Source of the DNA: Gammaproteobacteria bacterium
Lineage (GTDB): Bacteria; Pseudomonadota; Gammaproteobacteria; GCA-001735895
Reading direction: 5' to 3'
Length of the DNA: 64,000 nucleotides
Assembly: GCA_047639625.1 (NCBI GenBank)
Contig: JBLIOG010000001.1
Span: 169 to 64,168, forward strand
Shown here: piece after piece, positions 1-64,000 of the stretch
How the letters are laid out: the number at the start of each line of letters is the position of its first letter
Position numbering within the stretch: the first letter of the stretch is position 1
Made by a program: the position numbers and the translations under genes
Notes under the pieces: model-generated
Databases searched by the model: none
What the model was told of the DNA's origin: nothing
Seen by the model: only the letters and a program-made list of their open reading frames with translations

Positions 1-351
1 GATCCGGGGCAATCGTTCCGTCGTGATATCCGCCAGAACGTCTTTGAAGATGCGGTTGCATCGATGCTCGAATTGTTCCCGAACTTCAAACGACTTAAGT
101 TAATGCGCCAATGGGGAGGAACTCTTGATATTGCGCATGATGCTACACCAATCGTCAGTAAAACCGAGATTCCCGGTCTCTTTGTATCGGCAGGCTGGTG
201 GGGTGGTTTTAAAGCCGTTCCTGCTGGGGGTTATACCCTGGCGCATCTGATCGCGAACAACCAACCCCACGATCTCGCCGCTGCATTTACCCTCGAACGT
301 TTTAAACGGCTTGATTTTATACTCGAAGCCGGAACGACCACGGCAACCTGA
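1..351 (+). CDS. soxB: Sarcosine oxidase beta subunit, C-terminal part (5' end outside window)
   Basis: Open frame runs from base 1 with no stop until 351. C-terminal sequence WGGTLDIAHDATPIV...GWWGGFKA is typical of the SoxB/monomeric sarcosine oxidase family. Followed directly by soxD, soxA and soxG. Confidence 0.8.
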   Translation, partial: DPGQSFRRDIRQNVFEDAVASMLELFPNFKRLKLMRQWGGTLDIAHDATPIVSKTEIPGLFVSAGWWGGFKAVPAGGYTLAHLIANNQPHDLAAAFTLERFKRLDFILEAGTTTAT

Positions 352-362
352 ATGATGTCGCT

Positions 363-623
363 ATGTTATTAATTGCATGTCCTTTTTGTGGACCGAGAAA
401 TGAGAGTGAGTTCGTTCACGGTGGGCCTGTAAAACCTCGTCGCCCCGATCAACCCGATAAAATGGGTGATCAGGAATGGGTCGAATACCTAACGGTGCCC
501 CCCAACCCAATTGGACCGGTCGATGAATATTGGTGGCATGTTCGGGGTTGTGGTAAATGGGTAAAAATCAGTCGCGATACACGGACCCACGAAATAATTG
601 CTGCACCTGGAGATGATTCATGA
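363..623 (+). CDS. soxD: Sarcosine oxidase delta subunit
   Basis: 86 aa with a CPFCGPR zinc-ribbon-like N-terminus typical of SoxD. Its end overlaps soxA by 4 bp, consistent with the soxBDAG order. Confidence 0.85.
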   Translation: MLLIACPFCGPRNESEFVHGGPVKPRRPDQPDKMGDQEWVEYLTVPPNPIGPVDEYWWHVRGCGKWVKISRDTRTHEIIAAPGDDS

Positions 624-3559
624 GCGCCCGTTATAGAAACTCAACGGGTGGTAAAATCCAACGTAACGAAGTGATTTCATTTCGTTTTAATGGAAAACGA
701 TACGATGGATTTGCGGGAGACACGCTGGCATCAGCATTACTCGCAAACGGTGTTCATTTAACAGCTCGAAGTTTTAAATATCATCGCCCACGAGGCACCA
801 TCGGCTCAGGCTATGAAGAGCCATCAGCACTGGTTGAACTGACTGGCGACGAATCCTCGGCCAATCAACCCATCACAACCGTTAAAATCAGAACCGGGCT
901 GGAAGCTCGATCCGTCAACTGCTGGCCTTCTCCAGGTTTTGACCTTATGGCCATTAACCAACTTTTTGCGCCCTTAATTCCAGCTGCTTTTTATTACAAA
1001 ACCTTCATGTGGCCAACCTGGCATCTATTCGAGCCATCCATACGCAAAGCAGCAGGACTCGCCGCAGCACCAAAGTCTGAACAACACGAAGGCCATTACG
1101 AAGTCAGGAATGCGCATTGCGACATTCTTGTGGTTGGGGCCGGTCCTGCCGGTCTGATCTCGGCTTTGTTAGCCGCAAAAAATGGATTACGCATCATCCT
1201 GGTGGATGATGGTTCTGAGCCCGGCGGCTCCCTATTAAACGAATCAACTTTAATCAATGGCAAACCGGCGTTCAACTGGATTGACTTAATGGTCGAACAA
1301 CTCGATCAACTCGACAATGTTCAACGGCTATCGAACGCAACAGCCTGGGCCTACCGCGAACAAAATCTGATCATAGTCAACGAGCGTAAACCCCAAACCA
1401 GCGGTATATTTCAACGTGGTTGGCGAGTTCGAGCTTCAAGGGTCATACTCGCTACTGGTGCGATTGAACGTAATCTGGTTTATCCCAACAATGACCGTCC
1501 AGGTATCATGCTGGCATCAGCGGTGCGTAGCTATGTAAATCGTTATGCGGTCTTGCCCGGTAAAAAAGCCGTCATCTTTACCAACAATAATAGTGCTTAT
1601 TCGTTAGCCACAGAACTAGAGTTAGCTGGTATTGAAGTAGTTGCGATAGTGGACAGTCGTTCATCGCCCAATATTGATTCGGATAGTAAAATCACCGTTT
1701 TAAAGAATCACGTCATCGAAACTACAGCTGGGCATAAACGAATTAAACGTGTTTCGATAAAAGACCTTAATAACGGTCAAAAAGCATCAATTGATTGTGA
1801 CCTGCTCTGTGTATCAGGAGGGTGGAATCCCACGCTTCACCTCTTTTCGCAGGCACGCGGCAATCTTCAATGGAATAAAAAACTAGTCTGTTTCACAGCA
1901 GGTTCGGTCGATCAACATTGTCACTGCACTGGATCGGCAGCCGGTTTTTTCAATCTGGACCAGGTCATCGAAAATGCACTGGAAACAACTCAGGAAATCA
2001 TTCAACTGGCAGGGTTTACGACAAAAGAATTGCTGGACCTTCCCGAGATTAGCCCCCAAAGTCGGTATGACATTGCAGCCCTTTGGCAAGTCGAGTGCGA
2101 AAGCAAACTACAGCGTAAAAGTTTTGTCGATATCCAAAATGATGTCACCGTTGCTGATATTCATCTGGCGCTACGCGAAGGTTTCGAGTCGGTAGAACAT
2201 GTCAAACGATATACCACTGCCGGTATGGGAATAGACCAGGGTAAAACCGGCAATCTAAACGTTATCGGTATTATCGCCAATGCCACCAGTGCCCAACCCG
2301 AAGAAATCGGCACAACAACCTTCCGTTCACCTTTTTCACCGATTGAATTCGGTTCTATTGTAGGCAGTCGAGAAGGTGTAGTTTTTCTACCCTATCGCCA
2401 TACGCAGGTAACTCAATGGCATCGCGACAAGGGCGCTACGATCTACGAATCCGGTGCAAGATGGCGACGACCCGGATTTTATCCTCGTGAAGGCGAAGCC
2501 TTTCAACAAACCGTTGACCGCGAAAGTTTGGCAGTTAGAAACCGAGTCGGAGTCTATGACGGAGCGCCTCTTGGTAAATATGAAATCAAAGGTCCGGACG
2601 CCACAAAGTTTCTTAATATGCTCTATACCAATGAATTCGGTAATTTGAAAATTAATCGTGGCCGATACGGATTGATGCTTACCGAAGACGGTAGAATTCT
2701 CGACGATGGCGTTAGTTTTAAACTCGCCGAAAATCATTACCTCATGTCAACGTCGACAGGCTATGCTGATTTAGTTAACCAGCATATGGAATATTTTCTG
2801 CAAGTTCATCGCCCCGAGTGGCAGGTGAAAATATCTACCGTAACCACGCAATGGGCGAACGCAACAATCTGTGGACCAGATGCACGTAAATTATTGGAGG
2901 CAATAGGGACCGATATAGACCTATCAGCTGATCAGTTCCCATTTATGTCGATGCGTAATGGCACGGTGGCAGGTATTCCAGCGCGTATCTGTCGGGTTAG
3001 TTTTACGGGTGAGCTAAGTTTCGAAGTTAATGTCTGGCCCCGATATTTCCGCCAACTATGGGACACCATTATCGATGTTGGAAAATCCTTTGATATTACC
3101 CCGATCGGGTCTGAAGCCAATCATGTCCTTCGAGTCGAAAAAGGGTTTCTGTCATTAGGGCATGAAGCTGATGGCGTTACCGATCCCTATGATCTGGGAA
3201 TGGACTGGATAATGTCTTCCAACAAGGATGACTACATCGGTAAAACCAGTGTCAGGATAAGACGACAGGGGGGTCATCCACGTCGCGAGCTGGTTGGCCT
3301 GATGATTGACGACCCGCAACGCATGGTCGAAGAAAATGCACCGATTACACCGGGAGGAAGACGTGAAGCATCAGAAGGGTTCGTAACCGCCTGTGTCTGG
3401 AGCGTGGTATTAAACCGCAGTATTGCACTCGCACTTCTTACCAACGGCCAAAATCGAATGGGGGGAAAAGTCTATATCCGAATGAAAGAAGATATCGTCA
3501 CAGCCACGGTCACTAAACCCTGCTTTCACGATCCTCAAGGTCAAAGGTTGAGAAGTTGA
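620..3559 (+). CDS. soxA: Sarcosine oxidase alpha subunit
   Basis: 979 aa with an N-terminal NAD/FAD GXGXXG fold (VVGAGPAGL) and a C-terminal GcvT-like aminomethyltransferase domain. Size and gene order match SoxA. Confidence 0.9.
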   Translation: MSARYRNSTGGKIQRNEVISFRFNGKRYDGFAGDTLASALLANGVHLTARSFKYHRPRGTIGSGYEEPSALVELTGDESSANQPITTVKIRTGLEARSVNCWPSPGFDLMAINQLFAPLIPAAFYYKTFMWPTWHLFEPSIRKAAGLAAAPKSEQHEGHYEVRNAHCDILVVGAGPAGLISALLAAKNGLRIILVDDGSEPGGSLLNESTLINGKPAFNWIDLMVEQLDQLDNVQRLSNATAWAYREQNLIIVNERKPQTSGIFQRGWRVRASRVILATGAIERNLVYPNNDRPGIMLASAVRSYVNRYAVLPGKKAVIFTNNNSAYSLATELELAGIEVVAIVDSRSSPNIDSDSKITVLKNHVIETTAGHKRIKRVSIKDLNNGQKASIDCDLLCVSGGWNPTLHLFSQARGNLQWNKKLVCFTAGSVDQHCHCTGSAAGFFNLDQVIENALETTQEIIQLAGFTTKELLDLPEISPQSRYDIAALWQVECESKLQRKSFVDIQNDVTVADIHLALREGFESVEHVKRYTTAGMGIDQGKTGNLNVIGIIANATSAQPEEIGTTTFRSPFSPIEFGSIVGSREGVVFLPYRHTQVTQWHRDKGATIYESGARWRRPGFYPREGEAFQQTVDRESLAVRNRVGVYDGAPLGKYEIKGPDATKFLNMLYTNEFGNLKINRGRYGLMLTEDGRILDDGVSFKLAENHYLMSTSTGYADLVNQHMEYFLQVHRPEWQVKISTVTTQWANATICGPDARKLLEAIGTDIDLSADQFPFMSMRNGTVAGIPARICRVSFTGELSFEVNVWPRYFRQLWDTIIDVGKSFDITPIGSEANHVLRVEKGFLSLGHEADGVTDPYDLGMDWIMSSNKDDYIGKTSVRIRRQGGHPRRELVGLMIDDPQRMVEENAPITPGGRREASEGFVTACVWSVVLNRSIALALLTNGQNRMGGKVYIRMKEDIVTATVTKPCFHDPQGQRLRS

Positions 3560-3560
3560 A

Positions 3561-4061
3561 ATGAGTTACGACGTCAATATTCAACGCCAGGGTATATCCA
3601 CCTTAATTGAAATTCAGGGTAAGTCCGATTCGGTTTCCGACTGGATCAGCGGATTATTTAATCATTTACCTGTGTCACCCAATACAGCCGTCAGTAAAGG
3701 TCATTCGTCAATTTATTGGCTCGCACCCGAAAAATGGTTAATTCGGGGGCCAATTGAACTGGAATCGGAGCTTCAGCAATCAGTCCGGTTAGAAACTGCA
3801 CCCATTGATATGAGTATCGTGCTTGTCAGCGATACCCTCACTTTTTTTAGCATTGAAGGCGAAGATGCCGCGCAAATCATGGCTATCGTGAGCCCACTCG
3901 ATACTCATCAAACCCAGTTCCACAAAAATGCCGGTACTTATACCGAAGCTTTCGGATTAAAGTCATTCATATTACGAAGCCGGAATGGTTTCGAAGTAGC
4001 GGTTGAGTCGAGTTTTGCGGATATGTTTGAAACTTATTTTTCTAAAATATGTGCCGATTGA
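3561..4061 (+). CDS. soxG: Sarcosine oxidase gamma subunit
   Basis: 166 aa ORF starting 2 bp after the soxA stop. Position and size fit SoxG. Confidence 0.7.
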   Translation: MSYDVNIQRQGISTLIEIQGKSDSVSDWISGLFNHLPVSPNTAVSKGHSSIYWLAPEKWLIRGPIELESELQQSVRLETAPIDMSIVLVSDTLTFFSIEGEDAAQIMAIVSPLDTHQTQFHKNAGTYTEAFGLKSFILRSRNGFEVAVESSFADMFETYFSKICAD

Positions 4062-5056
4062 GCGATCATCGCCAGGGTTTCTCCACGCTCTATCAAACCT
4101 CGATTGTTATGGGCAAAAATAACACCCGAACAGGGAAAATATAAGGGCACAGAATTACGCTCCGGTTCTTCAATAAAGTGGATAAAACCAGCAGGATCAC
4201 CCGCGTTTACTTTGTCCCCAATATTGAAATTCCGATCAAACAATCCCGCTGACGGTGCCAGATAATTCTGTTCAGGTGCATTAAATTCCACCCACTGTGA
4301 GTCAGAACTCTCTTCGGCAATCGATTGACTGATAATTCCCAAATGATGAAGGCATCGTCTAATAGCGCGCTCGGCAAAGTCTGTCATTGCTGGATCACAA
4401 CCACCACCGCCACCCAACTCAGAAGCGATCATCGATACACCGTGTCGACCCGCCGCTGCATTTACCGAACGATTGTCATTTTGGGCCCCTGCTAACCAAA
4501 CGTATGGCGCCGCAAAAGCCCCGGCTAATGCTTTGTTTCTATGACCCACTTCGGTTGAGTTATCAACGCTGGTTAAAACACAGGGTGCGAAAATTGAGGC
4601 TTTACCACCACTGTGCAAATCGATCACGGCATCGCACTGAGATATGAGTATATCTTCAATAAACTGAGCCAGCATATGCGTCGGTCCTGCATCCATATCC
4701 CCAGGAAACGCCCGATTCATGTTGACTTGATCCAGCGGCGAAACCCGACTTGAAGACATCAACGCAGGTGCGTTCAGGGCTGGAATAATCAGGACTCTAC
4801 CTTTTATCTCATCCAGACTGAGAGTCTGCACAAGACGCATAAGAGCCGCGGGACCTTCGAATTCGTCGCCATGAACTCCTCCAGTTAAAAGCAGGGTTGG
4901 GCCCTCTGCATTAGAAAGACAAATAATGGGAACCGGATAAACGCCTAATGGCCGGCGATTATCCGACCACTTAATTTGCAAATCGCCAACCTGGCGTCCT
5001 TGTTGTTCCAGGTCTATTGTCATTCTAATTCGAGTAGGTGTTGCCGTTTTTATCAT
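4034..5056 (-). CDS. Succinylglutamate desuccinylase/aspartoacylase (AstE/AspA) family deacylase
   Basis: 340 aa carrying the GGVHGDEFEG zinc-binding motif of the AstE/AspA/DoeB family. Its 3' end overlaps soxG convergently. Confidence 0.7.
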   Translation of the reverse strand: MIKTATPTRIRMTIDLEQQGRQVGDLQIKWSDNRRPLGVYPVPIICLSNAEGPTLLLTGGVHGDEFEGPAALMRLVQTLSLDEIKGRVLIIPALNAPALMSSSRVSPLDQVNMNRAFPGDMDAGPTHMLAQFIEDILISQCDAVIDLHSGGKASIFAPCVLTSVDNSTEVGHRNKALAGAFAAPYVWLAGAQNDNRSVNAAAGRHGVSMIASELGGGGGCDPAMTDFAERAIRRCLHHLGIISQSIAEESSDSQWVEFNAPEQNYLAPSAGLFDRNFNIGDKVNAGDPAGFIHFIEEPERNSVPLYFPCSGVIFAHNNRGLIERGETLAMIAQSAHILEK

Positions 5057-5083
5057 TATTTTCTCAATGAATCATTATTTAAC

Positions 5084-5298
5084 AAGGTGATTAGCAAGCA
5101 CACTCAGTTCAAGCAGAGAATTAAACATCAAAGTATTGAATTCAAATGGGTTGTATTGCCTGCTTGTTATACACTTTTCCGCACCTAAATGATCAGTGTA
5201 TTCCATAGTGACTCCTCTATGGGGTACGAAACCATTGAACATGATTACCGCGAGTGACAATTAATTGTATCCTACTGAATTGTGTTGCTAATCACCTT
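5084..5298. repeat. Repeat family 1, copy A: MITE-like element with terminal inverted repeats
   Basis: Inverted repeats AAGGTGATTAGCAAGCACAC (5084-5103) and GTGTTGCTAATCACCTT (5282-5298). The core TTTTCCGCACCYAAATGATSASTRTATTCCATAGTGACTCC is shared with the copies at 13255-13486 and 16146-16503. Encodes the small ORF MEYTDHLGAEKC... on the minus strand with a GGAG Shine-Dalgarno. Confidence 0.6.
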
Positions 5299-5373
5299 TA
5301 ATAATTGAACTTATTATTAATCACAACAAACCATAATATTCCTGGAATTGAGTTACGGTAATTCACATCATGT

Positions 5374-6516
5374 GTGATATGGTACTTTAACCCTCTTACA
5401 GACACCATGCACCGAAAAATCACCTCCATGTCAGCTTTACGCCCCAAAAAAAGTATTGAGAAAATTAAGGCACATATGCTGTTGGCAGAAACTGATCAAT
5501 ATCCAGCCCCGCGAATTTTGCTGAATTCGAACGAAAGTGCTTTTGGCCCTTCAGTTAACGCTGTCAATGCAGCGACTGCTGCGGCTGCCGATTTATTTCG
5601 ATATCTCGAAAATCCGGCATCCCGTTTAGCCCCTGCTCTGGCTCAACGTTATCAGGTTGATCAAAAACGATTAACGGTCGGCAACGGATCAGATGATTTA
5701 CTGGCACGGTTAGCAAGGGTCTATCTCGAGCCCGGAACTGAAATGATCCGCAGCAAAAATGGTTATCTCAAGGCACCAAACTATGCCTTTGCCAACGGAG
5801 CTGAGCCGATTTCGGTCGAAGACGACGACTTGAAGCCTTCGGTTGATAACATTCTGGCCGCTGTTACTGACAAAACCCGAATGGTCTATCTGGCAAATCC
5901 TGAGAACCCTGCAGGAACCTATTTGAGCGGTTCTGAAATCAGACGATTGCACCAGTCGCTTCCAGGGGAAGTTTTACTCGTACTCGACTGCGCCTATGAA
6001 GAATACGTCGATGCCGAAGATTATGAGTCAGGTCAGCTGTTAGCCAGTATCGCCGACAATGTCGTAATGACTCGAACCTTCTCAAAGATTCACGGACTCG
6101 CGGGCGCCCGGGTTGGCTGGATGCTGGCCGCACCCGAAATCATCGACCTTGTTAATCGCATCGGCTTAACCTTTCCGTTGGCGAGTTGTTCAGTGGCCGC
6201 CGCATTAGCAGCATTGAAAGATAAACATCACCAGAAAACTGTGTTTGAAATAAACCGAAAACTACGCCAGCAATTTTCAGAAAAAATGACCCATGCTGGA
6301 TTAAAGGTTTACCCAAGCCAAACCAATTTCCAGCTTTTGAAATTTGAAAACCCAGACAAAACCGCAATCGGGTGTGAAGACTATTTATTAAAGCGAGGCA
6401 TTGTTATTCGGCGATTGGCTTCTCCGGCTTATCAAGACTGCATTCGGGTAACCATTGGCCTCGAATCACAAATGAAGATAGCCACCGAAGCCATAACGAG
6501 TTATCTCAATGCATAG
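5374..6516 (+). CDS. Class I/II PLP aminotransferase (histidinol-phosphate aminotransferase-like)
   Basis: LNSNESAFGPS N-terminal motif and overall HisC-family architecture. The true start may be an internal Met (MHRK at 5407 or MSAL at 5428). Confidence 0.8.
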   Translation: MIWYFNPLTDTMHRKITSMSALRPKKSIEKIKAHMLLAETDQYPAPRILLNSNESAFGPSVNAVNAATAAAADLFRYLENPASRLAPALAQRYQVDQKRLTVGNGSDDLLARLARVYLEPGTEMIRSKNGYLKAPNYAFANGAEPISVEDDDLKPSVDNILAAVTDKTRMVYLANPENPAGTYLSGSEIRRLHQSLPGEVLLVLDCAYEEYVDAEDYESGQLLASIADNVVMTRTFSKIHGLAGARVGWMLAAPEIIDLVNRIGLTFPLASCSVAAALAALKDKHHQKTVFEINRKLRQQFSEKMTHAGLKVYPSQTNFQLLKFENPDKTAIGCEDYLLKRGIVIRRLASPAYQDCIRVTIGLESQMKIATEAITSYLNA

Positions 6517-6518
6517 CC

Positions 6519-7052
6519 ATGGACAGCACTATGCCTTCTGCTGAAATCTTGTATCCCTCCGGACCTGGCATTATTGCCGAAATCAAAAAGGCAGGCGTTG
6601 AGTTCGTTATCTCTGTCCCTGATATTGTAACCAGCGAAGGTTTACTCTGGCCCCTGTCGAAAGATAATGAATTAAATCTGGTCCGTGTTTGCAAAGAAGA
6701 TGAAGGTGTCTCGATTTGTGGTGCCATGTCCTATAACAACACACGGGCCGTGTTACTCATGCAGCAAACGGGTCTGATGGATTCGCTAAACGCAATTCGA
6801 GCCATAGGAATGGACTATCAACTCCCTATATGCATGATGGTTGGCCTACAGGGTAAAGAACCCGAGCGTAAACCCGCAGAGTCAAATGCCTACGGGGTTT
6901 GGATCATAGAGCCGGTACTAAAAGCGATGGGAATAGAATATCGTCTCATTGAAGAACCCGATGATGTTAATCACATTGCTCAAGATATCGACCGTGCCTA
7001 TCGAAATTCTTCGGTATTCTGCTTCTTAATAGGGCGGTCACCAACACCATGA
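6519..7052 (+). CDS. comD: TPP-dependent decarboxylase alpha subunit (sulfopyruvate/phosphonopyruvate decarboxylase ComD-like)
   Basis: 177 aa with a TPP pyrimidine-binding N-domain. It is 3 bp from the aminotransferase and overlaps the beta subunit by 4 bp, the split arrangement typical of ComDE. Confidence 0.65.
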   Translation: MDSTMPSAEILYPSGPGIIAEIKKAGVEFVISVPDIVTSEGLLWPLSKDNELNLVRVCKEDEGVSICGAMSYNNTRAVLLMQQTGLMDSLNAIRAIGMDYQLPICMMVGLQGKEPERKPAESNAYGVWIIEPVLKAMGIEYRLIEEPDDVNHIAQDIDRAYRNSSVFCFLIGRSPTP

Positions 7053-7612
7053 GACGCGATCATGCTCTGGAAATACTGAAACATCATGTTAGTGATGAAA
7101 TCGTCGTTGCGGTTTATCAAACATTGTTCGACTGGATGGCTATTAATCCACGCGATTTAAATTATGTCGCCACCGGCGCCATGGGTCAGGCTTCTTCGCA
7201 TGGTTTAGGGCTTGCTCTGGCTAATCCTCAAAAAGAGGTTCTGGTTTTTGACGGCGATGGAAGTTTACTGATGAACCTGGGTTCGCTGGTCAGTGTCGCC
7301 AATGCCAAACCTGCTAACTTTCATCACTTTGTATTTGTTAATCGGGTTTATGAAGTGAATGGCGCGCACCCGATACCCGGTGCTGAATCGGTTGATTTTT
7401 CAGCCATGGCATCTGCTGCTGGCTACAAACAATCGGTTTCTTTCAGTAATATCGAAACTTTCGAATCAAACATCAGCGACTTCCTCGCGACACCCGGGCC
7501 ATCATTTGCAGCATTGTATATAGAAGCCGGGGATCCCTATCCGAGGGACTACGATTATATTCACAGCGCCGAGGCGAGGGATAAGTTTAGGCTGGCACTT
7601 GCATCGAGCTGA
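7049..7612 (+). CDS. comE: TPP-dependent decarboxylase beta subunit (ComE-like)
   Basis: 187 aa with the TPP-binding motif GDGSLLMNLGSLVSV...N (GDG-X24-N). Confidence 0.7.
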   Translation: MRRDHALEILKHHVSDEIVVAVYQTLFDWMAINPRDLNYVATGAMGQASSHGLGLALANPQKEVLVFDGDGSLLMNLGSLVSVANAKPANFHHFVFVNRVYEVNGAHPIPGAESVDFSAMASAAGYKQSVSFSNIETFESNISDFLATPGPSFAALYIEAGDPYPRDYDYIHSAEARDKFRLALASS

Positions 7613-8489
7613 ATTCTGTCTCGACCAACTCCAGAAATTCGTTCGCGACCGCAGTCATTGATTTTTGACGCGACCAGATTAAACAGCCGTTAAAACCAAT
7701 ATTGAGTGAAAAAGGTGCTGAAGATACTTCTTCTCCCGACCCGAATGAAGACCCCATCGAGACAATAATTGAAACGCCCAGCCCCTGTGCGACTAATCGA
7801 CAGATGGCATCGGTTGTTCGGGCTTCATACTTCAGGCTACGATCAACACTCGATTTTTTAAAAATATCATCCACTTCAAACCGAAACTGTGAATCGGGCA
7901 TATAGGAAACAAAACTTTCACCGGCAAGATCTTCCGGAGTAACCACGGCTTTACCTTCAAGTCGATGGCCAGGCGGGAAAACACAAATCGATTCTGTGTT
8001 CGTTAAAGGGTGACTGTTAACAGACGGATTGGCCAGGTTCGCCGGCGCTATGCCGAAATCAAAATTTTGCGAGACCATCCATTCGATTGCAACGTCGGTA
8101 GACTGGATTTCCAGTGATATCATTGCGTCTGGCTGCTTCTCGGAGAATTTACGAATGAGCTGTGGCGCGATTAACGTTGAAAATGCAGGTGTTGCGATCA
8201 ATCGCAATTGCGCATGTTTGAAATTCTTGATGGCGGTCGCGGTATGTTTGATTTGCTCAAGGCCACTCAGAGCCCGTCGTACTTCTTCAACCAGTAATAA
8301 CGCTTCCGGGGTCGCTTTCAAATTTCGACCGGAACGGGTAAACAATCGAAAACCAACCTGGCTCTCCAAATCCGATATCAAACGGCTGACGGCCGGCTGC
8401 GAAATATTCAGCATTCGAGCTGATTCGGTAACCGTACCGGTCTGTACGACCGTTTTGAAGGCGTCAATCTGGCGAAAAGTAATTTTCAA
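7587..8489 (-). CDS. LysR-family transcriptional regulator
   Basis: N-terminal HTH FRQIDAFKTVVQTGTVTESARMLNISQPAVSRLISDLE plus a C-terminal substrate-binding domain. Confidence 0.85.
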   Translation of the reverse strand: MKITFRQIDAFKTVVQTGTVTESARMLNISQPAVSRLISDLESQVGFRLFTRSGRNLKATPEALLLVEEVRRALSGLEQIKHTATAIKNFKHAQLRLIATPAFSTLIAPQLIRKFSEKQPDAMISLEIQSTDVAIEWMVSQNFDFGIAPANLANPSVNSHPLTNTESICVFPPGHRLEGKAVVTPEDLAGESFVSYMPDSQFRFEVDDIFKKSSVDRSLKYEARTTDAICRLVAQGLGVSIIVSMGSSFGSGEEVSSAPFSLNIGFNGCLIWSRQKSMTAVANEFLELVETEFSSMQVPA

Positions 8490-8501
8490 ATGATTATTCC
8501 A

Positions 8502-9584
8502 TCACTCGTTCGATTTCTCAGCTTTAATCCGAGCGGCCAGTTTCTTACGAAACATTTTTGAACCAATATCAAGCCGTAAATCCAGATTACCCGAACGGTT
8601 TTTGGACATACCCCGATGAACCGCTTCAAGGATAACCCGGTCTTCTTCAAATGCACCGCGCGCACCTTCATTCAGTTTTGCACGCGTTACTTCGTTATCG
8701 CCATCGGTATTGTAATTCTGAAACCAGTGGTACCGGGTATTTTCATGATCAATTGGCGTTATGAAGTGGTAGGACCGCATTCGATAACTGCCATCGGGTA
8801 AATCATTATCATTTCCGCCATGTCCTGATGGAGCATAACTACTCATATTAATCGCGATCGACGGCATAACCGCCTCGTAATACTGAAGACGATCGACCTT
8901 ACCTGAAAACGGCAACATGTCAGCATAGTAGGGCGGTGGATCAATATCATTAATCCAACGTGATACCAACACACCCGTATCGGTATCCTCGATTTTCAGC
9001 GCCACATCGTCGGTACCGGCAGAGGCAAACGAAGACTGATGAACCCATGCGACATGCGAAGGGTCGAGTAAATTATCGACCAGGTACAGATAATGGCATC
9101 GACATTCGATCATGCCACCATCGGTTAAACCCCAATGAGGATTATCGTAATCAGGCACGGATAAAATGTGGTTTTCATCGGCCAACTCAGGATCACCCAT
9201 CCAGATCCAGATTAGCCTGTACTTTTCGATGACCGGATATTGTCGAACCCAGGCATTGCTGGGGATTTTGCACTGTGTTGGTGATTCTACACATTTCCCT
9301 TTATGATCAAACTGCATACCGTGATAACCACAATGGACGACATCTTCAATCAGCGTTCCCATCGAAAGCGGTAATTTCCGATGCGGGCAGGCATCTTCCA
9401 GCGCAACCGGAAAGCCGGTGGAATGCCGGTACAGAAGAATATCTTCACCAAGTAACCGGACGGATTGCAGGTTCTCACCTAATGCATCAGATCGAATCGC
9501 AACATACCAGGCGTTTTCGAGAAAAAGGGAATCCCGGTTAATATAATTTGGACTGATACGCGCCATAACACTCTCGCAGGACAT
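8502..9584 (-). CDS. Rieske [2Fe-2S] non-heme iron oxygenase alpha subunit, VanA-like
   Basis: Rieske motif CPHRKLPL...CGYHGMQF and a VanA-type mononuclear-iron region (DNLLDPSHVAWVH). 360 aa. Confidence 0.8.
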   Translation of the reverse strand: MSCESVMARISPNYINRDSLFLENAWYVAIRSDALGENLQSVRLLGEDILLYRHSTGFPVALEDACPHRKLPLSMGTLIEDVVHCGYHGMQFDHKGKCVESPTQCKIPSNAWVRQYPVIEKYRLIWIWMGDPELADENHILSVPDYDNPHWGLTDGGMIECRCHYLYLVDNLLDPSHVAWVHQSSFASAGTDDVALKIEDTDTGVLVSRWINDIDPPPYYADMLPFSGKVDRLQYYEAVMPSIAINMSSYAPSGHGGNDNDLPDGSYRMRSYHFITPIDHENTRYHWFQNYNTDGDNEVTRAKLNEGARGAFEEDRVILEAVHRGMSKNRSGNLDLRLDIGSKMFRKKLAARIKAEKSNE

Positions 9585-9726
9585 ATAATATTTTCTAAAC
9601 CTGGACGCATGATATCATTGACAAAGCTATAGGTGTTGCGCAAACTGAATCCATTATTGAGTGTTTTATTCAATGTTTGCTCAATAGGTTCCAAAGATAA
9701 AAAATAAATAAGGAGGGGCCTGATCT

Positions 9727-10587
9727 GTGTCTTTAGACACCAGAACTGATTCGTACGATTTAGAAAAGCGTCGACGTCCTGTCGAAGTTTTCAGCCTGCC
9801 TCGTTTCTTTCAAATCGTTAGCCAAATCGGTTGGGCTATTCTGACCTTTGCAATCATCGGCTGGTTAATATGGAAAGGTGCATTGGCAATGGAGTACAAC
9901 TGGCAGTGGTATCGTGTCAGCCCCTTCTTTTATCGAATCATCGATGACGAACTAATCTTTGGACCACTTTACTGGGGGCTGATACAGACCCTGAAACTAG
10001 CCTCTGTTGCCGGAATTCTGGCGATCATAATCGGGTTCTTAACCGCCTTTGCGCGTATGTCGAATTCACGCGCTGGTGGTACTATTGCAACCTGGTATCT
10101 CGAAGCAATACGTAATACCCCGCTGATTGTTCAGTTATTTTTATTCTATTTTGTACTTGCGCCCATTTTAGGCATAGACCGATTCTGGTCCGGTGTGCTG
10201 TGTCTTGCATTCTTTGAAGGCTCTTTCGCCGCAGAGATTATTCGGGGTGGAATTCAAGGTGTTGATCGAGGTCAATTTGAAGCCGGTGATGCGATCGGGC
10301 TAACCACCTTTAACAAATACTGGCACATCGTCATACCGCAATCCATGCCTTTAATTTTACCACCCTTGACCGGTTTGCTGATTTCCCTGATTAAACATTC
10401 AGCCATCGTCAGTGTCATTGCCGTTTCCGAGCTGACAACCACAGGTTTGAATTTGATTTCAGATACCTTTATGGCATTCGAAATCTGGTTCATTATTGCA
10501 GGCATCTATCTAGTACTGACCATTTCGCTTTCTATCGGCGTCGGTCAACTGGAAAAGAAGCTCAACGTTACCCGAACGAGTAAATAA
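9727..10587 (+). CDS. Polar amino-acid ABC transporter permease (His/Glu/Gln/Arg/opine family)
   Basis: GTG start with an AAGGAGG Shine-Dalgarno. EAIRNTPLIVQLFLFYF permease signature and multiple TM segments. Confidence 0.85.
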   Translation: MSLDTRTDSYDLEKRRRPVEVFSLPRFFQIVSQIGWAILTFAIIGWLIWKGALAMEYNWQWYRVSPFFYRIIDDELIFGPLYWGLIQTLKLASVAGILAIIIGFLTAFARMSNSRAGGTIATWYLEAIRNTPLIVQLFLFYFVLAPILGIDRFWSGVLCLAFFEGSFAAEIIRGGIQGVDRGQFEAGDAIGLTTFNKYWHIVIPQSMPLILPPLTGLLISLIKHSAIVSVIAVSELTTTGLNLISDTFMAFEIWFIIAGIYLVLTISLSIGVGQLEKKLNVTRTSK

Positions 10588-10608
10588 ATCCTAAGGAGGA
10601 CAACACTC

Positions 10609-11421
10609 ATGACCATTAGTAAAATTTTTAAAACCTTAACAATGGCCGCTGCGATGCTGACGGTTTCAGGCGCTGCTTCAGCAGACCTGCTTACCGATAT
10701 TCAGAAACGTGGTGTTATGAAAGTCGGCATGGCAACTTTTGTTCCCTGGGCGATGCGTGACAAAAATGGAAACCTGATCGGTTTTGAAATCGATGTCGCC
10801 ACTAAAGTTGCCGAAGACATGGGTGTCAAAATCGAATTTGTTCCGACCGCCTGGAGCGGAATCATCCCCGCTTTGATCGCGAAGAAATTCGACCTGATCA
10901 TCGGTGGTATGTCGATTACTCCCCAACGTAATCTAACCGTGAACTTCACTGTTCCTTACGCGCATTCAGGGCAGCAAATGGCTGCTAATACAAAGTTGGC
11001 CAGCGGATTTGATTCGTTGGAAGATTTTAATAAGTCAAACGTTACTATCGCTTGCCGACGTGGTGCTACTCCCTGTAAAACCGCAAAAGATTTTTTCCCG
11101 AAAGCAACCGTTCGTCGATTTGACGACGATGCACAGGCTTTTCAGGAAGTTGTTAACGGTAACGCGCATGGTATGCTTTCCAGTGCTCCCAAGCCCCGTT
11201 TCTGGTCTGACGCTTATCCAGGCAAGGTATTCCTGCCTTTTGGTGAGAAAAACCTGACCAGAGGTGACGAAGCATTCGCAATGCGTAAAGGTGATCACGA
11301 TGCGCTTAACTTTTTCAGCAACTGGATTACCGTTAATACCAGTAATGGCTGGATCGGCAAAACGCATAATTACTGGTTCCAGGACCAATCTGCGTGGAAA
11401 GATATGGTTGCGCCTCAGTAG
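10609..11421 (+). CDS. Polar amino-acid ABC transporter substrate-binding protein
   Basis: Signal peptide MTISKIFKTLTMAAAMLTVSGAASA, family-3 SBP fold. AAGGAGG Shine-Dalgarno. Confidence 0.85.
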   Translation: MTISKIFKTLTMAAAMLTVSGAASADLLTDIQKRGVMKVGMATFVPWAMRDKNGNLIGFEIDVATKVAEDMGVKIEFVPTAWSGIIPALIAKKFDLIIGGMSITPQRNLTVNFTVPYAHSGQQMAANTKLASGFDSLEDFNKSNVTIACRRGATPCKTAKDFFPKATVRRFDDDAQAFQEVVNGNAHGMLSSAPKPRFWSDAYPGKVFLPFGEKNLTRGDEAFAMRKGDHDALNFFSNWITVNTSNGWIGKTHNYWFQDQSAWKDMVAPQ

Positions 11422-11509
11422 TTAAATAGATAGTTGATTAGAATTATGGGGCTGGAAGTGGAATTTTCGCAACCAGCCCCTGATTTTTCACCATCAATCA
11501 CTAAATAAA

Positions 11510-12415
11510 TTGGACAGAAACTCTCCCCCACCTGCAAAACCAAAACAGCCTCTTACGATCGTTGATTACCTGGTTTATGGTTTTGTCGCCCTGTTTATTT
11601 TTTATGCGGTATACCGGGTTAACGACGTTCTGGTTTACAACTGGAATTGGTCGAGGGTATTTGGATTTCTAGTCAAGTTTGACGAAGAAACTCAGTCCTG
11701 GGTTTCTAATCTGTTACTACAGGGGCTATGGACTACCTTACGACTGGCTGTCTGGGCCACAGTCTTCGCGACCATCGTTGGCGTCGTCATGGGATATTGG
11801 CGCACTTGCCAAAATCTGACACTACGCATCGTCAGCCGTTGCTATGTTGAATTTATTCGCAACTTGCCCCCACTTATTTTTATATTTATTTTTTACTTTT
11901 TTGTATCAAGTCAAATCTTCCCGGCCATGGGCATCGAAGACATCGATGTTGATGGTGCGATTGCATCCAGTGGTGTTTTCGAATTTATGTTTGGTGATCC
12001 GCGTCTTTTTTCAAATTTTCTTGCCGGCATGATCTGTCTGTCGCTTTTCGAGGGTGCCTATATCACCGAGATAGTTCGAGCCGGAATTCAGTCCACCGAT
12101 AAAGGTCAATGGGAAGCAGGAAAAGCTATCGGGTTGTCTCATTTTAATGTGCTGCGCGATATTGTTATCCCACAGGCAGTTAGAAAAATCCTTCCCCCAT
12201 TGGCAGGTCAATTCATTACACTGATCAAAGACTCTGCGATCATTTCACTCATTTCAATTCAAGAGCTGACTTTCGTCGCGACCGAAGTTGCGGCCACAAC
12301 CACGCGTGTTTTCGAAACCTGGATTCTGGTTGGATTTATGTACTTTGTACTTTGTTACAGTTTCGCCGTGTTTTTTGCCTATCTCGAAAGGCGCGCAAAA
12401 CGAAGTCAACGATAA
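11510..12415 (+). CDS. Polar amino-acid ABC transporter permease (second subunit)
   Basis: Paralogous permease carrying the EFIRNLPPLIFIFIFYF signature. Confidence 0.85.
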   Translation: MDRNSPPPAKPKQPLTIVDYLVYGFVALFIFYAVYRVNDVLVYNWNWSRVFGFLVKFDEETQSWVSNLLLQGLWTTLRLAVWATVFATIVGVVMGYWRTCQNLTLRIVSRCYVEFIRNLPPLIFIFIFYFFVSSQIFPAMGIEDIDVDGAIASSGVFEFMFGDPRLFSNFLAGMICLSLFEGAYITEIVRAGIQSTDKGQWEAGKAIGLSHFNVLRDIVIPQAVRKILPPLAGQFITLIKDSAIISLISIQELTFVATEVAATTTRVFETWILVGFMYFVLCYSFAVFFAYLERRAKRSQR

Positions 12416-12428
12416 CCGGATTTCATCA

Positions 12429-13184
12429 ATGTCTGAAAATAATACCTCGCAGCCGCTCGTAGAAATCACAGGATTGTGTAAGTGGTACGGCGATTTTAGT
12501 GCGCTATATGACATAAATCTTAAAGTTGCCCCAGGTGAAAAGGTGGTAGTTTGCGGGCCATCCGGATCGGGTAAGTCCACCATGATCCGCTGTATTAATC
12601 AGCTCGAAGAACACCAGGTCGGCACGATTATGGTTGATGGTCGTGAGGTTAAACCCGGGATGAAACAAATTGAAGAAATACGTCGTGAAGTCGGCATGGT
12701 ATTCCAGAGCTTCAATCTGTTTCCGCATATGTCGGTAGTCGATAATTTAACCATCGGGCCGATGCGTAACAAAGGCATCTCGAAAGCTGAAGCGACCGAA
12801 AGCGCAATGCACTTTCTAGAGCGTGTACACATTGCTGAACAGGCAGATAAATATCCTCCACAACTATCCGGAGGCCAGCAGCAAAGAGTAGCAATTGCCA
12901 GAGCTCTTTGTCTTAAACCCAAGATCATGCTGTTTGACGAGCCAACTTCTGCACTCGACCCGGAAATGATTGCCGGAGTTCTGGATGTCATGATCGAATT
13001 GGCCGAAGAAGGTATGACGATGATTTGTGTCACTCACGAGATGGGATTTGCACGCCGGGTTGCTGACCGTATTGTGTTTATGGATCATGGTGAAGTAGTA
13101 GAAGTTGCTGAACCGGAAGCCTTCTTTTCGAATGCACAAACCGATCGCGCAAAATTATTTTTGAGCCAGTTACTGGCTCATTGA
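12429..13184 (+). CDS. Polar amino-acid ABC transporter ATP-binding protein
   Basis: Walker A GPSGSGKST, ABC signature LSGGQQQRVAIARAL, Walker B MLFDEPTSALD. Start placed at the internal ATG 12429 to avoid overlapping the upstream permease. Confidence 0.85.
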   Translation: MSENNTSQPLVEITGLCKWYGDFSALYDINLKVAPGEKVVVCGPSGSGKSTMIRCINQLEEHQVGTIMVDGREVKPGMKQIEEIRREVGMVFQSFNLFPHMSVVDNLTIGPMRNKGISKAEATESAMHFLERVHIAEQADKYPPQLSGGQQQRVAIARALCLKPKIMLFDEPTSALDPEMIAGVLDVMIELAEEGMTMICVTHEMGFARRVADRIVFMDHGEVVEVAEPEAFFSNAQTDRAKLFLSQLLAH

Positions 13185-13254
13185 TATTGCTAACCCGATC
13201 AAATTACAATTAACTCAGGATATTTTGGGCCGCGGAAATAAGTAGTAACCCCAT

Positions 13255-13486
13255 CTTGTTTGTTTGTTTTTTGACCCAGCTTCTGAGTTGTATTGGCTGT
13301 CTGTTAAACATTTTTCCGCACCCAAATGATGACTGTATTCCATAGTGACTCCCTCCATGGGGTATGTCTCACTTTTGAAGCCCCAAAAGTAAGCAAAATG
13401 GCTCACACCATCGAGAGCGGCCTACGGCTTCCCGTCAAGAGAGTTGCTATAAATTGAGGCCTGCTGAATTATGTTGCTCATCAACA
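13255..13486. repeat. Repeat family 1, copy B
   Basis: Shares the core CATTTTTCCGCACCCAAATGATGACTGTATTCCATAGTGACTCCCTCCATGGGGTA with copies A and C. Small ORF MEYSHHLGAEKCLTDSQYN... on the minus strand. The right arm (CTGCTGAATTATGTTGCTCATCAAC) overlaps the last codons of the amidase gene. Confidence 0.5.
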
Positions 13487-14784
13487 TTATTCATCACCCC
13501 GACCCTTAACTGACCCTCTATCCACTGCGCCGCTGCCAGTAATTTGTCGTCCTGATTAATCGCGCCTACCAACTGAACTGAAAGGGGTAGTCCATTTGGC
13601 CCCTGTCCAAACGGAACCGAAATACAGGGCACCTGTAACAAATTCCAGGCCCGACTGAAAAGAGGATCACCCGTTGCCCCCAGCCCTGCAGGTGCTTCAC
13701 CCGGAGCTGCTGGCGTCAAAATAACATCGGCTTCAAGAAACATAGTTTGTAATATTCTGTTTGCTCTATCTCTCGCCAGGCAGCCATCAACATAGTCTGC
13801 ACGCGAAACTTCCAGACCGGTTTCGAACAAGTCTCGAAACTGAGGGCTAATTTCATCTCGATAATGGTTGTACTCATATACGCGAGACCTCGCCACTTCA
13901 AACGCCATTACTGTTTTTTGATGCTCAGTTAATTCTAGAAATGATTCAGGGCAGGCAAGTTCACCGGTCACAGCGCCCGCATTTGAGAGTTGTTTCATTG
14001 CCCTCTGGCAGACATCACGCATTTCCATCGAACCTTCATTCCAATGGGGACCACGAAACAACGATATTCGTAATGGTCGGTTTTCATGATCAATCGCATC
14101 GGCAGGCTGGCTTTTACACAACACAGAACGTGCGAGTTCAAAGTCTTCAATTTGTCTGGCCAAAAAACCCAGAGTATCCAGACTTGGTGATAAAGACATG
14201 ATCCCCTGTAGATCAAAACTTCCATGACTGGCCTTATATCCTGGAATACCACAATAAGCAGCCGGCCGGATTAACGACGCAGCGGTCTGTGAGCCGAATG
14301 CAAACGGTAGCATACAATCCGCAACTGCCGCTGCTGAACCGCTGGATGATCCACCAGGCGTATGTTCCAGCTTATTCGGATTCGCTGTTTTTCCCGGTTT
14401 GAAATAGGCAAACTCGGTGGTCACTGTTTTACCGACCAGAATGGCACCCGCCTGCAGGAATAATTCGACACAACTGGCATTACGCCCAGCACTATATCCC
14501 TTGTAAAACTCTGTGCCCCATTCAGTCGTGAATCGCTCGGTGTCGATGATATCTTTCGCGGCGAAAGGTATCCCGTGAAGTGCTCCCGTAATTTCCTTTC
14601 GATCAGCCCGTCGGGCAGATTCCAACGCGGCCTCTTCATCAATATCATTAAATGCACCGACATCAATTTCCCGCTGCTGGACGCGATCAAGACAATCTGT
14701 CATCACTGCTTCGGCAGAAATTTCTCGGGTAGAAATTTTCCGCGCTAGTTCGGCCATCCCTAATTCATTCAGTTTTGTTTTCAC
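13447..14784 (-). CDS. Amidase (amidase-signature family, GatA-like)
   Basis: 445 aa with the AS motif GGSSSGSAAAVA and the catalytic Ser-cisSer-Lys region. Confidence 0.85.
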   Translation of the reverse strand: MKTKLNELGMAELARKISTREISAEAVMTDCLDRVQQREIDVGAFNDIDEEAALESARRADRKEITGALHGIPFAAKDIIDTERFTTEWGTEFYKGYSAGRNASCVELFLQAGAILVGKTVTTEFAYFKPGKTANPNKLEHTPGGSSSGSAAAVADCMLPFAFGSQTAASLIRPAAYCGIPGYKASHGSFDLQGIMSLSPSLDTLGFLARQIEDFELARSVLCKSQPADAIDHENRPLRISLFRGPHWNEGSMEMRDVCQRAMKQLSNAGAVTGELACPESFLELTEHQKTVMAFEVARSRVYEYNHYRDEISPQFRDLFETGLEVSRADYVDGCLARDRANRILQTMFLEADVILTPAAPGEAPAGLGATGDPLFSRAWNLLQVPCISVPFGQGPNGLPLSVQLVGAINQDDKLLAAAQWIEGQLRVGVMNNVDEQHNSAGLNL

Positions 14785-14787
14785 TAT

Positions 14788-15993
14788 TTAATGACCATCC
14801 AGTTCGGCAATCGCCGCTTCAAAAACGGTAGCCGGCATATCGTAAATACCTCCACCCAAACGGCCTACAGCCCCCTCGTTATCGAGTATGCCCAATGCGA
14901 TCACCGGTCCACGCCCATAAGCGACTACAGATCGAGCAGATATCCCCAGTCGACAATTAAGTGATCCAAACGCCGGATGCTGACCCATCAATAGCGACTG
15001 CGTTCTAAGGTCAAAATCTTCGGGTAAAAATTCGCCAAGCGCATCGAGTTGTCCGGGAGATAAACGAATAGCCATGGCACCAAGACCCAACCCTTCCACT
15101 ACCGCACTATCTCCAATCGCTGGCAAGCCTCGACTGACAGGCAAATCGACATCAAATCGACCAACCGGAGCGGTTGCACTAGAAGAAAACCAATGTCCGG
15201 GGAGAGCTGAAATCTGAATCCCCGTTTCAACACCGTTACCACCCGCAGCAATAACAAAACTGGAGCCGCCAACCCCGGCAGCACGGGTCATAATGCATTT
15301 GCTGGCAGCCATCCACAAATTAAGAAACAGGCTGGGGGACCGTCCTATAAAATCACGGGTTTTTTCATCAAACTGCTTACCGGGTATCGCCTGTTCAACT
15401 TTCGCCATTAATAATTTTGTGGCATGCGGCGTTCGGCCATGACAGTCATCACCTTCTGCTAACCCGGCAGCGGCTAATGGCAACATTTCGTATGAACTTG
15501 TTAGTGCTTCGTTCAATAAATCAGCAAAGAAACTGTTCAACCAACGTATATGATTCAATACTGATTCAGATCTTAAACCCAATCTGAGAGACGGTGCGCC
15601 TCCTCCATTAATAGGAGCATATATTTTGATATCAGATTGATTTTCATCAATAACCCGATGAAGTGGCATAGAGGCACTGACGACGGCCGCCAGCGGCGTA
15701 ACGACTGAATGATCCTGAGCCGGTTTAAGTTGAATTTCTCCAGCCTTTATCATCGATTCGGCCTGGCCGAAGTTCTTTGCCAAACCTTCAAATACTGCCG
15801 CCACGCAGGCCGAATTTAAGATCGGCATAGAAATAGCATCAATAGATTTAAACGCTGGCCCAGCATGTAATAAAACATGTTCGGGGATCTTGAAAGCATG
15901 AGCACCCGATTCGATTCCATCCCAAACCGGATCGGCTAATAGAGCCTGTTCGAATGAAAGTTGATCGGCATTATCTAAAACAGAATTACTCAT
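14788..15993 (-). CDS. Uncharacterized protein, DUF1116/YlbE-like (co-operonic with amidase)
   Basis: 401 aa. Motifs LLHAGP, VVSASMPL and IGDSAVVEGLGLGAMAI resemble the E. coli YlbE family as I recall it. Stop lies 3 bp from the amidase start. Confidence 0.45.
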   Translation of the reverse strand: MSNSVLDNADQLSFEQALLADPVWDGIESGAHAFKIPEHVLLHAGPAFKSIDAISMPILNSACVAAVFEGLAKNFGQAESMIKAGEIQLKPAQDHSVVTPLAAVVSASMPLHRVIDENQSDIKIYAPINGGGAPSLRLGLRSESVLNHIRWLNSFFADLLNEALTSSYEMLPLAAAGLAEGDDCHGRTPHATKLLMAKVEQAIPGKQFDEKTRDFIGRSPSLFLNLWMAASKCIMTRAAGVGGSSFVIAAGGNGVETGIQISALPGHWFSSSATAPVGRFDVDLPVSRGLPAIGDSAVVEGLGLGAMAIRLSPGQLDALGEFLPEDFDLRTQSLLMGQHPAFGSLNCRLGISARSVVAYGRGPVIALGILDNEGAVGRLGGGIYDMPATVFEAAIAELDGH

Positions 15994-16145
15994 CTGATGG
16001 CTCCTCGGGGGACGTTACAATTTATATAGGGCTCAATAAATCACGAAAAATTAATTTCCTGAAAACTTTATATTGTCAAACAGTGTTAAATATTATCCTA
16101 ACCGGCTTATTGCATAAAGGAGCATTAGGGCTACGGAAATAAATA

Positions 16146-16503
16146 AAGTGAATAGCAACAATATTCAGCGGGATACAATCAATTGTCACCCATGTGCAAT
16201 CGTTTCGCACCCTTAATGCTACTTCATTTCATAGCAGGGCTCTCGGCAGGGTACGCCTTACTTTTCCTACAGCAGAAAAGTAAGCAGGGTTGCTCCTGCG
16301 CAGAGCCTGCCCCGTGAGCACAGCGAATGCTTTGGGTATCCCTGCGTCCACGACATGCCGTTCATCATAGAGGGAGTCACTATGGAATATAGTCATCATT
16401 TGGGTGCGGGAAAATGTTCAGCAAACAGATCATGTAACCCAGTTGAATTCTATACATGGATATTTAATGTCCAGCTTGAACTGGGTGTTCTTCCCAATCA
16501 CTT
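16146..16503. repeat. Repeat family 1, copy C (opposite orientation, carrying a nested family-2 repeat)
   Basis: Ends AGTGAATAGCAACAAT (16147-16162) and TTCCCAATCACTT (16491-16503) match the copy-A inverted repeats. Core GAGGGAGTCACTATGGAATATAGTCATCATTTGGGTGCGGGAAAATG. Small ORF MEYSHHLGAGKC... on the plus strand, upstream of the TMADH-like gene. Confidence 0.55.
16215..16335. repeat. Repeat family 2 copy nested inside family-1 copy C
   Basis: GCAGGAGCA...CTGCCGAGAGCC blocks are shared with 21585-21750 and 61375-61600. Contains a perfect 10-bp hairpin CTTACTTTTC-N8-GAAAAGTAAG. Confidence 0.45.
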
Positions 16504-16636
16504 AAAGTGTTATCCGATCTTGCTTGTTGTCCCTTAAACTTCTACGTATACGACTGCCCTGTCATCATGGGCGAGACAGTATTAAGATGGTTACTTATTC
16601 CAGAAACAATGTTAATACGAAGGCAAGATACAAACT

Positions 16637-18706
16637 ATGAGTGAACGAGATCCACGATACGACGTTCTGTTTGAACCCGTTAGAATTGGCCCAGTTACGG
16701 CCCCTAATCGATTTTACCAGGTGCCACACTGTACTGGCCTTGGCTGGCTTCGACCTCGCACCGTTGCTCAGGTCCGCGGAATGAAAGCCGAGGGCGGTTG
16801 GGGTGTTGTCTGCACCGAATACTGTTCGATTCATCCGGCTTCGGATGACTTGCCTCATCCTTATGCGTCGCTCTGGGATGACGGTGACATCAAGGCACAC
16901 CGGCTAATGACCGACGCCGTACATGAACATGGTTCGCTGGCTGGCGCAGAGCTCTGGGTTGGCGGCGCACGATCAACTAATCTGTTTACTAATGAAGTTT
17001 CGATGGATGTCGCCCATATGCCGAATTCAATTGGCATTCCGTATCAGACCCGGGCGATGGATCGATCCGATATTCGTGAATTACGGCGCTGGCATCGAAA
17101 TGCTGCCTTGCGGGCAAAAGCAGCAGGCTTTGATATCGTTTATGTCTACGCCACGCATCACTATCTTTTATCTCACTTTTTATCCGCTGAGACCAATACT
17201 CGAACCGATGAATATGGCGGTTCACTTGAAAACAGGGTTCGACTCATTCGTGAATTAATCGAAGAAACAAAAGATGCGGTGGGCGATACCTGTGCTGTTG
17301 CGGTCAGATTTTCTGCCGACCAAACCAAAAATGGGAGCGGTGATCCGATTATTGGTGAACACCGTGACATGATTGAAATGCTGGCTGAACTCCCTGACCT
17401 GTGGGATATCAATATTCAGGACTACTCGCGTGAGATGGGCGTATCCCGGTTTATCAAGGAAGCTTCGCTCGAAGCCTATATGTCTTACGTCAAAACGATC
17501 ACCACAAAACCTGTCGTATCAGTTGGGCGGTTTACCTCTCCGGATACCATGATCTCGCAGATCAACCGCGGAATTGTTGATTTTATAGGTGCTGCAAGGC
17601 CATCCATCGCTGATCCTTTCTTGCCTAAAAAAATAAAAGAAGGTCGACTCGATGAAATTCGAGAATGTATCGGCTGCAATAACTGTTATGTTGGTGACAG
17701 TAAAGGAACACCTTTTCGTTGCACCCAAAACCCGACTATTGGAGAAGAGTGGCGACGTGGCTGGCACCCTGAAAAGATAGCCGCAAAAGGATCTGACTCT
17801 ACAGTTCTGGTTGTGGGTGCCGGACCTGCAGGACTCGAAGCAACTCGAGCACTTGGATTACGGGGATATCAGGTTTTACTCGCCGAAGCGGAACGTGAAC
17901 TTGGAGGACGAGTAACGCGTGAAGCGAAGTTTCCCGGACTAAGCGAATGGGCCCGGGTTCGCGATTATCGAGTACAGCAAATTCAACGCATGCCCAATGT
18001 AGACATTTATCTCGAAAATCGAATGACGTTAGAAGATGTGCTGGCAATGGAGGCCGATCATATCGCGATTGCGACGGGATCGACCTGGCTCAGAGACGGT
18101 AAAGGTTTGCATCACACGGTGGCCATTGAAAATTTTGGCCCTGCGGATCAAATCTTTTCACCTGACGATATTATGGCAGGGCGATTGCCAACAGGATCCA
18201 CCGTTATATTCGATGATGACCACTATTATCTGGCCAGTGTTATTGCCGAAGTTTTGCGTGAGAAAAACATCCCGGTTACTTTGGTAACGCCCGAAGTCAA
18301 AGTATCGGCCTGGTCGGCCAATACCTCTGAGCAGTATCAAATTCACAGAAGACTCGCCGATGTTGGTGTAGAGATTGTCACTGGACACGGCTTAGTTTCA
18401 TTTAATGGCTCACAGGCCGAGATCCAATGTGTTTATACCGATTCACCCAAAACAATTAAAGCTGAAGCCGTTGTCACGGTTACCATGCGAAATCCGAATG
18501 ATGCTTTGTTTCGGTCGCTGAAAAATCATTACGCAACCAATGCCGATACTGGGCCAATTTCACTCAGTCGAATAGGCGACTGCGAGGCACCCTCAATCAT
18601 TGCTGGCAATGTTTTTTCCGGTCATAGATATGCCCAGGAACTCGATGCCGACATTGATGTTGATAAGCGCATTAAATTCGACCGGATATTTTTTAACGAT
18701 GACTGA
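16637..18706 (+). CDS. Trimethylamine/dimethylamine/histamine dehydrogenase-family flavoprotein (OYE-like TIM barrel + 4Fe-4S + ADP-binding domain)
   Basis: 689 aa. N-terminus MSERDPRYDVLFEPVRIGPVTAPNRFYQVPHCTGLG closely matches the TMADH N-terminus, including the Cys for 6-S-cysteinyl-FMN. Also the CIGCNNC Fe-S motif and VVGAGPAGLEA. Confidence 0.8.
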   Translation: MSERDPRYDVLFEPVRIGPVTAPNRFYQVPHCTGLGWLRPRTVAQVRGMKAEGGWGVVCTEYCSIHPASDDLPHPYASLWDDGDIKAHRLMTDAVHEHGSLAGAELWVGGARSTNLFTNEVSMDVAHMPNSIGIPYQTRAMDRSDIRELRRWHRNAALRAKAAGFDIVYVYATHHYLLSHFLSAETNTRTDEYGGSLENRVRLIRELIEETKDAVGDTCAVAVRFSADQTKNGSGDPIIGEHRDMIEMLAELPDLWDINIQDYSREMGVSRFIKEASLEAYMSYVKTITTKPVVSVGRFTSPDTMISQINRGIVDFIGAARPSIADPFLPKKIKEGRLDEIRECIGCNNCYVGDSKGTPFRCTQNPTIGEEWRRGWHPEKIAAKGSDSTVLVVGAGPAGLEATRALGLRGYQVLLAEAERELGGRVTREAKFPGLSEWARVRDYRVQQIQRMPNVDIYLENRMTLEDVLAMEADHIAIATGSTWLRDGKGLHHTVAIENFGPADQIFSPDDIMAGRLPTGSTVIFDDDHYYLASVIAEVLREKNIPVTLVTPEVKVSAWSANTSEQYQIHRRLADVGVEIVTGHGLVSFNGSQAEIQCVYTDSPKTIKAEAVVTVTMRNPNDALFRSLKNHYATNADTGPISLSRIGDCEAPSIIAGNVFSGHRYAQELDADIDVDKRIKFDRIFFNDD

Positions 18707-19054
18707 AGTAAGGGCGGCGGCATGCCACGCTATCCAAACAGTGAACACAGAACTCGGGTCACGCCAGCCAGACGGTGACTATCAGTATCTTCTGATGGCC
18801 CACCCAATCCGTGCGTCTTCTCAAATCAATTTTTTACTTTTTTAATATTGGCGCGTATTAATTATTTTGGGCGCTACAAACGCCGGTTCATTGGTTCTGA
18901 GTTTTATACCTTCTATCGCTATGCAGTTAACCGGAAACCAGTGACTCCTTATACTCAACATAGGGTTAAATTTGAAGAGATCCATATTGCATTTACATAA
19001 TGAATACGTGGAGCGGAGAGCTTAACAGTTGATTTCGTTGGCCAATCTAAGGTA

Positions 19055-19100
19055 AAAATAAAGAGGATCACAGCGCTTAATCTGTAATCCTCTTCAACTT
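19055..19100 (-). terminator. Rho-independent terminator-like hairpin (bidirectional)
   Basis: AAGAGGATCACAG...CTGTAATCCTCTT stem flanked by a T/A-run on both strands (TTATTTTTACC on minus, CAACTTACTTTTTCC on plus). Confidence 0.4.
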
Positions 19101-19144
19101 ACTTTTTCCGTCTAATCTCTAAACATCTAGAGAATGCCTTAAAT

Positions 19145-19874
19145 CTATTCGCAAGCGGTATTAGTTACCTTTCTGTCAAGCGAACACTGTCCAGCGCCAG
19201 CGCCTTCCGTGTACGTTGTTGTTGTATTGTTATTCCCGCCAAAACACGCGGTAGCACCCAGCGTTGACGTCGTTGCATTCAGGTCGTTTAAGACGCGCGA
19301 GCCTGCACCCATCGTTACCGTCACGGCGTCTATGTTGTCATCTCCGAACGCACCGGCACTCAGTGTTGCTGATGACGCCGCTGTTGTTGTTGTTCCCGCA
19401 ATCTCACCTTTGGCGCCCACGGTTACGTTTGAATGTGTGGATTCCAAGTTACCGGTCACTTTTGCGTCTGCACCTAGTGCTACAGTCGTTCCAGCTATCA
19501 CATTTCCCGTGATCTTCGCTCCGGCACCCAGCGCCACTGTTGAGCCCGAGTTCAGAGTCCCTTTTAATTTGCCTTCTTTAACTAAAATGGCCTTAGCCGC
19601 GTCAAGGGTGCCGGTTCCGATGTGAGAGGTATCGTTTTCCCCCAGTGTGTCCACCTTGGACGTTAACAGCTCCATTCATATCAACGGTGTAATCACCGGC
19701 AATGTAAATGTCGTCAAATGTGGTGCTTTGAGATCCATTACAATAGTATGTATTGTCATAGAGCAGGCATTGGTCCACTTCGCTGCCGTCAAAGTTAATG
19801 CCGACTGCATTCGCAGCTAGCGAGAAGGTGCTGGCAAGCAGCGTAGTAACAAGTTGTTATTGTATCGGTATCAT
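19145..19874 (-). pseudogene. Disrupted gene for a secreted Gly/Thr/Ala-rich beta-repeat protein
   Basis: N-terminal signal-peptide-like MIPIQ[TAA]QLVTTLLASTFSLAANA with an in-frame TAA at codon 6. A frameshift near 19675 precedes a repeat region (GSTVALGAGAKITGNVIAGTTVALGADAKVTGN). Confidence 0.5.
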
Positions 19875-19904
19875 CTGAAGTTTCTCTTGAGGTTGAAAAA
19901 TAAA

Positions 19905-20352
19905 GCCATGAATGATCTTGCAAATGCAAAAGTCTTGCATCGTACAGATTGTCGAAATTGTTTAAAGCGGCAATCATTCATTACGGAATGCACCTCACAT
20001 TTTGGGTCTGAAATAACACCAGATAGATGCCAGAGAATCTGACCGGTAGGCTCGGGCCCATCAATCGCACAAGTATTTCTCAAAGATGCCCCCATATTAG
20101 TTCTCGCCGAGGCAACTTGTGCGTTGGATTCAGAAGTTGAAGCAACCATCCAGTAAAGCCTTCTCGAATGCATAGACAGCAAAACAGTAATAGCTATAGC
20201 GCATCGACTTTCTACCCTTTCCGCTCATGACCGCCTGATGGTGATTGATCAGGGCAGTATTGTTCAGCAAGGAAACCATAAACAACTATTCGAATCCGAT
20301 GGACTCTATTCTGAACTATGGCAAAGTCAGAGCGAAGGATTCATTGATTAAT
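19905..20352 (+). pseudogene. Remnant of an ABC exporter C-terminus (MsbA/T1SS-type ATPase domain)
   Basis: Translation ...KDAPILVLAEATCALDSEVEATIQ*SLLECIDSKTVIAIAHRLSTLSAHDRLMVIDQGSIVQQGNHKQLFESDGLYSELWQSQ shows Walker B, D-loop and H-loop with in-frame stops. No N-terminal TMD or Walker A is present. Confidence 0.55.
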
Positions 20353-20378
20353 CGAGCCAATATTTTGGACCAATACCC

Positions 20379-21575
20379 ATGTCTTCAAATTTAAACCTCG
20401 CCACGAGCTGGAAGATTCAACCCGTTCTCGACTGGTTATTTAATGCTGGATGTCTTGAAAATAACAGCACAAAGTTCGTTGATTCTCTTGCCCATGAGCT
20501 AGTCCGACAAGGTGCCCCCATCGATAGAATGCAATTGACCATAAGAACCCTCAATCCCGAAATTGCAGCTACCTCCAATACCTGGCAATCGAACACGAAC
20601 AAAACGCAATACATCGAGGCACTGCACCATATCATGGACACCGATCGATTTATTGGCAGTCCGATGCAGAAACTATATGAAAAGGGACAGTTCATTCGAC
20701 AACGTTTATTTAACTTACCCGCTGACACTCATCTTGCTTTCACCGAGTTAGCCGAAACCGGATATACCGATTACGTCGCTTTTCCGGTTCATTCTGCTGA
20801 AGGTGTTTTTGGTGCCTGTATATTCGTTACTACAAACTCATCAGGATTTTCAGAGCATGACGTAGGGTGTTTTCTTAAACTGAAAACTTACATGATGCCA
20901 ATTCTCGAAGTGCAGGCTTACCGGCATCTATCAAAATCGGTGCTCAATACCTACGTCGGAAAAAGGACCAGCCAAAAAGTATTTTCAGGAATGATTAAAC
21001 GAGGTGATGCTGAAATCATCAACGCCGCACTGTGGTTTAGTGATCTTCGAAATTTCACTTCCATCACTGAAACTTTACCTGCTCATCAAGTTCTAGATAT
21101 GATGAATGAATATTTCGAATTTGTATCCGATGCCGTTTCCGCCCGTGGTGGAGAAATATTACGATTCATAGGTGACGCTATGCTAATAGTATTCCCGATC
21201 GATGATAAAACCTCAGCTGAGTCCGCCTGCACGGCTGCAATTGATTCGGCGATCGATGCGCAAAGTACCCTGGCCAGCTTAAATCATCGTCGTAAACGTC
21301 AGGGCCAGCCTCAAATAGAATTCGGGGTCGGACTTAACATGGGAGAGGTGGTTTATGGCAATGTTGGTGCTCGTGACCGGTTGGATTTTACGGTTATGGG
21401 CCCGGCGGTAAATCGCACCGCAAGATTGGAATCGCTTACTAAAACTTTGGATGAGAAAATTCTGTTTTCAAAATCGTTTTCTAAACTTATCAATGAATCA
21501 TCAAAATCGTTGGGGTTTCATGCGATGAAGGGGATTAGTGAGGAGCAAGAGGTATTTGCGTTACGTGATGCGTAG
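20379..21575 (+). CDS. Class III adenylate/guanylate cyclase with an uncharacterized ~200-aa N-terminal domain
   Basis: CHD domain motifs FSDLRNFTSITE, RFIGDAMLIVF and GVGLNMGEVVYGNVGARDRLDFTVMGPAVNRTARLE. Confidence 0.8.
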   Translation: MSSNLNLATSWKIQPVLDWLFNAGCLENNSTKFVDSLAHELVRQGAPIDRMQLTIRTLNPEIAATSNTWQSNTNKTQYIEALHHIMDTDRFIGSPMQKLYEKGQFIRQRLFNLPADTHLAFTELAETGYTDYVAFPVHSAEGVFGACIFVTTNSSGFSEHDVGCFLKLKTYMMPILEVQAYRHLSKSVLNTYVGKRTSQKVFSGMIKRGDAEIINAALWFSDLRNFTSITETLPAHQVLDMMNEYFEFVSDAVSARGGEILRFIGDAMLIVFPIDDKTSAESACTAAIDSAIDAQSTLASLNHRRKRQGQPQIEFGVGLNMGEVVYGNVGARDRLDFTVMGPAVNRTARLESLTKTLDEKILFSKSFSKLINESSKSLGFHAMKGISEEQEVFALRDA

Positions 21576-21584
21576 ATTGGGAAT

Positions 21585-21750
21585 GACTGCATGGATGCAA
21601 CGCTCCGGCGGTCCGGCGCTCCGGCGCTCCGGCGGTCTGGCGATCCGCAGGTAGAGCACCAAAAGTAGGCGCTCTTAGGCGACGCATTAGGACAGGATGT
21701 CCGTAAGTAGAATAACGCAGGAGCAGCTGCCGAGAGCCTCGCGAAATCCA
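21585..21750. repeat. Repeat family 2 (REP-like GC-rich element) with an 8-bp tandem repeat
   Basis: Five tandem copies of the unit CGCTCCGG/CGGTCCGG, then AGAGCACCAAAAGTAGGCGCTCTTAGGCGACGCATTAGGACAGG...GCAGGAGCAGCTGCCGAGAGCC. Similar to 61375-61600 and 16215-16335. Confidence 0.5.
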
Positions 21751-22004
21751 ACAATACAGACATTGCTATGCCATTTGACTCTGATTGAAAAACCATTATT
21801 CGTGGACTCATATTGATGTAATATCTTCAATATTCACCTGAACCGCCCAATATTGGTGCGGTAAAAAAAACCTGGCCCGCATCCTGCTAAGGAAAACAAC
21901 TATGGAATGAATATCGAAATCAGGTGTCAAACAGTAATAGAAAATAAATTTCAAAAAATTGATATCATCACCAAATCCAGATTCAACAACCCGATAAAAT
22001 CACC

Positions 22005-22646
22005 ATGAATACGCTCATCCAAACTAGTTTCAATCTATTCATTCTCTGCCTGCTTGGTACCATTACTTCAGTACAGGCAAGTACAAGTTCAGATACTAAA
22101 TTCAAATATATTCCAACCCAATTCATAGCCGTCCTTGGGGATCCACATGCGTCAGCAGGCGGTGGAGCCGAAACCTGGGGCTTCTGGCCGGTGGATCCTG
22201 GCCCGCGTGGCGTCGGTTTAAAAGACTATGATCAGCTCGTGGAGGACAATGGAATTGCACATTCCAACTGGAAGCTTGATCAAAACGACTGGTGGCTGGA
22301 TGAAAATGGCATTCTGATGGAGAATCCAAAGTTTCCAATTTCACCGGGAAAATATGTGGTTACGGGAGACCGTAAAGTGATGTCTGTACTTACAATTCAT
22401 TCAGAAGATGACACAGGCGATCGTCGTTGGGAACTGGACTACGGTGCCACTCTTTACGATGTTACACATCTTCCCTGTCGTTCAGCACGCTATTCACCGA
22501 TCGATGTTCAAAACAGCTGTTTACCGGGTAGCGCCAAAATCGGTGATTTTCCTGTTTCCCCTGGCGAAAACATGCCTGTCGTCAAAGGTTGTTCGAAACT
22601 GGACTATGCTGTTTTGTTTATTATTGGTGTGGCTGTCGAAGATTAA
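22005..22646 (+). CDS. Secreted hypothetical protein with a C-terminal hydrophobic segment
   Basis: Signal peptide MNTLIQTSFNLFILCLLGTITSVQA. C-terminal LDYAVLFIIGVAVED anchor-like tail. No recognisable domain. Confidence 0.5.
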   Translation: MNTLIQTSFNLFILCLLGTITSVQASTSSDTKFKYIPTQFIAVLGDPHASAGGGAETWGFWPVDPGPRGVGLKDYDQLVEDNGIAHSNWKLDQNDWWLDENGILMENPKFPISPGKYVVTGDRKVMSVLTIHSEDDTGDRRWELDYGATLYDVTHLPCRSARYSPIDVQNSCLPGSAKIGDFPVSPGENMPVVKGCSKLDYAVLFIIGVAVED

Positions 22647-22653
22647 TTGTGGG

Positions 22654-24502
22654 TCAGAGTGCTATCGCTATTCGGTAGGCATCCAGTATTGCTGCATGCA
22701 GTGATCGGCTACTGACATCATGACCGATTCGATACAACCTGAATGTGCTGGACTCATCCGTTTCATGAGGTTGAGCACTGGCTGACAGCAAGGCGTCGAT
22801 ATCGGTCACGCCACTATTAATAGATCGATTGCGTAGCTCGGTAAATACTTCATCAATCGGCGCTGTGCCCTGCTCAACTACGACCTGATCCGTTTCAATT
22901 TCAATTAATTCATTGGTTAAATCATTTCTAAAAGTTGCTAGCAAATGATTAGGTTGCGATTGAACGGATGGTAGTTTCATGTCCAGCTTAAAGTCTACTT
23001 AAGACGGTGCAGTTCTTTAAGGTGCACCGGACGCTCGGCATAGCCTAATTCGGCAGTGGATACTGCTTCTTGGCGTCCCGTTCCGTCATACACTAATACG
23101 CTATTTGCTGGCTTTACATCGCCACTGAGCAAATCCCAGATGATCAAGTTCACTGATTCTTCGGTTCACGACGCTAATAAGATCTCTTCGCCATCCAGCG
23201 CGGGTGGCGGTTAACAACTGACCACCGAGTTTCGGGGTTGCTTCAAGTAAAATCACCTCGTGGCCGCGTTCCGCTGAAACTCGCGCCGCCTCTAGCCCAG
23301 CCCAGCCGGGCCGCCGCCGAAAACGACAACTCGCTTTTTTATCCCGATGATAGGTTCAATAACTGGCGGTAACTCAAGTTCACGCCCTGATGTTGCGTTA
23401 TGAATACAATGAATTTTTTATGCATACAATGGAACGCACCAAAACAGGGACGGATTCGATCTTCCTCGCCACGTAAAATTTTATTGACTATATGCGGATC
23501 AGCAATGTGGGTACGTGTCGTAGCAACCATGTCCAAAACTCCATCTCGAATAGCGTGCCTGGCAGTAGGCCCATCAGTAATACGCGCTGCATGGGAAACT
23601 GGCAAAGATACTGAAGACTTCATTTCTTTTATCAAGGGTAAAAACGGTGCCAGCGGTTGCGTCATACTGGGCATATTATTTTCCGCAAGAGCCAACTCAG
23701 TATCCATTCGACCTGCTACACAATTAAGGAAACTAATTGCGCCTTCTCGTTCGAGCAATTGGGCAATCCTAATAGCATCTTCGGCCGATAATCCACCTCG
23801 ATCTTCCTGAATCGACATCCTGATGCCGAGTAAAAAATTATCCCCGACCTGTTTTCGAATCTCTTCATGAACCATGAGCGCAAAGCGGGCCCGATTTTCA
23901 ACACTACCGCCATACTTATCGGTTCTTTGATTTAACTCGGGTGAAAAAAACTGCCCAATAAGATGACCACCCCCGTGAGTTTCCAGTCCATCGAGTCCAC
24001 CTTCCAGGCATCATCTGGCCGCTTGCCCAAAAGCCTTTACAATCCGTTTGATATCAAATTCATCAATTTGTCGCGGGATACTTCGATGCAGAGTTTCGCG
24101 GATCGTCCCGGGTGATATGGTTGGTAACCAGTAATCGGCGGTTGCATCACCTCGGCGTCCAAGATGAGTAATCTGACACATCAAGGCAGTGCCGTGACTA
24201 TGTATACGTTCTGAAAATTTTTGGAGATGGGGGATAATTCGATCATGATCGATTCTTAGCTGGTTAAACACCGATGGCGAATCGGACGCTACATTCGAAG
24301 AACCACCAAACATTGTTAAAGCCAGCCCTCCTTTCACTTTTTCTTCATGGTAAGCCTGATATCGTTCACCCGGCATTCCACCGTCGTCCATACCACAGGC
24401 ATGCCTGGTACTCATAATTCGATTTTTTAACGTTAAATGACCAATCGTTAAAGGCTGAAACAGAGGGTCATTGGGTCGAATGGGTGTTGACTGTTCGCTC
24501 AT
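22654..24502 (-). pseudogene. Disrupted 2,4-dienoyl-CoA reductase (FadH)/NADH:flavin oxidoreductase-family gene
   Basis: N-terminal OYE fragment (24502-24011) and middle fragment (23875-23339) ending at a degenerate Fe-S motif RPCFGAFHC. The FAD-binding segment VVVFGGGPAGLG* carries an in-frame stop (~23300). The C-terminal piece (22980-22654) ends ...ILDAYRIAIAL, like FadH. At least three frame disruptions. Confidence 0.65.
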
Positions 24503-24582
24503 AATTCAAAACTTGCTAATTGTAGCCCAATATTAAACAATTCAGAATTTACGCTGGACGACGAATCTAGCAGAAAACTCGA

Positions 24583-24942
24583 TCAGTCATTATCGAGCGG
24601 AGCAAGGATACCTGATCGCGTGCGTTCAGAGGCCGTATCTATTTCAAATAATTTATCTCGGAAAAAGCTAGAACGAGATTTGAAATGGAATACAGAAGCA
24701 CCGATGATAGGAACACAGTGGAGAAATCCACACCATAGTAATTGTCTTTTTAAGGAGATTAGCGCGCTAAAAGTCGTTGTCACCGGAATCAGCAACAGGT
24801 GGACAGGAACAGCAACGACCAGGAAACCAAATAACGCGTTATCCATTATCTCCTCCATTGACTCCGACCAAATAGTCAAACTTAGGCATATCACCCGAAG
24901 GTACACTTCAGAATGTGAATAACTATACCCTGATACTGCCAT
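24583..24942 (-). CDS. Hypothetical small membrane protein (uncertain)
   Basis: 119-aa ORF with two hydrophobic segments, overlapping the PhzF 3' end by 20 bp. An opposite-strand ORF competes for the same DNA. No homology recognised. Confidence 0.25.
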   Translation of the reverse strand: MAVSGYSYSHSEVYLRVICLSLTIWSESMEEIMDNALFGFLVVAVPVHLLLIPVTTTFSALISLKRQLLWCGFLHCVPIIGASVFHFKSRSSFFRDKLFEIDTASERTRSGILAPLDND

Positions 24943-25816
24943 CCATTACCATTTTACAGGATCCGCCTATCCATGACCCGATGATGCTACCGGACTGTTT
25001 TTGAACGCGAGCTTCTAGCAAACTGGGACGATTCATTTTCACACCCTGGGCGATTCGCCAGGCAAAATGTCCCTCTGACTCCGAGCAATAATGACTTAAC
25101 ATAGAAACCAGTGCACAGTTTGCACTACCGGTTGCAGGGTCTTCCGGTACACCATCCAGAGGCGCAAAAACTCGACATCGGATATCGAACTCATCCTGAG
25201 ATCGTATGTAGACCAGAATGTCTGAGGTAATCCCTTGACCATGAACTTCTTCCAGCACCTGCGTGTTTACGGAGACTTTTTCGAGGGTAGTCCAATCTTT
25301 AAGTTCAACCATAATAAAGGGCAATCCGACTGAAGCAACCTGGGGCTGATGAGTGGCAGTCAAGATGTCATCGCTAGTCACCGATAGTGCTGAAGCAGCT
25401 TGATCCAAAGCTATTATCTCGCGAATAGATAAGGGCTCAGGGGCTTTTAGCTCACACCAGATACCTGTCCCGTCCCATCGGATTAAAATCGGTACCGGTC
25501 CGGCTAACTCGTCAAAGATGATCTCTTTTTCTTCACCAATGTCGCCTAGTTCGCCAATACTCGCAAGCGTAAATGCCGTGCCAATATTGGGATGACCCGC
25601 AAAAGGAACCTCCTGGGTCGGAGTGAATATTCGAACCTTTCTAGTATGTCTGTGATCCCCGGGCAATACGAATGTCGTCTCCGAATAATTAAATTCCCGC
25701 GCAATAGTTTGCATCTGTTCACTGGAAATTCCGTTTGCATTGGGAATAACAGCAAGAGGATTCCCACCAAATCGCTCATGCGTGAAAACATCGCAGGTAT
25801 AAAATTTATATTTCAT
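24923..25816 (-). CDS. PhzF-family isomerase-like protein
   Basis: N-terminus MKYKFYTCDVFTHERFGGNPLAVIP is typical of the PhzF family. 297 aa. Confidence 0.85.
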   Translation of the reverse strand: MKYKFYTCDVFTHERFGGNPLAVIPNANGISSEQMQTIAREFNYSETTFVLPGDHRHTRKVRIFTPTQEVPFAGHPNIGTAFTLASIGELGDIGEEKEIIFDELAGPVPILIRWDGTGIWCELKAPEPLSIREIIALDQAASALSVTSDDILTATHQPQVASVGLPFIMVELKDWTTLEKVSVNTQVLEEVHGQGITSDILVYIRSQDEFDIRCRVFAPLDGVPEDPATGSANCALVSMLSHYCSESEGHFAWRIAQGVKMNRPSLLEARVQKQSGSIIGSWIGGSCKMVMDGSIRV

Positions 25817-25860
25817 TGAGTCTCAGCTACTGTAAAACTACCATTGAGGGTTGGAAATCG

Positions 25861-27156
25861 TTATCTCAATTTATCAAGCAACTGATAATACCGAACAGCT
25901 GCACCAAGGAACCAGGGCTTACCCGAGTAGAGCGGTCGGGTTTGAAAACCAATCTGATCAAAGGCCGTTTTACCTTCCGGCTTTCCGAGCAATTGCTGGC
26001 CGATACGATTACCCATGAAACTGGCAAGACATATCCCCGAACCACAATAACCCATCGCATAATGTATACCGTCCTGGACACCGAGATGCGGTAAATTATC
26101 GAAGGTATATCCGACAAAACCCATCCAGCTGTGGCTAATCTTCACATCTTCCAGTTGTGGGAATATGCGCAATAATTCCGCCCGTAAAGCGGGTAGGCTT
26201 TTTTCGGGATCCGATTCAAAGACAGAAACGCGTCCACCAAACACAACACGATTCCCATCGGGAGAGCGACGAAAATAAACAACCACTTTACGCGTGTCGC
26301 TAAATACTCTGTCCTTTGGCATTAATGCTTGAGCACGCTCGGCAGGTAAGGCTTCGGTGGCCAGCATATAACTTCCAATTGGAACAATCCGGCGCTGTTG
26401 CCAAGGACTGACATTACCGGTATAGCCACTCGTGGCAATCACCAAATCTCTGCAATTAATCTTTCCTTTTGTAGTTGTAACCGTGAATCCATCGCTGCGT
26501 TTATCAATTTGATCGGCGCGGCAATGGCTCACAATTTCAACACCCACATCGATAGATTTTTGCAAAAGCCCCTGATGATATCTCGCTGGATCAAGCGAGC
26601 AATGCTGATCGATAACTAAACCACCATGATAAAACGGGCTGTCAATTTCGGTGCCTTGTTCAGCTTTGCTCACCAATCTTAAAGGCTGCTCGAGACCTTT
26701 TGGTTGATTCTCAATCGAATGTGCTAGTTGTTTGAACTGACGCGGACTATGGGCCGCTACAAATCGGCCGCATTGACGTAAGTCACAATCAATAGACTCT
26801 TCTTCAATAAATGTTTTAAGCCAGCTCAATGCATTTCTTGCTTCACCAATCAGGCTTTTTGCAGTATCGATACCATGCTTTCTAGAAAGCGCCTCATAAC
26901 CGGGTTTAATCTCACCACTAATCTGACCCCCATTTCTGGCACTGCAACCCCAACCGGCCGATTCGGCATCTATGACAAGGGTTTGACATCCAGCTCTGGC
27001 CGTTTGTAATGCGCAATTTAAGCCGGTATATCCCGACCCTATAATCAGTACATCAACGTATTCCGGTAAGGCCGCTACTGATTCGGCGGGTCTTGGCGTA
27101 CCATCCCACCAAAAGGGTGTATTTTTAAAATCCCGACTTTGAAATGAATAAGTCAT
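25861..27156 (-). CDS. FAD-dependent oxidoreductase (DAO family; DadA/PuuB-like)
   Basis: VLIIGSGYTGLNCA dinucleotide-binding motif. 431 aa. Sits 5 bp downstream of the sulfatase gene. Confidence 0.8.
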   Translation of the reverse strand: MTYSFQSRDFKNTPFWWDGTPRPAESVAALPEYVDVLIIGSGYTGLNCALQTARAGCQTLVIDAESAGWGCSARNGGQISGEIKPGYEALSRKHGIDTAKSLIGEARNALSWLKTFIEEESIDCDLRQCGRFVAAHSPRQFKQLAHSIENQPKGLEQPLRLVSKAEQGTEIDSPFYHGGLVIDQHCSLDPARYHQGLLQKSIDVGVEIVSHCRADQIDKRSDGFTVTTTKGKINCRDLVIATSGYTGNVSPWQQRRIVPIGSYMLATEALPAERAQALMPKDRVFSDTRKVVVYFRRSPDGNRVVFGGRVSVFESDPEKSLPALRAELLRIFPQLEDVKISHSWMGFVGYTFDNLPHLGVQDGIHYAMGYCGSGICLASFMGNRIGQQLLGKPEGKTAFDQIGFQTRPLYSGKPWFLGAAVRYYQLLDKLR

Positions 27157-27161
27157 ATAAA

Positions 27162-28697
27162 TTATACTCGAAGGGGTTCAATTCTCTGCAGCGGCGACTC
27201 GCGTCTAAACGGGCCACCCTCGCCTAACATGATGTCACTCATACCGCGATCCTGATAATTCATTTTCCACGACAACATCTTTTGACTGTAATGTAGAACT
27301 TCTGTCTGATAAGCCGGATCATTTGCCAAATTAATGAATTCGCCGGGGTCATTCTGCAAATCGAAAAACAAAGGTGGTAAGGCCGAAAAGTGAATGTATT
27401 TATAACGGTGATCACGAATTACAGACAGGCCACATTGATGCAGGGTCAAGCCCAGATGTTTTTCAATAGTGTCATCACGAACATCACGAAAATCACATTC
27501 CCAATGCACTTCTTCACGCCAACCATCGGGTACTTTATCGTGGTAAATCATGGGTAAAAGCGAAAAGCCGTCGCATTGTGACGGCACCGGTAACCCCAGC
27601 CAGTTCAACATAGTTGGCATAATATCTACGTTTTCGGTAAAGGCATCAAACTGTTTACCACGGCTACCATCTGCTTCAGCTCGCGGGTCTCTGATGATCA
27701 ACGGAATAAAATATGACTGATCAAAATAACCCTGTTTAAATCGTAACCAATGATCGCCTAATTGTTCACCATGGTCAGAGGTGAAAATAATCATCGTGTC
27801 GTCCCATAGACCTTCCGATTTGAGTATATCGAATAGTCGACCAAGGTTGTCATCTACCTCACTCATCAAACCAAAATAATTAGCTTTGTCCTGCTTGATT
27901 TGACGGCTTGAACCCGCCCTGTATTTACTATGATTTAAAAAATAATCAAGCAATGGATGTTGTTGAGATTCGATATCCGGATTTTCACTACGCATCGGTT
28001 CATCCAGATCGTCCGTATGATACATTTCGTTATAGGGCTCCGGCGCTGCAAAGGGCGGGTGCGGGCGCAACAATGACAAATGGGTGATCCAGGGTTCACG
28101 CCGTCCCTTTATCCAGTCAATGCATCGATTCACCATATAATGCGTTTCGTGATCTTCACTGCTCATGGCGAGAGGCAAAACGGACTCCCCCCCATCGGCG
28201 TAGTCGATTCCTTCACGGGTAATCGCGTACAAATCCCATAATGACTCCGGCATCGGGTGATTTCGCGATACCAGATAATTAGTCCAATCGACAGGGACTT
28301 CACCCTGAATCGGGGTGTAGTAACCCATTCCCGACAAAGGCTCACTATAATGGGTCAGGCGCGGGTCCTGTGGATCGAGCCCTCTTGGATCAGCTGCGGT
28401 GTCGGTATAACCGAACAACGAAGGATGATAACCAAGTCGATTAGCTTCCAACGCCCAGTTAGTAAACCGACTATCGAGCGGCGTACCATTCACGACACAT
28501 CGATGGTTTTGAAGGTACATACCCGTGTGCAAAGAAGTACGACTTGGCGCGCAGGGTGTGGCCTGAGCATAGTGATTTTTAAACAACACACCTTCTTTTG
28601 CAAGCGCATCAAGATTGGGAGTTTTTACCTGTGGATGATCACGGCTGGATAAACATTCTCCGCGCCATTGATCTGCTGTGATAAATAGAATATTCAT
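27162..28697 (-). CDS. Formylglycine-dependent sulfatase (alkaline phosphatase superfamily)
   Basis: N-terminal ILFITADQWRGEC and the C-X-P-S-R sulfatase signature (TPCAPSRTSLHTG). 511 aa, no signal peptide, so apparently cytoplasmic. Confidence 0.85.
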   Translation of the reverse strand: MNILFITADQWRGECLSSRDHPQVKTPNLDALAKEGVLFKNHYAQATPCAPSRTSLHTGMYLQNHRCVVNGTPLDSRFTNWALEANRLGYHPSLFGYTDTAADPRGLDPQDPRLTHYSEPLSGMGYYTPIQGEVPVDWTNYLVSRNHPMPESLWDLYAITREGIDYADGGESVLPLAMSSEDHETHYMVNRCIDWIKGRREPWITHLSLLRPHPPFAAPEPYNEMYHTDDLDEPMRSENPDIESQQHPLLDYFLNHSKYRAGSSRQIKQDKANYFGLMSEVDDNLGRLFDILKSEGLWDDTMIIFTSDHGEQLGDHWLRFKQGYFDQSYFIPLIIRDPRAEADGSRGKQFDAFTENVDIMPTMLNWLGLPVPSQCDGFSLLPMIYHDKVPDGWREEVHWECDFRDVRDDTIEKHLGLTLHQCGLSVIRDHRYKYIHFSALPPLFFDLQNDPGEFINLANDPAYQTEVLHYSQKMLSWKMNYQDRGMSDIMLGEGGPFRRESPLQRIEPLRV

Positions 28698-28733
28698 CTC
28701 TGACCCTTTTAATTGAGTAGTAGTTGAAAATCT

Positions 28734-30065
28734 TTAACCCATTAACAATGAGTCAAACGGACAATTAACCATATTTTCGTAACCATCTTCGGTTACCAGT
28801 ATCTGATCTTCGAGTTTAATACCATCCGGCCCACCCACTTCACCGATGTAGGCCTCGACACAGAGCATCATTCCGGGCTCTAATATTCCTTCATATCCAC
28901 GTTCTTCCCAGTCTATCGGATATTTAATCGCGGGCCATTCATCACAGAGTCCAACGCCATGAAACTTTGAGCCGTATCGCTGCGGAAGATATTGTTCGGT
29001 AAGGTGATGCCCGCCTTCGGTGACATCCTGAAAAGAAAGACCCGGTTTGATCATATCGGCGTTTGTCATAATATGGTCATAGGCAAATCGATGCATGTCT
29101 TTCTGGCGCTGGGTTGGTTTGCCATCTCCGATAAACCAGGTTCGTGAAATATCAGTACACATGCCGTAGCAACCAATAAGGTCGGTATCAAACGCCACAA
29201 TCTCATTATTAGCAATGACTCGCGGGCCACATTCCTGGAACCAGGGATTGGTGCGTTGTCCTGAGGACAGAATTCGTGTTTCAATCCATTCACCACCGCG
29301 CCGAATATTGGACTTATGTAATTCAGCCCAGACATCGTTTTCAGTCATTCCTGGTTGAGTCAGTTCACGCATTTCGGCAATCGAAGACTCACAGGCATGG
29401 ATTGCACAACGCATCGCCAGAATTTCGTCGGGTCCTTTTATCGCGCGCGTGCGTTCCATGAGCTCTTCTCCATCCATGACCTTTACTCCTGCTTCATCCA
29501 GCGCACGTAGGCCTGCTATTTGAATTTTATCAACGGCGACACGACGTCCCGACCCTACTCTTTGCTGGAGGACCTCAAGAACCTGACCGACAAATTTCTC
29601 AGCCTTTTCTTCAGTTCTCTGCGCCGTTGCAAAATAGAAAAATGAGGCACCCGATCTGACTTCACGAACCAGTGGATTGAAATTGGACATATAGGCATAA
29701 CCACCATATTCCCACAACACCAAATAACCATCAGCCGTCACCATACAGGCGCGGAAGGGATTATGTGCATTCCATAACTGCATGTGAGTTGAATCAGTCG
29801 CGTATCGAATCGACAATGGATCAAATAGCAATACTGCATCCAGCTCTCGTTCCTTTAACCCCGCAACGATTCGATCCAGACGATACTGGCGCATTACGGG
29901 TAGATCAGGGCACTGTAAACCAGCCGCTTCCCACTCGGCATAAGCCATTGGTGACGGTCCGATTTCTACTCGATCATTATCTTCCGGTGTATTATCCGGG
30001 CGCATGCCTGGACGACGAGCCGGGTTAACTTTGGGCTTTGGTATGGAATGGGGATTATCTGACAT
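28734..30065 (-). CDS. dddP: M24 (creatinase/prolidase-fold) family protein resembling DMSP lyase DddP
   Basis: 443 aa. Long stretches (NDRVEIGP, FDPLSIRYATDSTHMQLWNAHNPFRA, KGPDEILAMRCAIHACE, RRGGEWIETRILSSGQRTNPWFQECGPRV, KLEDQILVTEDGYEN) match my recollection of the DddP sequence. Not verifiable here. Confidence 0.55.
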   Translation of the reverse strand: MSDNPHSIPKPKVNPARRPGMRPDNTPEDNDRVEIGPSPMAYAEWEAAGLQCPDLPVMRQYRLDRIVAGLKERELDAVLLFDPLSIRYATDSTHMQLWNAHNPFRACMVTADGYLVLWEYGGYAYMSNFNPLVREVRSGASFFYFATAQRTEEKAEKFVGQVLEVLQQRVGSGRRVAVDKIQIAGLRALDEAGVKVMDGEELMERTRAIKGPDEILAMRCAIHACESSIAEMRELTQPGMTENDVWAELHKSNIRRGGEWIETRILSSGQRTNPWFQECGPRVIANNEIVAFDTDLIGCYGMCTDISRTWFIGDGKPTQRQKDMHRFAYDHIMTNADMIKPGLSFQDVTEGGHHLTEQYLPQRYGSKFHGVGLCDEWPAIKYPIDWEERGYEGILEPGMMLCVEAYIGEVGGPDGIKLEDQILVTEDGYENMVNCPFDSLLMG

Positions 30066-30069
30066 CGCG

Positions 30070-32490
30070 TTACCCTCTCAGTCTTGAGCCTGTCGAATCA
30101 AAGGGTGGTTTTTCAAGAATGACTGCTGCATGAGGTTGCCCTAGCACAGCAACTTCCAGTTCAGTACCGGCAATCGCATGTTCGGTTTTAACAAAACAGA
30201 GCGCTAGCGATGCCAAAACCGAATGACTATAGGCACCGGAGCTTACACGACCAACGGGTGTTCCGTCGGTCAGAAAAATCGGCTCGCTGCCGTTAGCATC
30301 GGCATTATCCGTTTCTATCTGAACCATGACCAGTTTTTCTCGGGGCGGCTTATCTTTGATCGCAAGATAGGCATCTTTCCCGAGGAACTCAGGCTTATCA
30401 AGTTTGATCAATCGATCAAGTCCTACTTCCTGTGGCCAGTATTCGGGGGAATATTCCCGACTCCAACTGCCATAACCTTTTTCAACTCGTAGTGATAATA
30501 ATGCTCGTCCACCGATGGGTTTAACCCCATACGTTTGACCCGCATCGAGCAAGGCCTTATAAAGCGCCAACTGATGCTCAACTGGAACATAAACCTCGAA
30601 CCCGAGGTCTCCGCTAAATGAGACTCTAAGCGCAATAGCGTCCAGACCTGTAATGCGAATTTTACGATTGCGCATAAAAGGAACTGCATCCCCCGATAAA
30701 TCTTCGTCGCAAACTTTCTCCAGTAAATGTCTCGAGTTAGGGCCAGCTATATTAAAACCCGCCCAGCTTTCGGTCAGACTTTCAAAATTCACGGTATCGC
30801 TCTTATCGACCATATCGAAATAACGTTTGTGATAACGTTCGGCAATCCCGGAACCAATCATCATAAATTCTTCTTCGTCCAGTTTGGTAATCGTGAAGTC
30901 ACCGGCAATACCACCGCGCAATCCGATTAAGGGCGTAAGACAACTCCGTCCAGTTTCGGTCGGTACGTAGTTAGCAACCAGGCGATTTAAATAATCGGCT
31001 GATCCGACACCTGAAATCCGATACTTGGCAAAGTTCGAGACATCGATAATGCCGACTGACTCTCGCAATGCACGACACTCTGCGGCGACCGGTTCAAACC
31101 AGTTTTGACGTTCGAATCCATAAGTCTCTATCGGTTCCATACCTTCAGGGGCATACCAGAGAGGATGTTCGTATCCGTAACTTAATCCAAACACTGCACC
31201 CATTTTTTTCTGTAAGTCATAAACCGGCCGTTTATTAATCGGACGACCCGCTTGACGTTCTTCGTAGGGAAAATGTATTTTAAATCGATGCGAATATTGG
31301 TCGAGCGTACGCGCTTTTGTGAAAGCTTTGTTCGCCCAGGTACCGAAGCGAGCCAGATCCCAGGGGAACAGGTCCATTTTCGACTCACCTTCGACAATCC
31401 ATTCCGCCATGGTAACGCCGAGTCCACCCGACTGTGAGAATCCAGGAATGATCCCACAACAGCAAAAGTAATTTTTAAGTTCAGGTACCGGACCAATCAA
31501 AGCAGAGCTATCCGGCGCCCAAATCATTGGGCCATTAATCACGCGCTTGACGCCAGCTTCGGCAAGAACTGGAACACGCTTAAATGCCCGTAACATATTT
31601 TCTTCAATTCTTTCCAGATCTTCGTCCAGTAATTCATGGCCAAAATCTTGTGGTGTTCCATTTTCAGACCAATATCGACCATCTTTTTCATAAGCACCGA
31701 CTAACAAACCCTGACCTTCCTGGCGCATATAATATTCGCCATCACGATCTGCGATTAAAGGTAACCGTTGCTCAAGCGCTGCAATTTCCGGAATGGTTTC
31801 GGTTACAAAATACTGATGCTCGAGCGGCATCAACGGTAAATCAAAGCCCGCCATTGCGGCAACTTCTCGCGCCCATAAACCGGCAGCATTGACGACCACC
31901 CCGGCATGAATGGTAGCTTTGTCAGTTTCAACATCCCAGCTTCCATCATGTCGCTGCGTCGTCGCGATAACCGGCGTAAAACGATGAACCTCAGCACCCC
32001 GTTGACGGGCTCCCTTAGCGTAGGCATAAGTCACCCCAGAAGGATCAACATTACCACCATCGGGTTCGTACATGATGCAACGGATGTCATCAAAATTCGC
32101 CAGCGGATGCATACGTTCGGCTTCATCGCGATTCAATTCATGAAAATCGACCTGGAAATATCGAGCTTTGGCTGCCTGCATTCGAAGTTGGTATTCACGA
32201 TCTCTAGTTTGAGCAAGATAGAGCGAGCCCGGTTGAAATATTCCACAGCTTTGTCCCGTTTCGCGCTCCAGTTCTTCATAAAGTTGCATCGTATAATATT
32301 GCAATTTCGAAATATTATTATGGTCGTGCAGACCGTGTATTCCAGCCGCTGCATGCCAGGTTGAACCCGACGTTAACTCATCACGTTCGAGTAGAACAAC
32401 ATCGGTCCAACCGATTTTTGTCAAATGGTAAAGAATAGAACAACCAATCAGACCACCCCCAATAACAACAACTTGTGCTTCAGTTTTCAT
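30070..32490 (-). CDS. Dimethylglycine/sarcosine dehydrogenase-family protein (FAD oxidoreductase + GcvT-like folate domain)
   Basis: 806 aa with N-terminal VVVIGGGLIGCS FAD motif and a C-terminal aminomethyltransferase fold. 4 bp from the upstream gene. Confidence 0.85.
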   Translation of the reverse strand: MKTEAQVVVIGGGLIGCSILYHLTKIGWTDVVLLERDELTSGSTWHAAAGIHGLHDHNNISKLQYYTMQLYEELERETGQSCGIFQPGSLYLAQTRDREYQLRMQAAKARYFQVDFHELNRDEAERMHPLANFDDIRCIMYEPDGGNVDPSGVTYAYAKGARQRGAEVHRFTPVIATTQRHDGSWDVETDKATIHAGVVVNAAGLWAREVAAMAGFDLPLMPLEHQYFVTETIPEIAALEQRLPLIADRDGEYYMRQEGQGLLVGAYEKDGRYWSENGTPQDFGHELLDEDLERIEENMLRAFKRVPVLAEAGVKRVINGPMIWAPDSSALIGPVPELKNYFCCCGIIPGFSQSGGLGVTMAEWIVEGESKMDLFPWDLARFGTWANKAFTKARTLDQYSHRFKIHFPYEERQAGRPINKRPVYDLQKKMGAVFGLSYGYEHPLWYAPEGMEPIETYGFERQNWFEPVAAECRALRESVGIIDVSNFAKYRISGVGSADYLNRLVANYVPTETGRSCLTPLIGLRGGIAGDFTITKLDEEEFMMIGSGIAERYHKRYFDMVDKSDTVNFESLTESWAGFNIAGPNSRHLLEKVCDEDLSGDAVPFMRNRKIRITGLDAIALRVSFSGDLGFEVYVPVEHQLALYKALLDAGQTYGVKPIGGRALLSLRVEKGYGSWSREYSPEYWPQEVGLDRLIKLDKPEFLGKDAYLAIKDKPPREKLVMVQIETDNADANGSEPIFLTDGTPVGRVSSGAYSHSVLASLALCFVKTEHAIAGTELEVAVLGQPHAAVILEKPPFDSTGSRLRG

Positions 32491-32493
32491 AAT

Positions 32494-33714
32494 TTACTCT
32501 TTCAAGAGGTTATTGACGATTTGCGGGGCGACCACCAGAGGATAAGACTGGAACCCATGGATACCCCCTCTAAAACTTTTTTCACCAGCCGCTTTTCCTA
32601 CAGGCAAAATATTAAAACCCAGGCCATATCCGTACAAACCCGGAATACGCTCAGCACTCTCTAAAGTGAATAGCTCACCGTTGGCTGAAGGTTTACCGAG
32701 GTTTACATTTTTGCCGTCAATCTGGAGGATAGGAACATCCGGTTTAAAACCTGTCGCTTGCAAAATAAGCGCGGATTGCCCCAGTAAGCCCTGTTGATCC
32801 GAACAATGATTTATATTAACAAGTTTGACCCTTTTTTCCAGACCATCACGAATGTTCAGATACAGCCACTTGGCATCTTTACGCAATCCGGCATGTGAAT
32901 AAACCAGTCCGGTCGATGCCGCTAGATCGGCTTCAGGATCATAATTAATCTGATGCTGTTTCGCAAACTCAGGTGTGCAGCGAACCTTGATGGCGTCATG
33001 GCGCTGGAGGATGAAAATTTCACGCTGACCCAAATTGTCCGAAAACAATGGATCATTCAAGAGTCGCCAGGCACAGGAAAAAGCACTGTGGGAAGCTCCG
33101 ACAATAACCACAGGACCTTGCCCCGACGGCAGGGCGGTCAGGTTTTTACGGAGTAGAAATTGTAAGGAACCTTCCACCTTCTCGGCGTAATCCGATAATT
33201 CGGGTAGGACATCATCGCGACCACCACAACACAAAACAACCTGATCACTTCGAGATATTACATTTCCCTCCAGATCAATAGATTCAAATTTTTCTTTATC
33301 AATGCGCAACTGCTTAACAGGTCGATTTAATAGTAGACGAGTACCAAGAAGATCGCGGACTATCCTGATTAATGGCTGCACCATTAATTGATCAATTTCG
33401 GATAATGGAATCAGGTCTTTGCTGGTTTGCGGCAGCTTTAAATATAGTTCACGTAGTTCGGCAAATACGGTGCCTTCTAACATACCCTGGACAACATCTT
33501 TCGAACTGGTATTGGCATTGATTTGATACTTGCCCATTAAACCACCGGGCTTGTCGGTGGCTTCAATCATGACGAGCTTATCGAACAGGGATCTTGCCTT
33601 TAGTGTTCCCGTCTGCGAACGATCGCTTTGCGCTATATGATTACATAGCGCAATAATCAGACTCATTCCTGCAGGCCCGGCGCCAATAATCTGCAACGGG
33701 ACGGTATCAGTCAT
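32494..33714 (-). CDS. FAD/NAD(P)-binding oxidoreductase (two dinucleotide-binding motifs; possibly an N-hydroxylating monooxygenase-like fold)
   Basis: IIGAGPAGMS at the N-terminus and a second VVIVGASHSAFSCAW motif. 406 aa. 3 bp from DMGDH-like gene. Confidence 0.55.
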   Translation of the reverse strand: MTDTVPLQIIGAGPAGMSLIIALCNHIAQSDRSQTGTLKARSLFDKLVMIEATDKPGGLMGKYQINANTSSKDVVQGMLEGTVFAELRELYLKLPQTSKDLIPLSEIDQLMVQPLIRIVRDLLGTRLLLNRPVKQLRIDKEKFESIDLEGNVISRSDQVVLCCGGRDDVLPELSDYAEKVEGSLQFLLRKNLTALPSGQGPVVIVGASHSAFSCAWRLLNDPLFSDNLGQREIFILQRHDAIKVRCTPEFAKQHQINYDPEADLAASTGLVYSHAGLRKDAKWLYLNIRDGLEKRVKLVNINHCSDQQGLLGQSALILQATGFKPDVPILQIDGKNVNLGKPSANGELFTLESAERIPGLYGYGLGFNILPVGKAAGEKSFRGGIHGFQSYPLVVAPQIVNNLLKE

Positions 33715-33728
33715 GTCAAAGACTGCAA

Positions 33729-34991
33729 TCAGGCAGCGAGGTGTATCTTGATGATTTCATCGAGTTCATTGAGAAATCTAAGGACTTCTTCACGGCTATT
33801 GTAATGACACATAGAAACCCGGATGCAGGTTGGACGACCCAGTGGATCAAGAATATTACCCGAAAAATAATCAGCTTTACGAACATGAGTGCGGATACCT
33901 TTAGCATTCAAATCTGCAACCACTTCAGCACATGGTTTGCCTTCGACAATGATCGATACCATACCTTCACGCGCAGGATTATCGAGCCCACCAATCACAA
34001 AAACCTCAGACATATTTCTTAAGCCACGCTGTTCGCCATCACCATTGATCATGATATCGATAAGACCGTGTTCCTGCGCAGTAATCGCTTCACCGGCCGC
34101 TAGAATTCGAGTTCGACGGTCGGTAGATTCGGTGAATTTTGAACCGAGCCAGTCAAAATATTCGATAACAGCCGTAGTACAGGCAAAAGCCGAAGTATCA
34201 CGAGTTCCCATTTCCCAGAAATCAGACGGTGTGCCATCCAGATGATCATGCGGTAAATGCGCAAGTCGGGGAGAAACCCAGGCAAATCCATAATTGTGTC
34301 GAGAAAAAACTTTGTATGCAGAAACAGCGTAACCATCAATATCATAATCATCGACGGCGAGTCCGCCATGCGCTGCATGCTGAATGCCGTCAAGAATAAT
34401 AATGCAATCCGGCGAAGCCGTCCGAATGGTCTTAACCACAGCTTCAACGTTAACCGACATTCCAGTAACAGGGCTGGTATGGATAATAGTAGCTACGCGT
34501 GTATCTGCATCGACCACTTTGGCATAATCATCGGCGGTTACGGTTGCCGTGTCGTTATCATGAAGAACTGCGCGGTATTCTTTACCAGCGACCGTTGACC
34601 AACGCTTTCCTGCTGTGACAGTGGCCGGATGTTCAAGTGTGCTACCTACGACATTGCCACCCTCGGGTGAGCCCATTACTGCAGCCCGAACCAGTCTAAA
34701 CAATAATTCAGTACCACTTTCGCCGGTGAATACCGGGCCCTCTTTAACCCCAAGAAAAATTCGCATATTGTCGCGGGCTTCGCTAATAATTCGAACCAGC
34801 TCATGCGAAGCCGGGTTATCTCTACCCTGATTATCAGGAATGCCTGCCAGCGTTGTATTAACCTCTACGACCGACTTCAGAGTCAGTCCGCCACCCGCAT
34901 TTTCAAAGAATATTCTCGGACCCTGAAATGGGCAAATATCGACATGGCAAAATCGATCTCTAATTTGTTGCATTAATACTGCTTCAAACAT
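33729..34991 (-). CDS. Class-V PLP-dependent aminotransferase/desulfurase-fold enzyme
   Basis: 420 aa. Fold-type I class V features. First gene of the long minus-strand operon, divergent from LysR. Confidence 0.7.
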   Translation of the reverse strand: MFEAVLMQQIRDRFCHVDICPFQGPRIFFENAGGGLTLKSVVEVNTTLAGIPDNQGRDNPASHELVRIISEARDNMRIFLGVKEGPVFTGESGTELLFRLVRAAVMGSPEGGNVVGSTLEHPATVTAGKRWSTVAGKEYRAVLHDNDTATVTADDYAKVVDADTRVATIIHTSPVTGMSVNVEAVVKTIRTASPDCIIILDGIQHAAHGGLAVDDYDIDGYAVSAYKVFSRHNYGFAWVSPRLAHLPHDHLDGTPSDFWEMGTRDTSAFACTTAVIEYFDWLGSKFTESTDRRTRILAAGEAITAQEHGLIDIMINGDGEQRGLRNMSEVFVIGGLDNPAREGMVSIIVEGKPCAEVVADLNAKGIRTHVRKADYFSGNILDPLGRPTCIRVSMCHYNSREEVLRFLNELDEIIKIHLAA

Positions 34992-35083
34992 CTGTTTCCC
35001 TCTGCAGGCTGGTACGAATTTCTTAGGTTAAGGTGAGTTAATTAAAAGATGCTAGCACCCGACCTACTAAAAAGATAACATTT

Positions 35084-35108
35084 ATTACTTTACTAATTCG
35101 AAAGTAAT
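35084..35108. promoter_or_regulatory. Candidate LysR-type (T-N11-A) operator palindrome in divergent promoter region
   Basis: ATTACTTTACTAATTCGAAAGTAAT is a perfect 8-bp inverted repeat ATTACTTT/AAAGTAAT, lying between the class-V aminotransferase operon and the LysR gene. Confidence 0.35.
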
Positions 35109-35122
35109 TCTTTCTAATATTT

Positions 35123-35986
35123 ATGAATATCCGATACTTCGAGAGCCTGCTCCACATTGTAGAACTGGGTTCGATCGCCAAAGCTGCAAGAGTTCAGAAT
35201 TTAACACCAGCTGCGGTTGGTCAGCGTATTATTGCGCTTGAAAAACACTTTAATACGCCCTTGCTCAACCGCAGTCAGCACAAGGCGGTTGCAACACGGG
35301 CCTGTGTTGATTTATTGCCTAGGATTCGAGGGCTGGTCAAAGGATTTCACGATCTTAGCGATCAGATCGATCCCTCAGGACTGGAAGGGAAATTTCACAT
35401 CGGTGCCATCTCAACGGCATTAACAGGATTACTACCCAGTGCTGTCCATCAATTGGCCGAACAGGCACCGCGCCTCAATTTACAAATACGCCCTGGGACT
35501 TCTAATTCTCTGTTTAACGACCTTCAGGAGGGCAGCATCGATGCTGCGATAATAGCCGCCCCGCCCTATGAAGTTCCACGCCGATTTCAGGTGAATATCC
35601 TACGAAGCGAGCCCCTGGTATTACTTTCACATCACCAAACTCAACACTCGATTCGGGACCAATTACAGCAGGACCGATACATTTGTTACGACTCTCAATC
35701 CTGGGGTGGACTCAAAGCCAACCAATATTTGAAAGACAATAATATTGACATCGAACCTTACTACGAACTTGATGCATTGGAAGCCATCGAAAAATTGGTG
35801 AAACAAAATATGGGCGTTTCACTAGTGCCACTTTGGTCAGGTCTAGACACCTTAGATACTGATCTGAAGACGACCGAGATCAATAATTCGCTCTATCACC
35901 GAAATATCATACTGGTAACACCTGCCACATCAAAAAGACCGAGAATCGTATCTGCATTACTTGCATCATTGACTATCATTGATTGA
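35123..35986 (+). CDS. LysR-family transcriptional regulator
   Basis: HTH motif LHIVELGSIAKAARVQNLTPAAVGQRIIALEKHF. Divergent from the 24923-34991 operon. Confidence 0.85.
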   Translation: MNIRYFESLLHIVELGSIAKAARVQNLTPAAVGQRIIALEKHFNTPLLNRSQHKAVATRACVDLLPRIRGLVKGFHDLSDQIDPSGLEGKFHIGAISTALTGLLPSAVHQLAEQAPRLNLQIRPGTSNSLFNDLQEGSIDAAIIAAPPYEVPRRFQVNILRSEPLVLLSHHQTQHSIRDQLQQDRYICYDSQSWGGLKANQYLKDNNIDIEPYYELDALEAIEKLVKQNMGVSLVPLWSGLDTLDTDLKTTEINNSLYHRNIILVTPATSKRPRIVSALLASLTIID

Positions 35987-36099
35987 TCGAGAGCCCGCTA
36001 TTCTGAATTTTCAACGGCGATTCCTTTTTGCTGACATGTTGGTGATTGAGAAAAAGAACCCCTCCGCCGGTGGTATCGAGCAGTCCCTGAATTATTTAA

Positions 36100-37103
36100 A
36101 TGATCAATTTCAGTCATTCGATTCAAGCTATGAAGCATTTATTCTTTGCCTTTAAACGTTTACCCCTACTTTTACCGGGCGTCCAGTGCGTTGCTATCGG
36201 CGCTCATCAAATCCTGTTTCATCTCATGAAACCCTTGAACGGGTTACTCACGGGGATTTTAATCAAAGAATTTGGGTTGGTAAAATCCATTCGAAACACC
36301 ATAACCTGGCGCATCAGGCGATGATTCAAAATCATCGCAGCCATGAGTATAAGCAGGTTCATGCAAACTTGAACGCTCTGAAGACACGCAGCCTGATCGT
36401 TAACCTTGAACATGGTCAGTAAGATTTGAGCAAGATTTCAGATATCATGGACGAAATCGCCAACATGTCTGAAAAAGCAGCGATAGGCTCCGGAGAGTCA
36501 AAAGCATCGGTGCAAACAGTAACAGCCAACCTTGGAGACCTGCTTGGAAAAATCTCATCCATAAACGATCGATCCAATCAATTCGCACAACAAACTCATG
36601 CAGTGGCAGACACGCTAAACATGATTAATTCGATTACCGATCAGACTATCCTGTTAGCGTTAAATGCCGCTATAGAAGCCGCTCGCGCCGGTGTTCACGG
36701 CAGAGGGTTTGCGGTTGTCACCGATGAAGTTAAAAAGCTGGCTGCGACTACCCGCAAAGCAACTGACGAAATACAGGCGATGATGAAAGGGTTTATCGAA
36801 TCGGCCCATCAAATGCAATCCGGTGCCAATGACATGATTCAAATGGCGAATCGATCACAAGAAGTCATAGATCAATTTCCCAAATCAATAAAGACCATAG
36901 GCGATAGTTCCCTGGCCGTATTTCAGCGAAACTCCTTCGCTCAAATTGTCAGTTTTTGTTCGCTGATTAAACTCGAGCATCATAATGATCTGATCGATCT
37001 GCTCATCGCCGAAAAAATGCAATTCGAAATTAGCTCCGATGATCCAGGTGCAATCGAAACCGAAGTTGATTTTTTTCTAACAAATACCTCACTCCACACT
37101 TAA
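36100..37103 (+). pseudogene. Truncated/disrupted methyl-accepting chemotaxis protein (HAMP remnant + MCP signalling domain)
   Basis: MCP signalling motif [32 protein letters not shown]. Upstream HAMP-like GDFNQRI is in the same frame but separated by a single TAA (36420-36422), and a further frameshift lies near 36320. No sensor or TM region is present between the LysR end and this fragment. Confidence 0.6.
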
Positions 37104-37170
37104 GCAACTTAAATCAACGTCACTCTTGCATTATCATAGGGGGCAATTTACTACCCGAGCAACCCGATAG

Positions 37171-37626
37171 ATGATTCCTCACAAAGTAAAAAAAATTCTG
37201 CTGGAAAATAATCTCGAAGCACTCGAGTTTGAAGCTGGCAGCACACCGACATCTGAAATGGCCGCCGCTAAAATCGATTGCGAAGTCGGGCAAATAGCAA
37301 AATCTATGCTTTTTAAAGGTAAAGATGGTCTATTCAGACTAATTGTCTGTCCAGGTGACAAGCGGGTCGATAACAAAAAACTGAAAAATGCGCTTGGCGT
37401 CAAAGCGAGATTTGCAACGGTTGAAGAAACCGCCGATCAAACCGGTTTCAAGCCGGGCGGTGTTTGCCCTTTCGGTCTGGAAGGTCTGCCAATACTCATT
37501 GATCAAAGCCTGGCAAGATTTGAGGTTATTTATCCGGCCGCTGGAAACGATGCTTCCGCAGTCACTGTTGGATTTGACCAACTAACCAAATTGATTGGAG
37601 CCGAAGTTTGTGATGTCATGGGCTAA
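37171..37626 (+). CDS. YbaK/ProX-type aminoacyl-tRNA deacylase domain protein
   Basis: 151 aa. GGVCPFG motif and YbaK fold signature. Confidence 0.8.
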   Translation: MIPHKVKKILLENNLEALEFEAGSTPTSEMAAAKIDCEVGQIAKSMLFKGKDGLFRLIVCPGDKRVDNKKLKNALGVKARFATVEETADQTGFKPGGVCPFGLEGLPILIDQSLARFEVIYPAAGNDASAVTVGFDQLTKLIGAEVCDVMG

Positions 37627-38303
37627 TTCGGAGGACAACAAATTAAAAGTAGATTTGCCGACACCTTCAGGGCAGCGGTCATTCGGGAATAGTCGCGTCG
37701 AATCTTATTAGACTCCCCACTGGCGTAATTGACCAAAGCCCAGGCCGCGACCCCACGTTCATTGCTGACAATTTTTTCCATCTCACCGTATATTGCTCCC
37801 CCTTTGACGCATCGAGTTCACTACCACCTGATTTCAAGAACATGTTGAACCGATCACGGTTCCAGAACCCCGAAAAATCTTTTCGATTTATCTCATTTCT
37901 AGTCGGATAGTGCCAGTTTTCGCCTTTAAAACAGAGGGGCAATATCCTAAATAGTTAAGTAGTCTAATACAGATTCACTTACGTTACGGCCTGTAGCTTT
38001 GTCGAGAGTACCTGTTGTTGGCGCCTACGTAGAACTTACAGCACCCAATTACTCAGATACTGCGCCACAGTGCTACCAGGATGGGTGAGCAATTCCCCGG
38101 ACGAGACTTTAACCCGCTAGATTAATCGCCGATGCCAGCGTGCGACCTGACCCCTGCTACTTGCCTATGACTTTCGTCCTGATGCTTAGGGGGAGGTAAG
38201 AACTTGCCGCCTGCCTGCAAACTTTCGCTCTTTCTTAGTAATTTATTGACCAGCGCACTCATCTAACCAAACGTCAAATGCCTCCATCGCGTTTGTATCG
38301 TGC

Positions 38304-39626
38304 TTGAACGATCAATGTCATACCAGGAATGTCTCGATGATCGGGTTGGCACCAAATTTGCTGGCAATCTGTATTCTTACACAAATTGTAAAGGCTGCGC
38401 GCATGATGAATAGTCAGGCATATCAAATAGAATCGACATTTCCATCAATCTACTTAAACGGTTTAGCCCAGCTCATGACGCGGGTATTCCGCGGCGAAGA
38501 TTTAACCGAATTAGGTTTAGATTTAGTTAACCAGGCCCAAACAGGTGACGCGCAAGCGCTGTTAGATTTATCGATTTTATTGCAGTTGCAAGGTCAGGCG
38601 GAGCTAGCTCTAACGATACAACAACAAGCGCTGCAACTGGAACAACATTATCAGCTGCCTCCAGTGAATGATCGGAAGGCGATCAACTTGCTTGCCATTG
38701 TGGCGCCAGGCAACCTAATGACCAATACACCGCTGGAGTTTATCGCCGAGGGTGCGGGGTTTAACTTGCAGTTGCTATATGTTGATCAGAAACTGCCTTT
38801 ACCACAAAACCTGCCCGAGCATGACATTGCGATCGTCGCGCTCAGCGAGCTCGATGCAAACATGGCCACCCTGGATTACATCAGTAATTGGATAGATCTT
38901 TGGCCACGTCCAGTACTTAACTTGCCAGGCGACATTAGTGTATTGGGTCGGGATCTGATTTCGCAGAAGCTGCAGCATATCGCAGGGCTTGAAATGCCGT
39001 TAACGTTTAGGATAGGCCGTGACAAACTCGAGCACGTGATCTTGACTAAGGGTGATTTGTCTGACTGGATTGATGATGGTGAGCTACCGGTCATTATTCG
39101 GCCTATAGATTCTCATGCAGGCATTGGGCTTGAAAAATTAGACGAAATGATCGAACTCCAAAGTTATTTGACGCGCCATGATGAAGCAGAATTCTTCGTC
39201 TCCCGCTATGTGGATTATCGAAAAAAAGATGGTCAATTTCGTAAATATCGGGTTGCAGTGATCGACGGCCAGGCCCATCTAGCACATTTGGCGGTTTGTG
39301 ATCAGTGGAAAATCTATTTTGGCATCGCTGGTATGGAGGCGAGCTCCGTTAAGCGTGCAGAAGAGGCGCGTGAAATGGCCAGTTTTAAAGACCAGTTCGC
39401 AAAACGCCATGCCTACGCGATCAGAGCTTTGCACGAGGCAGTCGGTCTGGATTATTTTGGCATCGATTGCAGTGAGACCCAGGACGGTAAATTGCTTATT
39501 TTTGAAGTCGGCGCTTCCATGAACATTCATTCCATGGATAGCGCGGAACTATATCCTTATAAACAGCCGCAAATGCAGAGTATATTTAATGACTTTCTAG
39601 CCATGCTGCAGCGAAAGCGGAGTTAA
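38304..39626 (+). CDS. Hypothetical protein with a C-terminal ATP-grasp-like domain
   Basis: 440 aa. Segment PVIIRPIDSHAGIGLEKLDEMIEL...YRVAVIDGQ...LLIFEVGASMN resembles the RimK-like ATP-grasp core. N-terminal half uncharacterised. Confidence 0.45.
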   Translation: MNDQCHTRNVSMIGLAPNLLAICILTQIVKAARMMNSQAYQIESTFPSIYLNGLAQLMTRVFRGEDLTELGLDLVNQAQTGDAQALLDLSILLQLQGQAELALTIQQQALQLEQHYQLPPVNDRKAINLLAIVAPGNLMTNTPLEFIAEGAGFNLQLLYVDQKLPLPQNLPEHDIAIVALSELDANMATLDYISNWIDLWPRPVLNLPGDISVLGRDLISQKLQHIAGLEMPLTFRIGRDKLEHVILTKGDLSDWIDDGELPVIIRPIDSHAGIGLEKLDEMIELQSYLTRHDEAEFFVSRYVDYRKKDGQFRKYRVAVIDGQAHLAHLAVCDQWKIYFGIAGMEASSVKRAEEAREMASFKDQFAKRHAYAIRALHEAVGLDYFGIDCSETQDGKLLIFEVGASMNIHSMDSAELYPYKQPQMQSIFNDFLAMLQRKRS

Positions 39627-39883
39627 CCTTCTTTACACTTTTTCACAGGAAACTAATCTCAGGGGCGGATTCATATAATAAGCAGTCAAGAGTCAGTTCT
39701 AGCTTTTCGACTAACCTCTTACTCAACTAGTTCGACACAATAACTTGAGCGGGTTGATGAGAAATTACTATCATTTGCTGGTTCAAACTACAGATAACAT
39801 AAGAAAAATTATAAGGATGGCAAGGCTACATATTTGGATAAACTAAAAAAATATATATGACCCAGCTATTTATTGTCCCGAAT

Positions 39884-40860
39884 TTAATTCCTGGTAGCTC
39901 GATTCACCAAAATTGAATTTGCCATACCAAAGGGATTCATCATGCTATCTGCAATTAATTTAGAAAATTTTGAACCTAAAACGGGTAAAAGAACTAATGA
40001 CAGGAGAATTAAGATAAGCTCCTTCCATTCGCTATCAATATAAATAGTTAGTCCTGCCGCTATTAAACCTTTCATTACAAAGCCATGCATAACATATATG
40101 TACAAAGAGTCCATGCCATAAGTTGCTCCAATATTATGCCTCTCTCTTACCATCGATAGAAGTAATTTTCCAGGTAAAAAGGCTAAGCAATCTACTCATT
40201 CTGCTTTTCTGGATTTTTTTATTATTTGTTCGTGATTAAAGTGTCCCATAAGAAAGAATGGAAATAAAACAAAGGTTCTTGAAAAAGACAGTTGGTAATC
40301 ATAATGATTTACACCACATGCAAGACCCGCAATTATTGAAAGTACAACTGGATATTTAAATTGGAATAAAACGACAATAAAATTCGCCATAATATCAGAC
40401 TAAAAAAATTCCAAAGTATCCAGTACGGAAACAGTGAAGATATACTGAGAAAATCTCCAGAAAAAATAACATAGTCGAATCGCGAATAAATTATTTCCAG
40501 GCATATACATGGAATGACTAATTTGAGGATAATACTTCTAATGACAGAGTCATCTAATTTATTAGAAGATAGGATGCCTGAAACGTACGCAAACATTAGC
40601 ATGTGAAATAGGTATATAAACATATAGAGCGGCTTAACCCTGCCAAACCTATTCATTAAAGGTTCGATAGCATGACCGACTATTACTATCGCTATAAGAA
40701 AACATTTAAAATTATCTACCGCTATATCTCGTATAGAAATTCTTCCTTGTTAACGTATTCGATAGATAAAAAATGATGAACTTGCGGACGTTTCCAAGAT
40801 GACTGAACTTTTGTACGCCCAACATAATCATGCACTGATAATGTATAAATCTCCTGTAGC
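39884..40860 (-). pseudogene. Fragments of an acyltransferase family 3-like membrane protein gene in a low-GC island
   Basis: Consecutive short minus-strand ORFs encode hydrophobic segments (SLYIYVMHGFV..., FIVVLFQFKYPVVLSIIAGL...) split by frameshifts. Markedly AT-rich. Confidence 0.4.
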
Positions 40861-41487
40861 AGTATTACTGTCTGGAGCCATGAAATGATTAGACGTTAAA
40901 TGCTAATGAATAAAAAGAGGCTACGTGTGGAGTATGTTCAAAAAACAAAATTTATTGCACCTCCAATACCTGAATACAAGGGAGGATGTCGGATCCCGAG
41001 GGGTTTTCGAAGCATCAGTATCGGCGACTAAATATCGAGGTATTAATCCACTCCGCTCAAAACTCACTGGATTTTTATTACTGTATTTGCCCGACCAATA
41101 CTCCCGACCTTGTCATCCCATGATAATCACGGTTGAATATACTGAACAATCGAGCGCCTATTGGAATAAAACCATAGTTAATCGACGTCACCGACTAAAA
41201 GACTAAATCCCGAATATCGCTGAGATTGCTCTTCAAGAAATTTTAAGCAGGCTTCCGGTTCAATCGTCGATGTCAAAATCTGGCGCAGAGAATCTCCCTG
41301 TTTATTAACACCAGGCCAGGTTCCAGCCGATTACAAATCACGGCCGGCACGCACATCGGGCGGGTCCTCCCACCATCCGGCATTTTGAGTCAGCGCGCGT
41401 AAAACTCATCACCATTGGCAATGAGTAACAACAGATAATCCGGATGTTGTTTATAGGCGAAAAGAATTCGGCACATTCAAAAGAAAG

Positions 41488-42768
41488 CTAACGACTTATC
41501 GCATCCTGATCAATTGCAGGTAATGGCTTATCTTCAATTGCTGCCTCAAAAGAAGACAACCGTTTATAAACAGATATGAGTTCAATAATCGTTGGCCAGG
41601 AGTTGATCAAAAATTGAAAAGAACTGCTTACCTGTCCAAATGCTGCAGAAATTTGCTGATAAACTCCGAAAGTTAATGCCCCAACAGCTAGCGTTGGTAC
41701 CAATAGAATTAATACGAAAATATTATCCGCCTGTAGATACATATATCGGGCTACATTAAAATACATGTAATGAAAATATAGTTTGAAATAGTTTTTACGG
41801 ACGTTTTCGAACAGATCTTTTAATTTTGCTGGTTGGGCTCTTGTTTCATCGTCTTCGCCGTATACCAATTCCTTTCTATAGGCGGCTTCGACTAACTGAT
41901 TATTGAATTCCAGCCCAGGTAATTTAATACCTACGGTAGCCAGTAAAATTGTTCCAAATAGAGACCAGGCAATAACCGCAAAAAATAGTGGATATGCAAT
42001 TTCTCCGACTATCGGGAGTTCTTTTACGTAATCTGATAGTACCAACAATACTGGAAGGAAGGCAAAAAGCGTCATGATTGAATCGATAATAGAGACTCCT
42101 AAATTCTCCATAATCTTGGCAAAGATCATAGTGTCTTCCTGCACACGCTGCGATGCACCTTCAATTTTCCTAAGCCTTTGCCATCGCTCGGTATAGTACT
42201 TATTCATGGCAGTGCGCCAGCGAAAAATATAATGACTAACAAAAAATCGAGTAAGTACAATCACAAAAATTGCAATCATTGCTAGCTCAAGAAATACTAA
42301 AGACAAATCAAGAATATCCGCTCCGATTTTGGCAACGTCTTCTGGAGCACGCACTTCTGCGACAACTTCACTACCACCATCCCCTACTTTTTTAAATGCC
42401 GCCTGGACTTTATTAAAAAATGGACCTCGCCAGTTATTGATAGCTACCGATACCTGTACCGAATAGTAGGTCGTAAATATGATGAATGCCGATCCGGTTA
42501 TTGACCACCATCGCCACGGGTGGTGTGATAATTTAAACCAGAATATTGAAAATAATGCGGTACAGAAAAAGTAGTAGCCATAGAAAAGTAAAAATGAATC
42601 GGTAAAAAAATGTCCTGATCCGATAACGGGTTCAGATTCGGCCAGTTCCAGACCAAGCCAGCCTCCAATGACCTCACTATACCCAAACCAGATAAAGCAG
42701 CTAAGACCCGCATAGACAATAAGCGATAAAAAGAAAACCTTTGGATTGGGAAAAAACGACTTGAACAT
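41488..42768 (-). CDS. sbmA: SbmA/BacA-family peptide (microcin/antimicrobial peptide) importer
   Basis: N-terminus MFKSFFPNPKVFFLSLIVYAGL mirrors E. coli SbmA MFKSFFPKPGTFFLSAF. Conserved HYVFRWRTAMN, EGASQRVQEDTM, GIKLPGLEFNNQ and YRKELVYGEDD blocks. 426 aa. Confidence 0.85.
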   Translation of the reverse strand: MFKSFFPNPKVFFLSLIVYAGLSCFIWFGYSEVIGGWLGLELAESEPVIGSGHFFTDSFLLFYGYYFFCTALFSIFWFKLSHHPWRWWSITGSAFIIFTTYYSVQVSVAINNWRGPFFNKVQAAFKKVGDGGSEVVAEVRAPEDVAKIGADILDLSLVFLELAMIAIFVIVLTRFFVSHYIFRWRTAMNKYYTERWQRLRKIEGASQRVQEDTMIFAKIMENLGVSIIDSIMTLFAFLPVLLVLSDYVKELPIVGEIAYPLFFAVIAWSLFGTILLATVGIKLPGLEFNNQLVEAAYRKELVYGEDDETRAQPAKLKDLFENVRKNYFKLYFHYMYFNVARYMYLQADNIFVLILLVPTLAVGALTFGVYQQISAAFGQVSSSFQFLINSWPTIIELISVYKRLSSFEAAIEDKPLPAIDQDAISR

Positions 42769-43462
42769 TGCTGATTTTATTCCTGTTTATCTGGATTCGT
42801 ACGGTAACTGTGATTGATAGACGTATTAGCCACCAATAGATTCACTTTTGGGCTGAATTAGTATTGTCACAGAAAGGTTCGACGAGTTCCACCATGAGTT
42901 TCAGGTGACTTTCCCGAATATTCAAGGCGTGAAAATGGGAAATTTTTCTCCACTCACTTCAACCAACACTTCACAATATTCCATTTCAATTTCATCGAGT
43001 GTTTCCAGACAGTCTGTTGAAAAACCCGGGTAGATGGCATTGCTGCTTTTGATTCCTCGTTAATCAAGATTTGGCCAGACCTGTGCACCAAAGTGCGATT
43101 CAAACCCCATTGCCCAGTCGTCTTGCCTGGCCTGGTTTCTCAGCGAGCACAGTCCAGGGTCAGGCTAGATTTTGACCATCCTCTTGCTAAGCTTTATGAC
43201 AATGGTTTCTCTCTTCGACAGAATGCCTGGTGGCTGTAACCCCTGTTTGAGTACAGGCAGCTTTTCAAACAGGTAAGGTTTCATTGAGTTCGGTCTTTAT
43301 TCGGGGTGCCATCAGGCTCTAGCGTTCCCGTATTATTACTATCGCTAGAATTTGTTCACTGACGCTACTCAATATTCTTTTGCCATTTACAATATTAGGA
43401 TATACTAATATTATCGACCCAATTATCTTATCGTCACTGACCAGACGATTTCATATCTTAAT

Positions 43463-43882
43463 TTGTACGAGGCAATACCAATGTTTGATCCAGTTAATAT
43501 TCCTTATGGCGCAAAAATGCTTTTCAATGTAGTTAAGCTAAAAGCTGGCGTCTCTTTCGATGATATTGAATTGTCGATTGGCGAACTGTGCAATACCGTC
43601 AAAAATACTTACGGTAATGAGCAAGGTGGGTTTATAGCAGGCCAGGTGTTTAAATATTCGGGATTTATATCAGAACAAGGGTCCATCAGTGCCACCAATG
43701 CATCGGGTGAGCAACAACAAGATCATGTAGCCATAGTTACTTACTGGAATTCATTTGAACAGCATGAAACCTCTCATGCCGACGAGACTTTCAATCTGAA
43801 ATTCAAAGCACTCGCAGACCTTTGCGATGATACCTATGAAATAGGTTATGACATGTTATGGCAAGGCATGGCTGAAGATTAA
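43463..43882 (+). CDS. Hypothetical protein (possible ABM/Dabb-like fold)
   Basis: 139 aa. The HVAIVTYWNSFEQHETSHADETF segment is reminiscent of antibiotic-biosynthesis-monooxygenase-like domains. Weak. Confidence 0.35.
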   Translation: MYEAIPMFDPVNIPYGAKMLFNVVKLKAGVSFDDIELSIGELCNTVKNTYGNEQGGFIAGQVFKYSGFISEQGSISATNASGEQQQDHVAIVTYWNSFEQHETSHADETFNLKFKALADLCDDTYEIGYDMLWQGMAED

Positions 43883-44366
43883 ACATAGAGCAGTTCAGTC
43901 CCAGTCCTGGCTTTTAGCCTAACCGATTACTCAGCTAACTCGATGCTCGATAACATATAACCTCACGAGGTAACCGTCCCGAGGATATCTATGATGACGA
44001 CATAAATCGAAATCTGTTTTTGGATATTTCCTCACGGGTTATCGAGTCGCATAACTGGATATGCTAGGCTTACTGTTTGATCAGCAATCACTATGAATGA
44101 CTGGTTCAATCCCTTGATAGCAATTTGAGTAAAGATCTGCGGCCATTATATAGATACATTTCTTTTGTCGACACAAGTCTAAAGAATTGCTCTATCGGGT
44201 CGCTGGCGAGCAACCAAATATATCTGGGGGGATAAACAATTTTTTGGTAAATTACTGCGGCTCATAGGTTTAGGCTAAATGAGCTAGCAGAGTACAACCG
44301 TGTAATAACAGCTTAGGAATGTAAAAACCTAACATTTAATGTCTGAAATTAAAAGAATAAGAACTA

Positions 44367-45788
44367 ATGCAACAGCACCTTGAAGCAATAAAAGATTCTA
44401 AATATTGTTCACTTTGGCATGATCAAGATAAATGCCCAGAGCCATTACCAGCATTATTGAATAACGATAAATGTGAGCTATTGATAGTAGGCGGAGGTTT
44501 CACGGGACTCTGGGCCGCTTTACAGGCAAAAGAACGTAAACCCGATGTCGACATCATTCTTATTGAACAAAACACAATAGCGTTCGGTGCTTCTGGTCGT
44601 AGCGGTGGATTTTTAGACTCTAGTCTAGCTCATGGCGAATCTAATACTGATCACCACTTTCCCGGTGAAGCGAAAAAGCTCCATGAACTGGGGCAAATCA
44701 ATATGAAAGAATTTATAGACACGCTTGAACGCTATAACATTGATGCTCGCTACGAAAAAGTAGGCTCTCTAGAGGTTGCCACAAACGCGGGGACTGTCAC
44801 AGAGTTAAGGAAAATCTACGAAAAATATAAAGCTGAAGGTGACGACGTTGTATGGTTTGATGAAGAAGCAGTTCAAGCGCAAGTAAACTCTCCTACTTAC
44901 AAAGCTGGTATCTGGTTTCGTGGTGGTCTTGATGGCGTTATTGATCCAGCACGTCTATGTTGGGGACTTAAGGAAGTTATTCTTTCACTCGGAGTAAGGA
45001 TCTTCGAAGGTACCAAACTCAATAAAGTTGAGCCTCTTGGAAAGTCTGCCATGCAGACAACCTGCGCTGGGGATGGCACTAAAAGCATAATCATAAGCGA
45101 CAAAATTCTGATGGCCACCAATGCATTTACTAGTGTCATGAGAAGCATTCGTAAAACAGTAATACCGGTTTGGGATTATCAATTAGCGACAGAACCTCTC
45201 ACGGCCGAGCAGATAAAGTCGATGAACTGGTTTAAATCAAGACATGCTATTGGTAATCACGCCAATATGTTTCATTACTACCGTCTGACAAAAGACAATC
45301 GGATTACCTGGGGAGGCGGTGGAGCAGTACGTTATTACTTCAATAGCGATATCAGTGAACGTCGAGCTGACATACCTGCGCGTTTTGAAAGATTATCAAA
45401 AGAATTCTTTGAAACTTTCCCGCAACTTAAAGGCATAAAATTTAGCCATCGATGGAGTGGCATAATAGCAACCTCTACGCGTTTTTGTATGGTTCCAGGA
45501 GTTACCTACAATGGCAGAGTAGCCTGGTCAGTCGGTTACACAGGGCTTGGCGTTGGAGCGTCTCGGTTCGGTGCCAGGATTGGTATCGAATTACTGGGTT
45601 ATGGTCCTAGTGACATTCTCGATATGCAGTTTATTAAAAAAAGACCGCTCTCATGGGTGCCAGAGCCTCTGCGATGGCCAGGTGTAAGGCTCACTCAAAT
45701 CGCATTAGAAAAAGCTGATGCCAATAATGGTAAAAGAGGGCTTTGGTTAAAATTATTGGATTTCTTTAACTTAGGATTTACTTGCTAA
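44367..45788 (+). CDS. FAD-dependent oxidoreductase (DAO family; gamma-glutamylputrescine oxidase-like)
   Basis: LLIVGGGFTGLWAA dinucleotide motif. 473 aa. Confidence 0.8.
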   Translation: MQQHLEAIKDSKYCSLWHDQDKCPEPLPALLNNDKCELLIVGGGFTGLWAALQAKERKPDVDIILIEQNTIAFGASGRSGGFLDSSLAHGESNTDHHFPGEAKKLHELGQINMKEFIDTLERYNIDARYEKVGSLEVATNAGTVTELRKIYEKYKAEGDDVVWFDEEAVQAQVNSPTYKAGIWFRGGLDGVIDPARLCWGLKEVILSLGVRIFEGTKLNKVEPLGKSAMQTTCAGDGTKSIIISDKILMATNAFTSVMRSIRKTVIPVWDYQLATEPLTAEQIKSMNWFKSRHAIGNHANMFHYYRLTKDNRITWGGGGAVRYYFNSDISERRADIPARFERLSKEFFETFPQLKGIKFSHRWSGIIATSTRFCMVPGVTYNGRVAWSVGYTGLGVGASRFGARIGIELLGYGPSDILDMQFIKKRPLSWVPEPLRWPGVRLTQIALEKADANNGKRGLWLKLLDFFNLGFTC

Positions 45789-45992
45789 AGCATCATCACC
45801 ATTGAGATAATTTACTTCACCCAATTACTTTTATCATTTTATTTAATCGTTGCTTTAGACCATTGTATGCCATGCAGATAATTAATCTGTACCGGCAGCC
45901 GGCAGACTTTCGCAAAAACTCTCAATGAGGAGTTTTGAGTATCTGTTTAGTTAATCCGGTTATATTTAAAATTTCAATTCCAGGCTTTAGGT

Positions 45993-46856
45993 ACTACGTC
46001 TTTTCAGCCCACTATTTCTGAGCAGGAAAATTTCATCGAGAATGGCTTTGTTATCCTTGATCGGCTGATAGATCCCGGACAGCTACCAGCTTTGCACAAA
46101 GCATTCGATGATTTATTTATTGGTGTATTTGAAACAGGTGTTCAACCTGGCCAGGTGAGCTGGCAACAGGGCCAGAGTGATCCAGGTCTTTTGCGGCAGA
46201 TTTGTAACGGTTGGAAAGTAAGCCGTGACCTCGTTCGTGTTGTGCTCGACGATTCGATAGGAAAAACCATTGCCGAATTTTCTGGTTGGTCAGGGGTGTG
46301 CATCATGATTGATAATGTGATCTGGAAAGCGCCGGCTACGAAATCACTGGGCTTTCATCAAGATAATTCTTTTCTTTCCTGGTTCGACCCAGGCGAGATC
46401 ATGACCTGTTGGATCGCGCTCGACGATACCAAAAAAGAAGGCGGCACTATAGAGCTTGCCTGTGCCTCTCACCAAAGGCAGCCAGGCCAGCCCGAAGGTC
46501 AGTTTCAGGCACCCGAGGATTATCGAAAACCAATGTGCGATGCAGCTGCCCGGGCAGGCATTGAGCCCGAAATCTGTTATGTTGAAGTTGAAGTCGAAGG
46601 CGGCTCATTCCATCATGGCCGCACGTGACATGGCTCTGGTGCAAACCAAAGTACTAATCCAGGGCGCTCGTTGGTGTTACACGCTATACCGAGTGACGTT
46701 AAATATGTGACTGATAACTTCGGTCAGGGTATAGGTCCAATTTACAGTCGCTATAAACGCCTGGGGGACAATATTCTGGACGAAAAATTTTTCCCGATAT
46801 TGTGGCAAGAGGATGGTTATAAGACACCACAAATTAATGACTATCTGAGCGCTTAG
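45993..46856 (+). pseudogene. Disrupted phytanoyl-CoA dioxygenase (PhyH) family gene
   Basis: The conserved N-terminus (T)SFQPTISEQENFIENGFVIL is in frame upstream of the first ATG. ACG at 45996 sits where ATG is expected. Two frameshifts follow (near 46628 and ~46665): ...FHHGRT* / WHGSGANQ... / VLHAIPSDVKYVTD.... Confidence 0.6.
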
Positions 46857-47155
46857 ATTTAATTGGTGTCTTTTAAACCCGTCGGAACCGGGAATCGCAG
46901 GGGCGCACGGCAATGCGGCCTGAATCTGAAGAATTGAAAGTCGCCCAGGACGCAGCGCTTTCCCGTGTTTTCGAAAGTGGAGCGCATCTTCGGATATGGG
47001 GCAGTGGCTACCTCAAATAATCTATCCTTCTTATGAGGCGAATAAGAGTCGGGAAATAAGGTGTTATCCCAAGATTGCGCTGAATGTTGGCAACATGCAG
47101 CTTCGAAGCCTGGTATCTATCGGTAATAGCCTCTGTTTGCTGTTAATAGGGTTAT

Positions 47156-48172
47156 TTAAAAATCTAAAGCAGTCTTGAGTGGAACTGGCATCTCCAACTG
47201 CATTAGCACCTCTCGTAGTCGATCCGGGTAGTCGGTGATTATGCCATCGACACCCATTTCAATCAGTTCACGCATGCGCTTGGGTTCATTCACTGTCCAT
47301 ACGTTCACCAATAGTTTTAATTGTTGCGCCTCCGCTATGGATTCGCGAGTCACTTCTTTATGATAAGAAGACCAAATGTCGCCACCGGCTGACTTGATTG
47401 CTCTGGGGATATTGCCACTAAAATCATCGATATCGAGCCCCCCTAGCCAGGGCGATTTACCGAGTTGATCGGTTTGCAAATTGTTTAGCCAGGGTTGTGC
47501 CGCAGTTAAGTAAGCCGTTTTGATCGAAGGGTCTTGTTGCTGAACCGCTTGCAGCGCACGCCAATCGAAAGACTGTATGCTTACGCGCCGTCCCATGCGG
47601 TAAGCATAAACCACCTTGAGTACTGCTTTTACGAATGGTTCGGGTGAGGCCGATAATTCGGGTTTTTCAGGATTAATTTTTATCTCAATATTAAAACCAA
47701 TTTCACGATTACCAGATCGATTCACGAGTTCGAAAACCTCTTCCAGGGTAGGCACCCGTGTTCCATCTATCGATTGCTGGTTGGCAAACTGCTGTGCATA
47801 CCGAGTGCCTGGGTTAAGGCGCCCGACATCAAAAGTCTGCACTTCAGCCAAAGGCATGGAGAGGATGCTGGCACTACTTTTTGTAAGCCAGTTGCCGTTT
47901 GCATCTCGAGCAATTTCCGGCTCAAAGCGTGGGTTATGCATGACCACAACCCGTGAGTCCTGAGTGACTGCCAGGTCCAACTCGAGAGTACTAACACCGA
48001 TGGATAATGCTTTTGCAAAGCCGACTAGACTGTTCTCAGGCGATAACCCTCTGGCACCACGATGACCTTGTAAATCGAAACCGTACGCCGTTGATGCCAT
48101 GCCAGCTAACCCCAAAATGAGTAAATAAATAGATAAACGCAGCAGTAAATTGCTCGTTCGAACATTGCACAT
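47156..48172 (-). CDS. glpQ: Periplasmic glycerophosphodiester phosphodiesterase
   Basis: Signal peptide and GDPD motif GHRGARGLSPENSLVGF. Adjacent to ugpC. Confidence 0.85.
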   Translation of the reverse strand: MCNVRTSNLLLRLSIYLLILGLAGMASTAYGFDLQGHRGARGLSPENSLVGFAKALSIGVSTLELDLAVTQDSRVVVMHNPRFEPEIARDANGNWLTKSSASILSMPLAEVQTFDVGRLNPGTRYAQQFANQQSIDGTRVPTLEEVFELVNRSGNREIGFNIEIKINPEKPELSASPEPFVKAVLKVVYAYRMGRRVSIQSFDWRALQAVQQQDPSIKTAYLTAAQPWLNNLQTDQLGKSPWLGGLDIDDFSGNIPRAIKSAGGDIWSSYHKEVTRESIAEAQQLKLLVNVWTVNEPKRMRELIEMGVDGIITDYPDRLREVLMQLEMPVPLKTALDF

Positions 48173-49257
48173 TATGACAAACGTTTTTCTGTGACAGGAT
48201 CAAACAGATGAACTTTGTCGGCGTCAATCTGCAGTGGCAACTGCTCACCTGGTTCAAAGTTCTGAGTACCGGCTAACCTGATGGTCATGTCGGTTTTGTC
48301 TTGACCGAAGTGGCCGTGTACCAGTGTATCAGCGCCTAAATGTTCGACCAATACAGTGCTTAGCTTGCGCTTGTTGTCGGAATGATTGGACAGTATCAAA
48401 TCTTCAGGGCGGATACCTAGAGTGACATCTTTATTCGCATACTGAGTATAGAGGCCGGGTAATAGCGGGAATTCGGTTCCGCTATTTAGGGTGGCCACTT
48501 TGCCATCAGCAGAAATCTTTGCGCTCGTGAAGCTCATTGACGGCGAACCGATAAAGCCCGCTACAAACAACGATGCGGGGTTTTGATAAAGCTCAATCGG
48601 TGCGCCAATTTGCTCGACGCGGCCTTGATTCAAAACCACTAGGCGATGCCCGAGTGTCATTGCCTCGACCTGATCGTGCGTGACATAGATGCTGGTGGTG
48701 CCGAGTTGTTGCTGTAGTAGTTTGAGCTCTATTCGCATTTGAACTCGTAACTTCGCGTCCAGGTTTGACAGGGGCTCATCAAATAGAAATACACTGGGGT
48801 CACGAACTATGGCTCTACCCATTGCTACACGTTGTCGTTGGCCGCCGCTGAGATCACGTGGTCTACGCGATAACTGATCTTCGGTTAATTCCAGAATTTC
48901 GGCAGCTTTGGCGACGCGTTGTTGTATTTCCGCTTTAGCCAAACGCCTTATCTTTAGAGCGTAAGCCATATTATCGAAAACCGTCATATGGGGATAAAGC
49001 GCGTAGTTCTGGAAAACCATGGCGATATCCCGGTCGGCGGGTTCGAGTTTGTTTACGTTTTGATCGCCGATATGAATGTTGCCGGAGGTAACCGATTCAA
49101 GACCAGCGACCATACGCATTAAGGTCGACTTTCCACAACCGGACGGCCCTACCAGCACGATGAGTTCGCCATCTGCTATTTCAATATCAACGCCAAAAAT
49201 TGCCTGATATCCATTTGGATAGATTTTTTCAATATTATCGAGACGAACATTCGCCAT
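48172..49257 (-). CDS. ugpC: sn-Glycerol-3-phosphate ABC transporter ATP-binding protein
   Basis: Walker A GPSGCGKST and LSGGQRQRVAMGRA. Carries the MalK-type C-terminal regulatory domain. Confidence 0.85.
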   Translation of the reverse strand: MANVRLDNIEKIYPNGYQAIFGVDIEIADGELIVLVGPSGCGKSTLMRMVAGLESVTSGNIHIGDQNVNKLEPADRDIAMVFQNYALYPHMTVFDNMAYALKIRRLAKAEIQQRVAKAAEILELTEDQLSRRPRDLSGGQRQRVAMGRAIVRDPSVFLFDEPLSNLDAKLRVQMRIELKLLQQQLGTTSIYVTHDQVEAMTLGHRLVVLNQGRVEQIGAPIELYQNPASLFVAGFIGSPSMSFTSAKISADGKVATLNSGTEFPLLPGLYTQYANKDVTLGIRPEDLILSNHSDNKRKLSTVLVEHLGADTLVHGHFGQDKTDMTIRLAGTQNFEPGEQLPLQIDADKVHLFDPVTEKRLS

Positions 49258-49267
49258 ATTATTGACC

Positions 49268-50116
49268 CTATTTTTCGGTTTCAGTTAATCCTTTTACGAA
49301 TAGTTTTTGCATGAAAATAACTACCAGGACTGGTGGTAACATCGCCAATAGAGTGGTCATCATGATGATATTCCATTCGGGAGACTGTTCTGCGGCCTCC
49401 AACATTTGTTTGATTGCCATAACAATAGTGAACATGCTTTGGTCGGTCGTGATCAATAATGGCCACAAATACTGGTTCCAGCCATAGATAAATAAAATGA
49501 CAAATAATGCGGCAATATTGGTGCGTGACATCGGCAACAATATATCGAAAAAGAAGCGCATCGGGCCGGCACCATCAATTCGTGCCGCTTCGAGTAATTC
49601 ATCTGGGATGGTTAAGAAGGTCTGTCGAAACATAAATGTTGCGGTAGCTGAGGCGATTAACGGAATACTAAGCCCCCAATAACTATTGAGCATGTTCAAA
49701 TTGGCGACGACTTCAAAAGTCGGAATAATTCTGACTTCAACAGGCAGCATCAACGTGATGAAAATCATCCAAAAGAAGGCCATGCGGAAGGGAAATCGAA
49801 AATAAACGATGGCAAATGCCGATAGTAGCGAGATCGCAATCTTGCCTGTTGCAATCATCAATGCCATCACCAGGCTATTGAATAACATCATGCCCACACC
49901 CTGGTTTGCACCGCCATCGATGCCGAGGTTTAAAGCTTGATTTAAATTGTCGAGAAAATAACGACCGGGTAGCAGTGGTAGTGGTATTTGAGTCATTCGC
50001 ACCGCATCATGGGTAGCTGCGACAAAGGTAATCCAGATCGGAAAAGCGATGATAGCAATGCCGAGAATTAGCATGCAGTGGCTCAAAAATGTGATTGCGG
50101 GTCTGTTTTCTATCAT
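49268..50116 (-). CDS. ugpE: sn-Glycerol-3-phosphate ABC transporter permease
   Basis: 282-aa MalG-type permease. Confidence 0.8.
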
Positions 50117-50352
50117 CCTGGAAACCGCAGTTGGACCGCGTTCAGATTGGTTTTGTGAGTTCGTTTGACCATGCTAAAAAACAGGGAAATGGCTAGCCCT
50201 TGCCGTTTTTTTAGCATAGTCAGGCGGGTGCGCAAGGCCGCGATGGAGGCAGTAGCGCTTTCACCCATCTGGTGAATTTCATCAGAACCGATATGTTTCA
50301 AAAATTCATACACTTAGCGGATACTCTAAACGATCAACTGCGGTTTTCAGGA

Positions 50353-51237
50353 TCATGCGTAGTCGACCTTTTTTTCGACGTAGCGAAACTGTATTACAGT
50401 CAGGCCGATGACGATTGCCATGAGAATGACCGACTGTGCGGCCGAACCACCGAGATCGAGTCCGACAAAACCATCGTTATAAACTTTATAAACTAGAATT
50501 TCAGTCGCTTTTGCCGGTCCACCTTGAGTAATCGCATGGATGATGCCGAAGGTGTCGAAAAAAGCGTAGACGATGTTTACCACTAATAAGAAGAAGGTTG
50601 TCGGAGAAATTAACGGAAAAACAATACTGCTGAAACGGCGTACCGGTCCTGCACCATCAATCGCAGCAGCCTCAATTAGAGATCTTGGAATCGATTGCAT
50701 CGCCGCCAGGAAGAACAGAAAGTTATAGGCAACTTGTTTCCAGGCGGCAGCTATCACCACTAGCGTCATTGCTTCACCACCGTTGAGTTTATGATTCCAG
50801 TCGTAACCCATGGCTGATAATCCGTAGGTCAATATACCGAGCGTCGGATCGAACATAAATACCCACAGTGCGCCCGCCACAACCGGAGCGACTGCATAAG
50901 GCCAGATTAATAAAGTCCGATAGACCATCGCCCCTTTTATCACCCTGTCTGCCATGGCGGCGAGAACTAGTGCAAATCCCATCGACAGACTCGCGACTAA
51001 TACCGAGAAGAAAATAGTGCGTTCGAAGGCGCCGAAATAGTACTCGTCTTCGAACAAAACTTCGAAATTTTCGAACCAGACAAATTCGGTACTTAAACCA
51101 AATGCGTCTTGAATCAACAACGATTGATACAAGGCGTGACCCGCAGGCCAAATGAAAAATACCAAAGTAATGATGATTTGCGGCAAGACCAGCAAATAGG
51201 GTAGATATGACGGGCCGAAATGAACTTTTTTGAGCAT
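50353..51237 (-). CDS. ugpA: sn-Glycerol-3-phosphate ABC transporter permease
   Basis: 294-aa MalF-type permease. Confidence 0.8.
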
Positions 51238-51315
51238 TTCTATTAAGTCGTATGATTAATCAGAGTCCTATCGGCCTGGCCGGGCCTACCCAGGCCGATA
51301 GGGTTTTAATGATGG

Positions 51316-52629
51316 TTATTTGTTCGCACGTTGAAATTTACGAAGTAATTTATTGCCACGTCGTGCGGCATCATCGAGTCCCTGAGAGGCAGTTTTACTG
51401 CCATTCCAGATCGCTTCCAATTCTTCGTTGATGACGTCGCGTACCTGAACAAAATTACCAAAACGGACACCGCGAGAATTCGGCGTAGGTTTGTTAAGGC
51501 TTAATTGCTTAATCGCGGTATCGGTTCCCGGGTTGGTATCATAGAAACCTTGTTTCTTCGATAACTCGTAAGCTGGCGTGGTAATCGGTACATAGCCAGT
51601 TTCTTGATGCCACCAGGCCTGGACTTCGGGTGAAGACAGGTAAGTCATGAATTTCGCGACACCTTTATATTCCTCTTTTTCGCCGCCTTTGAGCACCCAT
51701 AAGGTCGCACCACCGATAATCGAGTTTTGCGGCTTGCTTGCAGCATCAGTATCTAATGGCAACATAGTTTGACCAAAATCAAATTTCGCTTGTTTCTTGA
51801 TCGAACCGTAATAAGCCGATGAATTTAACCACATGCCGCATTCACCATTGGTATACATGGATAAGCTATCACCACGGCGACCGCCATAGGTAAATAATTT
51901 GTCCTTGGACCAGTCGGCGATACTGGCGATTCGAGCTTTCACCTTGTCGTTATTGAATGTGAAGTCGGTATCTAGTCCGGCGAAGCCATTTTCCATGCTA
52001 CCTACCGGAATATTGTGCCAGGCACTATAATTTTCGATCATCACCCAGGACTGCCAGCCGAAGGAAAAGCCACATTTATATCCGGCTGCCACTAATTTTT
52101 CAGAAGCACTTTTCATGTCACTCCAGGTTTTTGGTGGTGACGAGACGCCTGCTTTTTTGAAAGCATCTTTGTTGTACCAGAGTACCGGAGTCGAACTATT
52201 AAACGGCATTGATAACAACTCACCATCCGAAGTTTGGTAGTAGGAAATGACTGCAGGTAGATAAATAGACTTGTCAAAAGGCTCATTGGCATCCTTCATG
52301 ACTTGCTCGACTGGATAGATAGCGCCCTTGGCTGCCATCATCGTAGCGGTACCGACTTCGAAAACCTGCACGATATGCGGTTGTTCGTTGGCACGAAACG
52401 CGGCGATTGCTGCCGTCATGGTCTCGGTATAGTTGCCCTTGTAGCTCGGCTTAATTTCATAATCTAACTGCGACGCATTAAAATCTGCGGCGATTTTATT
52501 CACTCGCTCGCCATTCACACCGCCCATTGCATGCCACCATTGCACTTCGGTAGCCGCTAATGAGCCGGTTGAATAACTGCTGACCAGTAAGGTGGCCGCT
52601 ATGCAATACCCGATATTTTTCTTGATCAT
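51316..52629 (-). CDS. ugpB: sn-Glycerol-3-phosphate ABC transporter substrate-binding protein
   Basis: 437 aa with signal peptide MIKKNIGYCIAATLLVSSYSTGSLA. Family-1 SBP. Confidence 0.85.
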   Translation of the reverse strand: MIKKNIGYCIAATLLVSSYSTGSLAATEVQWWHAMGGVNGERVNKIAADFNASQLDYEIKPSYKGNYTETMTAAIAAFRANEQPHIVQVFEVGTATMMAAKGAIYPVEQVMKDANEPFDKSIYLPAVISYYQTSDGELLSMPFNSSTPVLWYNKDAFKKAGVSSPPKTWSDMKSASEKLVAAGYKCGFSFGWQSWVMIENYSAWHNIPVGSMENGFAGLDTDFTFNNDKVKARIASIADWSKDKLFTYGGRRGDSLSMYTNGECGMWLNSSAYYGSIKKQAKFDFGQTMLPLDTDAASKPQNSIIGGATLWVLKGGEKEEYKGVAKFMTYLSSPEVQAWWHQETGYVPITTPAYELSKKQGFYDTNPGTDTAIKQLSLNKPTPNSRGVRFGNFVQVRDVINEELEAIWNGSKTASQGLDDAARRGNKLLRKFQRANK

Positions 52630-52705
52630 TTTTGTCTCCCTTTACATTTAATTTATTCTATCAATGCGGATTGATTCTAAGAGGTTTGATTAGTGTTGGC
52701 TAGAC

Positions 52706-52834
52706 TTACTTGGAGCCATAAAAGAAAAGTGAGGATTTTAACCCAACTTTATTATAGATATCCCCGCGACGATTGCCTCGTGAGGCTATATGATACAAAG
52801 CCTTGGGGAACTTTAAGCGACGAGGTCTGGACAT
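52706..52834 (-). pseudogene. N-terminal remnant of a Y1 (IS200-like/REP-associated) tyrosine transposase
   Basis: MSRPRRLKFPKALYHIASRGNRRGDIYNKV matches the conserved N-terminus M-RP-R-I-E/F-P-G-A-L-YH-V-x-RGN-R-x-x-IF of the PF01797 family. The rest is missing, with degenerate out-of-frame pieces up to ~53110. Confidence 0.5.
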
Positions 52835-53489
52835 TAAACTAACTGAGCAATAGGTTTGGCTAATAACCACCAAACTTGATTGGCCCTGTTCTTTCAATTT
52901 ATCCAGTTTATAGACGATGTGCCCAGCCGTTGAGCCAGACAAGAATTGGCTGACAATCGGAACCGATATTTTTTTGGGACGAAAGCCGGGGCAATAATAT
53001 TAATGCTTGACCCTGATGGGTTGTCGACATGGAAGCAACGACCGGCGCTCCGGTATATAACCTTTTCTGTGCAGGAGCAAGACACGATGACTGGTGCACA
53101 TTTATTTGCGACACCGACCGAATGAAAAGACGGATGCAGATCGTCGTTTAACTTGAAGATCAGAATTGCCTGTTAATCAGCAAATATTTTAGTGATTTCG
53201 ATCGCTGATAACATTGAACTAGTTACCCAGGTGTCCTGGCAAGTAGTTACATATCGCAACCAGTATGTCCCAGGTTTTTATATCTAGTAAAAGTTTTCAT
53301 GATCAAATTTTTTCATTCGATTTACCAGGGGTCTGGCGGGCTTAGGTGTTCGTTGCGAGGGAAAGTTCGGATCGAGTCATATACTGTGTTCTTTTGATGA
53401 AAATAGTCATTCTATTTGACGATAAAGAACACCGTATTTGGCCAATTCCGGCTTTTCCACAGTAGAATCATCCTAAGTCCGACAGACTC

Positions 53490-54303
53490 CTAGCCTTTTG
53501 CATACCAGCCGTTGTCTACATACAATGCATCACCCGTGATAAAACTGGCTTCATCCGAGGCAAGAAAAACCACGGCTGCGGCAACTTCTTCAGGCTCGCA
53601 GATGAGCCCTTGCGCATCAGCAAGCGCACCCTCCTCCCAGGCCTGTCCGGCTTGATCAAGTGCACTAATTTCGCGTAAACCATGCGCTGTTTTGACAAAA
53701 CCCGGACATAACGCATTACAACGTATTCCTTTATCACGGTATTCAGCAGAAATCGCGCGAGACAGTTGTAATACTGCGCCTTTAGTCATGCAATAAAGCG
53801 ATTCTAGTGCGTAACCCAACTCGGACGCTATTGAGGCAGTAATGACAATAGAACCGCCACCATTATCGCTCATTTCTTTGACTGCTCGTCGACAAACCAG
53901 AAACGCTGAACGCACATTAATATCCATTAAACGATCATAATCAGCCTCTGTTGATTCATGCAAAGGTTTCACTGTTATGGTGCCCACGTGATTGAATAGA
54001 ACATTGTAGGCCCCAAATATTTCACCGACGCGATCAAATCGCTGCGTCTACCTGATTCGCATTGGAAACATCGGTTTCAATAAATTCGGCGGTTCCACCT
54101 ATTGCATGAATCATTTGTATCGTTTCTTCTCCCGCTTCTTTTTGGATATCGAGAATAGCGACACGTGCACCTTCTCGAGCGAAGGCCAGAGAAGTTGCTC
54201 GCCCCATACCAGCGGCACCTCCTGTTATTACTGCGGTTTTTCCCGCAAGCCTGCCGGTATGAGAATTGTTATCTTTGATGGTAGAACTCTCAATATTCGT
54301 CAT
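53490..54303 (-). pseudogene. Short-chain dehydrogenase/reductase (SDR) interrupted by a single-base frameshift
   Basis: N-part with TGGAAGMG (54303-54034). C-part with catalytic S...YxxxK and PG motif (53987-53490). The two are joined only by restoring one T in the TTT run at ~54030 (...DAAI|FDRVGEIFGAYNVLFNHVGTITV). Confidence 0.65.
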
Positions 54304-54369
54304 GCTTAATGCTCCGTTGATTTTTATCTGTGAGGCAATTCAGCCACTACTGACTGGATCGCAAAATAG

Positions 54370-55212
54370 TCAGGCGCGTACTGTTCTGATTTTTTGAAAA
54401 AAGATTGAAAATAGCTCTTCCTGCGAGGAAATGGCCAATTTGGCGTAAATATTTCGGCGGTGAATTCGCACTGTACCTACTGATATACCGAGGCTTTTGG
54501 CAATTGATTCAGAGGAATGCCCTTCAAGTACCTGAGCAACAACCTGGGTTTCTCGAGGTGTGATACGTGGGCCAAAAACATCACCTACCGTATCTTCTAC
54601 AATTGTTGGGTAGTCTCCTCCTGGTTCCCGATCAAACGCGTCGACTTCAAACCAGTCAGGTACAGCATGCCAATGTTGTTGTGCGAGACTGCAGATAATG
54701 GGTGCCACAGTTTCCAGTAATCTGAATTCACGTGCCGAAAAGCGCGGGCTTTTACCCGAACGCATTAATGAGATAACAATAGCAACGTCATGATGTAAAT
54801 AGCAGGAATAACTGATCTCCTCTGCTAGACCGGTGCGGACATAGTAGGAGCGATAATATTCACTCTGCAGGAACCGATCCGGAGCGATATCGCGTAAACG
54901 GTTTAGCCCAGCCTCGACCTTACGCCCGCAGGCTTTAAAAAAAGGATCGAGCAAATAGGGACCCTTAAGGTAGTCATCGACAAATACCACTCTTTCTTGC
55001 AGGGTAAAGCTGTGAAAAAGGCAAATCGGTTTTTTGTTCTGGTGATAGGCGAAACAAACTGAATAATCAAAACCGGTAATCGACTTGAGCGCATCGAGTA
55101 AATGATCAGTGAACTGATCCTTACCTAGCGCATCAATACATTCCGATAGTAAAGAAATCCAGATTGTATTTCCGAGGTCGATTTTTTTTGCACGACTGGG
55201 ATTATTCACCAT
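54370..55212 (-). CDS. LuxR-family transcriptional regulator
   Basis: C-terminal HTH TPRETQVVAQVLEGHSSESIAKSLGISVGTVRIHRRNIYAKL. N-terminal domain uncharacterised. Confidence 0.8.
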   Translation of the reverse strand: MVNNPSRAKKIDLGNTIWISLLSECIDALGKDQFTDHLLDALKSITGFDYSVCFAYHQNKKPICLFHSFTLQERVVFVDDYLKGPYLLDPFFKACGRKVEAGLNRLRDIAPDRFLQSEYYRSYYVRTGLAEEISYSCYLHHDVAIVISLMRSGKSPRFSAREFRLLETVAPIICSLAQQHWHAVPDWFEVDAFDREPGGDYPTIVEDTVGDVFGPRITPRETQVVAQVLEGHSSESIAKSLGISVGTVRIHRRNIYAKLAISSQEELFSIFFQKIRTVRA

Positions 55213-55371
55213 GACGGCATTTACTTTTATCGAGGTACTTATACAAAATCGTGAAATTCCTTAATGGACGGTATACACCTTAAATTGACCAAACTGTATG
55301 CATTTGGTATTTTTGCATGGTAGTATAATTTATCCGTAAAACTCAAGGACCAATTTTTTTGAGAATTAGAA

Positions 55372-56526
55372 ATGCCGTTATCAGGGGGAAAGTTGGGCGA
55401 GCAATCTACTAGTCAGCCGGAGATTGATATTGAATTTCGTAACGTTACAAAGCGTTTCGGCGATGTTTTAGCGGTCGACGACTTATCTCTTAGTGTCGAA
55501 AGGGGGTCGTTCTTTAGTTTTCTGGGGCCTTCGGGCTGCGGGAAAACCACATCATTAAGGCTCATTGCGGGTTTTGACCAACCCACTCAGGGCGAAATGT
55601 TTATTGGTGGCCAATCAGTGATTGGAACACCTTCTCACAAACGCCCGGTAAACATGGTATTTCAGCACTATGCTTTGTTTCCTCATATGGATGTTGCGCA
55701 GAACATTGGCTACGGATTGCGTCAGCGCAGTCCGAAACCCGCTAAGCAGGACGTCAGCAGAAGAGTTGATGAAACTCTCGAAATGGTTCGCCTGGAAGGA
55801 TACGGGCAACGTAAAGTCTGGGAATTATCGGGTGGGCAACAACAAAGGGTGGCGTTAGCCCGGGCCTTAATTAATCGCCCTACCTGTCTTTTACTCGATG
55901 AACCCCTGGCTGCACTCGACCGTAAACTTCGGCGCGAAATGCAAATCGAATTGCAAACCCTTCAACGCGATGTCGGCATTACTTTTATCCTTGTAACCCA
56001 CGATCAGGAAGAGGCTTTGTCGATGAGTGATCGAATTTGCATCATGCACGATGGCAATATCGTTCAGTCCGGTAGTCCTCGTGAACTCTATGACGAACCT
56101 GTTAATCGCTACGTCGCTGATTTTGTCGGTAAGAGTAACTTTTTTAGTGGAAAGGTCATCGAACAGAGCAATTCGCTTACAACAGTCAAACTGGATTCTG
56201 GCCATGTGCTTAACGGCATTCTGCCAAAAGGTTCCTCTCCACTCCCTATTGGACAAAAAGCCAGTATAGCTGTGCGGCCAGAAATGATTTCCATCACCAC
56301 TCAAGATGACGTAGACACGACTAATAACATCACCATAGAAGGAAAGGTGATGAACCGGATATTTCTGGGAGAGCACTCTGAATATTTGGTTGCAACCGAA
56401 GGATTTGGTGACGTAATGGTGTTATCTCCAAAATTCAAAGAACACGGCAGCAACGGGTTTTTGCCCGACGAAAGAGTCTCTCTTAGATGGAGACAAGACG
56501 CTGCACTGGTACTTGGGGATACATGA
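55372..56526 (+). CDS. ABC transporter ATP-binding protein (PotA/FbpC-like, polyamine/opine-type)
   Basis: Walker A GPSGCGKTT, LSGGQQQRVALARAL, plus a C-terminal TOBE-like domain. Confidence 0.85.
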   Translation: MPLSGGKLGEQSTSQPEIDIEFRNVTKRFGDVLAVDDLSLSVERGSFFSFLGPSGCGKTTSLRLIAGFDQPTQGEMFIGGQSVIGTPSHKRPVNMVFQHYALFPHMDVAQNIGYGLRQRSPKPAKQDVSRRVDETLEMVRLEGYGQRKVWELSGGQQQRVALARALINRPTCLLLDEPLAALDRKLRREMQIELQTLQRDVGITFILVTHDQEEALSMSDRICIMHDGNIVQSGSPRELYDEPVNRYVADFVGKSNFFSGKVIEQSNSLTTVKLDSGHVLNGILPKGSSPLPIGQKASIAVRPEMISITTQDDVDTTNNITIEGKVMNRIFLGEHSEYLVATEGFGDVMVLSPKFKEHGSNGFLPDERVSLRWRQDAALVLGDT

Positions 56527-56550
56527 GACCTTGTTGTACATCCGGCAACC

Positions 56551-57762
56551 ATGGTCTTTATATACAGATCGGATCGTTTTCGAAGAGGACACAACATGAG
56601 CAAAAGTAACGCCGATAACAACCCCATAAACGCTAAAAAGTTTATGCAGTATTTTCGCAGCTATGAGAATGGCTCAATTTCACGTAGACACTTCCTTGGT
56701 GTAACCGGGTTGGGTACAGCTATGGCTGTCATGGGTACTGCTGTGCCGTCACTCTGGCCAGGCAAGGCTCAAGCTTTTGGTGATCTTGGCGACAGACTTA
56801 TATTTTCTACCTGGCCCAACTATCAGAGTCAGGTCAATCTGGATGAGTTTACCAAGATGACCGGCGTCAACATACAGGTAAATGCTTTTGGTTCCAACGA
56901 AGAAATGCTAGCCAAATTACAGGCCGGTGGAACCGGTTGGGACGTATTTGTACCGACCAATTATACCATTTCAAACTATGTTGAACTCGATCTCATTCAA
57001 GAACTGGATCTATCTCGCATTCCAAACTATGCCGCTTCGGCGAACAATCCGAAATTTGCAGGACCAGCAACCATCGATGGCAAAGTCTATTGCGTTCCTA
57101 AGAACTGGGGCACGACTGGGTTTATCGTAAACACCAAAAAAATAAAGAGTAAACCTAAATCATGGAAAGACTTCTTCGATGTCACCATGGGTAAAGGTTC
57201 CGGCCATACCATTCTGCATGATTATCAGCTAACTACTATTGGTGGTGCATTATGCGCACTGGGATATTCATTTAATTCTATCGACCCGGGTGAGTTGGCC
57301 AAAGCTGAAGCACTATTAATTAAATCCAAACCGCATTTGTTTGCGATTACATCTGATTATCAACCTGGTATGCGCAGTGGCGATGCCTGGTTGTCTATTT
57401 GCTGGAATGGAGACGGAACGCAACTTAACCGTGATCTACCAGAAATGAACTACGTAATAGGAACTGATGGTGGCGAGATCTGGACCGACTTTTACGCCAT
57501 TCCAAAGGATGCACCGCATTTGGATGCTGCTTATGCATTTATTAATTTCATGCAGGACCCTTATATCCAGGCACGTGATGCAGAAGTTCATGGATATGCA
57601 CCCACTGATGCACGAGCGATTGCATTGCAACCGGACTCATTAGCAACCGATCCAATTCTGCATCCGGCTGCAGAATTAATGAGTGGACTCGAATTCGGCG
57701 CAGCACAAACCCTGACAGATGCTAATCGTGCGGAAGTTATGGCTCGTTTTAAGTCAGCCTGA
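56551..57762 (+). CDS. Periplasmic substrate-binding protein (PotD/PotF-like) with twin-arginine signal
   Basis: Tat motif SRRHFLGVTGLGTAMAVMG...AQA. The true start is probably MSKSN at 56596. Confidence 0.8.
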   Translation: MVFIYRSDRFRRGHNMSKSNADNNPINAKKFMQYFRSYENGSISRRHFLGVTGLGTAMAVMGTAVPSLWPGKAQAFGDLGDRLIFSTWPNYQSQVNLDEFTKMTGVNIQVNAFGSNEEMLAKLQAGGTGWDVFVPTNYTISNYVELDLIQELDLSRIPNYAASANNPKFAGPATIDGKVYCVPKNWGTTGFIVNTKKIKSKPKSWKDFFDVTMGKGSGHTILHDYQLTTIGGALCALGYSFNSIDPGELAKAEALLIKSKPHLFAITSDYQPGMRSGDAWLSICWNGDGTQLNRDLPEMNYVIGTDGGEIWTDFYAIPKDAPHLDAAYAFINFMQDPYIQARDAEVHGYAPTDARAIALQPDSLATDPILHPAAELMSGLEFGAAQTLTDANRAEVMARFKSA

Positions 57763-57786
57763 TCTGACTAGATAAGGACATTAACG

Positions 57787-58650
57787 ATGGGGGCAGGCAG
57801 CAAATCTAAACACTGGTTGACGGCGGCACTACTAACGCCGACTTTGTTGTGGTTTATTTTCCTGCTGATCCTGCCCCTGATCGTTATTCTGGTTTTTAGC
57901 TTTGGTGAACGCGCAGCTTTCGGTGGATACGCTGGTGGCTTTACACTTGAGCAATACGCGAATCTACCTTCTCGGCTTAAAGCTTTTCAGAACACGATGA
58001 CCATCGCTCCAGTAGGCACGCTCTTATGCCTGTTGGTCGCTTATCCTTTAGCCTACTTTCTGGCTGTAAGAGTTGATCGTCGTTACAAATTAATCTTGCT
58101 TGTCCTGGTCATTGTGCCTTTCTGGACGAGTTTGCTGGTGCGCACTTACGCCTGGATATTTATACTTGGTGGACGTGGTATTCCGACATTATTTGAATTA
58201 ATCGGAATTGAAGGCATGCGACTTATTAATACACCTGGAGCGGTTCTGGTCGGCATTGTTTACGGATACTTGCCTTTGATGGTTTTTCCGATATTCGTGT
58301 CACTCGAAAAGCTTGATAAAAGCCTGCTTGAAGCATCTAGTGATCTTGGCGGTTCACCGATTAAAACATTTCTACAAATTACTCTGCCTTTGTCGATGCC
58401 CGGAATCGCTACCGGTTGCATGCTGGTTTTTATTTTGTTGATGGGTGAGTTCCTTATTCCGGCTTTTCTTGGTGGGGGTAAAGTCTTTTTCATCGGCAAC
58501 GCGCTAGTGGATTTGTTTTTGCAGTCACGCAACTGGCCTTTTGGTGCGGCGGTTTCGGTGACCCTGGTCGTTATCATGCTAATAACGGTTAGCCTGTATA
58601 TGCGCATGATGATGCGTAATAAAACAGGCCGTGACGAATCACTGATGTAG
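57787..58650 (+). CDS. ABC transporter permease (PotB-like)
   Basis: 287 aa, six TM segments, EAS motif. Confidence 0.85.
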   Translation: MGAGSKSKHWLTAALLTPTLLWFIFLLILPLIVILVFSFGERAAFGGYAGGFTLEQYANLPSRLKAFQNTMTIAPVGTLLCLLVAYPLAYFLAVRVDRRYKLILLVLVIVPFWTSLLVRTYAWIFILGGRGIPTLFELIGIEGMRLINTPGAVLVGIVYGYLPLMVFPIFVSLEKLDKSLLEASSDLGGSPIKTFLQITLPLSMPGIATGCMLVFILLMGEFLIPAFLGGGKVFFIGNALVDLFLQSRNWPFGAAVSVTLVVIMLITVSLYMRMMMRNKTGRDESLM

Positions 58651-58662
58651 AGCGGATAGATC

Positions 58663-59475
58663 ATGCGAATTTACGCTATTTCAGTTTTTCTGTTTCTGTA
58701 TGTGCCGATAGGCATTATCGTCTTGTTCAGTTTCAATGCAGGCAGCCATGCCAGCGAATTACGCGGACTATCGATACAGTGGTACGGCAAAGCCCTCTCC
58801 AATCCATTTGTCGGTGACGCCTTTGTAACCAGTTTGATCATTGCTTTTTCAGTCGCTATTTTATCCAGTTTGATGGGGACAGCAGCAGCTTTGGCGTTAC
58901 AGCGGTTGAAAGGGCCTGTTCGTGTTTTGTTTGATGGATTAATATATATTTCCGTCATGATTCCGGGGATCGTCATCGGGATTGCGACGTTGGTAGCATT
59001 GGTGACTGTTTTCGATTTTTTAAATCCGTTACTGGCTTCAATATGGCCGGAAGGCGCAAAACCACCAAAGCTACACATGGGCTATGCATCTGTTATTGCA
59101 GCACATACCCTGTTCACCATGTCATTGGTTATCATTTTGGTTCGTGCAAGAATCGCGGGGATGGATCGGTCATTGATTGAAGCTTCGTTGGATTTATATG
59201 CAACGCCCTGGCGCACGTTTTATCAAATCACACTTCCACAGATATATCCTGCTATCTTGGCTGGCTTTCTCCTTAGTTTCACCTTCAGTTTTGATGATTT
59301 TATCATTTCATTTTTTGTCGCAGGAGCGAATACAACGCTGCCCGTGTATATTTTCTCGTCAATACGAAGAGGGATCACTCCGGAAGTAAACGCGATCGGC
59401 ACGATGGTACTAATTGGGTCGCTGATACTGCTATTAATCGCCCAATTCTTTTTACGATCGCGCAAATCCCGTTAA
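58663..59475 (+). CDS. ABC transporter permease (PotC-like)
   Basis: 270-aa permease with the EAS loop IEASLDLYATPW. Confidence 0.85.
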   Translation: MRIYAISVFLFLYVPIGIIVLFSFNAGSHASELRGLSIQWYGKALSNPFVGDAFVTSLIIAFSVAILSSLMGTAAALALQRLKGPVRVLFDGLIYISVMIPGIVIGIATLVALVTVFDFLNPLLASIWPEGAKPPKLHMGYASVIAAHTLFTMSLVIILVRARIAGMDRSLIEASLDLYATPWRTFYQITLPQIYPAILAGFLLSFTFSFDDFIISFFVAGANTTLPVYIFSSIRRGITPEVNAIGTMVLIGSLILLLIAQFFLRSRKSR

Positions 59476-60671
59476 ACCCCCGACTGGGCCCCGATGCTGA
59501 ATAAGTACAAAATAGGGGTCATATATGGACCCGTAATCAGAAGAAGCACAGGCTTCTAGAATAATTTCACGGTTGGTAGGTTGGTAAAAAATGCCAACAG
59601 GTATAACCGCTTGATTAAATACTATTTTTCGCCGTTGATTAACGGCACAAATCTGGAAGAATTTGTTGACTAGATCACTACCGATCCAGGTGATAATCTA
59701 GCCCATGGACTCGCTCCTACCTGTTTCAGGTTTTAGATTGATTGCGTTGCCATTCAATCTCGGCACATTGCGATACCGTTTCAAATGGACCGGGCCCCAT
59801 CCCATCAGGTCTATATTTTAGACTGTTCGGCTCTGACTGTCTGGCCATCCTTACGACCCCACGGTTCGCTTTTCGATTATAGCTGCCTGGGGTTTCGAGT
59901 ACGGACTGCGCGGCGATTTTGATAAACATATCTTCGATGGCAATCTGTCGGGACGGGACAGCACGAGCTTCGCCAAAAGCGCACAGTGCCCGCTTTGTTT
60001 TAAAGCAATCTAGCACCAGTTCCTGCCTCTTACCTGGCTCTGGCTATCTATCGGCTAAAATCTAAATCCAGGTCATATGATCAATTTTAAATCGTCGCCA
60101 GAATCGGCCAGGTCACCGCTGTATGGGTTGATGTTGCGGTTCAAACCGAGGCCGAAACTCACTTGATTGCTAGGGCCATTTTTTCGACAAATAGCGGATG
60201 TTGCACGAGGTCACTGGTCTTCTGAGAAAATAAATACTGCAATCGGACGATGAATCATTATAAAATTCACGTCGAATTCCAATATAATTAACATCGTCGA
60301 TAGCTGGATTGCTGTAGACTTTGTTAACGATCCGAAAGCTCCAACTGTGTTAAGTGGATCCCATTCGGCGGTCTCCCTTAATCTTCCATTCGATGCAAAG
60401 CTTTTAGGCATTTACCAATAAAGCATGAAAGAACATGTCGAAGACAGTTGTGAAATTTAGTGTCGAGAAAGAAACCAGGCACAGTGCGCTTTACTGGGAA
60501 GAACCAGAAGAAGGTAAAGCGCCCATTGTGGGTCAGTTACGGAAATGATTTTTGAGTAACAGCAAAATTTTAGAAATTACCATCGATAAAAAAATCAAAC
60601 CTCATTGACTTGCACTGACGGTGTGCCGAGTTAAATTAGCCTATACCTTCTGCCATCTTCTATGACTCTCC

Positions 60672-61343
60672 ATGCAACCCCAAGCTGATCCTTTTATCGT
60701 ACCTGCTTGTTACGAGGACATTGAGATTATGTTCCAGGATGAGCACCTGCTGCTGATAAATAAGCCGGCGGGATTGTTGAGCCTGTCGGGCAAACATCCG
60801 CTCAATAAGGATTCAGTACATTTTCGTCTGGTGCATGATTTCCCAACAGCAACGATGTTGCATCGGTTAGATTTTGGTACCTCAGGCATTATGGTGGTAG
60901 CGTTGAATAAGCAGATAAACGCACACATCAGCAAACAGTTTCAGGCGCGCAGTGTTGATAAGCACTATACCGCGTTATTGCATGGCCATCTTGCCGATGA
61001 TGAAGGCGTGATTGAATTCCCTATAGCGAAGGATAAGCCTAACTTCCCCCTGCAAAAAATCTGCTTTGAGACCGGTAAAGCTGCGCTGACGAATTATCAG
61101 GTAGTCGAACGACTGACTGAGCCTGTTACGACTAAAGTCACCTTTACGCCCGTCACAGGACGTACACATCAATTGCGTATTCACAGTCAGCAAATCGGGC
61201 ACCCTATTTTGGGGTGTGATTTGTATGCCACAGATGAAGCGTTTTTAATGGCGCAGCGTTTGATGTTGCATGCAACGATTCTCGATTTTGATCATCCCGT
61301 GACGGGACAGAGATTGAAGAGCGTTTGTCCCTGCCCATTTTAG
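60672..61343 (+). CDS. RluA-family pseudouridine synthase
   Basis: Catalytic motif HRLDFGTSGIMVVA. 223 aa. Confidence 0.85.
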   Translation: MQPQADPFIVPACYEDIEIMFQDEHLLLINKPAGLLSLSGKHPLNKDSVHFRLVHDFPTATMLHRLDFGTSGIMVVALNKQINAHISKQFQARSVDKHYTALLHGHLADDEGVIEFPIAKDKPNFPLQKICFETGKAALTNYQVVERLTEPVTTKVTFTPVTGRTHQLRIHSQQIGHPILGCDLYATDEAFLMAQRLMLHATILDFDHPVTGQRLKSVCPCPF

Positions 61344-61374
61344 CCAGAAAAATAGTGATTTTTTCATAGGTGCT

Positions 61375-61600
61375 AGCGATCCGCGTCCCGCAAGCACCGC
61401 CGGGACGACTGTATGTAGGCATCGGTTCAGCGCTCCGAAGATAGAGCACCCAGAGTAGGCACTTCCAGGCGATGCATGGAGCAATTGCCGAGAACCTGAG
61501 TGTGCATAAATCACATGAGCAAGACCAGGCTGGCTTAGTAGTTTGCATCTGCCAGCAATGAGCACCCTGAGGCGAAGCCATAACCATGTCAGGTCATAGC
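61375..61600. repeat. Repeat family 2 (REP-like) copy between convergent rluA-family and modF-like genes
   Basis: GCGCTCCGAAGATAGAGCACCCAGAGTAGGCACTTCCAGGCGATGCATGGAGCAATTGCCGAGAACCTG aligns with 21640-21745. A second AGAGCACC-like motif lies at 61565. A palindrome CGTCCCG...CGGGACG sits at 61382-61405. Confidence 0.5.
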
Positions 61601-63001
61601 TAAATGGTTTTGAATACCTCGAATGCTGTCTTCACTGCGATGATTGACATAAAGCACGGTAGTCTCAATGCCTTCACAAATTTTTTCGATCAACGCTAAT
61701 ACCAGTTGTCGATTCAAGTCATCTAACCCTAAACAGGGTTCATCCAGAATTAATAATGAGGGATGCTTTACCATCGCTCGCGCTATCAATATCAAACGCT
61801 GATCACCAAAGGATAATTGGTTAAATGGTTCGTCTGCGCGACGGCTCATGCCAAGCAACGCCAACCACTGATCTGCAATACTTTTTTGCTCGTCGGTATA
61901 TTGTTGATAAATACCGATGCTGTCGTAAAAACCCGAGATAATCGCATTACGCACACTCACGGTGACACGGTATTCCCATTGCAATGCACTAGACACATAA
62001 CCCAGATGCTGTTTGATTTGCCAAATACTTTCGCCATTGCCTCGCTGCATGCCAAAAACAAAAATATCATTGATATAACATTGTGGGTGGTCGCCAGTAA
62101 TCAAATTCAGCAAACAGGTTTTACCACTGCCATTGGGGCCAGTGACCTGCCAATGCTCACCTGCTTCGATAGTCCAGTCGAGATCAGAAAATATAACACT
62201 ATCACCATAAGCTACTCGTACCTGACGCATGCGCACCAATGGCTGCGTTTTATCGAGCGCGACCGGTTGCTGATTTTCTGCTGCGGCCGGCACTGATAAG
62301 TCGGTTGTTTTAAGATGCATAAGTTGAGTCAAATTGTTCATCGCAGCGACATCGTTGCTATCAATCTGGAGTTCTAGCACTGCATTGTTAGCGTAGGCAA
62401 TATGACTGATAAAGTCCGGTATTTCATCTAACCGATTCAACACCATCACAATGGGCGTATGCTGTGCGATCTCTTCGAGAAGTTGCTGCAAGTAAAGACT
62501 GGAGTCTGCATCAAGTCCTTCGAAAGGCTCATCCAAAATCAGCAATTGTGCCTGGCTGGTTAATGCTCTGATTAACATTAACTTACGCGACTCACCAGAT
62601 GATAATTTACGAAACTCTCGGTCCAGTAAACCATCGAAATTAAATGCCTTTATTAACCTTTGCTGTAACGCCTGATCGGCACAGGTTTGATCGATTAACT
62701 CGCGAACCGGCGTACCAATTGCGATCACATCTAACAAATCCGCATCATCTTTTTTAAGCTCTGCTTCGATTAATTCAGCCTGGGCTTCGAATGATGCAAT
62801 CGCCACTTGTTGTGGCAAACCAATAATTTCGCCTTCAATAATATCTCCAGCGCCTGTTAATATTGCCGCCAATGCCGACTTACCCGAGCCATTGGTGCCA
62901 ACGATTGCCCAGTGTTGTTCTGAGGTGATTTCCCAGTTAATCGAGTTCAGACTAAAGTAGGCCTCAAACTGAACACTGAGATTTGAGAGGGTGACCTTCA
63001 T
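61589..63001 (-). CDS. ABC transporter ATP-binding protein with duplicated ATPase domains (ModF-like)
   Basis: Two Walker A sites (GTNGSGKS, GPNGSGKT) and two signature motifs. 470 aa. Confidence 0.75.
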   Translation of the reverse strand: MKVTLSNLSVQFEAYFSLNSINWEITSEQHWAIVGTNGSGKSALAAILTGAGDIIEGEIIGLPQQVAIASFEAQAELIEAELKKDDADLLDVIAIGTPVRELIDQTCADQALQQRLIKAFNFDGLLDREFRKLSSGESRKLMLIRALTSQAQLLILDEPFEGLDADSSLYLQQLLEEIAQHTPIVMVLNRLDEIPDFISHIAYANNAVLELQIDSNDVAAMNNLTQLMHLKTTDLSVPAAAENQQPVALDKTQPLVRMRQVRVAYGDSVIFSDLDWTIEAGEHWQVTGPNGSGKTCLLNLITGDHPQCYINDIFVFGMQRGNGESIWQIKQHLGYVSSALQWEYRVTVSVRNAIISGFYDSIGIYQQYTDEQKSIADQWLALLGMSRRADEPFNQLSFGDQRLILIARAMVKHPSLLILDEPCLGLDDLNRQLVLALIEKICEGIETTVLYVNHRSEDSIRGIQNHLAMT

Positions 63002-63247
63002 GATATTTCTATCGCTAACTTAAAGAGGGCGTGATTATCCCCAATGCGAAAATTGCTGCAACAGCTTGATTAGCTTTATTGAGCGGCTAGAGTTTGGTGT
63101 GTCATTAAATATGAATTATTAAACGCTCAATTAGGTAAGAATATTGAATCGACAAATGAGTACAATTGCGGACATTCCTGTCATTCATAAAGATAGGTTT
63201 TAAGCATTCTGTCACCCGAACTCGACAATTGTCTGATTCATTTGGCA

Positions 63248-64000
63248 CTAAAATAGCAAGACAGTAGCTAACCCGAGAAACGCAAAAAAGCCTATGGCAT
63301 CGGTCGCTGTTGTCAGCACTACGCCACCCGCCAATGCTGGATCAATACCCATCCGTTTTAATATCAACGGAATAAATGTTCCAACTAAGGCACCGGTAAA
63401 AATCACGATCAACATAGCTGCGCCAAAAACCAGTCCCAGCATCAGATCATTAAACCAATAGTACGCAATCGCGGCGACCACAGCGGCCCAAAAGAGTCCA
63501 TTGAAACCACCGATTGTGAGCTCATGGGCAGCCAATTTCCATATATTACGTCGGCCAATTTGATCCAATGCCATCCCTCGCGTCACCAGCGTTAGTGTTT
63601 GGCTTCCAGCCACACCACCCATACTGGCAACCACCGGCATCAGCACTGCCAGCGCTACCATTTTCTCAATAGACCCTCCAAATAAAGCGATCACCCACGC
63701 CGCCACAAAGGCGGTCAGTAGATTAATGCCAAGCCATACAGCACGACGCACAGAACTATTGATGACCGGCGCAAACATATCCTCATGCTGATCTAAGCCG
63801 GCACGCCCCAATACCTCACGATCAGCTCGGTCACGCATCACATTGATAACATCATCAACGGTTATCCGCCCCACTAGATAACCTTTATCATCAATCACTG
63901 GGGCTGACAGCAGATCCTGATCTTCAAAGATTCGCGCCACTTCAAGAGCCGAAGTCAAAGGCGTAATACCCACAACGTTACTAATCATGACGTCACTCAC
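63248..64000 (-). CDS. mgtE: Magnesium transporter MgtE (C-terminal CBS + membrane domain; 5' part beyond window)
   Basis: CBS-pair sequence followed by five TM helices with conserved D/N residues. ORF open to the window edge. Confidence 0.85.
   Translation of the reverse strand: MSDVMISNVVGITPLTSALEVARIFEDQDLLSAPVIDDKGYLVGRITVDDVINVMRDRADREVLGRAGLDQHEDMFAPVINSSVRRAVWLGINLLTAFVAAWVIALFGGSIEKMVALAVLMPVVASMGGVAGSQTLTLVTRGMALDQIGRRNIWKLAAHELTIGGFNGLFWAAVVAAIAYYWFNDLMLGLVFGAAMLIVIFTGALVGTFIPLILKRMGIDPALAGGVVLTTATDAIGFFAFLGLATVLLF

Follow-up and report, generated by a model that had tools for sequence, protein, structure and literature searches.

The region described here, part of a window of 64,000 nucleotides (the whole stretch of DNA analysed), is quite possibly a catabolic operon, activated by LysR, for osmolytes of the methylated onium kind (betaine- or sulfonium-type), with the translational coupling of a DMGDH-family demethylase to DddP as its evolutionary core. 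This reading, which we favour tentatively, builds on the observed gene order, conservation, family memberships, catalytic motifs and conserved regulatory boxes. A literature search found no description of this gene cluster, in line with an earlier sequence-only reading that knew of no characterised pathway with this enzyme set.

Gene order and regulatory region

In the ORF list of the window, seven co-directional genes run on the minus strand between 24923 and 34991, divergent from a LysR gene, exactly as first described:

35123-35986, plus strand: LysR-type transcriptional regulator (HTH_1 and LysR_substrate domains)
34992-35122, no strand: regulatory region shared by the LysR and PLP-enzyme genes (palindrome and two further boxes)
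33729-34991, minus strand: class-V-fold PLP enzyme, operon gene 1 (Aminotran_5 domain)
32494-33714, minus strand: 406-aa FMO-like flavoprotein, class-B monooxygenase fold (FMO/N-hydroxylating)
30070-32490, minus strand: DMGDH-family enzyme (DAO, FAO_M, GCV_T and GCV_T_C domains)
28734-30065, minus strand: DddP, M24 fold, di-iron DMSP-lyase family (NF043017)
27162-28697, minus strand: formylglycine-type hydrolase of the alkaline-phosphatase superfamily, PMH clade (Sulfatase domain)
25861-27156, minus strand: DAO-family FAD amine oxidoreductase (DAO domain)
24923-25816, minus strand: PhzF-family isomerase, operon end (TIGR00654)

From the PhzF end to the PLP-enzyme end the intergenic gaps are 44, 5, 36, 4, 3 and 14 bp, and 131 bp separate the PLP-enzyme gene from LysR. 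The sequence-only reading had given the 3-36 bp spacing and the 44-bp PhzF gap correctly, but the tight run comprises six genes, not five. Its family names all agreed with our Pfam and NCBIfam searches, although those of the 'sulfatase', the 'aminotransferase' and one 'FAD oxidoreductase' can be made more precise. The perfect palindrome that it had noted, ATTACTTT-N9-AAAGTAAT at 35084-35108, indeed has two 8-nt arms, 100% complementary, with T-N11-A inside. Read on the minus strand, a GTTATC..TTTA box follows at 35068-35079 and TGCTAGCAT, an extended -10-like element, at 35049-35057; a generic sigma-70 scan did not flag the operon promoter, and hence this -10 assignment is a putative one. In an alignment of eight orthologous LysR/PLP-gene intergenic regions all three boxes show little or no variation, and LysR orthologues (58-63% identity) occupy the same divergent position at L004, L007, L010, L021, L025, L083 and L086.

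The operon core is conserved in marine-sediment bacteria

Conservation was counted in 33 species-level genomes whose DddP identity is 80% or more; a locus entered the count for a gene only if its flank was long enough to show presence or absence. The PMH-clade hydrolase is present in 27/27 informative relatives, the PLP enzyme in 19/19 (74-85% identity), the DMGDH-family enzyme in 25/26, its gene stopping a few bases short of the DddP start, and the DAO-family enzyme in 12 of 17, within 6.5 kb. The core is thus near-complete wherever the contig is long enough, which dispels the concern that the genes might not be conserved as a block: it is a real cluster, conserved across many uncultured marine-sediment bacteria, and not a chance juxtaposition. 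PhzF, earlier counted as part of the unit, scores 215 bits with TIGR00654 (cut-off, 76 bits) but occurs in none of 17 informative relatives, being confined to three near-identical contigs bearing the window's own proteins, and is a lineage-specific addition at the operon end. As regards the proposed LysR control, where LysR is present it faces the conserved regulatory region, but it adjoins the block in only 4 of 19 informative relatives, and its absence from most counts against our favoured reading.

It is hardly credible that these genes share no function and are neighbours only by common chromosomal-backbone ancestry or chance. PilZ and response-regulator genes do interrupt the block in many relatives, and MsrA, the FMO-like gene, a PMH gene and BipA also occur together in genomes lacking DddP, as would a backbone-like part. 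Nevertheless, the same gene order recurs in around 30 species-level genomes with GC contents of 46-66% and varying flanks, the six-gene set is intact in a different flank in the window with its 3-36 bp gaps, the DMGDH-DddP junction spans only a few bases in at least 30 loci, and independent DMGDH paralogues join DddP in other lineages.

DddP is coupled to a DMGDH-family enzyme

Its sequence marks the M24 enzyme as a genuine DddP with a complete set of catalytic and metal residues. It scores 655 bits with the NCBI equivalog model NF043017 (cut-off, 600 bits) and 571 bits with Ruegeria lacuscaerulensis DddP (4RZY), and the alignment with the latter shows that W95, Y117, D295, D297, D307, Y366, H371, D377, E406 and E421, which reportedly have catalytic or metal-binding roles, are all kept. 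Cleavage of DMSP to DMS and acrylate is the documented activity of this family. The window protein equals Roseobacter DddP (from Roseovarius nubinhibens and R. lacuscaerulensis; 4B28, 4RZY) in length, with ~60% identity, but differs in genomic setting. Roseobacter dddP is reported to have an uninformative neighbourhood (murein transglycosylase, glnA, nitrogen regulatory protein; 10.1101/168930), whereas dddP here is translationally coupled to a DMGDH-family gene in a conserved multi-enzyme operon, and the cluster supplies testable partner enzymes for the debated 'true job' of DddP.

The DMGDH-family enzyme combines an FAD domain with a tetrahydrofolate-binding GcvT domain, and matches rat DMGDH at 621 bits. 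Conserved in it are the histidine that binds FAD covalently (GSTWHAA) and the catalytic His/Tyr dyad that corresponds to His225/Tyr259 of DMGO. Arenicellales and Rhodospirillales likewise have DMGDH-DddP pairs, in the latter with a divergent LysR gene, and non-orthologous DMGDH paralogues adjoin DddP in other Alphaproteobacteria (L040, L042, L061), some with MttB methyltransferases; the order in L061 is DMGDH-MttB-DAO-DddP-HAD-DAO-MttB-x-DMGDH. At least five lineages pair DddP with N-demethylases, and two have it together with MttB quaternary-amine methyltransferases, a recurrence that fits the osmolyte theme.

In creatine catabolism, creatinase, a metal-independent M24 enzyme, is paired with sarcosine oxidase or dehydrogenase. 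The M24-fold enzyme of the window, which has a Creatinase_N domain, likewise adjoins a DMGDH/sarcosine-dehydrogenase-family enzyme, and the pair would make a complete two-enzyme route if the M24 enzyme released an N-methyl amino acid; unlike creatinase, however, the M24 enzyme carries every metal and catalytic residue of DddP and exceeds the DddP cut-off.

The formylglycine hydrolase resembles phosphonate monoester hydrolases

From its matches, we place the 'sulfatase' in the phosphonate-monoester-hydrolase/phosphodiesterase (PMH) clade. Its residues 49-53 form the formylglycine motif C-A-P-S-R, of the CxPxR type shared with RlPMH and BcPMH (2VQR, 2W8S, 4UPH), and its full-length PDB matches are 4UPH (465 bits), RlPMH (440 bits) and BcPMH (427 bits), compared to ~250 bits for dimeric arylsulfatases and ~125 bits for choline sulfatase. 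The choline sulfatase (BetC) model gives 184 bits against a cut-off of 433, and the PehA model 560 bits, below its cut-off of 900. A 'sulfated' substrate, as envisaged earlier, is therefore not specifically indicated. RlPMH and BcPMH are, to our knowledge, known only as promiscuous catalysts, whereas the orthologue here has a fixed place in a conserved operon, and this opens a route to its natural substrate.

A formylglycine hydrolase beside DMGDH- and DAO-family enzymes, with sarcosine oxidase subunits in the same window and a GbsB-like Fe-alcohol dehydrogenase (Fe-ADH) in relatives, recalls the route from choline-O-sulfate or choline via glycine betaine and dimethylglycine to sarcosine (betC-betBA, DMGDH, sarcosine oxidase). 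The cluster differs in having a PMH-clade hydrolase and no BetC, in lacking a betaine aldehyde dehydrogenase and a betaine demethylase (neither MttB, GbcAB nor BHMT was found in the window), and in including DddP and a UstD-like PLP enzyme.

The PMH affinity also raises the improbable prospect of catabolism of ester-linked, N-methylated aminophosphonates, for example marine phosphonolipid head groups. PMH would free the phosphonate from its monoester, DMGDH remove N-methyl groups and DAO deaminate oxidatively, with an FrbJ-like dioxygenase and Fe-ADH modifying the carbon chain. Several of the best weak matches among the hydrolase, DAO, TauD-like and LysR proteins are phosphonate enzymes, which tells against the onium-osmolyte reading: the second-best NCBIfam models are phn_lysR for LysR and TIGR03329 (aminophosphonate oxidoreductase) for DAO, and the only PDB matches of the TauD-like protein in relatives are FrbJ (106 bits), which we take to be a phosphonate-tailoring hydroxylase, and 7N7V (79 bits; 'predicted hydroxylase' as deposited). 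Fe-ADH weakly matches PsrA, PhyH-type dioxygenases follow DAO in 11 relatives, and a phosphonopyruvate/sulfopyruvate-decarboxylase-like gene pair lies at 6519-7612. All these phosphonate-family matches are, however, below cut-off; no C-P-cleaving enzyme (PhnX, PhnA, PhnZ, PalA or C-P lyase) was found in the block or the annotated window ORFs, DMGDH is most like enzymes with carboxylate substrates, and DddP, the best-conserved member, would be left unexplained.

PLP enzyme, oxidoreductases and accessory genes

The PLP enzyme, previously called a class-V aminotransferase, is probably neither an aminotransferase nor a desulfurase but of the UstD/Fgm3/VC1184-like class-V type. It scores 152 bits with TIGR01976 (cut-off, 352 bits), its best matches in the PDB, UstD and FGM3, score 65 and 54 bits, and it shares with both an S-x-Y-K lysine motif (SAYK) and a C-terminal VRVSxxHYN motif. 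RKADYF stands in place of GHHCA, presumably the SufS-type motif, and the desulfurase cysteine is missing, as in UstD and Fgm3. UstD and Fgm3 are fungal and carry out decarboxylative aldol or retro-aldol reactions on gamma-hydroxy amino acids (PMC10055224), whereas this enzyme (AT5) is bacterial, in a catabolic context, and only 54-65 bits similar to them.

The DAO-family oxidoreductase, a frequent block member directly fused behind the hydrolase in the window and L025, appears to lie at AmaA/PbfD-like distance, its best NCBIfam matches being pipecolate oxidase AmaA (142 bits) and TIGR03329 (135 bits), both far below cut-off, and no PDB match at 1e-8. The 406-aa 'FAD oxidoreductase', an accessory member, comes from an orphan family whose fold is that of class-B flavin monooxygenases. 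In relatives, the best, if weak, model for Fe-ADH is choline dehydrogenase GbsB, and the TauD-like protein weakly matches the BBOX, TMLD and TmpA models. GbsB, BBOX, TMLD and TmpA are all quaternary-amine enzymes, which favours the onium-osmolyte reading.

Sulfatase, TauD-family and LysR genes are the classic make-up of ats/tau/ssu-type loci, and a LysR-controlled regulon for organosulfur scavenging or sulfur stress, of the sulfate-starvation type, would comprise these together with a desulfurase-like PLP enzyme, DMSP lyase, a flavoprotein that oxygenates sulfur and methionine sulfoxide reductases nearby. MsrA is indeed upstream in 8 of 13 relatives; in L084-L089 it adjoins the FMO-like gene and a PMH gene, and MsrB lies next to the L061 cluster. 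We nonetheless consider such a regulon very improbable: sulfate is plentiful in marine sediments, the PLP enzyme has no desulfurase cysteine, no CysB/Cbl-type model is among the best 25 for LysR, DMGDH and DAO have no sulfur role, and the hydrolase is PMH-type, not an arylsulfatase.

A less likely alternative to the favoured reading, though more probable than the others, is a pathway devoted to a nitrogen analogue of DMSP, where the native DddP reaction would be C-N rather than C-S beta-elimination. Beta-alanine betaine or 3-(di)methylaminopropionate could be supplied directly, or made in the pathway from a longer amino acid bearing a trimethylammonium group, such as trimethyllysine, through gamma-hydroxylation by the TauD-like enzyme and then a retro-aldol cleavage between C-beta and C-gamma by the UstD/Fgm3-like PLP enzyme; demethylation and deamination of the tertiary and secondary amines would fall to DMGDH and DAO. 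The recurrent association of DddP with N-demethylases and MttB, the aldol or retro-aldol chemistry of the nearest solved PLP enzymes on gamma-hydroxy amino acids and the S-x-Y-K motif in common with them, the TauD-like matches to quaternary-amine models and the absence of acrylate- and DMS-pathway genes from the block all point this way, as do the low DMSP activity and selectivity of DddP and its tolerance of bulkier leaving groups (10.1101/168930), and the production of beta-alanine betaine in marine communities (PMC9321204). Against it, the DMSP-cleavage residues are all kept with no sequence sign of altered specificity, DddP action on ammonium compounds is without known biochemical precedent, similarity to UstD/Fgm3 is low, the TauD-like gene is missing from the window and 11 of 24 relatives, and PMH, a universal core member, would have no role.

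A tentative catabolic scheme

In the scheme of onium-osmolyte catabolism that we infer, as regards every substrate, the order of steps and the use of one compound or several related osmolytes, LysR would bind the conserved T-N11-A-type boxes and, with a small-molecule inducer, fire the conserved promoter before the PLP-enzyme gene. The PMH-type hydrolase would cleave a sulfate, phosphate or phosphonate ester to set free an onium alcohol or acid, DddP would carry out metal-dependent beta-elimination on a 3-onium-propionate, the DMGDH-type enzyme would transfer N-methyl groups oxidatively onto tetrahydrofolate, and the DAO-type oxidoreductase and UstD/Fgm3-like PLP enzyme may dispose of the leftover amine or amino-acid skeleton. 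Optional extras would be the FMO-like flavoprotein and PhzF and, in relatives, the FrbJ/BBOX-like dioxygenase and GbsB-like Fe-ADH. It weighs against this scheme that it fixes no definite step for the PLP enzyme or the FMO-like protein, that the hydrolase, DAO, TauD-like and LysR proteins miss every equivalog cut-off, and that the window has no betaine-to-dimethylglycine demethylase; moreover, a transporter, an aldehyde dehydrogenase and genes for processing acrylate or 3-hydroxypropionate are all missing from the conserved block, and the pathway as drawn is therefore incomplete.

In dddD-type clusters (dddD-dddTBCR/dddAC of Marinomonas and Halomonas) the regulator, DddR, is also of the LysR type. 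The operon resembles them in its LysR gene, its DMSP-cleaving enzyme and, in relatives, an Fe-alcohol dehydrogenase, as dddB, but it lacks their BCCT transporter, CoA-transferase-lyase and malonate-semialdehyde dehydrogenase and has instead an N-demethylase, a formylglycine esterase, an amine oxidase and an aldolase-like PLP enzyme. The osmolyte-catabolism theme proposed earlier for the window fits its other genes, which include SoxA/SoxG, a DoeB-like gene, ectoine-type ABC genes and a ugp/GDPD operon; a DgcA-like flavoprotein is also encoded there.

Organization and predicted regulation of the operon

Seven co-directional genes on the minus strand, running from 34991 to 24923 and divergent from a LysR gene, form the block that the sequence-only reading had described; ORF coordinates and gaps bear out this layout, and Pfam and NCBIfam searches returned all the family names it had assigned.

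Genes of the block, from AT5 to PhzF, and the divergent regulator
33729-34991, minus: AT5, a class-V-fold PLP enzyme
32494-33714, minus: unk406, an unnamed protein of 406 aa
30070-32490, minus: DMGDH-family (dimethylglycine dehydrogenase) protein, 806 aa
28734-30065, minus: M24 protein (DddP)
27162-28697, minus: Sulfatase-domain protein of the PMH (phosphonate monoester hydrolase) clade
25861-27156, minus: DAO-family flavoprotein
24923-25816, minus: PhzF-family protein
35123-35986, plus: LysR-type regulator, separated from the operon by a 131-bp spacer

Successive genes from AT5 to PhzF are spaced by 14, 3, 4, 36, 5 and 44 bp. The regulator has HTH_1 at the N-terminus and a LysR substrate-binding domain, with a T-N11-A dyad in the divergent promoter region, and the perfect palindrome reported earlier beside its gene is indeed present in the spacer, at 35084-35108, as ATTACTTT-N9-AAAGTAAT. 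Intergenic regions could be aligned in eight loci with the LysR gene, and three elements in them vary little or not at all: a TAAAG...TTTA dyad, extended in the window into an 8+8 palindrome; a GTTATC..TTTA box; and TGCTAG(CAT), which resembles an extended -10. Their conservation across the eight loci supports putative LysR control of a conserved promoter upstream of AT5; a generic promoter scan did not flag this promoter. Rhodospirillales loci have a different LysR gene, divergent from the DMGDH-DddP pair.

Directly downstream of PhzF, on the minus strand at 23339-24502, lies a reading frame of an OYE/DgcA-type FMN oxidoreductase with one in-frame TGA at 24011-24013 (…FGQAAR*CLEGGLDG…) and truncated past the Cys-rich region. 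Since the interrupted frame has the same sequence in three independent contigs, it is probably a decaying N-demethylase-like pseudogene and not a sequencing error.

Predicted functions of the block proteins

The M24 protein scores 655.5 bits against the DddP model NF043017, above the equivalog cut-off of 600, with residues 9-442 covering profile positions 6-443 of 443, and 571 bits against the crystallised DddP of Ruegeria lacuscaerulensis (4RZY). In the alignment to 4RZY, with residue numbering anchored by the D377N mutant entry 4S01, it is identical at W95, Y117, D295, D297, D307, Y366, H371, D377, E406 and E421, the positions that we take to bind metal or act in catalysis in the R. lacuscaerulensis enzyme. 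Judged by profile and alignment, it is a true member of the DddP family, beyond mere DddP likeness, and its predicted role as a di-iron beta-eliminase of DddP type is well supported.

The DMGDH-family protein combines DAO, FAO_M, GcvT folate-binding and GcvT C-terminal barrel domains in one chain of ~800 aa, all above Pfam cut-off, and matches rat DMGDH with 621 bits across residues 2-797; no NCBIfam equivalog model for DMGDH scored on it. Its GSTWHAA sequence aligns with the mammalian covalent-FAD histidine motif, and it keeps equivalents of H225 and Y259, the His/Tyr catalytic dyad of DMGO (for the roles of the DMGDH/DMGO covalent-flavin histidine and the dyad, see PMC5082570). Its prediction as a THF-dependent oxidative N-demethylase is well supported.

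The Sulfatase-domain hydrolase (PF00884, 157 bits), here called PMH, has a formylglycine motif of C-x-P-x-R type, C-A-P-S-R, within TPCAPSRTSLHTG at residues 47-59, and is, with good support, a predicted formylglycine esterase; no formylglycine-generating enzyme was found among the annotated window ORFs. Its nearest solved relatives are the PMHs 4UPH, RlPMH and BcPMH (465, 440 and 427 bits), against about 250 bits for the dimeric arylsulfatases SpAS1/2 and about 125 bits for choline sulfatases, the three being clades with shifted substrate preference (PMC5870055). Its score of 560.6 bits against the PehA equivalog NF045661 is below the 900-bit cut-off, and we place it in the PehA clade but not as an orthologue. 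The choline sulfatase BetC (TIGR03417) was ruled out by a score of 184 against a 433-bit cut-off and by the PMH-clade placement.

AT5 has SAYK at the PLP lysine and RKADYF at the position of the desulfurase catalytic cysteine (GHHCA), and desulfurase models of the SufS/IscS/NifS type all scored far under cut-off. Lack of the catalytic Cys, the SAYK motif and the lack of PhnW or AGXT-type matches led us to reject a cysteine desulfurase or an aminotransferase. Its best matches among solved structures, UstD and FGM3, score only 65 and 54 bits; AT5 has in common with them the S-x-Y-K motif (Tyr ahead of the PLP lysine) and a C-terminal motif; UstD catalyses a decarboxylative aldol reaction and Fgm3 the retro-aldol cleavage of gamma-hydroxy-arginine (PMC10055224). 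Among the matches listed, AT5 homologues were orthologues of at least 78% identity.

The 406-aa protein unk406 belongs to an orphan family with 146 matches among 5.8 billion proteins, none of them named, and has the two-dinucleotide-binding-domain fold and the FAD and NADPH motifs of class B flavoprotein monooxygenases (FMO or N-hydroxylating). The DAO protein, a well-supported predicted FAD amine oxidoreductase, is equidistant from pipecolate oxidase AmaA and the TIGR03329 aminophosphonate oxidoreductases (NCBIfam). The PhzF protein, at 215 bits against a cut-off of 76 for TIGR00654, is a member of its family.

A core of the block is conserved among relatives

We searched one genome per species with the DddP protein, which gave 80 loci, and mapped all window proteins onto them, taking as denominators the loci with enough flank to judge. 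In the main tier, the 33 genomes with DddP at least 80% identical, AT5 was found in 19/19 relatives, DMGDH in 25/26 and PMH in 27/27, with DAO in 12/17 and unk406 in 10 of 19, so that the conserved core is AT5-DMGDH-DddP-PMH, with DAO frequent. The proposal that the genes are conserved as a block therefore holds for this core but not for the LysR gene (4/19) or PhzF. The latter is present in none of the 17 informative relatives, which rules it out as a pathway member; it is a private addition of the window's lineage, outside the conserved block.

The carrier genomes range in GC from 46 to 66% and differ in what surrounds the cluster. In the window it is flanked by guanylate cyclase and bactofilin at one end and by an MCP and a YbaK-like gene at the other; in many relatives it stands between MsrA with Fe-ADH and a group of HhH-GPD, HalD-like and MatE genes; and in loci L021 and L086 it adjoins lptD-surA-pdxA. 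Two genes absent from the window recur in relatives: a TauD-family dioxygenase directly 3' of the hydrolase (13/24) and, upstream of the cluster, a 434-aa Fe-alcohol dehydrogenase (12/15). L086 has a compact arrangement, LysR / AT5-unk406-DMGDH-DddP, with the hydrolase 4 kb off. Non-conservation, which the sequence-only reading had held would count against it, is not what we found, since the core is kept across relatives with differing flanks. Recent horizontal acquisition of the cluster finds no support, its GC being equal to that of its flanks. A YUCCA-like 'aminotransferase + FMO' pair for oxidative decarboxylation was dropped as the core, since around half of the clusters lack unk406, which is also found in loci without DddP.

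Where DddP is 65-79% identical, DMGDH alone is retained (7/20; Arenicellales and Rhodospirillales), and below 65% no partner is kept as an orthologue, the lone DMGDH-family match (L061) being a paralogue. DMGDH-family paralogues stand beside DddP in L040 (Hyphomicrobiales), in L042, where an MttB-family gene is present too, and in L061 (Neomegalonema); at only 33-44% identity to the window enzyme they are not orthologues, and those next to DddP in L061 (40-44%) are as distant from it as mammalian DMGDH. The link between DddP and a demethylase arose independently in several alphaproteobacterial lineages. In L061, a Neomegalonema MAG, the order at 2250-18346 on the plus strand is DMGDH-MttB-DAO-DddP-HAD-DAO-MttB-x-DMGDH, where x is a 551-aa protein with no Pfam match. 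Since non-pyrrolysine MttB proteins are quaternary-amine methyltransferases, this looks like two complete betaine N-demethylation cascades around DddP, and we regard it as the strongest evidence that DddP of the wider clade works in methylated onium catabolism. That the genes have no common function is scarcely credible, being contradicted by the block conservation, the conserved regulatory boxes and the recurring DddP/N-demethylase link.

A literature search covering the gene combination, dddP neighbourhoods, PMH natural substrates and beta-alanine betaine catabolism found no description of the cluster, and no report of its strict conservation, of DddP-DMGDH coupling or of the orphan flavoprotein; the individual families are already known, as are LysR-regulated osmolyte-catabolic operons as a kind. 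Few "DMSP lyase" genes are as abundant in marine metagenomes as dddP, a routine proxy for potential to form DMS, a climate-active gas; enzymologists have argued that DddP acts on DMSP only as a side activity, its native function being unknown. The cluster gives DddP a first functional context, fixed with an N-demethylating dehydrogenase and four or five more enzymes in a conserved operon of widespread and abundant, uncultured coastal-sediment Gammaproteobacteria. Context is also gained by the orphan flavoprotein family, by a bacterial UstD/Fgm3-like PLP enzyme and by PMH hydrolases, which to our knowledge are famous only for promiscuity, and there is now a concrete handle on the purpose of DddP and on what PMH enzymes act on in nature.

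Candidate pathways

The best integrated reading, which we hold tentatively and at a little less than an even chance, is that the operon is activated by LysR and serves to break down methylated onium osmolytes. Precursors in ester linkage would be hydrolysed by the formylglycine esterase, DddP would cleave 3-onium-propionates, N-methyl groups would be removed to methylene-THF, and the leftover amine or amino acid would be handled by the DAO and PLP enzymes. Gene context agrees with it: the window also holds SoxA/SoxG, a DoeB-like deacetylase, ectoine-type ABC genes, a DgcA-like flavoprotein and a ugp/GDPD operon, and in the relatives the Fe-ADH has choline dehydrogenase GbsB as its nearest model and the TauD-like protein weakly matches BBOX, TMLD and TmpA. 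The osmolyte theme proposed earlier fits the SoxA/SoxG, DoeB-like, ABC and ugp/GDPD genes of the window. The osmolyte reading is weakened by the lack, within the block, of any gene for a transporter, an aldehyde dehydrogenase, a betaine demethylase or acrylate handling, by two members that have no assigned step, and by most enzyme assignments falling under equivalog cut-offs.

At 47156-52629, 12 kb from the operon, a ugpB-AE-C-like ABC transporter and a GDPD (UgpQ-like) glycerophosphodiesterase could feed glycerophospho-diesters of onium alcohols, e.g. glycerophosphocholine. The 689-aa OYE + Pyr_redox flavoprotein at 16637-18706, of TMADH/DgcA/FadH type, is a possible N-methyl demethylase; it comes after an amidase and an AllG-like protein (13447-15993), and the pseudogene at 23339-24502 is similar to its N-terminal domain. 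Low GC (0.38-0.42 vs about 0.46) marks the region 40001-46628, where an SbmA/BacA-like transporter is encoded at 41488-42768, a second DAO-family protein at 44367-45788 and a truncated PhyH-type dioxygenase at 46092-46628; PhyH-type genes come after the DAO gene of the cluster in relatives.

Tawfik-lab preprints (10.1101/168930 and 10.1101/161257) report that no other DMSP lyase is as low in activity and selectivity as DddP, that what it does natively is unknown and that its Roseobacter neighbourhood is uninformative. It is conceivable, if unlikely, that DddP natively acts on a nitrogen analogue of DMSP, eliminating the amine from beta-alanine betaine or 3-dimethylaminopropionate. The constant pairing of DddP with N-demethylases points this way; protonated 3-dimethylaminopropionate is isosteric with DMSP, the aldolase-like PLP enzyme and the TMLD/BBOX-like dioxygenase could together convert a trimethylammonium amino acid into a substrate of this kind, and beta-alanine betaine is produced in marine communities (PMC9321204). 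The DddP sequence, however, gives no sign of altered specificity, and the hydrolase is left without a role. In a wider form, to which we likewise give only a small chance, DMSP lysis would not be the primary role of DddP in this clade; it would instead catalyse C-N (or general onium) beta-elimination in a betaine pathway not so far described, with a PMH-type esterase, an aldolase-type PLP enzyme, a DMGDH-type demethylase and an orphan flavin monooxygenase as putative partners; the target would be beta-alanine betaine, N-methyl-beta-alanines, or a longer trimethylammonium amino acid yielding them. Were this so, both the long-sought native function of DddP and the natural substrate class of PMHs would be revealed, and should DddP in these bacteria act mainly on something other than DMSP, counts of dddP in sediments exaggerate the potential for DMS formation. 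In L021 the cluster is followed, at 16394-21326, by genes of reductive pyrimidine catabolism (CN-hydrolase, amidohydrolase, M20 peptidase and a dihydropyrimidine-dehydrogenase-like protein), a route that ends in beta-alanine and so bears on the beta-alanine-betaine idea; it may be coincidental.

Catabolism of N-methylated aminophosphonate esters is distinctly unlikely: the PMH-clade placement of the hydrolase, FrbJ as top solved relative of the relatives' TauD-like protein, and weak matches to TIGR03329, phn_lysR and PsrA are in its favour, but no C-P-cleaving enzyme was found among the annotated window ORFs and DddP would be unexplained. Adjoining SoxA/SoxG (620-4061) and the DoeB-like deacetylase (4034-5056), a HisC-like aminotransferase followed by a split thiamine-diphosphate decarboxylase like sulfopyruvate/phosphonopyruvate decarboxylase subunits (5374-7612) may form a module for cysteate/sulfonate or phosphonoalanine.

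Sulfur scavenging or sulfur stress, suggested by sulfatase, TauD and LysR together and by recurrent Msr genes, is very improbable, given the sulfate-rich setting and the nitrogen enzymes for which it has no role. In many gamma relatives MsrA is found upstream of the cluster; MsrB (SelR) adjoins the L061 cluster. Loci L084-L089 (e.g. L084 6051-11215), which are without DddP, have the conserved order PNPOx / PMH-type hydrolase / AhpC / Usp / MsrA / unk406 / ACPS / BipA, their orphan flavoprotein and PMH-type hydrolase being 44% and 66% identical to the window proteins.

Follow-up and report, generated by a model that had tools for sequence, protein, structure and literature searches.

In a gammaproteobacterial contig we analysed a 64-kb stretch of DNA, the window, in which a gene resembling dddP lies between a sulfatase gene and a gene of the dimethylglycine dehydrogenase (DMGDH) family. 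This raises two questions, namely whether the encoded protein is a true member of the DMSP lyase family DddP and whether DMSP is the compound that it handles in this setting. Among bacterial DMSP-lyase genes, dddP is reportedly the commonest in metagenomes of ocean and sediment, with about 65% of the ddd genes in Tara Oceans and a predicted presence in 4-16% of surface-sediment bacteria (PMC10686828), and owing to this abundance it is counted when marine DMS production is estimated. The DddPs characterised so far catalyse poorly (Km 14-17 mM), and one laboratory has argued that their activity on DMSP is promiscuous and that their native function has yet to be found (10.1101/168930). While the genomic contexts of roseobacter dddP genes are uninformative, the conserved catabolic operon of a sediment gammaproteobacterial clade described here offers a concrete experimental handle.

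Family membership and active site of the encoded protein

The open reading frame is intact, starts with ATG and fills its interval exactly with 443 codons. The product has the two-domain architecture of DddPs, i.e. an N-domain and an M24 pita-bread domain in a chain of about 440-450 residues, with Pfam matches to Creatinase_N (the creatinase/prolidase-type N-domain) at residues 62-209 (E 1.1e-7) and to Peptidase_M24 at residues 217-426 (E 7.8e-32). The initial annotation had recognized blocks of DddP-like sequence, and these proved to be part of a full-length homology with the solved structures. In phmmer searches of the PDB residues 6-443 align with residues 4-445 of the Ruegeria lacuscaerulensis protein (RlDddP; 4rzy, E 1.4e-170, 571 bits), with an identity of 55.6% (243/437) over the whole chain, and the Roseobacter denitrificans protein follows with E 2.6e-156 (4b28). 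Bit scores in the PDB are 524-571 for DddPs as compared to 25-64 for other M24B-type enzymes. The NCBIfam equivalog for DddP, NF043017, gives 655.5 bits at a cutoff of 600, and the next-best family, DoeA_2, 59.9 bits. With the same model RlDddP scores 922 bits and other non-roseobacter clades 616-791 bits. MAG proteins that are 80-86% identical to the window protein are already labelled DddP by NCBI.

The roles of individual DddP residues are taken from previous structural work (PMC4108388, PMC5395565). All six metal ligands are kept, D293, D295, D305, H369, E404 and E419 of the window protein corresponding to D295, D297, D307, H371, E406 and E421 of RlDddP. The same holds for W98, Y364 and D375, which correspond to W95, Y366 and D377; of these, Asp377 is the proposed catalytic base, while Tyr366 and Trp95 bind the sulfonium (PMC4108388, PMC5395565). 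The nine diagnostic residues are invariant in 79-80 of the 80 sequences of a family sample, and the dimer interface has been reported to be highly conserved across the family (PMC4108388). Substitutions specific to the clade of the window protein are found at three positions only (Rl 82, 146 and 322). In a search for active-site remodelling none of the three lies within 5 residues of any catalytic or ligand residue, a closeness judged along the sequence and not by 3-D distance.

On these scores and residues the window ORF is assigned as a genuine DddP-family protein and not as a creatinase, DoeA or prolidase. It resembles the DddPs of R. lacuscaerulensis (4rzy/4s00/4s01), R. denitrificans (4b28) and Roseovarius nubinhibens in length and two-domain M24 architecture, but is placed in a different clade of the family tree, with 655 vs 922 bits on the roseobacter-centred HMM. 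By sequence it is thus a further member of an established family, of a clade other than that of the roseobacter DddPs.

Creatinase, ectoine hydrolase (DoeA) and Xaa-Pro dipeptidases are hydrolases, and DddP is a lyase. They have the pita-bread domain, the creatinase/prolidase N-domain and five metal-ligand positions in common with the window protein (PMC4108388), and a creatinase- or ectoine-hydrolase-type enzyme had been put forward as the alternative identity. An enzyme of this kind, or a Xaa-Pro peptidase, feeding sarcosine or amino-acid metabolism would fit the shared M24 and Creatinase_N architecture as well as the sarcosine oxidase subunits and the DoeB-like deacetylase encoded in the window, but the HMM and PDB scores dismiss it and we consider it highly improbable. 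For DoeA the window protein gives 59.9 bits with NF038259 (cutoff 575), 39 with TIGR02993 (cutoff 613) and 25 with PDB entry 6twk, far from the 571 bits for DddP. No creatinase chain is among the 32 PDB matches at E<=1e-3 and no creatinase family among the NCBIfam matches, and the Xaa-Pro aminopeptidase and prolidase models reach 58 bits (PRK09795, cutoff 393), 46 (PRK10879, cutoff 465) and 44 (PepQ, cutoff 630). Moreover, the sixth ligand, Asp297 in Rd/Rl numbering, which is missing in MetAP-type M24 peptidases (PMC4108388), is present, and RlDddP is inactive on Val-Pro (PMC5395565). We give as little credence to a decaying or non-functional dddP copy in a genome with several truncated genes. 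The window does contain what look like fragments of genes (an OYE gene that is split, a lone MCP signalling domain, PhyH and SDR fragments), but the ORF has its full length and matches the crystal-structure sequences co-linearly from end to end, its catalytic residues are all intact, and the identical protein is present on contigs from three separate samples. Strong purifying selection in the clade also speaks against decay (dN/dS 0.03-0.07; as dS is saturated when the window gene is compared with its closest relatives, the values were taken from closer within-clade pairs).

Gene neighbourhood of dddP and its conservation

The sulfatase and DMGDH-family neighbours named in the initial annotation were both recovered on the strand of dddP, which is fourth of the seven genes in a tightly packed operon with the order PLP enzyme, flavoprotein, DMGDH-like protein, DddP, sulfatase, DAO oxidase and PhzF isomerase.

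Features of the dddP locus and of the wider window (positions in the window)
Feature	Position	Strand	Basis
Sarcosine oxidase subunits	620-4061		
DoeB-like deacetylase	4034-5056		214 bits, under cutoff 403
Split OYE gene, apparent fragment	23339-24502		
PhzF-family isomerase, 297 aa, last operon gene	24923-25816	-	Pfam PhzC-PhzF, TIGR00654
DAO-family FAD amine/amino-acid oxidoreductase, 431 aa	25861-27156	-	Pfam DAO, E 1e-60
Formylglycine-type sulfatase, arylsulfatase/phosphonate-monoester-hydrolase (PMH) group, 511 aa	27162-28697	-	Pfam Sulfatase
dddP, DddP-family M24 enzyme, predicted DMSP/DMSOP lyase, 443 aa	28734-30065	-	ORF, Pfam, NCBIfam, PDB
DMGDH-like flavoprotein, 806 aa	30070-32490	-	Pfam DAO, FAO_M, GCV_T, GCV_T_C
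Two-dinucleotide-binding-domain flavoprotein, 406 aa	32494-33714	-	borderline Pfam, predicted fold
Class-V PLP enzyme, cysteine-desulfurase-like/UstD-like, 420 aa, first operon gene	33729-34991	-	Pfam Aminotran_5
Perfect inverted repeat ATTACTTT-N9-AAAGTAAT, T-N11-A core	35084-35108	.	read from sequence
LysR-family regulator, divergent, 287 aa	35123-35986	+	Pfam HTH_1, LysR_substrate
Lone MCP signalling domain, apparent fragment	36426-37103		

The DMGDH-like protein matches rat (621 bits, residues 2-797) and human (612 bits) dimethylglycine dehydrogenase over the full length, which together with its four-domain architecture assigns it to this enzyme at family level. Its stop codon precedes the dddP start by 4 bp, and a Shine-Dalgarno sequence (GAGAGGG), 7 nt 5' of the dddP ATG, lies within the upstream gene. 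On the other side the sulfatase gene follows dddP after 36 bp. The gaps of 3-44 bp along the operon and the position of the Shine-Dalgarno sequence predict co-transcription. Over positions 24000-36200 a scan for sigma-70 promoters gave fewer promoter-like sites than in shuffled sequences, and a scan for intrinsic terminators gave no convincing terminator 3' of the operon and none above the shuffled background; the operon call is therefore based on gene spacing only. The inverted repeat in the 131-bp divergent intergenic region is a candidate LysR binding site, and control of the operon by the LysR protein is putative.

The other products could be assigned at different depths. The sulfatase carries a CAPSR motif at residue 49 and scores 560 bits with the NCBIfam model PehA (under the cutoff of 900) and 465 and 440 bits with PDB entries 4uph and 2vqr; sequence similarity places it in the arylsulfatase/PMH group, whose members are promiscuous. 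Choline-O-sulfatase BetC was rejected for this gene (TIGR03417, 184 bits vs a cutoff of 433; PDB choline sulfatases about 125 bits). The PLP enzyme gives 152 bits with TIGR01976, under the cutoff of 352, and weak PDB matches to UstD and SufS. For the DAO oxidoreductase the top NCBIfam families are pipecolate oxidase and aminophosphonate oxidoreductase, both far under their cutoffs. The 406-residue flavoprotein matches Pfam Pyr_redox_2 and NAD_binding_8 at sub-threshold or borderline level only, no NCBIfam family, and no PDB entry by sequence. Among 5.8e9 proteins it has 146 clusters only, every one named 'hypothetical'. In an AF2 model (pLDDT 87.4, pTM 0.86) its predicted fold appears closest to class B N-hydroxylating monooxygenases, a class-level answer, with SidA, PvdA and DfoA as top Foldseek matches (TM 0.55-0.58, 13-15% identity).

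An operon of dddP with sulfatase and DMGDH-family genes had been flagged as unusual for a DddP. The arrangement is conserved in about 30 species-level MAGs and is absent around distant DddPs. We compared gammaproteobacterial MAG species whose DddP is at least 78% identical to the window protein with further bands of 70-77% and below 70% identity. In the close band the DMGDH-like gene lies directly 5' of dddP at 28 of 29 assessable loci and the sulfatase gene downstream of it at 27 of 29, while a class-V aminotransferase gene is found upstream at all close loci where this could be assessed (21/21). The spacing between the DMGDH-like gene and dddP is 1-5 bp in 25 of the 28 linked loci. At 70-77% identity 6 of 13 loci keep the DMGDH-like gene directly 5' of dddP, and around none of the DddPs below 70% is the arrangement of DMGDH-like, sulfatase and aminotransferase genes seen. 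MAGs of Arenicellales and Rhodospirillales likewise carry the pair of DMGDH-like protein and DddP, the linked DddPs forming one clade, and the distant locus L086 retains the core of LysR, PLP enzyme, flavoprotein, DMGDH-like protein and DddP. A LysR orthologue occupies the same divergent position at L086 and at six other loci (L004, L007, L010, L021, L025 and L083). Most sister loci have the DAO oxidoreductase downstream; the PhzF isomerase gene is limited to contigs of the window's own lineage and absent in all sister loci. The sulfatase and the flavoprotein also co-occur at loci without DddP, so that some of the 'pathway' genes may form a module of their own.

The N-hydroxylase-like, UstD-like and dioxygenase genes might also suggest a biosynthetic, siderophore-like function, but this reading was set aside because the dioxygenases and a MatE gene are on other strands, variably present and missing in the window. 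The TauD-, PhyH- and HalD-like genes of the sister MAGs match no NCBIfam family. In sister MAGs an Fe-alcohol dehydrogenase is encoded upstream, and its closest family is the GbsB-type choline dehydrogenase, with a score far under the cutoff (194 bits vs 550).

Substrate and role of the window DddP

We favour, with a probability of roughly 0.6, that the window DddP is an iron-dependent DMSP (and DMSOP) lyase which is co-expressed with methylated-osmolyte catabolism under the LysR regulator. By analogy with the roseobacter, Oceanimonas and fungal DddPs the protein would be a homodimer of M24 fold in which six carboxylate/imidazole ligands hold a binuclear iron centre. The carboxylate of the substrate would coordinate the metal, Trp98 and Tyr364 would grip the sulfonium and Asp375 would take the C-alpha proton, with beta-elimination of DMSP to dimethyl sulfide and acrylate. 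DMSOP, which DddPs cleave too (PMC10686828), would be converted to DMSO and acrylate more slowly than DMSP is cleaved. The operon would then be a co-regulated module consuming zwitterionic osmolytes, to which DddP provides the DMSP branch, DMSP being the presumed physiological substrate.

This assignment builds on active DddPs of equal or greater divergence, such as those of Aspergillus (50% identity to RdDddP) and Fusarium (32%) (PMC4108388) and of a scallop symbiont (55% to OdDddP2) (PMC10989825). It also draws on the model and PDB scores, the intact active site and the purifying selection given above, and on the in situ transcription of dddP in gammaproteobacterial worm symbionts (10.64898/2025.12.05.692484). 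The Oceanimonas doudoroffii DddP1 and DddP2, the scallop symbiont HWgs001 and the Aspergillus and Fusarium proteins are 32-55% identical to reference enzymes and still confer release of DMS from DMSP (PMC4108388, PMC10989825); none has been reported with an operon of the window type. By their published descriptions the window protein is placed within this range of functional non-roseobacter DddPs, and as homologues with 32-55% identity are active, it is predicted to release DMS and acrylate from DMSP. On the other side, we know of no role in DMSP cleavage for the DMGDH-like N-demethylase, its translationally coupled partner. [quoted passage not shown]

A real if minor possibility is that this true DddP-family protein cleaves DMSP as a side activity and natively acts, by beta-elimination or a related C-heteroatom cleavage, on another onium or zwitterionic metabolite, e.g. 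an N-methylated and/or sulfated osmolyte, degraded by the conserved pathway of PLP enzyme, flavoprotein, DMGDH-like protein and DddP, with or without the sulfatase and DAO oxidase. The close and conserved linkage of the DMGDH-like gene to dddP in 28 of 29 close species, the pair in Arenicellales and Rhodospirillales MAGs, the single clade formed by the linked DddPs, the core retained at L086 and a neighbourhood without acrylate or DMSP-uptake genes all point in this direction, as does the view of DddP as promiscuous and of unknown native function (10.1101/168930). A precedent is DddQ, a weak 'DMSP lyase' with DMGDH-like and mandelate-racemase-like neighbours that the Tawfik laboratory read as having a different native betaine substrate, proposed as (hydroxy)proline-betaine (10.1101/161257), although DddQ is a cupin of unrelated fold and its other neighbours differ. 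The dddP of gammaproteobacterial (Gamma3) symbionts of gutless oligochaetes, which we liken to the window gene by description, adjoins 'sarcosine oxidase, dehydrogenase genes'; this context was thus already glimpsed in a 2025 preprint, where the sulfatase, flavoprotein, PLP enzyme and operon conservation are not described (10.64898/2025.12.05.692484). However, all known active-site positions are identical and have no clade-specific change close to them in the sequence, roseobacter dddP knockouts lose 50-90% of DMS production and dddP is induced by DMSP (PMC5395565). In addition, co-location with osmolyte genes may mean co-regulation only, the sulfatase and flavoprotein are linked without DddP elsewhere, and sequence alone names no candidate substrate.

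It is rather unlikely, in our judgement, that the LysR-controlled module of PLP enzyme, previously unrecognised class-B-monooxygenase-like flavoprotein, DMGDH-like protein and DddP constitutes an undescribed catabolic pathway for a different marine metabolite of onium or zwitterionic type, with DddP not primarily a DMSP lyase; in Gammaproteobacteria the pathway would also include the sulfatase and DAO oxidase. As a sub-variant, the 406-residue flavoprotein may be an S-oxygenase interconverting DMSP/DMS with DMSOP/DMSO. The other operon genes may hint at a role of DddP broader than DMSP cleavage. If DMSP were confirmed as the substrate of the window DddP, a further DddP would have been annotated, a routine outcome. 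If it were not, the use of metagenomic dddP counts as a proxy of DMS production would have to be reconsidered for this clade, and if the undescribed pathway proved true, it would show what the most abundant 'DMSP lyase' family of the ocean natively does, a matter of long debate.

DMSP accessory genes and the wider window

Genes for dddT/BCCT, acuI, prpE, dmdA-D and dddA/C were not found across the window or in the sister loci and their conserved neighbourhood. Linkage of dddP to genes for taking up DMSP or degrading acrylate, which is supportive and not defining for a DddP, is thus missing here, and roseobacter dddP has likewise been reported without it (10.1101/168930). The reported neighbours of roseobacter dddP are glutamine synthetase, nitrogen-regulation and murein genes (10.1101/168930, 10.64898/2025.12.05.692484), in contrast to the translational coupling with a DMGDH-like gene in a seven-gene operon in the window. 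The genome region as a whole is rich in genes of methylated-amine catabolism, with sarcosine oxidase, OYE/FAD demethylase-like and Rieske oxygenase genes.

Family assignment of the M24-fold protein

The blocks in which the initial annotation had seen a resemblance to DddP coincide exactly with an ATG-initiated open reading frame of 443 codons, whose homology to DddP structures extends from end to end. The product comprises a creatinase/prolidase N-terminal domain (residues 62-209) and an M24 catalytic domain (residues 217-426, Pfam E-value 7.8e-32). Among all PDB chains the best matches are the Ruegeria lacuscaerulensis DddP (RlDddP) structures 4rzy, 4s00 and 4s01 (E-values 1.4e-170 to 2.6e-169, query residues 6-443 against 4-445, 55.6% identity to RlDddP); Roseobacter denitrificans DddP (RdDddP, 4b28) is matched at 2.6e-156, and the first match after the DddPs is a prolidase at 1.4e-16. 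The NCBIfam DddP equivalog NF043017 scores 655.5 bits across the whole protein (curated cutoff 600 bits). With this model crystallised RlDddP reaches 922 bits and non-roseobacter DddPs (Arenicellales, Granulosicoccaceae, Amphritea, Pseudomonas, Pikeienuella and Oceanospirillaceae MAGs) 616-791 bits, so that the window protein is an ordinary "outer" member of the family, above threshold. A creatinase- or ectoine-hydrolase-type enzyme, offered earlier as the alternative, is rejected: DoeA yields 25 bits among PDB chains, no creatinase chain appears at an E-value of 1e-3 or better among all PDB chains, and the runner-up NCBIfam model, ectoine hydrolase, reaches 59.9 bits against a cutoff of 575.

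The RdDddP structure defines six metal ligands (Asp295, Asp297, Asp307, His371, Glu406 and Glu421), of which Asp297 has no counterpart in methionine-aminopeptidase-type M24 peptidases, and a catalytic role has been proposed for Tyr366 and Asp377, both invariant (PMC4108388). In a MAFFT alignment all six ligands are found in the window protein, and the nine diagnostic residues (W98, D293, D295, D305, Y364, H369, D375, E404 and E419) are each invariant in 79-80 of 80 family sequences. On every feature that can be read from sequence the protein is thus an ordinary, intact DddP, as the initial annotation had principally proposed. Within its clade dN/dS is 0.03-0.07 for pairs close enough for unsaturated dS, and an identical copy is encoded on contigs from three separate samples. 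NCBI labels this exact protein "Xaa-Pro aminopeptidase" and its 80-86% identical relatives "dimethylsulfonioproprionate lyase DddP".

The predicted dddP operon and its conservation

The dddP gene is the fourth of seven in a same-strand series with gaps of 14, 3, 4, 36, 5 and 44 bp, and its Shine-Dalgarno sequence GAGAGGG sits within the final codons of the dimethylglycine-dehydrogenase-like (DMGDH-like) gene. The latter's product aligns along its entire length with mammalian dimethylglycine dehydrogenase (621 bits). By sequence, the sulfatase falls in the promiscuous arylsulfatase/phosphonate-monoester-hydrolase group, not among the choline sulfatases. A perfect inverted repeat lies in the 131-bp region between the operon and the LysR gene; consensus promoter and terminator scans around the operon were uninformative.

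Table. Features of the window
Feature	Position	Strand	Remarks
Sarcosine oxidase alpha	620-3559
Sarcosine oxidase gamma	3561-4061
DoeB-like deacetylase	4034-5056		214 bits, under cutoff 403
Rieske/VanA-type oxygenase	8502-9584
Amino-acid-type ABC transporter	9727-13184
Amidase and AllG	13447-15993
OYE+FAD two-domain flavoenzyme	16637-18706
Oxidored_FMN (OYE), C-terminal part	23339-23875	-	profile 210-340
Oxidored_FMN (OYE), N-terminal part	24011-24502	-	profile 2-159
PhzF-family isomerase	24923-25816	-	operon gene 7
DAO-family oxidase	25861-27156	-	operon gene 6
Formylglycine-type sulfatase	27162-28697	-	operon gene 5; CAPSR motif
DddP	28734-30065	-	operon gene 4
DMGDH-like protein	30070-32490	-	operon gene 3; 806 aa; DAO+FAO_M+GCV_T (Pfam)
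Flavoprotein	32494-33714	-	operon gene 2; 406 aa; without curated family
Class-V PLP enzyme	33729-34991	-	operon gene 1
Inverted repeat	35084-35108		ATTACTTT-N9-AAAGTAAT; T-N11-A core
LysR regulator	35123-35986	+	divergent from operon
MCP signalling domain	36426-37103	+	apparent fragment; sensor and transmembrane parts absent
Group II intron, domains D1-D4	37979-38119	-	RF02003 (Rfam), 64.1 bits, gathering 49, E 9e-12
440-aa ORF	38304-39626	+
Region of low G+C	40001-46000
SbmA/BacA-like transporter	41488-42768
Second DAO-family oxidoreductase	44367-45788		aminophosphonate-oxidoreductase-like, 170 bits, under cutoff
PhyH dioxygenase	46092-46628	+	apparent fragment, C-terminal half
Short-chain dehydrogenase	53490-53987	-	apparent fragment, C-terminal two-thirds

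A scan with one genome per GTDB species gave 80 loci with DddP homologues of 53-86% identity, all but a few from uncultured marine Gamma- and Alphaproteobacteria. Corrected for contig edges (denominators are assessable loci), the DMGDH-like gene lies directly upstream in 28 of 29 loci where DddP identity is at least 78% (35 species-level MAGs), with a gap of 1-5 bp in 25 of these 28; the sulfatase lies downstream in 27/29 and the PLP gene upstream in 21/21. At 70-77% identity the corresponding counts are 6/13 (Arenicellales and Rhodospirillales/Alphaproteobacteria), 1/14 and 0/11, and below 70%, a band that includes Pseudomonas, Amphritea, Neomegalonema and Granulosicoccaceae, they are 0/28, 0/27 and 0/22. 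The embedding with a sulfatase and a DMGDH-family enzyme, suspected at the outset to be unusual, is therefore real. In a neighbour-joining tree a single clade holds all DMGDH-linked DddPs, the sulfatase-linked ones form a gammaproteobacterial subclade of it, and RlDddP is placed elsewhere.

The periphery of the cluster varies. Sister MAGs (L006, L008, L009, L012, L020, L028, L030, L031, L041 and others) carry a TauD/TfdA-family Fe/2-oxoglutarate dioxygenase of ~355 aa immediately 3' of the sulfatase, and an Fe-alcohol dehydrogenase (nearest to GbsB choline dehydrogenase, sub-threshold) with a signal-peptide-bearing MsrA upstream of the PLP gene. All of these are absent from the window, and PhzF is confined to the window's own lineage. 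At locus L029, the sole assessable close relative having lost the DMGDH-like partner, the PLP gene is directly upstream of DddP. At L050 the DMGDH-like gene is 85% identical to that of the window, the adjacent DddP only 71%, and an extra ORF separates them; here dddP may have been replaced or recombined inside a conserved cluster.

A set of 5.8 billion proteins contains only 146 clusters of the 406-aa flavoprotein family, every one annotated "hypothetical". The flavoprotein's confident AlphaFold (AF2) model (pLDDT 87.4, pTM 0.86) most resembles SidA, PvdA, putrescine N-hydroxylase and DfoA, all of them class B N-hydroxylating flavin monooxygenases (TM 0.55-0.58, 13-15% identity, E-value ~2e-13), followed by thioredoxin-reductase-like proteins. 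This model hints at an N- or S-oxygenase, at the level of class and not as an assignment. Among its related loci (L084, L086, L087, L089), L086 encodes a 44%-identical flavoprotein in a LysR/PLP/flavoprotein/DMGDH/DddP arrangement without sulfatase. The three others adjoin MsrA, lack DddP and have the orthologous sulfatase (64-67% identity) in the vicinity, so that the flavoprotein-sulfatase association can exist without DddP. The latter setting also includes AhpC, Usp and PNPOx genes.

The window dddP itself is an additional member of a known family. The linkage had already been glimpsed in a preprint on worm symbionts, which notes dddP beside sarcosine oxidase and dehydrogenase genes and also shows dddP transcripts of gammaproteobacterial symbionts in situ (10.64898/2025.12.05.692484); apart from this, the operon context is undescribed in the searchable literature, where no paper brings dddP and dimethylglycine dehydrogenase together in this sense. 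Not yet reported are the tightness and phylogenetic extent of the linkage and the sulfatase, PLP-enzyme and novel flavoprotein partners. The conserved, translationally coupled operon is the moderately interesting part, and offers a practical route for testing DMSP cleavage as the native role of DddP.

Reaction and physiological substrate

In DddP a Trp and a Tyr are described as holding the sulfonium while an Asp abstracts the alpha-proton (PMC5395565). By homology, the DMSP carboxylate would bind the di-iron centre (PMC4108388, PMC5395565), Trp98 and Tyr364 would position the sulfonium, and Asp375 would take the alpha-proton, leading by beta-elimination to dimethyl sulfide (DMS) and acrylate. 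DddPs also convert DMSOP to DMSO and acrylate at lower efficiency (PMC10686828). Since expression in E. coli yields active enzyme for DddPs that are equally or more divergent (PMC4108388, PMC10989825), DMSP lyase activity of the window protein in vitro is very likely.

It is less certain that DMSP also serves as the substrate in vivo. We favour a functional DMSP lyase within a methylated-osmolyte catabolism operon (probability about 0.6). It is possible, though rather unlikely, that the clade's native substrate is another onium or zwitterionic metabolite and DMSP cleavage a side activity. The reported Km of 14-17 mM (PMC4108388, PMC5395565) would fit this, as would substrate profiling from which DddP, like DddQ, was judged to be probably promiscuous as a DMSP lyase, its native function being unknown, and which noted that acrylate genes are lacking near dddP (10.1101/168930), and a companion study took a DMGDH-like neighbour of dddQ as a sign of a betaine substrate (10.1101/161257). 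However, roseobacter dddP mutants lose 50-90% of DMS production and dddP is DMSP-induced (PMC5395565), and no clade-specific substitution was found near the active site, as judged along the sequence. A new pathway revealing the native substrate of DddP is likewise rather unlikely.

Surrounding genes

Beyond the operon, the window has many genes for the catabolism of methylated amines and osmolytes, with a dense set between 620 and 18706. No DMSP transporter, acrylate-detoxification or dmd genes were recognisable within the 64 kb. Just downstream of the operon, two neighbouring ORFs, called identically on all three independent contigs, are parts of one OYE enzyme and look like a split or pseudogenised gene; together with the MCP, PhyH and short-chain dehydrogenase fragments this suggests some gene decay in the source genome. 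No intron-encoded protein was obvious on the minus strand near the group II intron match, and the adjacent 440-aa ORF has no Pfam or NCBIfam family. The region 40001-46000, with a G+C content of 0.38-0.42 against ~0.46 elsewhere and long stretches without ORFs of at least 150 aa, may be an acquired island.
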